Part shown: positions 1 to 64,000 of the stretch, in pieces
How the letters are laid out: the number at the start of each line of letters is the position of its first letter
Position numbering within the stretch: the stretch's first letter is position 1
Assembly: GCF_964204645.1 (NCBI RefSeq)
Contig: NC_134028.1
Span: 6,820,001-6,884,000, forward strand
DNA from: Tubulanus polymorphus
Lineage: Eukaryota > Animalia > Nemertea
Direction of reading: 5' to 3'
Length of the DNA stretch: 64,000 nucleotides
The notes under the pieces: model-generated
What the model saw: only the letters and a program-made list of their open reading frames with translations
Told to the model about the DNA's origin: nothing
Databases searched by the model: none
Made by a program: the position numbers and the translations under genes

Positions 1-504
1 AAATATTTAGCCTTAATATGTCCAGAAAACACTTCGAATTTTATCAAATTACGAATAAAACATTCAAGCAATTTCAAGGATTTAGAAATGCTTGTTTACC
101 GTCGGCGCTCGGCGGATACGGCGCAAGGCATATAGTTCCGCTCGTAACAACGAGCACGGGCTCCTGTTACTTTTTTCCCGTGGGCTTTTGAAAAAACAAT
201 GGTATTTTAGCACTTTTTCCATCCGCAAAAAAATATGGCAGCAGTCCGCAGCACAAAGATTCAGCTTAAATTCTCTCATGTGCCTTAGAAACGGTATGCA
301 CTCGGGTGAAATTTCAAAATTTTCTAAATCCTTGTTTTGGCTGTATGGATATACTTAACTTGCCTTTTTCAGTAAGGACATGCCCTTTCAATATTTCTTC
401 GTGCGCCTGTCAAAGTCTGCTCCTGGATCCACCCCTGGCCTCTCAAAACTCCCTAGCGTCGCCCCTGAAAAGTCATCCTTTACGAAAATGATCTTTTTAC
501 GCAG

Positions 505-913
505 ATTCTTCGAAAAGAACCCGCAACATAAAGCCTTGTTCAAGTCTGCTGATCCGAATAATGCGCAGTTCAAACACCAGGCAAAGATGACCATGAAAAA
601 GATTGGCGAACTGGTTGCCGCTCTCGATGGTGGCTTGGACGCAAAACTGAAAGATTTAGGTGTATTCCACAAAGGAAAAAACATCTCACCCGCTCAGTTT
701 GCTGTACGTCACTCTGCTGTACAACGAGATTATCAATGACGATTTCATTTCGCCTTAGTTAATAACGTTTCATATTTCCAATTCTAGACATGTGAAGGAC
801 CGATGAAGTACACTCTGTCAAAGGTACTCGGAGCCAAGTACGACGCTACGGCCCAGTCTGGTTGGGACAAAGTTCTGAAAACCATTATCGCCGGCGTTTC
901 AAAAGAATTATAA
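505..913 (+). CDS. Globin 1, last two exons (505-703, 788-913); first exon not found, probably upstream of the window
   Basis: Spliced translation FFEKNPQHKALF(CD1)...FKHQAKMTM...LGVFHKGKNISPAQFA|TCEGPMKYTL...WDKVLKTII...KEL*. GT-AG introns at the canonical B12.2 and G7.0 globin positions; proximal His in VFHKG. Confidence 0.88.
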
Positions 914-1991
914 ACGTTTCGATTCACAATATCTATATATGCATGTTTTGTGATATGATCTGAACAGATATAACGGAACTAGTAACCGCAGGAAAAGAAT
1001 GATTAATGGATTTTATAACATGTCTGTGGACACTTTGACACAAGAGGGGATTAATGGGGACGGACCATTCTCCATCCCTTTCAAAAATTCGAATGTGCCA
1101 TCCAAAAAGGTCAAGAAACCTATTATTGCCAGAAAACAAAACTAAATTTATCATGATTAGGGCAAGAAAGGCTAATTTTGGTCCTAATTTTTCTTCGGGA
1201 AGGCCACCAGAAGCCTATACCAATCTTCGTCCTTGCAGCCCCCACATCTGTCCTTCCTCTCAAATTAAGCTCCCGTTCCAATTTCCAGGTCCAATCCTTC
1301 GAATAATCCTATACATCCGCCCTTGATAATTATGCAACGATATATTTCGTCACAAGAGCTTATATAGTGATAATTACGTATGTCTTCCATTTTGACGCCA
1401 GTGGTTTTTCCTTTATATATTATATACTCTCGTTATCGCTTTATGAATGAACTGACTAATTATATAGTTGTAAAACCTGTTTTTATTACTACCAATAAAA
1501 GACATACACGTCTTGCTGTCTAAATTTTTCGTACTTATCGCGAAAGCGCGCGTTCTATTCATTCAATTGTTATATGGTCACAGTGGAAAAGTTCAAGAAG
1601 ATGAAGTGCTATGGAACAGTGTAGAAAACTCGTACACCCAACATCCGCATTTTTCTTCCCGTGGAAAACTTAACAAGCCAGTAAAATGCAAAATATTGCC
1701 GGTTACCTGGAAGAAAATCGCCCACTCGTCGAATTAAACATCACCTACAGTTTCAAAGCCCCAAAAAGTTGGATGCTTCATAATGATAATAAAACATATA
1801 TAAGATATATGCATTTTAAACTGTCATATTTCAATTTCACGCATTATATTGGCATTTAATCTATTAATTGTGTATGCATATAGTATCGAACAAACGTTGA
1901 AGGACTAGTCTTTGTGACGTATGTCCCAATTCACTCACCTATTATCTCGTCAACTCATTTAACCTAATGCCTTCAATATAGTATCGCTAGT

Positions 1992-3776
<1,785 letters not shown>

Positions 3777-6095
3777 CCTCGGACACGGGACAGTCTGATC
3801 AGTTCCTCCAAGTACATCTGTCGGCCGATTAGGGTGGAACTCGGGCCAATTGTTAATATATGCTTCGTTCCATCACCAATTAAGTTTCTACTGAGACCTT
3901 CATAGATTCCATGAATAAATATTTCGACGAAAAATGAATATTCGAATCTTACCTATACGTAGGGAATTAAAGATTACGCAATTCATTTTCTGAAAGACAT
4001 TTTGTTTTGTTACGTTTGATTTAAAAGGGAGAAATGTTTCTGTTCGAATAAGCGACGATTTGATTCCTTTTTTTGCTAATTTGTTTCAATACGCGACATG
4101 TCTACACGATATTGTATGTACAAAACTAATACGCCATGCAAAATTTACCATTTCGCTAGGTACAACATATCCTGTGTAATGGGAACTAATGCATGGTAAT
4201 TTTCGTTGTACGAGCCTGAACGAACACAAAAGCGGTAATTGTCGCCTAAGGCGTTTTTTATTTTTATCTTACTTTACTCGAATCAGCCACCACGAGAATA
4301 TCCCTATAATTAACACACATATGTATGCCTATTGAAATAAGGCGCATGCATAAAATAAGCTGAATTGGTTTATGATAAATGAAATAATCATGTTTGGAGA
4401 AAGGGTACTTTCAACACGAGGCAGATAATTTTCAGCAAAAAGGCTCTTCAGGATTTCATCTACATTTCCTGGAAACTACATCTCAATGCAGTAAATTTTC
4501 TAGAAAAGCACTTTGCATCAGGACTTCATTTATTGCTTGGAGATACACTAAAAAGTAGTTCATTTTTGATAGTTTTCTGGGGGGACACCCTTTCGTTTGT
4601 CATGGATTATGCCCTTTTTTATTAAGTTGCGTGCTACGCTGAACAGTGGTCCCTGGATCCACCTCTGGTACTATCCGGTGCTAGGTAAACATACAAGATT
4701 TACTTGGGCACGTTTTTTTAAAAATCTCCATTCAATCCTCCGTCGCCTCAGGCTCTATTATACCTAGGGAGCCAGTCCGGTTACACCAAGATTATATTGA
4801 CAGCACCTTCTGTTACCAGTTGCACCAGCTGGGTATCTTGTTCATTGAGAATCTTAGTGTCGGTGGTATATATCACAACCCCTGTTGCGGAATACGCGGA
4901 ATACGGGGCGTTTAAAAATTCCTTTAAATTCACCTCTAATTATATCATCATCACTCGGTTCTATCTGAACCGATTTTAATAAATAAACCATCATTATAAA
5001 CCATCATCGATCTTTCTTGTTCTTAATGTTGTGTTTATTTGTTCATTATATCTAACCTTCTTACATTTTTCTTCGTCACTTCAGCGAGCGTATATCATAT
5101 GGTAGAAACTGGTCTTATAGGTCAACTCCCTTATGCCTAATTAGGAAAACGTTTTCAAATTTTGCTTTTCATTTTTTTGCTTTTAGAATTTTCAGGTCAT
5201 TGGTTTGGCCAAATATTTTGTCAACTTCTGCTGTATGTTTAAGGGTTAACCCTATGAATTCTATCTTAATATGAATTTATGGAAAGATTGAATCCTAAAT
5301 CGATTTATACGAGTCCAATCCTCTTCGTAAATCTGGGTACGATTGTATAGGACAGGATCACCATGCATGTTGATCAATGATGACTTGACTCTCCGACCAC
5401 CATAGATGTTGAAACCAACAGAAATTCTTAAGAAATTTAATGATATATTTTTCATCATTTTACATTTCAATTCAATTGACAAGTCTTTCACGAGATAAAA
5501 CACTTTTTCTCCTAAATGAGAACTATACCTATCATAGGTATATACTACGTGGTTTTATCAAAACGAAGAAATCTTAATTATAAGTTCGATACATGTAAAT
5601 AATCTTCGTTCATCTTGTCAAAAATGCGTTTAGGCCCTACATGTTAAGTGATTAATCTATTTACAGCACTCTTAGAATTTTACGAGTATCTATCTTGATA
5701 AATCTTCTATTTCCATGATTCAAAACTCGCCATCCGGTCGACTCAGAGTGGTGAAATATCTATACAAATGCTGCCACAAATTATATGGTCAAGAAAACTA
5801 TCGAATCGTTTACGGACCCTGAAAATCATTCCGGACTTCTGTCATAACCAAGAGTATACTTTGAAAACCATTTCAACAAACATCGGGATATGATTGGGCC
5901 CTGATTTGAGCCGAGTCTACCGCATGCCGCAGTAAACGACTCGATTATAAGAACAACCCTGAGACAATGTCCGTACGTCAGTACTGCGTGTGCCTTGTGC
6001 GGGATATGAACACTTCTACCACAGGCCACTAATGGATTTTCAACCTCTACTAAAATGCTGCTTTTTCACTAACAGTCCATTTGATGATCGATGCA

Positions 6096-6448
6096 CATGG
6101 TTCCCACAGTTACATGAATCAAAATCTCCCAAGTTTTTCCCAAGTATTTCATGGGTGACTTTTCAATTTTCCCAAATTGAAAATGAACAGATACCATCAT
6201 GCTACAGTCAACATTTTAGTGGTGACTGGTTGATAAAGGTGATTCTCAAAGGAAATCGCTGAAGAAAGTCGCCCTTGGCATTTGCAATACCCGAGATCAA
6301 AAATTCATAAATGAATTTTTGCCGAAATGTAAATGGATTTCCCAAATATTTCCCTGATTTGAGGAAAATTTTTTCAAATTCCCAAATATATCCAAACTCA
6401 GAATTATTATTTCATAATTCCCAATTTCCCCGTTCTGTGGGAACCATG
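6096..6448. mobile_element. MITE-like element
   Basis: 14-bp TIR CATGGTTCCCACAG / CTGTGGGAACCATG; related terminus near 56409; no clear TSD. Confidence 0.5.
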
Positions 6449-6945
6449 AATGAGAGTACGCATCCAAAATGCGCCGCGCTTCAACTGATTCTCTTCGCGC
6501 GGCATTTTCTTAATAATTTCAAACTTTGCACCATCATCGCTCGAACAAAGACGCGGCTATATGTTAAAACTACCACGGTAAAAGCTTACACGTTCTACAC
6601 GCTACTGGAAAAACGAAATGATTAAAACAACTATATACACGATATATATGTACATATACAGAACACCGAGAGCATTTTTTTTTGTCGAGTAAATGCAGCG
6701 CCCCCGGTTTTTCGTTTTCGACATCTCATTTCGTGATATCTACGAATTCGCGCGAGACTATATTCAACGCAGAACGTAAAAAACAGCGCGACCTAAAACC
6801 GGGATGTAACGATTTATCGCGCGTAACGAACCAAAATTTCGACCCAAATATGAGAAATCAATTTAGTCCGCATTGTAGATAAATCATCGGTCGTAAACAA
6901 ACTATCGCCGCGTAAATCTTCGAATCGTCGTCGTAGCCAAATCAT

Positions 6946-9900
6946 CTACGAGTCTCCGTTCGACTTTTTCGGCGGCGAACTCGGAATCGTTTTTTCGATA
7001 TTCTTCGCCAATTGTAAAAGTTGCTCGCGCGATTTTTCGAGACACGAACGATATTTGCCCTGATTCGATTCGGCCGTTTCCGACTGTTTGCGTTGGTCGC
7101 GTAGCTGTTTCTTCAAGTCTTGCAATTCGTTGTTCGCTTTTTTGCCCGATTCCTCACTCAATGCGTAGTTTGAATTCAAAACGGCTGAAACATCGAAAAA
7201 CATCGGAGGATAATTCAAATGTTTATCCGTACAAGTTCTCGTGATTGATAATAGACTCAAATATGCTTCATTTTTCAATAATTTAAGCCCACAGCATCCT
7301 GACTCCCATCTGCTAAGCGTGCAATCAATTAACGCAGTCAAATATGTAAGACATAAATGGAAACTGTTTGATTTTACGCGTGATCTAGCAATCTCAACAA
7401 ATTTCCCTGACTTATAGCTTTCTATACAAAATTACCCAACTCTTTTTAAAGAAAAGAAATTTCCCTGACTTTTCCCGATTTCCAAGTAAGTGACCACTGT
7501 GTAATTTAACAGTTAAAATCAACAGAGTCTATTTTCAAACCTCATTGAACACCGTAGTCTTAATGTTAACCTAAATCGACAGAACTGGCTGCAGATTTAC
7601 AAAATTCAACCGTATAATTTTCAAACTATTCTATTCGAAATATCGGAACTTACTTAAATCGTTCTTCGCTTCTTTGAGTTTTGTTTCCAATTCGATACGA
7701 ATGTTTTCACTTTTCTCGAGTTTCGATATCAGGCTACTAATATCGACCATCGCTCCTTTATAACTGATTAGATTCGCGTTGTTTTCGGGCACCGACGATT
7801 CCTGAGGTTCGGTTTTTATCTTCTTCAACCGCGTCGAAGACCGAGGTACGACATTCGTCGAGCTCGAACCCACCATGTCATGAAGTATGGGTCGGTTACC
7901 TAGCGATAGTATTCAATTCATAAATAGCATGTTCAAATTTCAAATTTTCTTCCATTATGTGAATGTATACTTCAATCCAGACATGCCGACTTATCAATTA
8001 CCACATCAAGGACATTGAATAGACAATTTCCAGGGGATAAGGAAGAATGAAGAATCAGAATTATTTCTAGAGGGATGGTAGTAATTGGTTCAGGGACAGC
8101 AATAGTTTTTCAATAGCATAAAAAAAACACTATCAGGGACAGCGAGGCATTTTCAGGGATTGTCCCTGACAATTAGGGACAGTTGAAGCTCTGTCAATCT
8201 GCATTATCGCCGTTCCATCCCTGAGCTCCCTCATCTGCCTACGGACTGCCTTGTCTCTACAGTAACCCTTTATCATTTTTTTTAGCTGAGCTTTGAGAAA
8301 AAACAGTTGAAGGTTAAGTAGCTTGAAAATTGATGAAAGACCCAGGAGTCATGAGAGACAAGGGGTCATTTCAACGACATATTTAAAGTTTCATTAGATG
8401 GTCAAACACAATACTGACGATACTTTTAACGAAAGCATAAGTGATTCAGTGAAAGGACCCCTCGTCAGTTACCTAAAGCTAAGAGTTCATCGTCCGATTT
8501 CTTATCGTCGACGTCCATTTTCTCCACGGTCTGTTCGCTTCTTTCCGAAGTGTTTTCGCTTTTTTCCACCGGGCGATCGGTCAATCGTCGATATGAAATC
8601 GTATCTCGTATGACAACTTTTTGAACGAGTTTTCGAACCTAGAACAAAAGTGTAACGACACACAGTCAATATCACGACCCTCTTATGTCAGAAATATGGG
8701 GGTCTAGGGTCTAAAATACTGGTGAATTAAATCCATCTTACGAACAAAATGCTTTAAAATGCACACAGAGGATTGGGAAGTAGTAAAGAAATCAGGGAAG
8801 TTTTCGCCCATCTATGGCTGAACAATTAGGAACTAGGAACAGTTAGGGATGACTCCCGATGCCCAATACTTCAGCTCTGGCGTTACGTAGCTCTATACAG
8901 CTTTGATAACCTTTGAGTACGGGTTAAATCTGGACGAATTTGGAATAACCAAAAACGTTGGTTCACGTGTGAAACTAAATTCCAAAACAGGAAAGTTTCC
9001 AGGGCTGTACATAGCAGGATTCAGTTGCCCCCACAGAAATTTTGGAAAAGAGCCATTTTTGCAAACATTATTGTTATATCCAATGGGAGTTTAATGTAGG
9101 ATCCTTCACTTGACTGAATAGCATTTTGTTATATGCTAAATAGAGTTCTTGTTAGGGCATTTAAGAACAATCGTTTTAACGGTTTTTGATTTAGGTAACT
9201 GCCTGTTTACGGGTTCCCCCCGACATTCAAATGCCAGTCCAGGTTTCTTAAATTACGGATACGTGTGTTCTTACCTGAGCGCGTGATAAATGCAATCCTA
9301 GCGTATGAATAATCTCTTCGACATCTTTCTCCAGTATATAACCCGTGTGGGTCGTATCGAAATAAACAAACGACAACAGCAGAGCCGGATCGACAGTCGA
9401 CAGTTTCTGTTTGTCTTTTCGACTGCGTCGTTCGCGACTGCTCGTCGATCGACTATCGTCACCCTGCCGACAAAAAAAAAACTAAACGGATGAAACAAGA
9501 TCTCATAAGAAGAATTTTAATACTACTGTACAGGGTGGCCACTATCTGCCAATTTATAAATTCCCATGATTTTTCCATGTGTTCCACAAAATTCTCTGAG
9601 CAAATCAGAGGAATTTCTTTGTTTAAAATGTTATTATCTATTCATTTTTATGAATCACGTATTGATCAATTAACAGTAACACGTGGTCAATAACGATCCA
9701 AATTCCCTGAATTTTTTGCTCCCCTGAGTTTTCCAGGTTTTCCAGGTCAGTGGCCATCCCTGTAACAGCACCGATATAACGTTTTTTAAAAAATGTTCAT
9801 GACATTTACCTCGGCATCGCTGGCTTCTCTTTCATCGAAATCCTCCTTATCATCATGCTTCGTCCGCTTCGCTTCGGGTTCCTGTAAAAATTAACGCACG

Positions 9901-12900
9901 TTTTGCTAAGTTTTTTTAGGATTACCCGAATATACCAGTAGTAGGAAAATATCGATATTGAAATATGCAAGAATGGACTCCGTACGGAGCACCTAAATAT
10001 AAACACACTCACCTTCACGTCAGAACTTTCTTTCTCGTTCTTCTCGGGCTTCTCTTCGCTTTTACTTCGATCCTCCTCGCTGTCATCCTTCTTACTTTCA
10101 TCGCTCTTCTTTCCCTCCTTTGCGGCCTCATTTTCCGAATCTTTTTTGTCGGCGACTTTCTTCTCATCCTTTTCCGTCCGTTTCTCGTCTTTGTTGCTGC
10201 TTTCTTTATCTGAGTCTTTCCTCTTATCGCCGGCGTCTTTCTCCTTGCCGTCGCGTTTGTCGTCTTCTTTTTTCTCCGGCGCGACGACCAACGCTTTGTA
10301 AATGCGAAATCCGGCATCTCGCATCAGCATCTCGTTGAAAAGCTCGGCGAATAACGAAACCTGCGAATGAAAGGGTTGGTTTTACAAAATAGAAATTTCT
10401 ATAGAAATAGCGTCGAGAGATCGAACAAACCTCAAAGGAATGTTCCTTGGTATCCTCGGGTCTGTAGTCGAGTAGAACGCTTAACGACATCACCGTACAA
10501 TCGAATCGTCCATTTTTAGCCGTACCAGACGGATGTACGATTATATGCGGAGTGTCGGGTAGTTGATATCGACGTTCTTTGATTGCACGGTCTTTTTCTT
10601 CGCGTTTTCTTTTATCTTCGTCCTATTATTAATATATCACATATCACTGCGTTATTTATAGGTTGTAGATATACGGAGTTGTGACCTATAGATTGAAGTC
10701 TTCGAGTTCAACTGCTTTAGACCGATCAGTCTTCGTACACTGAATCATTGATGTACTACCGCAATATTCTCCTCTGTAGCTGCTTGTTAAACACTTTTGA
10801 GTATATGTTTTTGATGCCGTAAATCCGTTATAATAATAACGTATACATGGTACATAGTATGCGTTGTATAAGGGGTTCTGTGTGAGTAGATGTGCACTAT
10901 GTCACCAATATAAGCGTTTCAACATAACCATTACAATTGTGAATTTTAGAGTTTATTTTGTAATTGGATATATTTCATAACTCTTTTATATCTGAAAAAC
11001 TAAGATAATTATCTTTGAGAGGATGTGCACTACATCATCAATATATTGGGGCTTGACTGGTCAGTGGTAAATTCCATTCAATTATCGATATACCGGTATT
11101 CAAATCCAAAAAAACTTCATTGATCCTTAATATCATATAACTATATGATACATTATTTGTCGAGAATATCGGGCAATATGTGTATTATTTTTCAAGGGGT
11201 CAATAAACTTTCAAGTTAGTTTTCTTGTTCTGTTTAGCGTACCTCTCTTTTCCTTTTTTCATCATCATCGTCTTTTGTTTTGCCGTCTTTCTCTTTAGAT
11301 TTGTCGTCTTTAGCAGTCGTTTCGCCAGTTTTCTCTGGGGTTGCGTCCGACGACTAATGACGAAAACATGACAAAATAATATCAATACAAACCAACAATT
11401 TTAACCTTAACCTATTGTTTATCAGCGCTGTACTCACTTCATTGCCATCTTTTTCTTGTTCAGTTTTTAAAGCTTTCGTCAATCTTGCCATAAGCTGCGA
11501 CTTCAAACCTTTCGAATTGACACCGCGTGCTTCCAATTCGCGTCGCATATCCGCCACCTACAACACAACGGCAATACATCATACCTCTCTTCTCTGGCCC
11601 CGGTTTCATCGCAAACATACAAGACCGATCTTGTGTCTTATGATGATGGGCGCTAGGGAGTTACATAATGTCTAGAAAAATTGAAATCTAAAATGCTAAA
11701 TTATCAAAATCTGAAGAATTTGATTCTAATCAGGTCAGTCTTACGGTTGCAAATGTGTCTATGATAGATACATGTACGTACGAATCAAATTATTAAGAAA
11801 AGCCATTGAAGCATCTTCAAAAGTTTTAAAAATATTTACTGGATTCTGTCTACAGATGGACAGACGGATAAAAAGTGAACGTAGTAGTATGCTGGGACTA
11901 ATGTCTTGTGGGCTAAAAATGTCTAAAAACTTGAAAAGATGGATAAAAACCTAAAACGATAAATGATGAACGTTGATAATAGTTACGGAAGCGATTGAAC
12001 TAACACAAACCTTTATCATTTTAGGGTCAAGCTGCGAGTAATGCGTAGGCTCCTTTTTCTCACCATCAGCCAGTGCTTCACCGCCTTCTTCTTCGTCTTC
12101 CTGTCATAAAAACAAATACAGAAACACGACATGAGATTTTCATTCGGTTTCGCAAAGCAAAGTAGCCGCAGTTAACAGACAGAAGATATCTAGCCACATG
12201 TACATCGAAGTGAACTTCTGGGAATACAGACGGCTTCCAGTTCAACCGGAAGCATTTTTTTTTAATTACTGATTTTAGGCCTTCCCAAAATCTTAACTCT
12301 GTATTTTGTAAGGTTAAACCAAATGAGCAGTTGGTCACTAAAATCAGCCACACGCTATCGAAACACCAGCTGTATAAGTTGTGCTGTATACAGATTGAAA
12401 ATAAAGACTTAACAAGTTATCGTATTTTTCCGGCCAATAAGCTGATTTTATAGCCTCAAATTTTTACCCCAAAATATCACGATCGGCTCATACAATCTGA
12501 CCTAAAAAATCACTTCCCGATCTACGTCAATTGAACGCTATAAAAGATCATCAAAATCAAGTGGAGCGATCTATATTAATTTGAGGTCATTATTTACTAC
12601 CAATAATCTATTTTGAACTACATGCATTTTGTTACTTTGTTTGTTTCATCACCTCAGAGTGGCAATGTGTCTGCTAAAGTCAAATTGACAATAAATATGG
12701 CTAGATATCTCTGTACAGATCTAAATGAGTCTAGTTTGTCGAATGCCATTCACAGCTCCACCGTTTATCATCCCTATTAGAGCATTTCGCTTGTTGTACG
12801 GTTTGCGTGTGTTTATAGGGACATACCTTGCCAATGATCTGAAATGAAGAAATGATCGTTTGGGGGGCGCCCCGGGGCGGGGGAATGGTTGGGTGGGTTG

Positions 12901-15900
12901 CGTGCCTCAAACTTAGTGGTATCGGGGCTGGAATTTAGGGCGCTAGGAACCAAACACGCCTCTAGTCCTTACACAGCCCACCCGTATCTAGGTATAAAAT
13001 GAAGAAATTATACGGTTTAGAAGCCTGGATTTATAGATATATATATATATGATTTGCAGTGAATGAAAAAAGAAAAAGATTTGTTTAGTGCCTGAGATCC
13101 TTCTTCTTGCGCCGGTTCAGTCGCGCTGCTGGTCGGTCTATCTAGCAGAGCTTTGTACGAGTTTTGCAACCGTTCCCAATCTAACTGGGTCGGATTGCAG
13201 TTCCAAACGTCTGGCAAGAAAATGGCGACGGTCTCGACCCTGGACGGAATCAGCCGGCCCTTGTGGGTCTCCTCGGGACGCAGGTAACAAATGTCGACGA
13301 AGCGATACCTGTTGGAAAAGGGTCAGGAGAAATTGCGTCGTTAGATACAAAAAAACTATACACGTACACTACACGAACGACAAATCGAGAGAAATAACGA
13401 ACGAAAATTTTTTTTTTATCGACAAAAGCGAGCGAGATAGTTTTAATCGGAGAATTAAAAGAAAAAAAAACACGAAACATTATTGCATGGTTTATCATAT
13501 AATCTTCGGTATGCTATTTCCTCGTAGTTGTTAAAAATGCCAAAATGTTCGGGGGGCTTGGTTAGAGAGAAAAAACTGAGTCTAGTAAAAAAAAAAAAAA
13601 ACGAATATCTGAAAAGGAGAATCGCCGACTGAATGATCAAACGACTACTTTCGTTCATTTGTCGCGTGCGTTCCAAAATATTCGGGTTGAAATTTATAAT
13701 TCGATTCCTCAGCTCGTTGCATACCGGTTCACATATCTGTGTATATGTACGTAAATTCATCGTGTACGAGTAAAATTAGAAAATATCTTTTTTTTGACGG
13801 ATCTTAATATTCCTTCCGATTGAAGAAAGCGAATTGAGAATTTTTTTCTCATGATATTCACGAAGATAAAAACCGTATCGGTTTCGTTAAAGCGATCGAA
13901 GAAGAGGACGGTTACCTACCATTGAGTACACGAGCTTAAATCGACGCCGGTCAAAGCTTTCGTCGTTCGGATTGCCGTTTTGATGAGCACTTGAGGATTG
14001 TCTTTCGGATTCTGTCCGTCCAAACTCGGCGACCACGCGCCGCCGATCGCGATTGGCTCCGACTTGCCCTTCAAGCCGACGAGAAAGTTCAAAAGTCTCG
14101 CCGGGTGTTGGAATGAATCTTTTACGTCTTGCGAGTCCTCGGCGAGGGCGCAGGATTTGTGATAGAGCTCCTCCAACGGAGGGTGGCTGAGTAACATCAC
14201 CTGCACAAAGAAACTTAAGTTATCAAATTTTTTGCCATGAGTTATAAATTACTAGGATTCATTCACACTAGCGATTTGAAGAAACAGAAACTCCACCCCA
14301 AGGGGTGCCCCTGGTGGAAGAAGAATCCAAAAAATGGCTCTGTAACTTTATAGGCCTAGGTCCATAGAACATTCACAACAAATTTGGAATTGATCTGATT
14401 AAAACTGTAGGACTAGTAGCGATTTGAAGAAATAGAAACTCCACCCCCAGGGGTTAATTAATAAATAAAGTTCAAGTTCAAGGTCCGAGGCAAGAAGGCA
14501 GAAAAATGATTTCATTTTTGCCCCAGTTCGTCAAAAAATTCTCGAGTTCGAGGCCGCGTCCGAGTAAGGTGGAGAGGTTTACTCGATAAATCGAAACTAA
14601 CCTTAGCGGAGTAAAGATGATCAGAATCGCTTGGTTCGAGTACGGCGTTGTTCGACTCGAGGGGTTCGACGTCTTTGTGCATGACGTGGAACGAACAATG
14701 TCGCTCGAGCGCGAACGGTCGATGCATCGGAAACGCGTCGGTCCACGAGAACGTGCAGTTGAAGAAATCGCTCGGCACGTACATGTTCGTGTAACGAGAT
14801 TTCAACGCGATGACGTTTGCTTCTGTGCTGAAAGTAGAAGATACATAATACAACCCGGGCTGCCTACAGTTCAGTCATTCCTGGATATAATACAAGTAGT
14901 TTTTGAAGAGTTTTAACCCTTTCAGTGCTGGCTAATTAATACCCTATAGTGCTGAAGAAAATTTGAAAATTCTGAAAAATTCCACCCAAGTGTGTTGAAT
15001 AACGGGAATAGCACTATAGTGCGTCTACACCCTGGCGCGCTATATCGTTAGTTACTAATATTTCACTATGTTTGACAGGTGCTGTCATCTTTCAAGAGGG
15101 ATAATTAGTAATTACTAATTAAATCAATACACCTCAGTGCGGTGTACTAGCAAAATCCATCACTGATTCGTACACCGCACTGCAGTGTAGACGCACTGAA
15201 AGGGTTAAAGGGGAAAGTTTCAAATTTCGAGGAAGTATTTGCATTGCGTTTATATCCCAATTACAGCAGACTCCCTCCTGAATCGGTACTGTTTATCTCG
15301 GTAAACTGTTAATTCCCTGGATTTGTAAGCAAACCTTAATCCTATACACTAATAAACTTGGTTTCTAATTCAGTAACCTTCTAATTGGGTAAAAAAAATC
15401 CTGGTTCGAACTGTACTGATCTGATTTAGGCGTAGTTTACTGTACAATTACAAACCAGACAAAAATTTGTTATTGCCTATTTTATAAAATTGAAGGAATT
15501 TTGGGCAATTTGTTCAAATCAAGGAGTTTCAAGAAACTTTAAAAGCATTTTCTGTCACGAAGGAGATTTCAACGAATCAAGGAGTCGTAGGGTATCCAAA
15601 GGGTTTCAATATGAAACTTGCCAGAAATATCACTGACCTGTCTAAAGATAATTTCGGGATTTGAACCATATATCGCGGAACAACTCTCGTCCGGCGAGAA
15701 GTTCGAATCGGACTGCGAGGACGCGGCGATCGCGATCGTTTGCGAGGCGACCGCGATCGTTTACGCGGCGACGGTCGGCGTTCTTCTCGACGGTCGCGCA
15801 CTCCTCCGCGATCCCGACGTTCCCGGTGATTGTCGCCGCGATCGATACGCTCCGATCGACCTCCACCGGCGCCGGCGCGACCTCCAGCGCCACCACCACC

Positions 15901-18900
15901 ACTTCGACTTTCTTGATTCGAACGCAGTAAACCTTAAAAATAAGCATATCAATTCTCCTCAGTAAGTGACAATTCCTTTAACACCCATTTTTAAGCTTTT
16001 TCACAAAACTGGTCCAGACCAAAACTACTTTAAAACTAACTTTAGTTTAACTATATCATGACCCATGCCCCATAGTTGTGGGTTAGAGTTAACTCAAAGT
16101 TAAAATCAGTTCATTTTTAATGAATTAACTCTTGAGTCAAATCTTCACTTAGAACTACTGTGGAACTGGATAAAGTTTTACAAAAAAAATTTCAACCCAA
16201 ACTTCATGTTTAGTTCATATGAGGGAAACAACTTTTACGTAACACCTAATACACGGGAAAATCACTGATTAATCACTGATGAAACACTATGTGTATATGA
16301 TAAATAGAGAATCCCAAACTAAAACAAGAGCCCCAAGGGGCACAATGGCCAGCCTGTCAGATTTGCTTTTTATAAATGATGTAATCTGTGGGTTATATTT
16401 ATCAATATACACTCCCTGCTCAATATCATTTACATAGTAAAATCGTGTGTTAACACAGACAGCAGGAACGAATGTAATATAGAAATACGAAGTTATTGTA
16501 TTGTTCAACGCCCCTGGTGGCCATATACAAAAACCAATGAGCTTGAAACTCACCAAGATCATAGACCATGTCATGAGCTACAACTTTCCAATTGATTGAG
16601 TTAGCAAAATATGCATAGGTACGAATGTAATATAGAAATACTAAGTTATTGTATTGTTCAACGCCCCCTGGTGGCCATAAACAAAAACCAATGAGCTTGA
16701 AACTCATCTCGATCATAGAACATGTCATGAGCTACAACTTTCCAATTGATTATAGTACCAAAATATGCTTAAGTATCAATTATGATGTGGAAAAACTTTT
16801 TTTCCACCTACGAATGAGTACTGATGACCCCAAGATGGCAGCCAAGTGCGTCATAATTGCCTGGTCAAAAATACCCTCTCGGATATAAAAGATCCCTTTC
16901 CAAAGAATACCCATTACAAATTGCAATGAAACATGGCACACCATTAGAAAGCTACAGTACTCAGAATTCAGGCCAAAATTGACATTTTTGGGAACAAAAA
17001 AGGTTACAGTACGGCCATCTTGAGTCCGATCGACCCAATTTTTCTCATGCCGATGGGCCCTTGGGGGATACAAATATATACGAATGATCAAGGTTATTGA
17101 TAAAAGTGTCTTCAAAATTTCCCTCGAAAACTTCAAAAATATGTAAAAAGTGCTGATTTTGGCGAACAACAATGGCTGCCAGTCGGCCATCTTGAATCTG
17201 ACAGGGCCAGTTTTTGGCCTGAAGATGTGTCTAGGGTAGATACACATATAAACCAAATATCAAGACATTACCTTGAAGCGTCTTCAAAACTTTGGAACTC
17301 TCACGAACTATCTAGATGGTTATCTCTCGACCTAAATAGCTTCAAGAGCCATCTCAAAACAACTTTGTTCCATGCAGCATACCATTAACTCTCGGAAAGC
17401 GAATTGTATTTAACATTTTTTTGGCAGAATAAAATTTGATTGAATTTGCAATTCGGGCACATGGCTAATTAGCATATCAAGGTCATACACCTGATTTGGT
17501 AAAAACCTTTTTTTCGCGAACCTTGCGCAATTGTCAAGGATGAATTTTCTGTAGAGCAAATAAAAATTCCTCCCAAACACCAAATCAACTAAAGATTTCA
17601 TAGAAATCGATCTTGAAATACAATTTTAAATCTTAAAATAAAACCCGGAAGTAAAACAGTAGACGATACCGCGGGTTCGCGTGAACACCTGATTTCTGTA
17701 AACGAAATGTTGGTTGTGACAAAATTGTTCAGACGGTTTTAGGTGGTAATAAGTAGGCTACGGAAACGTAACGACCATGGTCGACTTATTCGATGAAATC
17801 AGGCCTATGTGATATCCAAATTTTGACTTTTTTATTCTCCAGACCTCCCTGATATAGAAATAAAAAATTTTGGTGGTACGAAAGTGCAATCACAGCGCCG
17901 ACGGGGTCAGAGATCGGCGGAGTGAAAATTGAGGTGGACGAACACGAAGAAGTAGGCTATTGCGCTACTTGAATCACGAAAACCCCTGGAGCGGCCCCCG
18001 ACGCTTTTCGTTGATTAAGTAATAAAAATATCATGCAATGGGTTTTCACAATCTACCGCTGGTATTTACCGGATTTTAATATCACTCCAAAATTCAAAGA
18101 AACCTCGAAATATCGAACTGGAATACTTCCGGTAGATATCCGCGGCTGCCCAACCGGGAAACTTATTAGTTTCAATAGATATTGATAGGATCCATCATCT
18201 TCACCCGTCAAGGGATTCGAACCCACTAAGCTAAAGCCATGCCAGAATCGGGTCGGGCTAATCACAGCGCTTGTAACAAACCACATTAGGCTTCTGTGGA
18301 ATTTCCCAGTAAATGGGTCAATCAGCGAACACGTAGCGAACGCGGAAGTATTGTCGCGTCTTGATACATAAAGTCATGCGCAAAAGCGCCAGTAATGAAA
18401 TCGCGATAATTCACGTGAACAGCTGCTGATATTTTCAGATAAACCAATCACAGGGAAGACACAACTTCCTGATTGGCTGATAAAAATTGAAATTTTCCCG
18501 ATTTAACTTTCGTGAAAAATGCAGAAAACATTTTTATGAGACCCTATTTCAAAATTCTGCTTGCTACGATTCCGAGAATGGATTACGCTTAAATACGTGA
18601 TTTGTTCGAATATGCCCTCACTTGGCAAGCAAAAGAGCCTTTTGTGTGGAAACCATGTCATTTAAATTTGCTCCATTTGTATAGTAATAGGCTCAGCCTA
18701 CGGCTGGCCTAATAATGAGAACGACGAAGTCCAAAAAGTTTTCTTTGTGTTTATCAATTCGACATTTCAACTTTACGGACTCCGATCTTTTTCATTCTGT
18801 TTTAGTGTGGGATTCAGTATATGCTTCCGATTGTTTTCCAGCGCCGCGTGCGTTTACGAGAAACAGTTTCGGGGACAACTTTTCGTAGATCGAACGCGTT

Positions 18901-21397
18901 TCTGTTTTCGTGTTTCCCCGCATCAGGCTTTCGATCCCTATCCATCTTATCTCCGATGGAATAAAGCGGACTAAGATTGCCGCTCGAGGACTGATTTAAC
19001 CGATACAACGGAATACGGACTGAATCGATTCAATGAATGAATTACTCACCAGGAGCAGGTTGTGGAGTTTGAGCCATCAACGGCGGAATAGTGCCGATCA
19101 CTTGCTGCATAGGATTCGACGTAATGATATTCTGATTCATCGGCTGACTGGATAAATTCTGCGACGGCATCATATTTTTGATATTCGGCGGATTTATATT
19201 CTGTAATAGGAACCGAATGAATACAGAGCAAAAATTTAAGTAGATAATAGACTATAGACAGTGGAATCGACCGCAGTAACACACTCTTAACCCTTTCAGT
19301 GCGTCTACACCGCAGTGCGGTGTATAAATCAGTGATCGATATTGCTAGTACACCGCAATGCGGTGTATTGATGTAATTAGTAATTATCTCTCGTGAAAAA
19401 TGGCAGCAGCAGTCAAACATAGTGAAATACTAGTAACTAACGATACATTGCGCCGCGGTGTAGACGCACTATAGTGGTATTCCCGTTATTCAACACACTA
19501 GGGTGGAATTTTAAAAAAATTTTCAAATTATCTCCAGCACTGTATGGTATTAATTAGTCAGCACTGAAAGGGTTAAATTCTACTATTACTACTAGAGTGA
19601 AACTATTCGGTATTTGAGAATCATTTTGAGTTACAGTTGAAAATCTAATTACCTGCGTAGGTAAAACTTGTATGCGCACGGCGTTCCATTTAAACGGCAT
19701 GTTCGGGTTATACGTTGCTTCCACTAAAACCCGGTCACCGACCTTCGGTTGAACTCCTTTCACACAACTAAAATCATCCGAAATTTGATTTTAAATCTTT
19801 TTAGCAGCGCTATGGGACAGTCACAATATCATAATTCTAAAATCTATCATTCGAAGTACTCATTTGTAGAGTAAAACCATGGATAAATTGGATCGGTGTC
19901 AGATTTTTATCCAAAAGCTTCTCAAAATCGCCAATAATCTCCCAGTCCCAAAACATCCAACTGACTTACTGTTTACAGGTTTGATACTAATTTCGTACCT
20001 TGTCTGGAAAAATACTTCTTCGTCGACGAAACCGAAGTTATCGTGCAGTTTCGTAACAATACTGGTGAAGGCGCGTTGTTTTTGAGGGGGCGTCGGTTCT
20101 CTGGTCATCATCCGTGGAGCCGGATAACTGACCGTTCCGACCTGACTCGTCGGAATGCCTAAACCGGGCTGAAATTTCAGAAAACAATTCTCTAAGTCGT
20201 ACGAAATACCAACGTTTTGAAACTAAGGAATCAAATTTTTTCGTAGTTTGACGTGTGTAACATTCAAATCTTTCCAAAGCCTAGAATTGGCCACAGAAAA
20301 ACCCATAAATTTCTAAAATTGAAGGGCCAAAAATCTATAAAGAATTTTTGTAGACAAGGAGTTAACAGCAGTACGGTAACTGGACTGTGCTCACCATTAG
20401 ATATTTACACAAAATATAGGTTGGTCTAAACCCTGTTATGCCTGATAGAAAGTTTTCAACATCAGGTTACTATAAATAGCGAACGGTTTAAATCTTTGAG
20501 ACACTTACTTGCATCTGAGCCATTTGATTGACAGCCGCTAATTGCTGTTGCGTTTGGGCGGCAGCGTATTGTTGTTGCATGGTCATCGTTGTTTGCTGGT
20601 TGGCTCCGAGGCTGTAAACGCTGGCTACACCGGGCTGTCCGATATTTAACGACGACTGCCCCGCTATACTTGTATTTGTGACCATCGGCGTATTCGATAC
20701 AGGAACTGTAATCAATAAATACACGCATCTAAATCAATGAACAAAAACGTAAAATCGATTCTTACCGTAATAAGTAAAGCGAGATGTATAGGTCTAGTGC
20801 TTAACCCTTTCAGTGCGCCTACACCACAGTGCAGTGTATAAATCAGTGATTTTGCCAGTACACCGCAATGCGGTGTATTGATGTAATTAGTAATTGGTAA
20901 TTATCCCTCTTGAAAAATGACAGCACCCGTCAAACATAGAAATATTAGAAACTAACGATACACTGCGCCGCGGTGTAGACGCATTATAGTGGTATTCCCG
21001 TTATTCAACACACTAGGGTGGAATTTTTAAAAATTTCAAATTATCTCCAGCACTATAGGGTATTAATTAGTCAGCACTGAAGAACAAACATTTTGAAGAA
21101 CAAGCTTTGGCTACAAGTGCAAAGTAACTTTATCAGGTACTCATTCACACGATGAAGCTACTATACATTGACTAGCAGACGGCAAGCTCATACTTCGAAT
21201 AAATAAATCAACCTTTTAAGTAGGCCTACTAGCCATATCGCTTTACTTATTCTACACCAGATCAGAAGTTAAAAGGTAAACATGTTTTTATGGAGAATGA
21301 AAAATCATCTTGAGATAGTTGACAAAATGACAGGGGCGGGCTTACCTGATGAAACCGACCTTGCCCACGGCGGATTTTTACCCCCGAACGATGCCAT
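6946..21397 (-). CDS. CCAR1: Cell division cycle and apoptosis regulator 1 (about 19 exons)
   Basis: Start exon MASFGGKNPPWA (21346-21397). S1-like RAFTSIVTKLHDNFGFVDEEVFFQ and PKVGDRVLVEATYNPNMPFKWNA; RS-rich segment; YVPSDFF; DBC1 region GGAWSPSLDG; SAP domain MRRELEARGVNSKGLKSQLMARL; LLDYRPEDTKEHSFEV; C-terminal coiled coil ending at 6946. Confidence 0.95.
9531..9762. mobile_element. MITE-like intronic element (CAGGG...CCCTG ends)
   Basis: Termini CAGGGTGGCCACT / AGTGGCCATCCCTG; similar TTTCCCTGA-rich sequences recur at about 7400-7500 and 39860-40140. Confidence 0.45.
14917..15204. mobile_element. piggyBac-type MITE, copy 1
   Basis: TTAA|CCCTTTCAGTGC...GCACTGAAAGGG|TTAA; inverted relative to the copies at 19291 and 20805. 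Confidence 0.85.
16322..17290 (-). repeat. Dispersed repeat with an internal ~155-bp tandem duplication (HINE/Helentron-like family)
   Basis: Shares long stretches in inverse orientation with 28340-29010 (e.g. AAGATGGCCGACTGGCAGCCATTGTTGTTCGCCAAAATCAGCAC) and weaker similarity with 44500-44800. Confidence 0.7.
19291..19572. mobile_element. piggyBac-type MITE, copy 2
   Basis: TTAA TSD at both ends with the same CCCTTTCAGTGC TIR. Confidence 0.85.
20805..21082. mobile_element. piggyBac-type MITE, copy 3 (right end eroded)
   Basis: TTAA|CCCTTTCAGTGC start; body near-identical to 19291-19572. Confidence 0.8.
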
Positions 21398-23024
21398 CCT
21401 CGACGGTGCGATTGATCTATCTTCTAATCAGATGCGAACATAGAACCTATAGCGTTAAAAGTAAGAAGTGACCTGTCAACGATATTGTATGGCTTGTGAT
21501 TGGCTAATTCGCCTGGCGCATGAGAGTTGTTGAAGTAAGAGATGGACAGACAGAGAAAATTGAGTGAATAGATAGAGCCCCATTTGAACCCTGGTAGTGT
21601 CTTTAAGGCGCTTGAATTCTGCCGAAAGGTTTTAACAGCATACAGCAGCGTGTGTTATCACAATGGCGCTAATCCTAAATTTACCATAAAATGAATCCTA
21701 ACCAACCCAAATTCACCCTCTCCCCCACAATTCTCCTGCTATCCTAATCATCAACCTAACCCTAATTAACACCCTATTTTATCATTCATCATCCTGGTAA
21801 CCAGCCTCAATCAACAGCGTCCAGTTCCACAGTTAAGATTGAACTCATTGAAAATGAATTGATTGTAACTCAAGAGTTAACACTGATTATTCTGCTGGTA
21901 GTGGTACAGAATAAAATTGTCATTTATCTGGCTAAATATATCTATGTGAAATGTGATTAACCGAATCCGTCTATTATATATTCACTGGCACTGCCTCTAA
22001 ATTTGAGTCTAATTTGAATTTGATTGCCCTCTGCCTGGCCATTGATTGATTGAGATTGAGAATCTGGGTCGCATCCAGTATCACAAAAATTGAAAATATA
22101 CAAACTTGGGCAGCAGAGACTTCTTGTATGATTCATAGAGAAAAGCTCAGGTCTATAGCGAAATATATTAGATACAAATTAAACCGAACCTTCCATCAAT
22201 AATAAACGATATTTAAGGCTGGAATTCTCGTGCGCGAAAACGCAAAATTATTACAAAACCCGGAAATGATTTTTTTTCCGATCGGGACACGACGGAACAT
22301 TTTCATTTTTCGACAAATGAATCATAATTTTGAAAACTTGACAAAAAAACTATCTCTAATTTTTCTACGACTCTTTCAGCTAAGAATGGGGATTATTTTG
22401 ATCGTCGGATATCGAATGAATTTGATTATTTTTATTTCGATTATATACATTTGTTCCGCGGATGAACTGTTTGTTTGAGAGTGGTGACTCAAAATTTCGA
22501 ATAAATGTATTTTTAAGCTGGATTTCTGTCGTTGACAATCGGATATCAGATTAGAAACCTTGCCTATAATTTAATCGAGTTACCAAGAGGTAAGTTCGAA
22601 ATTTGTTATGTCGTTTAAACATGCAGGGGTAGGGCTAAACGGCTCGTTTTCCTTGAACGCCCACCTGTTTTAGTCTGAGTAAACTTCTCTCGGCGTTATG
22701 ACATTCCTCACGAGGCTTACACAAGCTTTTTTATAGTGACAAATCGAAACCATTTCATTAGGGTCTATTGGGAGAGTTCACATCATTTAGAAAAAAAAAT
22801 GACTCGCTAAAAGAACCTTTTAACAATATTAGTGTCTTGTTGATTTGGTCCAAGAAGGAGGTAGCCTATGATGTGCAAGGGGGGTCCTGTGTCGTGAAAA
22901 AACAGGGTGAAAACTGTCAATTTCAGTCATGGACTACTGAGATGACATTGTGGATTGTTTTAATTAAGACATGTATTACTGTAGCCTATTTGGAATTATG
23001 TTTGTTTATTCTATTTTCAGGAAG

Positions 23025-26000
23025 ATGAAGTCTTCCGGGTTTGTCCTCGGAAGGTCGCTTTTGTGTTGCGTAATTTTCATATTATTAGGTTCCACGCCCT
23101 CGTTGTGCAACCGAGAACTTAAAACGTAAGTTGACAAAAGGCTCAATGAATATATGTTTCCATTAAGGTCGCCTGTCACTAATAATAAATTGGAATTAAT
23201 TAACCTGTAATCAGCTTTGTTCATCTGAAATAGTGTTATGACTCGTTCTGAAAAAATGTTTTTATTTCAGCCAACACCGAAGTAAAAGAGCAATTGAAGT
23301 ATCTGATCCTATGTGGTCACAACAATGGTACCTGGTAAGTCGGAGGGTTCGAACTATGGCGGTTGTTAGAAGATTTGGGCATCATTTCAAAATATGGACA
23401 TGTTTCCAAATTTACGAGATTTGAGGCAAAAGTTTAGGAAAATGAAGCAAAATTTTCGCCCCAATTAATCTATAAGCTGTAAGATTGCTTATCCTATGCA
23501 TCTGATTTTCAAAACCCTACAAAAGTTCCACTTACAAGAAAAAAATTCCATTTTCATGAAATTTTAAGCTACCTTTATGATCACGCTGTTGCAACGGTTT
23601 GTTCATGAATTCAATTTTCCTTGCGAAAAGCAGCAACGATTTGCCAATTGCTGGTGCCAATGGCTCAAGGAGCCTCTTGAGATGAAATGCTGAGGATCAG
23701 ATCTTATATAATTTAATCGGTCGAGGGTCAGGGATAATCGAGAAAACATCAGGAAATTTTGAATTATCTGATCTACACGAATCCTGTTAATGACAACGAA
23801 CAGCAACCGCAAGGTGCTGAAATCAACGTAAATAAGCAATTTTTGTAACCAAGTTTATTTATTAATGTTTGCAGTATAGAGACTCTGGTAGTAGTTCCGG
23901 TGCTGATATGAATTCAATGGTAGCCTGGGATTACGCCACCGGCGCGGGTGTCACGATCGGCGTTGTGGATGGCGGCGTTTTAGAGAATTCCGAAGATATT
24001 CGAGTGGTAAGTAATTAAGATTTGAATAAATTACAAAATCGGCCGTGCTTTCCATATGTTCAGAGATATGTTACATCTGTGAACATATTCAAGTGCAGAC
24101 CCGACATACACTGAAAGGACTTGGCAGGTTTCTACGTCCCAACCTGCCTGTCCGATACTTTTGCATTGGTTATAAACATTTTTGCCACAAATAGAGCCAC
24201 GCATACCGCATAAAATGAATGCAGTTAGAAAAAAAATGGAAACGATGAACAGACCCATCAGGGCCTCAAACATCTAATGCTTCAACTTTGAGTAATTTGT
24301 TAGACCATGTTCCGCTAATCAGGAGAGACCTGGTTGTTCCAATTTTCCACTTTCTTCATGTGGTGGTAGAGCATTCTCCACATATGCTCCCAGACTGTGA
24401 AGAATAACCTTCTTGCCAATAAACAGTTTTATTCCGTGCTAGCTACGTATAGTTTCTAGCGGAGCGCATTTGAACTTAAATAAGGAGCCTTGCACTATAT
24501 AAGTGACAATTTATTATTATCATAATTTAGTCGTACGAATATTTTGATGTTTCGTTATTTCAGAATACCGAGTTGACATTGGATTTACATCCCGGTCAGC
24601 CGATCGATGCGGACAGTACTGGAACAGAAGCTGCAGGCGTCGCTGCTGCGCTGAGGAATGCTAAATGCGGCGTCGGCATCGCTTATGAAGCTCAGATAGC
24701 GAGTAAGTATTCATCAATACAACCCGAACAGTATTTGTCGGTAATCCCTTAAAAACTGGCGAGTATTTTTCAGCCTGTGAATGATTTTGGACCACGCAAA
24801 CTTAATAACTCAGTAGATATAATGGTATACATATTTTCTGAAAGCCGTTTTCACGAGCTTTGGAATGATACCAAGTTTATTGCCTTTGTTGCGACATTGC
24901 TTCTGACGATCTTCTCAACTTGAGAAATCTGACTAATAAGACGCATAGTTTCACTACCAATTGTACGATGAATCGCTTTGCTAGACATCGCTGGGCTTCA
25001 CAAACTACAGTCCAACATCCTTAATCAGTTTAATAGAGATTGTTTTGATCCAAAAATCCAGACTAACTGCACCGTGAATAATACCTGATGCTATTTACTG
25101 TCCGCCTTTACATAAAAGTTTGTAGAATATGATGTTTTATTTGGATTTCTTGTAAAGCCTATTCGTATCGGTCCCATTAAACGTGTACGTATCTTTTTCG
25201 TCGCAACAGATATCCGGTTGTTTTCCAAGGCAGCGAATGTCATCAGAGATGACTTGAGAGCCAAGGCGCTCACTCATCGACTCGATAAAATCGACATCTA
25301 TTTGAATAATTGGTCGGCGAATGAAGATGCGGGTGATAATTCGCGAAAACTGTTCCGAATGTCGCCGCAATCCAGTCAGGCATTGTATAAAGGAATTCGA
25401 GAGGTATTTATATTTTTTGGGATGGCATGGTTTGAGTTTAAATTTCGGTTTCTGGTTTCACAGTTGCGAAGGATATCAAAAATAGTTCGTACTCCAACGT
25501 CAGGGGTGGATCCAGCCTCTTATCCTGAATATCGCTTTAAGACATTATCACAAGCCCTTAAGGGGAGTGTGGGGTTAGAATTTTATCGCCTCCAGATGCA
25601 TTCTGACCGTTTGTTAAACTGACGTTTAACTTAATATTCCATACATCGATCAACTTCGTTCATCCAAAAAGCAAGGTTAGTTAGATGAGTCGAATGATAA
25701 AAGAACACAGAAAAAGGAATTAATTACATATATTTTGAAAATATCATTCTTGAAAAATCCTAGAGAACTGCCAAGCAGTAAGTAGTAGGCTGGAAGTTGA
25801 TCTATGATAATTCGGAACTGGCCAAGGTTTGCTTAAATACATACTTTTTCAGTGACTTTGATAATTAAAGTTGTTACTGAGTAATGGGTTGTAAATGTGG
25901 ACCCACGTGTCAATTCAATGTTCTCTGGAATAAGAATTAAGAGCTAAGATCATTTCGCACTAGGAGTAGCCACATGATGCAGTTAAGCGTCTTAACTCGT

Positions 26001-29000
26001 ATGTGGCCAACTGGGACAAAAACAGAGTTACTTTCTGAGTCCCTGTCTTTTCTGGTCCTTTAGTTTTTCCAAGTTACTCAAGGTGTATTGTAATAAAGTA
26101 TCAATATGAACTGTAATGAAGTTTCAATCCGAACTGATCATGGTCTCTATCTTGCTTTCGACAGGGACGCGGCGGTAAAGGAGCCATATATATCTGGGCG
26201 TCCGGTAAAGGCGGCCTGCTGTCGGGCGATAGCTGTTCGTACGACGAATACGTCAATAACATTTACACGATCGCCGTCGCCGGAATTAAAGAGGATAATC
26301 GGCGTCTGCTGCGCGGAGAAAGGTGTTCGGCTATTATTGTATCGGCTTATAGCGCCGATTCGGGTGAGACCGGAACGCTAGACGCCACTATGCAGCAACA
26401 ATCATTGCGTAATATCGTAAGTATTTTTTCAGTCGATTGCTGAGAGCCGCTTTGAATTCCGAGAGCATGTTAGGGTAGCTACTAGGTTATTTCGAGGATG
26501 TACCAGTGAGTAGTTAATTTGTGGGAGAAGCCTCTGCTAAGAATTTACCGTGTTTTGGTCGTGGGTCTTTCTTCAATTCCAAAATATAAACAGTTACTTG
26601 TCCATGGAACCAACACAGCATGAAATGTCAGATTGATGCTTTGCTAGTGTACATTCTATAATCTTGTATTGGTATATTTGATGATGAAATTTTTAATATG
26701 GCAAAAAATATGGAACCAAGACACATCATCTTTAGCAGGGATTCATTTGAATTGCGTCACTGGACTTGACCATAAACCTGTCATAGTGGTAGTCATTTGA
26801 ACCTGATAATGGCACCACAAGACTCTGTCACGGTACAAAATCCTGCCCTATTGCTAAAGAAATCCAGGGATTCAAACCCGGTGGAATCCTTGGTATGAAA
26901 TGCCCGCCATGTAGTTTTGTCCTTCTAGCAGGGAATCAGATGTCATTGAGTATTTGCCACGGTGGTATAGTTCAAGATACAGTCATGGTTGATATAGGTT
27001 TTGTGGCAAATTTAGCAACTTAAGACAAACCTTGGTACTTAAGACGGCTTAAGTCGCGACTGTGCAACACTGTACCTTCACCCTATTTCAAGTTGTCGAA
27101 TGATAATCATTTCAGGTGTCGCCGTCCGGTAAGAGTATTTCTGAATGTGATACGGATTTCGCCGAATCAGGTGCCGCAGCTTCGATGGTCGCCGGTGCAG
27201 CTGCCTTAGCGTTACAAGTCAAGTAAGTTTTCACATGCGTATCGTCAAGAAACTTTCGGTAGCGGTAGTGAAATATCATCGATATTAAAGCCCCAACAGC
27301 ATCACAACTGAAACGAAATTTATCGTTGAAAATGACATATTATTATCATTGGATCATAGAGAAAGTGACTGTGACTTTGTATGTTCAATCAAGGAGGCCA
27401 TACACATAAAATCATGCCAACCTAAACTAAACTAAACTTTTTTTCGCTAGCTGTGCCTCATATACCCTTGATGTATTCTAAAATGCTTTACTGTCACGCC
27501 AATTGATCTCTGTAAATCAGGTATTCAGATGCTGGTAGTTGTTTATTTCTGTGGGCTTGTATACCCTTCTGGGCATTGTTTATTTCGTACATCATACCTG
27601 AGCAAAATTGATCGTGATATATTATTTTCAAGGTCAGGATGAAATAGGTTATAGCAGTTATTCTGTAGTGGAAATAAATTAAAGTCGGTACTTGTATATG
27701 CGCTCGTGTTCGTATGTATTTAACATTGTCGTTGCGTCCAATTTCAGTCCAAAATTAACTTGGAGAGACATGCAACATCTCATCATACGAACGTCAAATC
27801 CGTACATCGGATTCCGAACCAAACAAAATCGCGACGAATTCATCACAAATGCCGCTAATTTCAAAGGTGAATAAATTTTCGTCGAAACTTTATGTGGAAA
27901 ATCCGTTTTTTCGCTAGGTTTTTTGTTTAAAAAAAGAATTATGATACAATTCGAATTAGATGAACCATGATGCTCTTTCTCTGCAGTATCGCCGACGTTC
28001 GGCTTTGGATTGTTGGACATCGGAAAAATGGTTAAACTGGCGCGAAAATGGCCGGAACTTCCAAAAAATATGACCTGCATCATACCCGGACGTTTAATCG
28101 CTAAGTATGTTCCAGAAATTAGTTAAGAGTTCAGTATAGAATCTAATTGTTTTATATCATGAGTCGTAGCCTGGTTACCCTTCGGTCCAACAGCCTCCTC
28201 TAAAACACGGTTTGATTATTTGCGATCTTTTTAGTAAATGTTCTTTCAATTTGATTAAGATGGGTTTCAGGCCGGTTTTAAGTGTTCTTGCAGATCTGAT
28301 CTGACCGGGAAATCAAGAAAAATCAGTGAATCGCAGATTAATTTTTAGCCCACTTGGGACTTTAGTCCCAGCGGGCTATTGCGTTCACTTTCCGTCCGTC
28401 CGTTCGTCCGTCCGTAGACGGAATCCAGTTATTTTGGGAAGTTTTGAAGACGCTTCAAGGTAATGTCTTGATATTTGGTTTTTTACATGTATCTACCCTA
28501 GACAAAATCTTCAGCCCAAAAACTGGCCCTATCAGAATCAAGATGGCCGACTGGCAGCCATTGTTGTTCGCCAAAATCAGCACTTTTTACACATTTTCGA
28601 AGTTTACGAGGGAAATTTTGAAGACGATTTGATCGTAAACTTCGAAAATGTGTAAAAAGTGCTGATTGGTACCTAGGCATATTTTGTTACCATGATCAAT
28701 TACAAAGTTGTAGTTCATGACATGTTCTATGAATATGGTGAGTTACAAGGTTATTGGGTTTTGAATATGGTCACCAGGGGGCGTTGAATAGTAGATTAAC
28801 TTAGTATTTCCACATTAAATTAGTAACGAGGCATTTTTTGTTATCACAATCAATTACAAAATCATAGCTGCTGACATGTTTTATGATTGTATTGAGTTTC
28901 AAGGTCATTGGTTTTTGTATATGGTCACCAGAGGGCGTTGAATATTGAAATTGTTAGATTGTTGAGCATTTGAAACCACTTCCCAAGTGGGCATGGTGTC

Positions 29001-32000
29001 CCTGGACCCCTAGTTTGCCTGGCAGAGCAAATTGGGGAGTTCAGACCCTTTTCTAGAAAATCAGAAAAGTCTGGGAATTCGAATTTTTGGTGGTTGTTAT
29101 TCTTGCTAGTGACGAATGGCAGAAAGAAACTCTTCAAAAGAAAAAGCCCCCGCTAAGGATATCTTGTTTAAATCAGGGAATTTTTGGTCAATGGTTATCG
29201 GGGAATTTTGGATTCCATGATCTGTAAGAACTGGGTCCCTGCGTTTCTAAGGATATCTTGTTAAAATCGGGGAATTTTTGGTCGATGAAATGTCGGTAAT
29301 TTTGGATTCTGTGACCTCTGTAAGATACGGGTTGCCGCGTTCTACGTTACTTAAGCCAGATTATCTTTACGTATTTTCAGCAAGAATCAGATTCCGCAGT
29401 ATTTCAACGCCGAAGTGAATCGTTACTGCAAAATCGAGTATATCGAACACGTCGAGGTGCGATTCCACTTGACGTACAGCAACAAGCGCGGCCGAGTGAG
29501 CGCGCGTCTGGAGTCGCCGGCGCGCACGGAGAGCATCATTCTGAACGGACGCGAACCCGACATCACGCTGGAGGAGCTGCGATGGCAGACAGTGACGTAC
29601 GCGTTCTGGGGCGAACAGCCTCAAGGACTGTGGAGATTGCACATCGACGACGCGTCGCCGTCTGACCTCAACCGCGGGTCCGGTATGTTTCGTTTCAGAA
29701 ATAAGTATGATCTCATTTCTACAGTTGTCAGTCATTTCAACTGTTAAAATGTGATAATATGCTACAGTAAACCTTGCCTTACGCTGACAAACTGGGACCG
29801 TCAGAGTCTGTCTGAGCTAATTAAGGAGTTAAGGATAGGAAGATATGTTAAGGAGTTCGTTTTTTTCCGAGTTAGTTAGAAGTCTGAGTTGGCCATGTCA
29901 GAGTGAGGCCAGGTTTTCTGTACTAATGATATAGGCCCTACAAGAAGTTGAGTTATCAAAGTCTATTTCTGAAATTATAGTTTCTAGTTCGGGACGCAGC
30001 CATATTAAATCCACTACCTTGAAATCGGGTCCAGAGTTTTGAGTTTTAATGGACCCCAGTTCCATTAGATTGAATCCACAGGGTGAACTTCGATTATCTC
30101 GATGACCAAAGTTCACCTAGAAGCTGGTTCATATTGATTCGTTTAAGACCGATGCAGATTTTAACCGCAGCTCAGATTGAAATGAAACCTACTGCTGTTA
30201 CTGCGTATCCTGTAGTCTACTCAAATCGTTACCTCATTCGTGGACCATGGTGCAGGGTCTGTTTGACTGTCGAACTGTGTGTTCAGTTAACTTAGATTAG
30301 CTTAAGTTGACCGTCGTCCAGAGTCACGGACGAAAACTGGGTTCAGGAAGTTTTCGTGGAACAATTTACGGAATACTCAATGAATATAAATCTATGAAGC
30401 TGCTTTTGAATTTTCAGGGACATTATTCGATTATACGCTGATCATTCACGGCATGAATGAACGAACGCTTCCCGAATACGAAGGTCCCCACGATGACCGT
30501 AAGTAGTAGTCCTCGTGTTTAACACTAGATGTTATTCCGATTCTGAACGTCATTTGTGTCGAATGAGAAATGTTTTCAATTGCCCTGGCAGAATTTTCGA
30601 GAGGACAAAAATGGCGTTTTTTCTTTCAAATCTGTAATTGTCATAATCCGGTTCAGGTTCATATTTGTAACGGTTTCAAACACGTGGTACTTTAAGCCTC
30701 GCACATCTCAATATTAGATCTACATTCTTAATATTCTCTGACTGGGCAATACCCCCGATCGGCCTCCCTGACATAAGCAGCCGGCTGGACAATACTGCCA
30801 ATATTGACGTCTTGATAGTTTAGAGTCGTCATTCTGGAAAATGAAATCAGGTGATATTCATCTGTCATTTGTACGATATGAAAAGTTTACTTAAGACTTT
30901 TAACGTCAATATTGGCTGCGTTGTCCTAGAGCCGTCCTAGAAACTGTGCGCTTCTGATGTATTAGCTTAGAAATTCTGATTCTTGTTCTACTATCGTTTA
31001 TTTCCTCGTTTCAAATCTCAATTTCAAAAACTTGACTGTCTCTAGCTTTTCCCCTTGTTTAATGCCAACTATGCACAAAAACTGTCTTTTGAGTTACTTT
31101 TAGTTTAGCCTTTTCTATCACGTTTAATGTGGGCAAGAGTTTTGTAGGGTTTCAAATTGTCACGATTGTTTTTTACAACGTCTCTTATTGTCATTAATAC
31201 TAACTTTTACTAATTAATGATTAATTAATCAATTTAATGATCATATCTGAATGATTGTGTAGACGAGCAGCGACCGCCTTGCGGCTGACCGGAGAGAGAA
31301 AAAAAAACGAGAAAACCTCGGTGCTTCCAACTGTTCCTTCTTCTATCCGTATTCTGACTATTTCGGTTAGGTTTTTCCACCGAACCTCCTGGGTTTTAAT
31401 AGTAATAACCATTTCTGAGTAATGTATATTCAATTACTGACAATCGACTAAATTAGATAAATCGTTTACCCAAAAGTTGTTATTAGGGTTTTTAGATTTA
31501 CAACTGGTTTGAATATTTCATTCGTGAATTATTTGAATTAGATGAAAACGGTAAATGTAAATTCCTGCAATTGATGAAAGACTAAAAAGTTTATTTGAAA
31601 TACTAGAAATATTTCAGGTGGTTCCTGTACCACCCTGATTCAGTCTAAAAATGATATGTCGAATGAATATGCAGTAGATATGAAATAATATAACGTGCAG
31701 TAGTCTATCGTATTCATTTTTACATGAAACAACTTCAAATATTATCAAATATAGATTTTTCTGCCAGGGTAAAATTTCATTTCTTTATCAATCAGTTTTG
31801 TTGTCGTAATTTGTCGTGATTTTTTTTGGGATTTTAATCAATATTTATGGTGTGGATTCTATTTTACCTTTTTTCACCGGCATGTACGTATAGGCCTATA
31901 CCAAAGGGTTCGGGGGCATGAGGATATGAATAAGAATGAAGAAAAATTAAATTGACTTCTCTGAGATTAAATCTGAGACAATAGCAGCGTTTTAGAATTC

Positions 32001-35000
32001 TCCAGGCTGAACAAATTGATAACCTTGATTCTCATTTCTGCTGGTTGGTTTCGATTTTGACTTATTGGTTTTTGTTTTTTGTGGTGTGAACTGGGCAAAA
32101 TTTCCTCACATCATGCCGATGTCAAGATGTTAAGACGAAATTTTTATTTAGATTATGTAAAATTCTAATTTATCGTCCCCGGCCAGCTTGAGACAAAGAT
32201 CAAATGTATTGAAATTTTTTTTTGGCAGTGGTCTGCTATTCGAAATTTGGATTTTTTCAGGGTCCCGTCGACCCCTTGATTACTCATAAACTCCTTCTAA
32301 ATTGAAAATACTTGTAGGTGCATGAAACTTTAATATGTACAAGATAAAAAATTACTTACAAAACCACTGAATTAACGGTTTACTGAGATAAACAGTACCG
32401 ATTCAGGAACAGTCTACTGTAATTGGAATATGGAAGTGAAATTTGAAATGTTCTACTTTACAACTCCTTGAAATATCCAAGAATGACCAACCTGAAAGGC
32501 CTCTGTTTCGGACATTGTCGCTCAAATAATCAATATTTTTGCAACAAATTAACTTTTATTGACCGAGCACTTGGAAAACAAAAAAAGATGAAATACTAAA
32601 TCATACCCCCACACCTCCCGGAGATATTCTGAAATCGATCGAAGCACCGTGTGTTTTCTTATTCTTTTTTTTTCTCTCGTTAATAGTCGTCTACAAGTTC
32701 CGTCTGCCGTGGTGGGCCATACTGATCATCGTGGTCAGCATCGTGTTGATCGTCGTAGTCGGTCTAGTAATCTGGCGGTGTCGCGTCGTTCGTAGAAACC
32801 TCCTGCGTAAAGAAGAGCTTAAAAAGGCGGCCGTAACGAATAAAGTCTACCTGCACGATGAAATGGAGATCACCGAGAAACATATATAGGGTTTTTTTGC
32901 GGTTGTTTTACGGTTTTTTGTGCCATATTGCTCAATGTCTCTGTATCGAGAAATTCTCTCGCAACATCCTCCTCTGACAGGGTTTTGAAACCAGATGGCA
33001 TCGAGACTCGCTACAGTACAAAACCCTGCCACACTAGACCGAGTGCGCAGCTACATGCACAGCTTAGATGATGTCATGATTAGCCAATCAAAAATCCTGT
33101 TTTATTTTAGCCCGGGTTTTCCCAGTTATAAAGCTTTTTCCGTGGTATTTGCCTCAGCGATTATACAACGAGCAGTCTGATTGCTGCTGCAACTTTTCTT
33201 GCGGTAAATCTTGCAAGCTTTCGTGCCGTGGCTGAGGCTAGCGATGCCAAAAAGGTTTGGATCCCTGCCGAAGGAGGATGGTTCGCGTTAGTAGAGACCA
33301 ACAGGGTTCATAGCACTCAGTAATCTTTGAATTGAGCAGGGTTTCAAAAGTCTTTTGTTTTTTGCCCAAAATTTAACGAGTGATATCTGATTTGCTCGAA
33401 AAAAATTACGTTGAGAGTTATCAAATTTTGTCTTCTTTCATCTAGTTGTCACGAGTAAAAAAAAGCCAGTGATAAGGACGATATTTCAGAGCTATTTTCA
33501 GCATTTTGTTTCTAGAAATACTAATTCAATTTATTTGATGTGAACAGAAATATGAAATATGTTACAGAGGGTCTTACCCCCCCCCCCTTGATAACTGATT
33601 GATTTTGTTTCATATTTCAATGAAAAAATATTCAATTTGTTGATACTGATGGCGCTTTTCTGAGGTTGGCTGCCCCCGATATTTAGATTCGATTTACCGT
33701 TTTCAATGGTAGGTGAGAGGCTATGAACCCTGTTTCAAATGGATAGAAATAATCAAAGAAATCAATTGATGAAGAATATCAAAGTATGGTGCAATATCTG
33801 GTCTATTTGAGAAGAGAGAGAATTTATAACCGTTCGGTAAAATGTGTGGGTTAATGAAATCCTCAGGTTTATTGAACGCTGTGTCAACTGCTGAAACTGC
33901 TATCATTTCAAACTAAAAGATTGTTCTCATTTTTAGTGGCCTGTATTTTGTAAACTAGATATTAAGACAGATTAATATATACCTTTGAATACTCGGGAAA
34001 GTTCTATGCGAAGCCCGTGGCAAACTTTAATGCGTTTTGCCAGCTCAGTTAAATTGTTAGGTGAAACGGCAAAAATGGCAAAATATGCTGTGCCGTGATT
34101 TCATGAGTCACGGGATTAAAAAACCAAATCGGCTTCCATATATATACCAAGTAGGTAAAGACATTCTGTGAGCTTCAAAATTGGCTTATTCTTTATTAAT
34201 GAAAGGAATTAGGAAAGGGGTTAGGAAAGAATTTAAACAAAAATACGTATAACTTAAATCAGGGTGTGTGAGTATATAGGCAATGGGGTGAACAATGGGG
34301 TATATCTGTAATCATATGGGTTTAATCAAATTGTATATTTGTAATTACAAAATGAACAAGATCGATTAGCTAGGGATAGTTGTTAGATTTTATGGGTTTA
34401 ATAAAGGTTAATTGATAGCTTCTATCATCTTTCTTCCCAGTCGAGTCCGTCAGTTACGTTGGTCCTATAGGCCTAATCGTCTAGGATCTTTTAAACCAGT
34501 CCTAAGATTTTATAGATTGGTTCTTGAAAAACCAAATAGAATATGTCTTTGACTGGTTTTAATTGCAACTCTTGATTGTGGAATTTTACGGATTAAGCTC
34601 AAATAGTTTTATTTATGTTGTTAAATGAGTTTTCATTTTATGGATTTTATATATATGTATGTGTAAATCAAAAGACTCATAAATTTATATAATATATTTT
34701 GCAGTGAATGATAGGAAATCATATTCGTATTTATAAGTATGACGAAATGAAATTTGTGTTTGATTTGAAATTCTACGGAATTCTTGCCTATTGCTAAACT
34801 AGCTTTAATATAACTGTGCTTGTTGGTATATCGAGTTGTCCGCGGTCCTGTATGCGGTCCTGTCAAATTTGCTAAGACTGGACACTATAGACTGGACTAG
34901 TTCTGACCTTGGTTCTAAAAACCAATAATTCTGTATAACCAATATTACGAATGAAGACCTGCCTTATGATTTTAACCTGTTATTAATGTTTTACTGTTAG

Positions 35001-35356
35001 CAGCCGAGGTTTACCGTAGGTTCATTTTAAGCGATGTTCTTCGATGTTTTTATGTATTTTTAGTACAATTAGGAGGCACGTTAGCCTGGTGGGCGATTCT
35101 GCTCATCGTGTTAGTGATCATCGGGCTGATCGTCGGCGTTCTCGTTTTTCTACGCGTGCGCCACCTGCGCAAACAGAACAACTACGGCGAACGTACGCCG
35201 AAAAAATACAAGCAGAACAACGTTTACGGCGATACGACCGAACCGACCGAAATGCACAATTTGAAAAACGGAGAACCAACTTATGTACACCTTAAGGGAG
35301 AACCGACTTATGCTCACGTTAAGGGAGAACCTACCTATGCTCATGTTAAGGCTTAA
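23025..35356 (+). CDS. Furin/PCSK-like (S8B + P domain) type-I membrane protein, predicted catalytically inactive. Exons 23025-23125, 23271-23334, 23875-24006, 24564-24702, 25210-25403, 26165-26416, 27116-27222, 27748-27866, 27987-28104, 29381-29682, 30418-30498, then 32687-32889 or 35064-35356
   Basis: All exons join in frame via GT-AG. Signal peptide; RSKR; DPMWSQQWYL; CGVGIAY; GRGGKGAIYIWASG; NPKLTWRDMQHL; FGFGLLD; P-domain EHVEV...FWGEQPQGLWRLHI; TM exon. Confidence 0.88.
28342..29010 (+). repeat. HINE/DINE-like dispersed repeat in convertase intron
   Basis: Begins TTTTTAGCCC, then short hairpin TGGGACT-T-T-AGTCCCA and (GTCC)n microsatellite; homologous to 16322-17290; inverted end fragment near 11850-11920. 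Confidence 0.6.
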
Positions 35357-35867
35357 TGCAGCAGTCACAACGAAAGTGTCCGGAATTAACACTGAATGAA
35401 ATTATAGATCTTCTCGAAACTACTCATTTTTGAATGCGAACATGTGTCAAACATTCTGATTTAGGAATTTTAAACGCTAATAGCACGCATCACAGTATGT
35501 TGACATTCATGGAAATTTCAGATTTTTCTTTTCTTTTAAGCCAATGATCTTTGTTCTCAACGAATATTTTCGGTATTCATACTTATAGCATTCCGTATGA
35601 AATCAAAGTCCTGCCTTCACACGTGACATTCCAAAAAAGTAATCGTCTATTTATATTTATTGAAATTCGTCCAATACTCAATTGACTCCGCCCAGCTATG
35701 CACATTCCATCATTTACAAGAAAATTTCTCGTATACTTTTAGAACCATTTACGATTGTCGAAAGACGGTCATCCATTTATTGGTTGGTGTGCAACATTTC
35801 CCCATATCTCATCTGTACAGTACATGTACATATGTTTCAAATAAGATTATTACCTCAATGTACACAA

Positions 35868-36240
35868 TGGCACATGGAAACAGGGGACAGAAACATGTTT
35901 CCGATAGTTTCCCAGCGTTGTGCGCGTTTATGAGAAATATGGTTTTGGTTACGATGTTTCCGGGATCAAACATGTTTGATTCTGTTTCCCTGCGTTGAGC
36001 TTTACAGTCATCAGCAACTTTTTCAAAATGCACACAACACATGGAAACAGAAAACAGTAACATGTTGCCGAGCATTTCCCAGCGTCGTGTGCGTTTACGA
36101 GAAATATGGTTTTGAAAACCAACGTTTCCAAGATCAAGCATGTTTGATTCCATATTTCTCTGTTTCCCTGTGCAAGTTCACAAGAAATGAGAAGCATAGT
36201 TTCTGTGTTTTCTTGCGTCCTGTGCGTTGGGCTTCACGGT
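35868..36240. repeat. Tandemly duplicated ~170-bp imperfect palindromic repeat
   Basis: Two units starting CATGGAAACAG...TTTCCCAGCG...GAGAAATATGGTTTTG...TGTTTCCCTG; related sequence at about 18810-18920. Confidence 0.6.
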
Positions 36241-38500
36241 CATTGACAATCTTTCGAATATTACCCGACCTTTAGGCTGAATACCACATGGTTTTTCCGG
36301 TTTCGCCATAACAGCAACGATGACTAGATGCTTGACATTTTCTGCACGAGCATTCGTGGTTAATCCCGTATTGATAATTTTCATATGCAGTAGATATTTT
36401 GTACCTCTTACATCTGTATAAATCTTTCTCAATGAAAATATAGTGTATTCTTTTATATTTATAGCGTATTTAATGTATATAAACCACACTATTATGGAAA
36501 CAAATGTACACTTCTTATGAATAGATAAATTAGGAATTGATTTATTAAATGAAAATCATATTAATGTAATATATTTATTTGTATTCAACCTTTTTGATTA
36601 AAATCATGTACGTAATGTTTTAGCGAGTATAAACGAATCAGTGGAATATTTGAAATGATCTGGACCCAGTTCGACAGTTGTGTTTTGAAAAGAAAGATTG
36701 ATGGTCAAATTTGTTTGTCAGTTCGAATTTGACCATAAGGTTCAGAACATTGGGAAATTAACCTATCTAATTCAGTAGCACCTGAGGCCCAAATTTCAAC
36801 CTACCACTGTTGAATTGGATCCTCGGTGAGGATCTCTTAATTGTCTTAATCACTTCTGTCATTCCATGTCAAGAGGGGAGGGGTCTTTATTCATATGAAG
36901 CATATTTCTATAGACAAAAACATTATAGGCCTATAGCATTTATATATGTGTATATATTTCTTACATTAATGTAATCATTTCTAAATTAGAAATTTTTTGA
37001 TTAAAGGTTTGCTGGTAGAGATGAAAATTTGACCAAATTTCGAAGATCACACAACTTTGGCTGTTTAAAAAAAACGTGCTTTGAAGATTAGGCTGTCCAG
37101 GAAACCTTCTTACTTGCACTTCTCTCTAATAGCATTGTACCACCTTGATAGATATACATTTTCCAAATGTGTATATTATTATGATGATGTGATTTACCAC
37201 GCGAAAAGATGGGACAGTATTGCTTTTTATACGAATAATAAAAATCAAGATTCAATTTTGATACATTCGTTTGTTTTAAATTTTGCCGGAAATGCCGAAT
37301 GAAATTTAATAAATGTAGGCTACGCAGGGCCATAGGCAGGATTTAGAGAGTGGGGCTTATTTGATATAAAAGGGCACTTTCTGGTTCCGTGCATGGATAC
37401 TGCCCTTTTGCGTCGACGAAAGAGATGCCCTGTGCCTATGTGAAAGTGCCCAAAAGGTAAAACAGTAGAGGGGTTCAAATCAAATAAGTACACCTCAGAA
37501 AAAGGGCAAGTCAGCTTATCAGCCAAGTGGGGGTTACCAGCAGCCCCCTCTGCCTACGGGCCTGCTACGATTACGCGAATTCTGTGCCAGCCCAAAAGGC
37601 CGGCGCCTTGCGATAGAATTCTTACTGTGGCACGCGACTTATAAGTTAGTTCACACTTTTTCCGCCAATGAATTTATACCAGGGGCAGCACTTGACGGTC
37701 AAGATCTGACACTGATTCTATGGTAAGTGAGGTAAAAATAGCTACAGTTCCAATAAACAATTTCGTCTTATTCTATTTCTGCATGCTGTTTCGTTCGAAT
37801 TGAATCGTCGAAATTCGATGTTGTGGTCCATTATTAGTACAGATATATTCCTGAATGATTGCCATTAAGGTTAATAATCAAATATATGAGCCAAAAGCAA
37901 TATATGGGTTTCCTGAATTACTGGCTAGGTGAACTTCGGTTATCAGTAACTCACTCATGCTCATTTCTTGCAAAAGCCAAATAACTACAATCATATTTAT
38001 CTAAAATCTTACAAATAAAAGACAAGTAATTGAATAAACAATAGTGTATTCAATCACTACCTCCTACCCCTATTTGACTCAATACAATATTGGAAGTTCA
38101 TCCAGGCGGCTGTCTTTGCCCCGTTAGCAAATAGGATAGGCGGTTACGGGAGTCCGTAAAGGGGGTGCATTAGCTGCGGTTATGGGAGTCAGTTAGTGCA
38201 TGCACAATACACTAGAATTCTGACTTTCTATGCTGGGATTGGAAACCAAAGCCAAAATTTCTAGCGATAGGCCACAGTGCTTTACCTAGCCACAGCACAC
38301 TACTGGAAGCCATGGCGAAAGTTAATCTACATAAAGCTTTACCTAACCCTAACCCTATTCCTTCACGAATGCGCGTACGCAGATATAGTACAGACTCCCG
38401 TAACCGTAGACAGTTTGAATAAGATTTGGCTTACGTAAACTCAATTAGGCCTAAACACGGTCCCACTCATATACAGCCTTGTACTTTCATGTTTAGAATC

Positions 38501-41500
38501 ATGGCTGAAGATAAAAGGGATTCGGCGACTTCACGGAAAACTGAAACGATGTCCCAGAAACAAATCGCTCGTACACAAAACAAGAAAAGAAAAATCGAAG
38601 CTTTCTTGGCTCTGGCAAAAAAAACGGAATTACCTGATGATAAAGTAAAGAAGGTGAGGAGGGTCTGCGTCTGGTAATTGAAAAATTTTCAGGACTTTTG
38701 CGCCAAAATTTTAAATAAGTGTTAATTTATATTATGATGCAATTTTATGTATCAAATCGATTGCGAATCTCGACAGAAGGGGAAGTATGAATTCGACGGA
38801 AAATCTCCCGAAGAAATAATTCAGATGAAGATCAAAATGGTGGAACTTCGTGAACAAAAATCAGCCGTCGAAAAAGTAAAAAAAAAGGTAGGCCTATAGA
38901 AAATATTTTAAAAACTCAAACTAGTATCGGCACTAAAGTTGGTAATCAGACTTAGCGATTGGATATATTCGCATATCACGTGTTGGCGCAATCAAACTGG
39001 GTTTTAAAGTCGTTATTTGTCGTCACTAATAAAATTTAATATTAAAAGAGTTCTACATTTTGTTGGAATTTGGTTTTCTTTTTTATTTCAGGATTATCCC
39101 AAATTGTCTCTGACATTAACTGAAATGCCCAATGCCGATACGTCTGTCATTCTACATATGGCTGAAATTCAGAAGTTTTTGGTATTTGCTGTTACCAAAG
39201 GGACATTGGGCAGCACCAGGTAAGACTCGAAATACAAGCTAATAGCTGGAAATATGAAAGTTTCTAAAAACTGTTAATTTCCGCAGTCTTGAAATGATTT
39301 TGATTTCAACTGGAAATGGTTCAGTCAAAGACTGGAAGTAAATATCTGTTTTTGATATCGTTTCAGACCTTGGTGTAAATTAATGAAACCATTGTCTATT
39401 AGTCACGTGGGATTTTTAGTTATTGATGGTGTTAGTATTAAGGATTTCAAAGAACACAAAGATGCCTTCCCGAATTTACAGAACCTCTTCGACTTGGTAA
39501 TGTGAACTTTTACTTTCTAAATATATGTCCATTTGCTTAGGACTGAAAGTATTTATGTTATAATATCGATTCTGTGAAATGTAAGATTTCACAAAGCGAA
39601 ATTATGATTGATAAGCTCCTGGGTATTTCACGAAAACCTTCTCTTTCTCAATGACTTATCTTGGTGATTTCAGTCAGTGGAAGTTTTAACTCCTGATTGT
39701 TATGGAATGGATGTAGCTGATGAGGTATTCAAGATACCTATGACCAAGGAGCGAATCAATTCGCATGTCAAAAAATTTGGAAGTAAGTTAAATCAATCTC
39801 ATAGATGACGAGAGCAAGGGCTGAGTACTTAAAGCATATTTTGGTGCCCTATATGTTGTTGCAGGATGACCACTTATGCGGATATCAGGGAAAAACGGGG
39901 GATTTTCTTTTCTTCAATAAATAAAATTTTTAAAAAAAGCTTAATATCAAGGAACAAAAGTCGGCGGGGATATTCGATAAGATTGCTAGATTGTGCATAA
40001 AAAATCAAACAGTTTCCGTCTATGTCTTATGTCTTCGACTGATTTAATTGATTGAATTATTAGCAGATCAAGTCAGGGAAAACGAGGTGCATGTCAGGGA
40101 ATTGTCAGGGAATAATCAAGTCAAATAAAAGTGGCCATCCTGTTAGTTACTAACAACTTTAGATCAGTCTTTTTAACAATTTTGTGTCGATTCAACACTG
40201 CAACTGTTCCTTGATGAATTTTCATGATTAATTGGGTTTATTTTAAGTAGATTTTGAAGTTAAACCTTTCTGTGAAACCGGGCCCGATTGAAAGACATGT
40301 TCCGCAGATTTAACTGCTTCGTAAAATTGTTGATATCGCATCGAATTGATAGAAAATTTCTATTACAGGACCAAAGGAAATCGAAGGCCCCATCGAAAGA
40401 CATAGATCAAAGCCGATCGTGATAAAAAAATCCGATGAAAATATAACTACCGGAGAGAATAACGGACCGGGACAAAACGACAACGGGTTCCAGGCTCGGA
40501 AGATCGAACATAAAAAGAAAATTGGTATAACCGAATCTGAAGACGTGTTTCCGCGCACTTGGTTACTGTTAAACGTTCATCAGATGCTGAGCGAAGGCTA
40601 CATTCTACCTGGTACAGGTGAATAATCCAAATTCGTAAATATCGGTATTTCGTGGTAAAAATTTTCTTGATGTGAAATTCACCCATTAGTCTCCACAGTA
40701 AGGCATGTTGTTAAATTTTTCTTTATGATTTCTCAATCTTCTGAGCGCGACTTGGGGCATTATTTCAATCAAACTTGTTTAAAGTCACCGTAGTTTGAAG
40801 TATCATAATGTTGATGACTTTTCCAAATAGCGACTTAGACTTAGTAAATTGAACTGGAAATACAAATTGAAACAACTTAGATCATGTGACAGCTTTTGCA
40901 ATGACTTAAACAAGTTTGACTGTAGAGAGGTTTGAAGTTTCTTTTTCCCTAATGTCGTCATAGAGACAAGATTGATAGGACTCGGAAGGAACTTGCTTCC
41001 ACCAGGATTTAGACCCATTAATCCTGAATTGACTATTGACCATTAGCTGATGGCTTACCGCTCAGCTACCACAACTCTCCAGAGCCGTCGGAAGGAATTT
41101 TTCAGTGGCGAGGCTTATTTCTGAAGGGTGGTCTGGGGGCCCTTCCCTAGAAAAATTTTGAAAATTCAATCGCCGGAGATGTGTTTTGGGGCCATTTCAC
41201 AGAAGCATGAGTAGTCGTGAGCCAACCACCTAGTACAGAGAACGACAAGCTGCTACGCGGTACAGCGTGCTTTTGAAAAAATTTTTGTTAAGCAAAAAAG
41301 TGGGGCGGATTTGGCCGCCCCTGCCGCCCCTGTTCCGACAGCCCTGCTTTCACTGTGAGAATAATTGACAAATTTGAAATGTTCTTTACATGAAGATGTG
41401 TGTGTTAAACTTGTTACTCTCTGTAAACCGCCAGCTCTGATGTGATTATCGCTTATTTTAACACACAGGTCATGAAGATACCACCTATAATAACTATGTC

Positions 41501-44500
41501 TACACGACGACCGGGAATTATCAACCAGTTACCGATTGCAGTCCCATGTTTGCGTTGGATTGTGAAATGGTACGAAACCATGTCTTCTTTTGATATCGTG
41601 TTAAAACAAACTTACAGTCAAAACCAGCTTAATCCGGATCGGCTTACCGTCATCTGGATTTTGGTCTAATTGCAATCCATTTGTACATGGATATACAAGA
41701 AAATGACTTAATCCGGATTTCCCATAAACTGGATTAATTTTGCCAAATGATCCGAATTAAGGGGATTCTACTGTATAGATATATGATGCATCAGCTCTCG
41801 AATTCGAAAATGTTTCAAAATCGGTTTTTGTAGGTGATGACTACTGCAAAAACGAATGAACTAGCGCGAGTGTCCCTCATCTCAGAGGACGGAATTTGCA
41901 TTTACGACAGTTTAGTCAAACCATACAACAAGGTTATTAATTATCTTACAAAGTAAGTCATCTGGAAGCATTCGAAAAGCATGGCGTGTGGGTATGCAGA
42001 GCTCAATTTAAATTATCTATTTATTTTATTATTGTTTTTACTTTATTTCCTGCGTAAATTAAAAGAGTATAATCAAGTACATCATGTTTATAAAATTGAA
42101 TATGATAATATGATCATTATAATTGATAAAATGTTATGATATATCAGTGGGACAACATAAAGAAGCAAGGCTTGTGACGTATGCTGACCAAAAAAATATA
42201 TATATTTACAGGTATAGTGGTATTACGAAGAAAATGATGGATCCAGTACAAACTCGTTTAAGAGATGCACAACGAACCATACAGAAATTGTTACCACCAG
42301 ACGCGATATTGGTAGGACAATCTATGGCCAATGATCTGAAAGCTTTAAAGGTAAAGTGTTTCGTTTAATATCTTAGTGCGGAAAAACTAGCACATCGTAG
42401 TAGAATTATTATTAGACTATTTAAAACTGAAAAATTAAGGCTAACAAAAAATTTATTCCCATACAAATTGAAAATAGATGAAAAGTTTGCCAATTAGCAG
42501 TTTTTCCTATATCACGAGTTATGTGACAAGATGTCGATATCGTTGTATTTTGTAGATGTATCATCCGTATGTCATTGATACGAGCGTTATCTATAACCAA
42601 AGCGGTCAACGAACTAGAAAAACTGGCCTTGCTCGCCTCACTCAAATTTTCTTTGGGTAAGTTTTGGAAAATCTTCATTTCTAGGTTTTGTCTTATTGTC
42701 CATGGTTCAGAGCAGTCGTTGAAAGCGTTTGAACTTAGGAGGGCTGGTGAAGGTGTTAGAATTGAGATGCATCGGCGAATTTTCAGAACTCTCAACCCAT
42801 TTACTGTTTCGAATTAGTGCGATGGGATCATTCATTTATTACGTACGCACAAAATTTGAATTTTTCAACCCCCCTCCCCCCATGTACACAAAAGCGGTCA
42901 TTTTTTCATATACATTAAGCATTACAGTACACAATGGCACTTACCCCTCCCCTAATGCGTGCGTAATAAATGAATGACCCCGATTCAGTTCTGGTGAATT
43001 GTTGTCGATTTTCTTTCAACAGTACTGTAATTCAAGCTGATTCTGGTGGACATAATCCAGTCGAAGATGCTTCATCTGCATTGAATTTAGTTCTGTTGAA
43101 ATTAAGTAAAGGTAAAGAAAAAATCCATGACCAAGTTCCGTGATATTGCTGGCTTAATTAAATACCAACATTAATACGTATTTCCAATAACTTAACTGAG
43201 GTCTTAGGCAATTAATAGAATAACGATTTTTATTTCAGGGTTTGAATTTGGCGATGTACTTATGTCGCAAAACGTATCTTATACGGAGGCATCTCACTCG
43301 GCTACCGCAGTTGGCTCCTCTTCGATTCCGCCCGTATCATTCCAAACGCATCGCGAAATGAAAATTTCTAATGATGATCACGACAGTAAATTGATTTGCG
43401 TCGAGGAAAAATGTGATAAAACAATTGCTAAAACGACGGATAATGAAAAGCTGAGTGATAGGCTAGAGATAGGCGATAGCGGGAAAGCAGTAACTGAAGC
43501 TTGGAGAGACGAAGTTAAGATGAAAGTGTTTTATTCCTGTGGATCGAAATTGTACGATGACTTTTTCGCTAAGATTAAGACCTGCGACAGAACCGGTACG
43601 AAAGCTTAAAACATAGTATCCAATTCCATGAAAAAGTTAAACTCAATTTGATGTCTTCATTAGTTCCGTTTAGCGGTACCGTATGATTTAGGGGTTAATC
43701 TTTTTCGTGAAAGTGGCCAGTCCCAGAGCATCACACACAAAACATTAGAAAAATCCCTGTATTTGAAGCAAGCATCATTTAGTTTATTTTATGATTATAT
43801 ATTTAACAATTACGTGTGTACATCTTTCACCTAAATTTGAGAGATGATGAAAAACACAAATAAGTTATTCAAGTTGTTCAATAACTGATTTATCAATTCA
43901 AAAGCAAGACTAAATTTGAACAAATGGACGTAATAATAATCACAATGATAATAATAATTTCTTTGTTTATATAGTGCTATAGTATGAAATAATCATAGCC
44001 CTTTACATAAAAGAGGTTAAAATAATACATGTAATAATCATAAAATTGTTGAAATACCACTCGAATACAAGAACATGAAAATTAATTGTAAGAAACATCA
44101 TACAATGGTCAAAGCTTTCCTAAAAAGGTGATGAAGTGTACATGTATACAGATATAATGTTTTGATCAATATTCTTTGATAAACCTTTGAAATTTTGCTA
44201 TCGTGAGGATTATATTTAGATCATGTAAGGCAATAGTGTGATTAGTAACTTGTGACGTTACTGATAAAAGTTTTCTATTTGATATTTTCAAGGTGTTGTT
44301 ATTGATAAAAAGTCTAATGCTACACACGAAAGTGACTACATTAATTATGAGTATTGCGACGATTATGATGAAATCAGCAAGAAGGCTGCTTCGACTATTG
44401 CGAAATTTGACTTTGCGTTTATTCGTTTGGAAGGCTACAGAAAATATACCGTTGATTCAACCAAGATGGATGAAAACCTTGAGAAAAGACTGGTACGTGT

Positions 44501-45006
44501 GAATCTATGATTTTGGCAAATTTCAAGGTCATTAGTTTTTGTACGTGTTCACCAGGGCGCATTGGATTTAGCAGAATAACTCTGTTTCGATATGTATGTA
44601 CCTAGGCATTTTTTGTTACAGCAAAATGTTGCTAAATTTTCGCATATGGTATATTTATGCTTTGCTTTAATGGTCATTAGTTCTGTATTTGTTCACCGGG
44701 GGCCTTGCATAGCACAATTAAGTGGTTCAGTAGGGGCTGTTGAATATTGAAATTGTCAGCATTTCACTAAGTTGGCATGCTGTCCCTGGATCCCTATTTT
44801 ATAATCAATAGCGTTTTTCTTCGTAGGATTGTTTGAAGCAGTTAGACTCTCGCGCGAAAGAGCTACACGATTTGTTCCCTAACAACTCGGTTGTGGTGGT
44901 ATTATTAACCGGCAGGAAAACACCGACCACTACGAGTAGCATCGAGAACGCGCTCTGTTTCATGAAAGTGACCCATTCACCGGAACGGACTTCTCCGAAA
45001 CATTGA
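38501..45006 (+). CDS. REXO5: RNA exonuclease 5-like (DEDDh) protein, multi-exon
   Basis: MAEDKRD start. Exo motifs PMFALDCEM|VMTT...ELARVSL, YDSLVKP...YSGIT, ILVGQSMANDLKALK|MYHPYVIDTS, GHNPVEDA...LKLSKG. Last exon ends TGA at 45004-45006; AATAAA near 45088. Confidence 0.85.
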
Positions 45007-45370
45007 CCTGCCAGCAATTTCTTATTGAAGATTTTAAGAATGTTTAAACCTGTTATGAATCTGGTTATAGATGTTTATCATCATGTAAATAAATAAACAT
45101 ATGTCTATATTATCGTAAAATTAAATATTTTGAGTCGTTTATATTTTATGTTATGTATAAAGTACTAGGATCCACCGGTACCAGTGAATTCGGTATACTG
45201 TTCAAGTCAGCGAATTTTAATTTATTTCTTCTACAATGAATTCTCAGCTCAATAACGTAGGCGAAGTCCGAGTTAAGGATAGGAGAATATGTTAGGAAGT
45301 CGGAAAAAATGATTTCGTTTTTGTTCGGAGTTATTGTAGTAAACAGCGGTATTTCGTTTCCAACGCGACT

Positions 45371-45952
45371 AGTAATAGGGATAATAGGCTTTCATACCAA
45401 AGGTCGAAAGGTCGAGCTCATTAAAAAACAAAATATTAAAAGTAATTAAAAACTATAATATATTTTCATAACCGCGTGCATTTTATATCAAAACTAAATA
45501 TTTATTCTAAGATATCAATAATTTTAAATGCATATTGTATTAAATCAATTGGTCGCTCCGCTTCGCTACCGCTCCGCTCCGCGACCAATTGATTTATTTA
45601 CAATACACAAATTCAAATAATCAAATATATTTTAATGATAATAATTATTCTATTATTCTATTATTCAACTGAAATGCACGCGGTTATGAAAATATATTAT
45701 AGTTTTTAATTACTTTTAATATATGTTTTTAATGAACACGACCATTCAACCTTTGATATGAAAGCCCATTATCCCTATTACTCTTAAAATATTCATATAA
45801 ATGAATAAAATATAAATAAAAAAAAATATAGTATTAAAATGGAAGCAAATAAGTACTACTGCCCAACATGTAATAACGATATAGACAAGTCTCAAAAAGC
45901 AAGACACAATAAAACTAGAACACATTTAGAAAATAAATTGAAAATAGAGTAT
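45371..45952 (+). repeat. Left TIR, first 412 bp forming an imperfect hairpin
   Basis: Reverse complement of about 58119-58716; includes the first 38 codons of the PolB-like ORF; 45371-45782 is self-complementary. Confidence 0.92.
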
Positions 45953-46978
45953 AAAGATGATATATTAGAAACTAAATTAGAAGAATTAAAGAATGAAAAA
46001 GAAACATACAAATGTGATACATGTAATCAATCATTCAGTGATAAAAGATATTATAAAGAACATTTAAAATCTATAAGTCATATTAGAAATAAGAATAATG
46101 ATATTTTAGGTGAAGATTATTCTGATAATGATAACGATAAGAAACAGAAGACAATTAAAAGCATAAAAAATAAATTAAACAATAAAAGATCATACATGGA
46201 AGATGTAAGAAATTATATCAATTCATTAGATAATAAAAAAGATAAAGAGATAACCGAAGCATTTAAAAGTGATATTGGTCCAGCAGCTATCGAGTTTAAA
46301 TTTCATAAAGGTAAAACATTAGAAGAAAATAAAAAACATTTAGAAAATATGAAAAATATTATAAAAATAATTACAGATGTTGAATATCCTAAAATTAGTA
46401 TATCAGTTAAAGTAAAGTTTATAAAATCTGAAGATAAACCAATATATAATATAAATTCTCATTCACAACATATTATATCTAAACAACATATAGATGATAA
46501 ATTAGATAAATGTTATAATGAAGTAAAAACTAAAATAGAAGAGAAATATTTTGAAGGATCTGGTTTAATATTTGATGAGATAATATTTATAACTTTACAT
46601 GTTTATAACACAAAATATAATAAGTTAACTAAATCAAAACCAATTGATGAAAATAATTTATCATATTATAAAGAACCAGATATTGAAGCATCGAGTTATA
46701 TTAAACTACCATTTAAAACTAATGCTGTAATAAATATACAAAATGAAGATGATAAATGTTTTCTATGGGCTATAATAAGTTGTTTACATCCAACAGAAGA
46801 TATTACACATAGTTTTAGATTAACTCATTATAAACCATTTGAAAATAATTATAAGATAGATAAGTATCCTGTTAGAATTAAAAACATCCCAAAAATAGAA
46901 AGAGATAATAATATAAAGATAAATGTATTTGATTTAATCAAATTACCAAATACCAATAAGGGTAAAAAAATATTTTAA
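45839..46978 (+). CDS. Truncated Polinton-type protein-primed DNA polymerase B N-terminal region with two C2H2-like zinc fingers
   Basis: CPTC...H...H and CDTC...HLKSISH fingers; EGSG...SSYIKLP...AVINIQNEDDKCFLWAIISCLHP...IPKIE..N.I.INVF block that I recognise from Polinton/adintovirus PolB N-termini. Cut at 46952 by the inner palindrome, before any exonuclease or polymerase motif. Confidence 0.7.
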   Translation: MEANKYYCPTCNNDIDKSQKARHNKTRTHLENKLKIEYKDDILETKLEELKNEKETYKCDTCNQSFSDKRYYKEHLKSISHIRNKNNDILGEDYSDNDNDKKQKTIKSIKNKLNNKRSYMEDVRNYINSLDNKKDKEITEAFKSDIGPAAIEFKFHKGKTLEENKKHLENMKNIIKIITDVEYPKISISVKVKFIKSEDKPIYNINSHSQHIISKQHIDDKLDKCYNEVKTKIEEKYFEGSGLIFDEIIFITLHVYNTKYNKLTKSKPIDENNLSYYKEPDIEASSYIKLPFKTNAVINIQNEDDKCFLWAIISCLHPTEDITHSFRLTHYKPFENNYKIDKYPVRIKNIPKIERDNNIKINVFDLIKLPNTNKGKKIF

Positions 46979-47048
46979 AGCGTAAGGTTTCAGCGAACTC
47001 TAACTCTTTTTGAATTTTAACCTATTTTAATAAAAATTTGATATATAA

Positions 47049-48701
47049 ATGTGCACAAGATTAATTAAAGTTCCCGCGAAAGACATGAGTAATAAATATA
47101 TAAATTCAATATTATATTATTTAACTGTTAACAATAATTTAGCAGATATTTCAGGAGTAAATATAAATAAGTATTATAAATCTGAAAATAATGAATTAAT
47201 TGAAACATCAGATATATTTTGCGATAATATAATGCTATATAAAATCATGTGAGAAAAAGAAATTATAAAAGAAAATAGAACAACTTTTCTAAACATTAAT
47301 CAGAGAAAGATAACACATTATGAAATTAAAGAATGTTTTAATCAAGGAGATATTATATTGGATAACTTAGCTATAAAAATTACACGTGTTTTAACAATTC
47401 ATGATGATAATTCAAAATCATATATATTAAGTAGAATTAATCAAGAATTAAAATTAACAGATTATATTGCTGTATTTAAAATTTCATTATGCAATCAAAA
47501 TTTAAATGAATTAATACAGAAAATGGATAATATTGAAAAATTATTAAATGAAAAAAATTACAATATATTAGATGTAGATGTGACACAAGATTTTAAAGGA
47601 TCATTTAATTCAGATGAAATAAAATCAATGTTCGAAAATAGAAAATATAAAGTTCTAAAAGAATTTTCCAATAGTTGTGTTTCAGCATTACATAAGGATG
47701 ATAAAATAAAGATCTATAATAAAACAGCATGTCAATTCAAATCTCCTGGTGTAGATATAAATTTCGGTTCAAATTTAATGAGTTACATAAATTGCTATCA
47801 AGAGAGGTTAAAAGAATCATTTGAAAAATCAATTGAAACAGGATTGATTAGAATTGAAATAACAAGTATTTCATTTAAAAGAGGATTAAAAGTGATGGAA
47901 AAAATAAAACAATACTTAAAAAAAGAAAATATTTACTATTCACCTACATATTTACAACTTAAATCATTATTTGATGAGGTTCAACAGACTGTATGTATTT
48001 ATGATTTGATTGAAAAATGCTTTTATTTCTGTTATTATGGTGATTTATTAGCAAGGAAATTTATAGGATATAAATCTAGGATAAGTAAAAATATTGAAGA
48101 GTCCTCCTTTTTACTTATTTTATCAATGTTTACAATTAAGAATATCCCATGTTTATACCTAACAATTAATCAAAATGATGATAAATCAGCATTCATTATT
48201 GAAGCAAAAAAATATATTAAAACTGAAGGAGCAACTGTTATATCTTCAACTAATTCAATGTTTACAGTATTGAATAAATTTATATTTAGATTTAAATTAC
48301 GTGAAACAGGAATTAGTTTTACAACTTTAAAAAAGAGATACAATATAAAATCTAAACCTTTTTATAAATTAGATGCACTTGATATTGAAGAAGATTTTGA
48401 TTTAAAATTATTATCTAAAAGTGAATTTAAAAAGTTAGAAGAAATGAAAGAACTTAAACAATTACAAGAAGATATAGATGAAAATAGAAATAAAATTTGT
48501 AATGAATTAAAGCAACAATTAGATATTGATAATGAATTATTTGAGACAGAATTTAAAAAACTTGAAATAATTCCTGAAGTAAAATTAAATGATTATACTC
48601 CTAAAATATCTGGAATTGACAATAATACAATTTTTGAAATTAGAGGTTTTTCAACTCAATGTAAATGTATAACAGATCTTTATTTCAGTTATATTTTTTA
48701 G
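47049..48701 (+). CDS. Putative Rep_trans-like rolling-circle initiator, about 550 codons with one in-frame TGA (47250-47252)
   Basis: The 67-aa and 447-aa ORFs share a frame and are joined by 35 open codons after a TGA. Motifs ILDNLAIK, LDVDVTQDF, KIYNK and LIRIEI occur in Rep_trans order. Confidence 0.55.
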
Positions 48702-49327
48702 CAGATCAAGGCTTTTATGAAACTACTACTGATTTAAGAGAATTATTGATAAAAACATTACAATTAGACGTATTAAATAATAATTATTTTGAATTGTCTT
48801 CGATAGAAAAAATCATCAAAAAGTTAAAAATAGGCGTTCATAGCCCTGATAGACACTTTATTTTATCAAAATTAGAAAAACCTATTTTCCAAGTAAAGAA
48901 GATAACACACGATCATTTTGAAATAATTGATAAAATGGATTTTGAATTGATGAAAAAATATACTGAATATTTAAAGATAAATTCTAATGATTTCATAAAT
49001 GTATGTGATATACGTAAAGAATCTGATTATTTAAGAAAAATGAAACTTAACAATATGAAAATTAAGCAATGCGAGCGTTTAGAACTATTGAAAGATAATT
49101 CTGAATATAATATTGATTTCATTAATCCTAGATATTTTAGAAATAAATTGCGCCATCTAATTTTAATTCATAATGATGAAAATATTTACATATCAAATGA
49201 ATTTTTCGATAAAGAAATGATCAAGAATAATATAACAGAATATCAGGTGATAAAATTGATTACGCACAAGCAAAAATATAATTCTCAGCGGCATAAAGAA
49301 TTAGTAGTAAGTTTAATTGTTATTTGA
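48665..49327 (+). CDS. Hypothetical 220-aa protein (separate gene or frameshifted C-terminus of the Rep-like ORF)
   Basis: Long ORF in very AT-rich DNA, TAAATG start, overlaps the upstream ORF by 37 bp. Confidence 0.6.
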   Translation: MYNRSLFQLYFLADQGFYETTTDLRELLIKTLQLDVLNNNYFELSSIEKIIKKLKIGVHSPDRHFILSKLEKPIFQVKKITHDHFEIIDKMDFELMKKYTEYLKINSNDFINVCDIRKESDYLRKMKLNNMKIKQCERLELLKDNSEYNIDFINPRYFRNKLRHLILIHNDENIYISNEFFDKEMIKNNITEYQVIKLITHKQKYNSQRHKELVVSLIVI

Positions 49328-49384
49328 ATTGAAACATATAAATATTTAACATTTTATAAACTGTTTAATTTCTTTCTTAAATAA

Positions 49385-49582
49385 ATGGATGGTTTCATCC
49401 CAACTGGGAAAAGTGATTTGAAACATCATCTTGTAGCAGGAGGATTAATATTGGCTGCGCTTTATTTATACTATGAGAATATTAGTAAGGATTTGATGAA
49501 TGAAAATATAAAATTGAGCAAGAAATTGAAAAAATTAAATGGAAATAAAAATAATCATAAAAAAGTTATTGAATCAGATTAG
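49385..49582 (+). CDS. Small putative membrane protein (65 aa)
   Basis: TAAATG start; hydrophobic LVAGGLILAALYLYY followed by a Lys/Asn-rich tail; identical in both arms. Confidence 0.55.
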   Translation: MDGFIPTGKSDLKHHLVAGGLILAALYLYYENISKDLMNENIKLSKKLKKLNGNKNNHKKVIESD

Positions 49583-49598
49583 TGAATTAATTAAATAA

Positions 49599-49823
49599 AT
49601 GAGTGAAAATATATTAAACTTATTACATCTAATATATAAAAATCAACAGAATATTAAATCAATTATTATGCTTACAGGTTTATTTTCTTTTTCAATTTAT
49701 AGTATAAAACAGTTGTTAGAATTCTATGATTGCTGTAAAATTAGATACACTGAATTAATAGAAAATATGAATTATATTTCAGATAGATTGATTTCTATTC
49801 AAATAGATTTAACAAGAATATAA
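49599..49823 (+). pseudogene. 3'-truncated copy of the 100-aa ORF at 50777-51079
   Basis: Identical up to YISDRL, then runs into the central hairpin sequence. Confidence 0.65.
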
Positions 49824-50398
49824 ATTTATAAAATAAAATCCTAATTCAAAATATTATAGAATTCACTGTATATTGATGGATGAGTGGATGAATTGGATGA
49901 ATTGGATGAATTGGATGAGTGGATGAATGGATGAGTGTAATAATATATATATTTTACTTTTTAACACATAAATTGGAAGAATAGTATGAGTATAAATATA
50001 ATATTTATATTCTTTATTAAATTTAACACAATATATATATATTATTAAAATAATATTTAAATATAATATAAAATTGATAAAATAACTTCAAATCAAACTC
50101 TTACTGTTTTAAAAATAAAAAACATATGTAAATTATATATTATTACACTCATCCATTCATCCACTCATCCAATTCATCCAATTCATCCACTCATCCATCA
50201 ATATACAGTGAATTCTATAATATTTTGAATTAGGATTTTATTTTATAAATTTATATTCTTGTTAAATCTATTTGAATAGAAATCAAAAAGATTTAAATAA
50301 AAAAACAATAAGTTACTTTATCTAGTACTAACTTATTTAACTTATTGTTTTTTTATTTAAATCTTTTTGGATTTCTATTCAAATAGATTTAACAAGAA
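49788..50398. repeat. Central hairpin complex with GGATGA(G/A)T(T) tandem repeats
   Basis: Stem 49788-49957 pairs with 50128-50286; second stem-loop 50256-50398. Confidence 0.9.
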
Positions 50399-50776
50399 AT
50401 TCAATAACTTTAACTGTTAGTATCACTCTTGTATTATTTCATTGTTTCTCTTATTGAATAAGCCAACTAACTAATATCACTCTTGTATTATCCTAGTTAA
50501 ATGTAAAGAATTTAAAATATCATACTTGAATGAATTAAAACATAAATTACTTCTGTTACTTCATTTTCAGAAATAAAGCATAATATGTATTCAATACCAT
50601 TAATACGTATTTAATACCATCAATACGTATTTGATACGTATTTAATACATGGTATTAGGGTATCTAATAGGGTATCTAATACATTGATACCTCAACCCCC
50701 CTTTTTTATTAACTTTTATTTTCATACATTTCAACTAATATATTTTATATTTTCAGCTAATTTAACAGTCGATTTC

Positions 50777-51079
50777 TTATTTTGATTCATATAATTTTTC
50801 ATCAAGTTCATGAATATACATGTGATTTCTCAAACTCTTTTTATTTTCATATCTTTTATTGCATATTTCACAGCATTTAATATTATTCAATCTATCTGAA
50901 ATATAATTCATATTTTCTATTAATTCAGTGTATCTAATTTTACAGCAATCATAGAATTCTAACAACTGTTTTATACTATAAATTGAAAAAGAAAATAAAC
51001 CTGTAAGCATAATAATTGATTTAATATTCTGTTGATTTTTATATATTAGATGTAATAAGTTTAATATATTTTCACTCAT
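50777..51079 (-). CDS. 100-aa protein with a hydrophobic segment and C-terminal C2H2 zinc finger
   Basis: IIMLTGLFSFSIYSI; CEICNKRYENKKSLRNHMYIH fits the C2H2 consensus. Confidence 0.65.
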   Translation of the reverse strand: MSENILNLLHLIYKNQQNIKSIIMLTGLFSFSIYSIKQLLEFYDCCKIRYTELIENMNYISDRLNNIKCCEICNKRYENKKSLRNHMYIHELDEKLYESK

Positions 51080-51095
51080 TTATTTAATTAATTCA

Positions 51096-51293
51096 CTAAT
51101 CTGATTCAATAACTTTTTTATGATTATTTTTATTTCCATTTAATTTTTTCAATTTCTTGCTCAATTTTATATTTTCATTCATCAAATCCTTACTAATATT
51201 CTCATAGTATAAATAAAGCGCAGCCAATATTAATCCTCCTGCTACAAGATGATGTTTCAAATCACTTTTCCCAGTTGGGATGAAACCATCCAT
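51096..51293 (-). CDS. Small putative membrane protein (mirror copy)
   Basis: Identical to 49385-49582. Confidence 0.55.
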   Translation of the reverse strand: MDGFIPTGKSDLKHHLVAGGLILAALYLYYENISKDLMNENIKLSKKLKKLNGNKNNHKKVIESD

Positions 51294-51374
51294 TTATTTA
51301 AGAAAGAAATTAAACAGTTTATAAAATGTTAAATATTTATATGTTTCAATTCAAATAACAATTAAACTTACTAC

Positions 51375-52013
51375 TTATTCTTTATGCCGCTGAGAATTAT
51401 ATTTTTGCTTGTGCGTAATCAATTTTATCACCTGATATTCTGTTATATTATTCTTGATCATTTCTTTATCGAAAAATTCATTTGATATGTAAATATTTTC
51501 ATCATTATGAATTAAAATTAGATGGCGCAATTTATTTCTAAAATATCTAGGATTAATGAAATCAATATTATATTCAGAATTATCTTTCAATAGTTCTAAA
51601 CGCTCGCATTGCTTAATTTTCATATTGTTAAGTTTCATTTTTCTTAAATAATCAGATTCTTTACGTATATCACATACATTTATGAAATCATTAGAATTTA
51701 TCTTTAAATATTCAGTATATTTTTTCATCAATTCAAAATCCATTTTATCAATTATTTCAAAATGATCGTGTGTTATCTTCTTTACTTGGAAAATAGGTTT
51801 TTCTAATTTTGATAAAATAAAGTGTCTATCAGGGCTATGAACGCCTATTTTTAACTTTTTGATGATTTTTTCTATCGAAGACAATTCAAAATAATTATTA
51901 TTTAATACGTCTAATTGTAATGTTTTTATCAATAATTCTCTTAAATCAGTAGTAGTTTCATAAAAGCCTTGATCTGCTAAAAAATATAACTGAAATAAAG
52001 ATCTGTTATACAT
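51375..52013 (-). CDS. Hypothetical protein (mirror of 48665-49327, 8 aa shorter)
   Basis: A TTA>TAA change gives an earlier stop. Confidence 0.55.
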   Translation of the reverse strand: MYNRSLFQLYFLADQGFYETTTDLRELLIKTLQLDVLNNNYFELSSIEKIIKKLKIGVHSPDRHFILSKLEKPIFQVKKITHDHFEIIDKMDFELMKKYTEYLKINSNDFINVCDIRKESDYLRKMKLNNMKIKQCERLELLKDNSEYNIDFINPRYFRNKLRHLILIHNDENIYISNEFFDKEMIKNNITEYQVIKLITHKQKYNSQRHKE

Positions 52014-53629
52014 TTACATTGAGTTGAAAAACCTCTAATTTCAAAAATTGTATTATTGTCAATTCCAGATATTTTAGGAGTATAATCATTTAATTTTACT
52101 TCAGGAATTATTTCAAGTTTTTTAAATTCTGTCTCAAATAATTCATTATCAATATCTAATTGTTGCTTTAATTCATTACAAATTTTATTTCTATTTTCAT
52201 CTATATCTTCTTGTAATTGTTTAAGTTCTTTCATTTCTTCTAACTTTTTAAATTCACTTTTAGATAATAATTTTAAATCAAAATCTTCTTCAATATCAAG
52301 TGCATCTAATTTATAAAAAGGTTTAGATTTTATATTGTATCTCTTTTTTAAAGTTGTAAAACTAATTCCTGTTTCACGTAATTTAAATCTAAATATAAAT
52401 TTATTCAATACTGTAAACATTGAATTAGTTGAAGATATAACAGTTGCTCCTTCAGTTTTAATATATTTTTTTGCTTCAATAATGAATTCTGATTTATCAT
52501 CATTTTGATTAATTGTTAGGTATAAACATGGGATATTCTTAATTGTAAACATTGATAAAATAAGTAAAAAGGAGGACTCTTCAATATTTTTACTTATCCT
52601 AGATTTATATCCTATAAATTTCCTTGCTAATAAATCACCATAATAACAGAAATAAAAGCATTTTTCAATCAAATCATAAATACATACGGTCTGTTGAACC
52701 TCATCAAATAATGATTTAAGTTGTAAATATGTAGGTGAATAGTAAATATTTTCTTTTTTTAAGTATTGTTTTATTTTTTCCATCACTTTTAATCCTCTTT
52801 TAAATGAAATACTTGTTATTTCAATTCTAATCAATCCTGTTTCAATTGATTTTTCAAATGATTCTTTTAACCTCTCTTGATAGCAATTTATGTAACTCAT
52901 TAAATTTGAACCGAAATTTATATTTACACCAGGAGATTTGAATTGACATGCTGTTTTATTATAAGTCTTTATTTTATCATCCTTATGTAATGCTGAAACA
53001 CAACTATTGGAAAATTCTTTTAGAACTTTATATTTTCTATTTTCGAACATTGATTTTATTTCATCTGAATTAAATGATCCTTTAAAATCTTGTGTCACAT
53101 CTACATCTAATATATTGTAATTTTTTTCATTTAATAATTTTTCAATATTATCCATTTTCTGTATTAATTCATTTAAATTTTGATTGCATAATGAAATTTT
53201 AAATACAGCAATATAATCTGTTAATTTTAATTCTTGATTAATTCTACTTAATATATATGATTTTGAATTATCATCATGAATTGTTAAAACACGTGTAATT
53301 TTTATAGCTAAGTTATCCAATATAATATCTCCTTGATTAAAACATTCTTTAATTTCATAATGTGTTATCTTTCTCTGATTAATGTTTAGAAAAGTTGTTC
53401 TATTTTCTTTTATAATTTCTTTTTCTCACATGATTTTATATAGCATTATATTATCGCAAAATATATCTGATGTTTCAATTAATTCATTATTTTCAGATTT
53501 ATAATACTTATTTATATTTACTCCTGAAATATCTGCTAAATTATTGCTAACAGTTAAATAATATAATATTGAATTTATATATTTATTACTCATGTCTTTC
53601 GCGGGAACTTTAATTAATCTTGTGCACAT
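51977..53629 (-). CDS. Putative Rep_trans-like initiator, mirror copy with the same in-frame TGA (53426-53428)
   Basis: Four amino-acid differences from the left copy (N>S, I>T, D>N, A>E). Confidence 0.55.
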
Positions 53630-53718
53630 TTATATATCAAATTTTTATTAAAATAGGTTAAAATTCAAAAAGAGTTAGAGTTCGCTGAAACCTTACGCTT
53701 TAAAATATTTTTTTACCC

Positions 53719-54033
53719 TTATTGGTTGAATAATTGTGTTAATCTAGATCTTAAGCATTGTTTCAATCTAAAATTAAGATCTGTTTGATATCTTTCTCTC
53801 ATATATTTTGTCATATAATAATTATAATGTTCTATATTATCTTCTCGATATTGTTTAGTATATAGTTTAATGCAAGTTTTACAGTAATATTGAAAACCAT
53901 CTTTGCTAATCTTACGCTTACTAAATTCTGTTAATGATTTATCTAATTCACATTTAGAACACTTCTTGTAATATATGTTTATAACACCAGTGTTATTTGT
54001 AATATTGATAGTTTGTGGTTGTTCTGGTTCCAT
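53719..54033 (-). pseudogene. N-terminal fragment of a phage/giant-virus-type zinc-ribbon (HNH/endonuclease VII-associated) protein
   Basis: KKCSKCELDKSLTEF...KDGFQYYCKTC...RYQTDLNFRL...LRSRL pattern; stops where the palindrome arm begins; no nuclease motif remains. Confidence 0.6.
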
Positions 54034-54989
54034 TTATTATACATATTTTTTTACTGAATTGGTTAATATTTTAGAATCCTCTTCCATTTCTTCGACCAAC
54101 GTCATCCTTTTTCATTCTTCGTTGCTTTTGATAAGTTGTTTCGATTCCTTGATATCTAAATAATACCAGTTACAATACCCGCGTCACATGCTGCTATTTA
54201 TAGCCGGTTTTGCTTAATGCACATGCGTTAATCATAATTATATATTCATTCTATAAATTCTGTAAAATAGAAACAACTGAACATAGAAAATTCGAACGCA
54301 TTCATGTCCCTCGTCACATGCGTTACATGTGTCACATGCGGCCATTTATGGCCGGTTTTGCTTAATGCGCATGCGTTAATCATAATAGAAACGACTGAAC
54401 ATAGAAAATTCACAAATCAGATTTACACAATACATTATACAAGTTGTTCAGTCATTTCTTCCAATACATCATTTGATTTCTATAAATACAATTTATAATT
54501 ACAAACATTTTTCAATTGCCGGTAAATATTTAACTACATCAACAAATGTTAAACTTAATCATTGGAGTCTTAATGTTTTTGAAATTCTTATATTTCTTCT
54601 TCGATCTTTTGGTGATTCTATTGGTTCGATATCCATTGCTGTTGATTCCTCAGGTAGAAAGAGTATCTTGAGTTTCTCTATCGCTTCTTGATGCGTATGA
54701 CTTTTTATTAATCTAAAAGATATTAGCGGCAACTCTAGCCATCTGAAAGATATACTAAATACACTTAAATATATCTAAAGGTTTCATATTTAATAGTCTT
54801 AATAACTACAACAAACAGTACTTACATTTAGATTTATAATTGTAAACTATAAACTCCTAATTTCGTTTCGAAAGATAGAATATCCTGAGCACAATATTAC
54901 AGCGTATGTTCATTTCCGGGGCGATTTCTAGAATGACACGTCGTTGATTATGCCACGTCATCTAGTTCCGGTTCTAGAGTGTTCTCTCT

Positions 54990-57856
54990 GCGAATTTTTT
55001 TTTCACACCATGTCAGATAGCCACTGCGCATGCCCAACTCAGTTTCGCTTCCGGACTGCATGTCGCAATGCATGAAGAAATCCATGATGTGAACGACAAA
55101 ATCTACTGTCGACTCTTGACTAAATATAAGCTGTGGTAGGAGGCCTAGCGCCAGCCAATTGACCATGATTGACTACTTGCCAGCTTCGCGTCTCAGACCA
55201 GTAGGAAACCGAAGTAAGTTAATGGTTTCATTCTTTTTACAGGCACGTTTTTCCTTCTTTGACTTTAATTCAATTCAATTCAATTCTTTATTATCATACA
55301 TGATTGTAGATGCAATGCAATTGTAACAAAAATAAAATGATATAAAATAGAATAAAACACAACACAACATAAGCATTAGACTTATTCGTTATACAAGAAT
55401 ATGTATATATACATGTACATTCTACTTAATATATTACCATTAAGTGACAATTTTTTATTTATAAGTTGGAAAACCCAAAAGCTGTAAACTGTCCTAGGCT
55501 ACGTGTCATTAGTGGGGACGAAATGATTAATAGGAATTTATCTTCATCAGAGAAACTATTATTTGGGAATATAAGAAATGTCGGAATTGCCCAAAATTTG
55601 GCCTGTCAGTGTCAGACCCCCGCTGTCAGACCACAGCTCCCTCATTTGTAGGCTCAAACTGTGACGGTAGAAATCTGAACTATTAACATTCTATTAAGAA
55701 TTTGCAACTTAAACTTTTGAAGCCAATTAATGTCTATTGTAAACATATAGGCCTAAAATCATGACAGTGTATGTGTTGAGTGTGATAAGCCGCAATACCG
55801 AGTTGTGTAGATCTTCTCCCAAAATTTGCAGAGAACACCTCCGCAGGCTTTACACTCTAGCGCTTCTGACGCCTGCTCCACCAACCTCCCAAGACGCAAC
55901 GAGTCCTATTTAAAAACGTGCGGCACCTCATAAATCAGACAGTTTTGGTCAAATTCACATAAGATGCCAACCAAATTTCTCTGTTTTAATTTTAGGCAAA
56001 GAATATTATCGTGATACTAAAATGTAGTTATTAAATAATGTGAACAATGCTTAGATAACAAGTATGGATTCAGCTATAGTAACGGTAAGTTGATTTTATA
56101 TCACAAGTCCTTTGTGTGAGGTTCTCTACAGGGGGTCATGGAATACGGAATACTAATTTGAAGTGGAATACAGCATAAAAAGCTGAAAATTGTCGATTTT
56201 GCTGAAATTCTTGGAATACAAGGAGAAAACTGTCTTGTTTTGCCATCGGAATACGGAATACAGGGATATTTTCCAGATTACATATGCCAAATTCCTTGGA
56301 ATACAGCATACAAACACCCTGTCGAGGGCCTCTTGTGGTTTCCTGTCTTCGCACTGGGCATAAAATATCTTGGACGAGTTTCTTGTTGCTGACTGGCCGC
56401 CATTAATGCATGGTTCCCAGCTTACCGGGAAAACGGGAAAAAGTAGGGAATTTAAAAATTGAATTCCCGGTTGGGAAAAGTCAGGGAATTGATCAAAATT
56501 TGATAGAATCCGGGAAAAAGTAGGGAATTACAAAAACTCTGTTCAGATAGTCATGTCAGTTGATTGGTATATGATGTTATATGTAAATCTGTACAATATT
56601 TCTTATGGCTATTATCTTTATTACATGTGCCTGATATTGACACAGCATATGAAAATATTTCCCGCAGGAGAATCAGTCAATTGCGTATTCCGCCGACCAG
56701 TTTTGGACAGTTCACTGTCGTGGAGGAACATTCTGCTGAAGTTGGTGATCTTTTAAAGTATCCGTCCATTCTGCCAGAAAATGTATGCACCACTCTTATC
56801 AAGATATTGGACTCCAAGCCCAATCATATTGTTAAATTTTCGCATTGTTCATATGATCGTGGAGCTCTTTCTTTCTGTCGTATTATTCAAAGTTGGCGTC
56901 AGATACAAATTGAGGTTGAGAGGGAGGATACCTGGTTTAAAACCCTCAAGAAAAAGATATGGTATACCAAAGAAATGGATGGACACCTGAGCAAGTATCA
57001 TAGCATTGTAAACAATTCCCCATACAATTCCTCTCTTGGTGAGCCATTATCCTACCTGTCACCCATGAACCTGTGCAGGTTTTCTTGCTCCAGTTGGTAC
57101 AGCGAATTACAGTTTAATGCTATTGGCTATATATACTGAACGAGAAGACCGAAAAACTGTATACATTTCCGATTGGGGATAAAGCTGTTTTAAAGGACAG
57201 TTACAGTTATTATGTTATGTTTTGTATTGTTAATTTTGACAATGTAACTTCTGTTATTACTGATGATCATACTGGCAAACACTGGACATTTGTATTATAT
57301 GACAAAGTAAATAATTGTATATATTATCAGAACTTTCTTCATTTTAAGGGAAATAGCCAACCGGTCTGCTTATAAGTACTGATGGCAATTTGAAAGAAAT
57401 ATTAGACTTCCATGACACAAACTTAATTAAAAATGTTGAAAAAATTTTATCCTCACCAACATTTGCAAAATGGGTATTTTTTAGGGATAACAGGGGCAGG
57501 GTTATGCTATATATTAATGAATGTAATGTAACCATCTAAAAGGCTATTTTTGTATTAATTTAATTTTGTAATATTTTTGTATGCGTTTCTGATGCCATTT
57601 GATATTGAATAAACCTTCAATTTGCAGTTCTTTCTTAAGTTTCTTTTATCAAATTATTATCTGAGATATTTTTTGGATGATGTGATCTGTGTGGATTTTA
57701 CTCTCATAAAATTTATATCATTACTGTTTGTGTGTGACTACAGGGCCATCAAAATGCAGCAGATGATATTTCGGCATTAAAAAGTCACGTGATGCATGTG
57801 AACATGTTGTAAACGCTACAACAAAATGGCGGACCTGGTGTGAAAAAAAAATTCGC
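54990..57856. mobile_element. Nested DNA transposon with 9-bp TSD (Mutator/MULE-like, apparently non-autonomous)
   Basis: Perfect 21-bp TIR GCGAATTTTTTTTTCACACCA; TSD GTTCTCTCT at 54981-54989 and 57857-57865; host-like base composition; unassigned 191-aa ORF at 56564-57139. Confidence 0.8.
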
Positions 57857-57980
57857 GTTCTCTCTCTCTCTCTGCACGTTTGTAATAATGAGTCATAAGT
57901 CTCGGCGTCATTGTAACAGCTGTAACAGCTGTGAATTTATAGATTTATTCTATAGCTCTGTACATTGAATGTATATAGGT

Positions 57981-58232
57981 TCAAATAGAATCATTTTCTA
58001 GTATAAACATCGGATCCTTGATATCAAATTCCTCAACGTATTGTTCATTATTTGGATCATTATTCCATAATTCAATAAATTTCTTTCCCTTTGTTAACTG
58101 TTCTGAATATAACTGTAAATATTCTATTTTCAATTTATTTTCTAAATGTGTTCTAGTTTTATTGTGTCTTGCTTTTTGAGACTTGTCTATATCGTTATTA
58201 CATGTTGGGCAGTAGTACTTATTTGCTTCCAT
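57981..58232 (-). CDS. 83-aa ORF sharing its first 38 aa (zinc finger) with the PolB-like ORF through the TIR
   Basis: Identical MEANKYYCPTC...LKIEY, then a unique acidic tail. Confidence 0.45.
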   Translation of the reverse strand: MEANKYYCPTCNNDIDKSQKARHNKTRTHLENKLKIEYLQLYSEQLTKGKKFIELWNNDPNNEQYVEEFDIKDPMFILENDSI

Positions 58233-58716
58233 TTTAATACTAAATTTTTTATTAAAATTGATTTTAGAAGTTCAATGATTTATATTTTATTCATTTATAT
58301 GAATATTTTAAGAGTAATAGGGATAATGGGCTTTCATATCAAAGGTTGAATGGTCGTGTTCATTAAAAACATATATTAAAAGTAATTAAAAACTATAATA
58401 TATTTTCATAACCGCGTGCATTTCAGTTGAATAATAGAATAATTATTATTATTAAAATATATTTGATTATTTTAATTTGTGTATTGTAAATAAATCAATT
58501 GGTCGCGGAGCGGAGCGGTAGCGAAGCGGAGCGACCAATTGATTTAATACAATATGCATTTAAAATTATTGATATCTTAGAATAAATATTTAGTTTTGAT
58601 ATAAAATGCACGCGGTTATGAAAATATATTATAGTTTTTAATTACTTTTAATATTTTGTTTTTTAATGAGCTCGACCTTTCGACCTTTGGTATGAAAGCC
58701 CATTATCCCTATTACT
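58119..58716 (-). repeat. Right TIR, terminal 404 bp (58313-58716) forming an imperfect hairpin
   Basis: Reverse complement of the left TIR with small indels. Confidence 0.92.
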
Positions 58717-58914
58717 GCGACTGACTAAAGCGGGGGTAGTGTTTTATGAAATGGATGTGATAAAAGCGAAATTACATAAATGTGTATTTGATGTAGAAGA
58801 AAAGTGCCTTAAAGAAAATCTCAGGCATACGATCGTACGTATTCCGGTTAAGGAATGACAATTTCGGATAACAAACTCTACCGGCCTTCTATCAGGTTCA
58901 AAAAGATTATGCTA

Positions 58915-59128
58915 ATTATTATTCTTTATTATTCTTTATTCACGAATTAAATTACACTAGAAAATTACAACAAGATAATATAATAAAATAATGTAATTCA
59001 AGTCGATGGACACCAGGAGAAGTTACAAACTTATATCCATGAAACATGGCCCTGGCGCCCATAGAAATCAAACACACGCACGCACACACACACATGTTCA
59101 CAACCCTGCACCACAACACTCACGCATA

Positions 59129-59180
<52 letters not shown>

Positions 59181-61820
59181 CACACACACATCCATAATGA
59201 CAAGTTAAGTTCAGATCGACCTATAAACGCATATTAAACAAATGTTAAATTACTATTGACCCGTTAACAGATACTGCTTGAAATTCTTTTTAAATACATA
59301 AACATTCTTCGACTGCTTTAAAGTTGAATCGAGTGAATTCCAAAGTTTTGGACCAGAAACCTTTACCGAAAATTTATTTCTTCGAGTTTGAAATCGAGGG
59401 ATTTCCATATTGTTTTGGCTACGAGTTTGATAATTGTGGATTTCATGTCGAAATTGAAAATAGTTATTAAAAGAATCAGGTAGCATGGATTTGTTATAAT
59501 TAAACATGAAGCATCCTAACTGTAATTTGTTCATTCCTTTAATTCTCAGTATTTTCAGTCTTTTAAAGAGTGGATCAGTATGTTCTAAATAATATGAATT
59601 TGTTATTATTCGAACCGCACGTTTTTGAAGTAGTAATAATGAATCTAAATAGACATTAAAATTTTGAGCCCAAACTATGTTACAATAACTTAAATACGGT
59701 TCCACTAAACTAAAATACAATTGAATAAGAGTTTTCTCAGGTAAGAATCGTTTTAATCTATTTAACATACTGATACTCTTCGATACCTTGCGTTGAACAT
59801 TATTGATATGATCAATCCATGAAAGTTTATCGTCAATATTTATACCCAAAAAATTTGTGCTATGAACTTGATCAATATTAATTCCGCTGATTTGAATCGA
59901 AATGTTAAGTGGTAGTTGTGAGCAAAATACCATGCAATGAGTTTTTGGCAAGTTTAAAGATAATTTATTAGCGTAAAACCACGTGGCTAGTTTATCAAGT
60001 TCACTAGACACGGTCAATGCAAGGTGATGAATATCGGAACCGCTCGCAAAGACATTAGTGTCATCAGCAAAAAGCGTAAATTTCAAAATGTTGCTGACAT
60101 TAACGCAGTCATTTATGTATATTAAAAAAAGTAACGGTCCCAAAATGGAACCTTGAGGCACACCAGTAGATATATTCAAAAGTTGAGACTTACAATTTTC
60201 AATTTGAACAGTTTGTTGTCGGTTTTCCAAATAATTTCTAAACCAGCAAAGTGCGCGACCTTTAATTCCATAAAAATCTAATTTTGACAATAATATTTCA
60301 TGGTTGACTGTATCAAAGGCTTTGGATAAGTCCAAATAAACACCGATAGTGGGATTTTTATTTTCAAGATTATATGAAATTTCATCAATAATTTTGATGA
60401 CTGCCATGGCAGAGGAGTGATTCTTTCTAAAACCGAATTGATTTGAATTTATGATAGAAAATTTATCACAATAAGACATTAGTCTGTTGTACACGACTTT
60501 TTCAAGAATCTTTGAAAAGCAAGGCAAAATTGAGATAGGCCGGTAATTATTAAAGTTATCTTTGTCACCACTTTTGTATAAAGGTCGAATTCTAGCGATT
60601 TTTAATTTGTCCGGAACAATTCCAGTCTGTAGACTCATGTTAAAAACATGGCAGAGAGGATCTTTAATTAAGTCAAAAATTTTTTTAGTTACTTTCATGC
60701 TAATCTCATCGGTACCCAAACCTTTATTGGAGTCAAAATTTTTTACTATATCCATCAGTTCGACTGGTGTTGTTGGGAATAAAAAGAAGTTTTCATTTGG
60801 GCTGTTATGCAGGAAATCCTTAAAATTTATATTTGTGCTAGGGATCTTTTCGGCAAGCTTATTACCGATGTTTACAAAGTACTCATTAAATTTATTAGCA
60901 ATGTTAGCTTTTCCATTTATAGGTGTCCCATTAAGTTTGAATACGTCAGGTAATTCTTCCGAGTTTGATGACTTACCAAGAATATTGTTAATAATTTTCC
61001 ATGTTTGTTTCATATCATTAGAAGCCGAAAATAATTGCACACCGTAATAGGATTTTTCTGCACATTTTAACAAATTACCAAGAATATTTTTATATCTTGA
61101 ATATTTATGCTTACGCGCTTCCGTAGGATTTCTTATGAATTTTTTGTATAAACAATTTTTTTCGTCTAATTGATTTTAAAAGACCAAGTGACACCCAGGG
61201 TTTATTACTATTTACTTTATTAGTTTTAGAATTTATTAATGGGAAAGATTCGTCATAAAGTGATTTAAACATAGCAAGAAAAAGATCATAGGACTCATTG
61301 GCATCTAAACTATTTGATACTGTCGACCAGTCTACTGACTGCAGTTTCCGAATAAAAAAATCGATATTGCGCTCACAAAAATTCCTTGTCTTGATATTGT
61401 TCACTGGAGTAGTGGGTTCTTTATCACCACATACAACAAAAATTGGGAAATGATCCGAGATATCGGTACATAAAATACCGGACTTAAAACTCCCGTCAAG
61501 GTTATTACAAAAAATATTATCTATTAATGTGGCTGACTCAGTAGTTACTCTAGTCGGTTTATCAATCAAAGGACAAAAGGAATTTGCAATCAAAGTATTT
61601 ATAAAAACATCAGTTGGATGATGCACATGCACACAGACATGAGTAAGTTGATATTGAAATCGCCAAAAAGATAGCAATTTTTGTTTTCACGATTTAATTT
61701 GTCCAGAAGTGTATTAAATTCATCTTGAAAACCTTGAATTTTTAATCCAGGTGGTCTGTATATAATTCCAACTATAGTGTTTTTATGCTTCTTAGAGTTA
61801 ATTTCTACAAATAATAGCAA
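58915..61820 (-). mobile_element. 5'-truncated non-LTR retrotransposon (CR1/L2-like), APE endonuclease + RT with frameshifts
   Basis: GIIYRPP...FGDFNI, PTR...TLIDNIF...SDHFP endonuclease motifs; RT motifs NYRPIS, QFGFR, LDLSKAFDTV, GVPQGSILGP, FADDT; 3' UTR with (GCAC)n and a short AATAAAG-type tail. Confidence 0.93.
59075..59190. repeat. (GCAC)n/(CA)n microsatellite in the LINE 3' UTR
   Basis: Read directly from the sequence. Confidence 0.9.
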
Positions 61821-61927
61821 AGTAGCTATTAGTAATGTGTAATGGTGTGGTATACATACTGGTATTCCGCACGAACGCGCCAGAAGAGAATTCCGGAATC
61901 AGTAGAGACCAATCGAAAGTGTCTGCC

Positions 61928-64000
61928 TTACTCGACGAATGCTCGAATCAACGCTTCGTAAAAATGTTCGTTCGTTAATTCCCCATCTCCATCGATATAA
62001 ATGGTTTTTGGCCCGTTGCAAGCATCCCATACGAGTTTGGAAGTGGGATTGTCGGTTATTGTAGATGGCTTCTCTCGGTTACCGATCCAAACGTAGATCA
62101 TCCTTTTCGGTTCTTGCATCGAACGGTTCAGAATCATTTCCGTGGATTTAACCCATTTTTCATCAGAAAAAGCCGATTGCGATCCCAACACAATGATGGC
62201 ATGACTATCGTCGACGGACTGTTCGATCATTTCCGCCGAAACCAGAGCATGAAATTGAGAGTCAATTTCGGATGTTATTTTGACCTCATTTAGCCTCATC
62301 ATTTGGTGTAAGATTTGAATGAATGGATTGCAAACCAGGTGACAAGCGGTACTCGCATGAACGACTGCCTCGGTTTTAAACCGACCACCTTGAAATATTC
62401 TCTCATCCAATATTTGCCTGTAGATGAAACTAGCTAAACATGGCCTGCCCGGGAATGCTGTGAGAAGATCTTTAGCCGCTTTAAACCTTATCGTCAGGTA
62501 TTCATTCAAACCTAGATGCCCCGATCCATGTTCGCATTGTAGAATATTCAACAAAAAATTCGTGCCGCTGATGGGCCAGTTATGCATGTCTGACTCGCGG
62601 TGCTTGATAAGTTCGACCAGTTTGTCTTTACTTCTTATGAATACGTCTCTAAGATGTAGTGTCTTCATTAGAAATTCCTTGTTGAACCGATAGACACTGT
62701 AAAATGATCTTTCTTCCGAGGTGGAGGGATTTCTTATCCTCGATGTTGCTGCTAAGTGACACGCCAAAAGATACAATCCTTCAGCTGATTCACGTCTACC
62801 CGATTCATGTAGCAGACTCGCCCATGCTATCACGATATCCCCAACACTAAACCGCTCAGTCTCCAAGCCATCAACAAAACATTCTACACATTCTTCATAT
62901 ACCTCGGACAAATCTTCGGCGTACAAGATATGAAGTATGCCTTCGATTCGTTTCATTCCTGGCACTTGTTTGATATGGTCGATCGCTTTTTTCAGACGTG
63001 GGTGCCCCGGAGACCTGCCCGGAAAACCTTGTAAAGAACAATAACGTATCCCATCGACGAGGTTGACCGCTGGCAAAAAACCGGCATGGTAGTTTCGTTC
63101 TGCAAAGGAAATAGTGTGAGAAAGGTGACATCCCATATACATGTAAGGCATCGCAACCATTCTCTAGATAGAGACTGCAAATCCCTGGTAGGCAATTGGT
63201 AATGGGTAATAGTTAGATTATGCACGACAAAAAAACGAAGACCTGCATCACATTAAACTGTCGCGACCGCTTTACATATTGTGTCAATGAACAAACAAGC
63301 CCCCTTATAACAATTCTACGGAGTGCATCAGGCATTGTCGTCGTTTATCATCGTGCGTTAGTAACACGGATATGGAATTTAGGAGGTGGTCATTGGAAGG
63401 AGAAAAAGCAAGTTTGACTCAAATATTTCGGGACATGAATCGTACAATCTGAGTTCGATACTTACTGACACTAGATTTTCCTTTCATTACTTGTAAAACC
63501 TGCACAATCGCCAGGCGGTAATGCGAAAAACTATCGCCCATCGCGATAGCTGTTTCGAGCAAGCGTTCAGCGTCGTCCAACAATTCATCTCGTGACATCA
63601 ATTCCCTAGCGATTGCTTGTAAATGGAAAAGCGCGCTGGAATAGTTCAAATCGAGCGTTGTTTGCGCTTTTTGCAAACACTGACTCAGATTCTCTCGATT
63701 CGGAGTACAATCAGCCAGTTTAACGCATCGCTTATTCTCCGGCCTGGTCGAGCTGTAACGCCGATATAACTGTACGAATAAGAGCCAACATCTCGATATA
63801 AAGTGCGGGAAATTGCTTTCATCGAGTTCGGATAGAACATCTCGTAAAATAGCCGTACCCTTGACTACTTCAATTTCAGGTTGGTCGGAATGGGGATTGA
63901 ATCGTTGATGCTTTCCGCCAACTGCTTTATCAAAAATTCTCCAAATCAGACGAACTAACTCGTACTTCCAGATGAGGACTCCTCGTTGCCGACGACGTCT
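61928..64000 (-). CDS. Partial gene: helical/TPR-like region with C-terminal TIR-like domain (exons >64000-63466 and 63174-61928)
   Basis: Frame is open from the window edge to a GTAAG donor at 63465; TTGCAG acceptor at 63175. AERLLETAIAMGDSFSHYRLA is TPR/Sel1-like; IEQSVDDSHAIIVLGSQSAFSDEKWV...MIYVWI resembles a TIR core. Confidence 0.55.

Follow-up and report, generated by a model that had tools for sequence, protein, structure and literature searches.

The window, i.e. the whole 64,000-nt stretch of Tubulanus polymorphus DNA that was analysed, contains a block of 21–22% GC in which the two arms of an inverted dimer are found. The arms are 99.6% identical and mirrored around a hairpin at 49788–50286, each carries a copy of an initiator-like gene, and the dimer is lodged within a larger element resembling the Mavericks. 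The flanking parts of the window resemble intron-broken eukaryotic DNA with repeats, and five flanking ORFs gave no match to Pfam. The features concerned are as follows.

45365–45370 and 58717–58722: 6-nt duplication GCGACT around the outer element
45371–58716, unstranded: outer high-copy Maverick/Polinton-like non-autonomous element, with AGT...ACT ends and inverted ends of approximately 590 nt
45839–46978, plus strand: zinc-finger ORF of the outer element, cut at the left junction of the dimer
46952–49802, plus strand: left arm of the inverted dimer, 2851 nt
47049–49327, plus strand: initiator-like gene, approximately 760 codons, intact homologs covering both of its ORFs
47196–47939, plus strand: predicted TBP-fold catalytic domain (residues ~50–297), from a structure model and conserved residues
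47223 (D59), 47478 (K144), 47577 (D177), 47715 (Y223), 47721 (K225), 47850 (R268) and 47856 (E270): active-site codons
47250–47252, plus strand: in-frame stop of the initiator-like gene
near 48690–48700, plus strand: frameshift of the initiator-like gene
48665–49327, plus strand: ORF for the C-terminal part of the initiator-like gene, matching homolog C-termini
49385–49582, plus strand: 65-codon ORF with one hydrophobic stretch, with a copy at 51096–51293 on the minus strand
49788–50286, unstranded: central hairpin, with perfect arms of 122 nt and an AT-rich imperfect centre (z −41)
49877–49934 and 50149–50198: GGATGA repeats of the central hairpin, seven on the left and six on the right
50256–50398, unstranded: second palindrome, overlapping the central hairpin, with short repeats following at 50581–50681
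50777–51079, minus strand: 100-codon ORF with a C2H2 zinc finger (Pfam E 1.6e-4, below cut-off)
50876–53726, minus strand: right arm of the inverted dimer, 2851 nt, carrying the other gene copy (start 53629), which has both breaks as well
53719–54033, minus strand: Endonuclease VII/HNH-like ORF of the outer element (phrog_1035, E 5.7e-12), cut at the right junction of the dimer

Mavericks/Polintons are recognised by long inverted ends, AG...CT termini and a 6-nt target duplication. The outer element is presumably one of these on the basis of its AGT...ACT ends, its inverted ends and the GCGACT duplication; integrase, PolB and capsid genes are absent from this copy. Its zinc-finger ORF resembles the N-termini of protein-primed PolB proteins (PolB clusters at 0.79–0.82), a likeness to be taken as a lead only. 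In run X5 the outer element had a read depth of 300–700 and hundreds of reads showed varied flanks for it, whereas the depth was approximately 28 over the initiator gene and 7 over the left flank. Due to this difference, the initiator module is considered a rare passenger of the outer element and not its engine. Each end of the outer element (45371–45782 and 58313–58716) is an imperfect palindrome of 400 nt with a GC-rich tip, and CGCTC repeats are located near 45554–45586 and 58501–58533, as if this element also had fold-back ends. A block of higher GC content at 54983–57868, skipped by reads of other copies (58 in X5), is either a later insertion or captured host DNA. Elsewhere in the window, short open frames resembling RNA exonuclease exons occur at 40353–43609 (weak SDN1 match, E 0.035), while other dispersed inverted and direct repeats (14959–21036, 16511–17226 with 28507–28951, and 35871–36114) are probably host non-autonomous transposons.

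In the preliminary description a coiled-coil-like tail was noted behind the motifs of the initiator-like gene. This segment is a linker only, the gene going on in another frame through ORF 48665–49327, and intact homologs of 716–790 aa span both this ORF and ORF 47049–48701. As homologs of full length match ORF 48665–49327 with their C-termini (P0137, E 4e-23; P0004, E 1e-10), the gene is taken to extend over 47049–49327 with one stop and one frameshift, both of which are common to the two arms of the dimer. In other runs, both reads and contigs depart from the window sequence at the two break sites, and uninterrupted copies of the gene therefore probably exist in the species. An alternative genetic code was also considered for the stop at 47250–47252 and was rejected; since close homologs offered no support for it and reads of other runs differ there, the stop is regarded as a break in this copy. 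The window gene is a broken, duplicated member of an unnamed protein family.

The left arm of the dimer is without approximately 600 nt beside the hairpin, being joined at a 4-nt microhomology, and this deletion cuts the second copy of the C2H2 ORF at 49599–49823. The dimer ends at one and the same element base on either side, each of its outer junctions interrupting a different ORF of the surrounding Maverick-like element, and one contig of run X3 runs past the junction point with other sequence. The hairpin that had been noted near the gene in the preliminary description is real, and part of it is unchanged in another run, a contig of run X2 matching positions 49946–50155 exactly. We infer that this hairpin was formerly the terminus and origin of the element. 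The 65-codon ORF had no match in Pfam. With regard to copy number, reads of X5 cover the two small genes at 50850–51389 two to four times as deeply as the initiator gene, which suggests non-autonomous derivatives or sharing with other elements, and the depth over the initiator gene itself (51390–53549) is approximately four times that of the left flank (28 vs 7). In run X1 near-identical initiator contigs have depths of 589–946, compared with 23–32 for flank contigs, which fits amplification and free copies equally.

A search of 1.84 billion cluster representatives gave 129 relatives at E ≤0.001, and a word search gave further close homologs at 44–52% identity. Of 131 homologs, 87 were retained in the alignment, those dropped being mostly short fragments, and the window protein was read through its stop as X; the homologs are 17–52% identical to the query. 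The four motif strings reported in the preliminary description do lie in one frame from the ATG at 47049, at the positions given there, with the codon of D105 at 47361, those of D175, D177 and D181 at 47571, 47577 and 47589, and those of the Tyr and Arg at 47715 and 47850. Strong conservation across the 87 homologs holds for three of these strings. Within LDVDVTQDF, D177 is found in 85/86 and D181 in 86/86 non-gap rows; Y223 and K225 of KIYNK are each found in 87/87; and R268 and E270 of LIRIEI are found in 84/86 and 82/85, respectively. The Asp of the fourth, ILDNLAIK, had been put forward as the N-terminal Asp and was rejected, as the column of D105 is variable (commonest residue Thr, 11/74) and its place is taken by D59 of an F-x-D-N motif (80/81 non-gap rows), the codon of which lies upstream of the in-frame stop. 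With D59 as the first Asp, the series D, D, Y, K, R and E is nearly invariant, and D59, D177, Y223, K225, R268 and E270 occur all together in 75 of the 79 homologs spanning these positions, though such conservation is partly selected for because the homologs were found by similarity. Further conserved columns are K144 (80/85), R219 (82/87), K221 (84/87) and G265 (86/86, all in non-gap rows). It should also be noted that residue 219 (codon 47703), just before the Tyr motif, is Lys in the window copy.

The motifs listed for Rep_trans in the available text of one review are an N' D, RxD, T/SxY/ExG, YxKxxE and W/LxRxE, with the Tyr located in a sheet (PMC5714925). Four of these five are present in order in the window protein, on predicted strands, with motif I lacking its Arg. 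The absence of this Arg had been remarked upon in the preliminary description and extends to the family, where position 175 is mostly Asp (64/86 rows); judging from the alignment, K144 may replace it. Motif II, T/SxY/ExG, was not seen in the alignment, which has a conserved N-C-L there instead. The motifs of RepC (P0161), namely F45-D46, R140-x-D142, Y191-N-K and R212-x-E214, are in the same order as those of the window protein. Pfam gave no match for window ORFs 47253–48698 and 48665–49324 or for eight homologs, and thus none to the profiles of Rep_trans (PF02486), Phage_CRI (PF05144) or DUF7845. No match was obtained for six homologs in PHROGs, or below E 0.8 in a sequence search of the PDB, and hhalign against 13 staphylococcal RepC proteins returned probabilities of 0.7% and 1.3% with a RepC alignment that is shallow. 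Among 70 family rows, an H-hydrophobic-H pattern of the HUH type was common to no more than one, and Walker A patterns occurred in three, with none shared across the family.

To the window protein a structure could be assigned by prediction. The model of residues 1–458 (pLDDT 94, pTM 0.92) has D59, D177, Y223 and E270 on beta strands, as described for Rep_trans. Foldseek against the PDB placed RepDE (4CWC) first (E 1.3e-3, probability 0.97, TM 0.18/0.26, rmsd 9.1), with 4CWE seventh and TBP tenth; no match reached E 0.001 and TM-scores were 0.18–0.27. Against BFVD, the inovirus G2P was sixth (E 3.4e-4) among many TBP-like and early transcription factor proteins. A second structural comparison was dominated by TBP, with no Rep_trans chain among the best 50 matches. 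With VIA-align, TBP had a Z of 8.1 (155 residues, rmsd 4.9) and half-domain matches reached Z 8.8, while RepSTK1 (Z 6.2, rmsd 5.4) had 167 residues aligned, the longest alignment among 50 rows; residues ~51–297 align along the full length of both TBP (Z 7–8) and RepSTK1 (Z 6.2). An atlas query with residues 1–420 of homolog P0004 returned Phage_CRI and Rep_trans clusters at 0.89–0.90, which serves as a lead only, those families being on 11–37% of the members of these clusters. The proposed fold is therefore upheld as a predicted TBP-like fold such as that of Rep_trans, with RepDE as the top Foldseek match in the PDB, at modest scores and with TBP equally good.

The fold by itself does not separate a nickase from TBP; the conserved residues do. 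The earlier suggestion of a tyrosine nickase of a non-HUH fold is supported by the predicted fold together with the near-invariant motif residues, and the window protein is very probably a TBP-fold tyrosine nickase of some kind. By prediction it is a Rep_trans-like enzyme in function, and by profile it is not a member of PF02486. In the C-terminal part of the family, the model of the last 244 residues of homolog P0281 (pLDDT 92) contains two barrels, which matched mostly OB folds (SSBs, LEF-3 and RPA) with a best Z of 5.0, so that this is a fold-class call only. These two modelled OB-like barrels likely bind single-strand DNA. In homolog P0135 the C-terminal barrels are followed, past the usual end, by another set of them and a zinc finger (residues 758–1090).

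Organism names were attached to seven of 44 homolog matches, these being five insects (Schistocerca, Planococcus, Cacopsylla and two Aphis), one ciliate (Tetrahymena utriculariae) and one bacterial bin, the last a 60-kb contig under the label Baumannia that is possibly host DNA placed in the wrong bin. Two of 20 clusters that were looked up carried an organism name, Planococcus citri in both cases. The insect homologs sit on chromosomes and the ciliate homolog on a scaffold, and most homolog contigs are a few kb in length. A pattern scan of prokaryotes (one genome for each of 185,579 species) yielded 136 pattern matches, leading to two loci, namely a 3.6-kb bin contig identical to locus L022 and a 33-residue match. 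Pattern scans, which are not exhaustive, found no relative among IMG/VR viral contigs and, in a first scan, no match in metagenomes, and tblastn with P0013 found no match in phages and plasmids.

At 30 metagenome loci the genes are intronless and stand beside ubiquitin-like, C2H2, GIY-YIG and D5-like proteins, with no capsid family detected among 26 neighbour proteins in Pfam or 12 in PHROGs. Neighbours at L003:207–881, L003:5366–5965, L004:3734–4315, L018:2131–3063 and L024:3168–5189 comprise a ubiquitin-like protein, GIY-YIG nucleases (by Pfam match in L004, by eye in L003), a DDE_Tnp_4 transposase and a D5-like helicase. A unit of 220–270 nt resembling a gene-cassette boundary was also seen in both orientations between different cargo genes of the related elements L015 (706–958 and 2289–2535) and L017 (820–1046, 1247–1468, 4208–4461 and 8436–8677).

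Fold-back ends were found at five of 60 family contig ends (in L001, L003, L015, where there are two, and L016) and at none of the 90 ends in a control set of viral contigs (Fisher p 0.009), the figures per whole contig being 5/30 and 0/28 (p 0.053). Terminal inverted repeats are present in L024 (127 nt) and in L017 (435 nt, missed by the strict script). A fold-back or terminal inverted repeat occurs in 6/11 loci of at least 4 kb, and 24 of the 30 related contigs are without either. The right end of L015 is the L017 repeat closed by a 39-nt loop, independent contigs have fold-backs with imperfect loops of 39–78 nt, and L024 contains an internal hairpin with CCCTCCTAT repeats resembling those of the window. 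No nick motif common to the hairpin sequences was obvious by eye, and a script test found direct terminal repeats in 0/30 related contigs. As the loci with such ends are partly kin (L001/L003 and L015/L016/L017) and the control was phage-rich and unmatched, the excess of fold-backs, which assembly or amplification can also produce, is suggestive but no proof. Ends of these two kinds, hairpins and inverted repeats, speak for a linear hairpin replicon rather than for a circular one copied as a rolling circle.

The closest known systems are likened to the window family as follows. Rep_trans (PF02486: pT181 RepC, RepDE 4CWC, RepSTK1 4CIJ) and Phage_CRI/gpII (PF05144) are alike in predicted TBP-like fold, in the order Asp, x-x-Asp, Tyr-x-Lys and Arg-x-Glu, in having the Tyr on a strand and in having a hairpin nearby. 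The window family differs from Rep_trans in that the Arg of motif I is mostly Asp, the gap from Tyr to Glu is 47 residues instead of 23, and there are an extra beta domain and two OB folds in proteins of 700–1000 aa; it also has eukaryotic hosts, apparently linear elements and no Pfam or profile match. Rep-Arvir (DUF7845, RepSNJ2), as described in the available text, is likewise a TBP-fold initiator recognisable by structure and not by sequence, with a conserved hairpin downstream of the gene, but is archaeal, with a KHYYM motif, a MarR-like wHTH and circular genomes (PMC13107129), whereas the window family has a YNK motif, OB folds and eukaryotic hosts. Helitrons and Replitrons, the latter being HUH enzymes in the available text of PMC10288648, resemble it in being mobile DNA of eukaryotes that has a tyrosine nickase and carries hairpins or repeats at its termini. 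These HUH enzymes differ from the window family, with its Tyr on a predicted strand and no HUH motif shared in the 70 family rows.

Parvovirus NS1/Rep is a tyrosine nickase acting on linear DNA with repeat-bearing hairpin ends and inverted dimer intermediates, and it is associated with an HUH fold, an SF3 helicase and a capsid; none of these last three was seen in the window protein or recognised beside it. Our preferred reading, to which we give a probability of roughly 0.55, is that the family comprises predicted TBP-fold tyrosine nickases related to Rep_trans, which replicate small linear eukaryotic elements by cutting and resolving hairpin ends, and that the window holds a dimer of such an element, captured in a Maverick-like element and decayed. 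By analogy with NS1/Rep, the enzyme would nick near the hairpin repeats, prime copying and resolve inverted dimers. D59, D177 and E270 would hold the metal and Y223 would attack one strand near the repeats; the freed 3′ end would be extended, and the hairpin copied, by enzymes of the host or by a helicase of the element such as that of L024, while the two C-terminal OB folds would coat the displaced single strand. Copying through an unresolved hairpin would give a tail-to-tail dimer, and that of the window would have been cut at the same base on both arms and captured inside the Maverick-like element, probably by repair, being now inactive. More broadly, there is about an even chance that the family represents a widespread, hitherto undescribed class of capsid-less linear replicons of ~5–10 kb in insects, ciliates and unknown microbial eukaryotes, replicating by a rolling hairpin with a third, eukaryotic branch of TBP-fold nickases having its own OB folds, and sometimes integrating or riding in Mavericks.

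It is unlikely that the Rep_trans-like nickase serves as transposase for a chromosomal transposon of the copy-out type, similar to Helitrons or Replitrons, with the hairpins as its ends and no free linear replicon. Such a transposon would agree with the chromosomal location of the insect homologs, the scaffold location of the ciliate one, the presence of several copies in one individual and the small-gene end being commoner than the enzyme gene. However, the dimer junctions, which interrupt two separate ORFs of the outer element, are without target duplication or distinct ends; beyond the junction another copy carries on into other sequence; and most homolog contigs are of a few kb, some ending in fold-backs. 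A somewhat lower likelihood is given to transpoviron-like satellites or small viruses dependent on a larger DNA virus or on Polintons, with the nickase as their replication module and the present copy carried in by a Maverick, an explanation that is compatible with the preferred one. In the available text, transpovirons are linear DNAs of ~7 kb with inverted ends and small nucleic-acid-binding and membrane proteins, to which correspond here the size, the inverted repeats at the termini, the zinc-finger proteins, the small hydrophobic proteins and the D5-like helicase of L024, the only counterpart of the transpoviron helicase, but no TBP-fold initiator is described there (PMC11788076). The insertion inside a Maverick-like element also speaks for satellites, as does the start of all three element genes of the window at TAAATG (9/62 background ATGs), a poxvirus-like start which was rejected as a family trait since it is found at only 2/49 gene starts in related loci. 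Against satellites stand the lack of a capsid family among the neighbour proteins analysed and of an IMG/VR relative by pattern search.

Both repair and strand-displacement amplification give rise to inverted dimers. This would suit ordinary rolling-circle replication of circles, with the fold-backs and the dimer as artefacts of assembly, amplification or repair, and, according to the available text of PMC13107129, the substrates of known TBP-fold initiators are circles whose origin contains a hairpin. Such circles are nevertheless very unlikely, as the script test detected no direct terminal repeat among the 30 related contigs, the imperfect fold-back loops occur in independent contigs and the hairpin centre recurs in another run. 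Least probable is a non-catalytic TBP-like DNA-binding factor, similar to viral TBP or early transcription factor domains: TBP chains do give the best full-domain Z scores, many BFVD matches are of this kind and there is no profile link to RepC, but the acidic triad and the Tyr, Lys and Arg are near-invariant in Rep_trans order across 17–52% identity.

The element class, which the preliminary description had suggested to be undescribed, appears to be so. Searches of the open-access literature brought up no eukaryotic Rep_trans-like family; subscription papers, Repbase reports and supplements could hold one. In the available texts, Rep_trans enzymes appeared restricted to bacteria until an archaeal branch was added (PMC13107129, April 2026), and the fold is given for bacterial and archaeal elements (PMC13595969, August 2026); in those of PMC11071296 and bioRxiv 10.64898/2026.10.13.758929, looking for the terms gave no mention of TBP or Rep_trans. 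If the preferred reading is true, the second replication-nickase fold would, with a eukaryotic branch added, be represented in all three domains of life, and the members of this branch would be the first non-HUH nickases tied to hairpin-ended linear DNA. The elements would also make up a class of mobile DNA in eukaryotes that goes undetected by Pfam and PHROGs.
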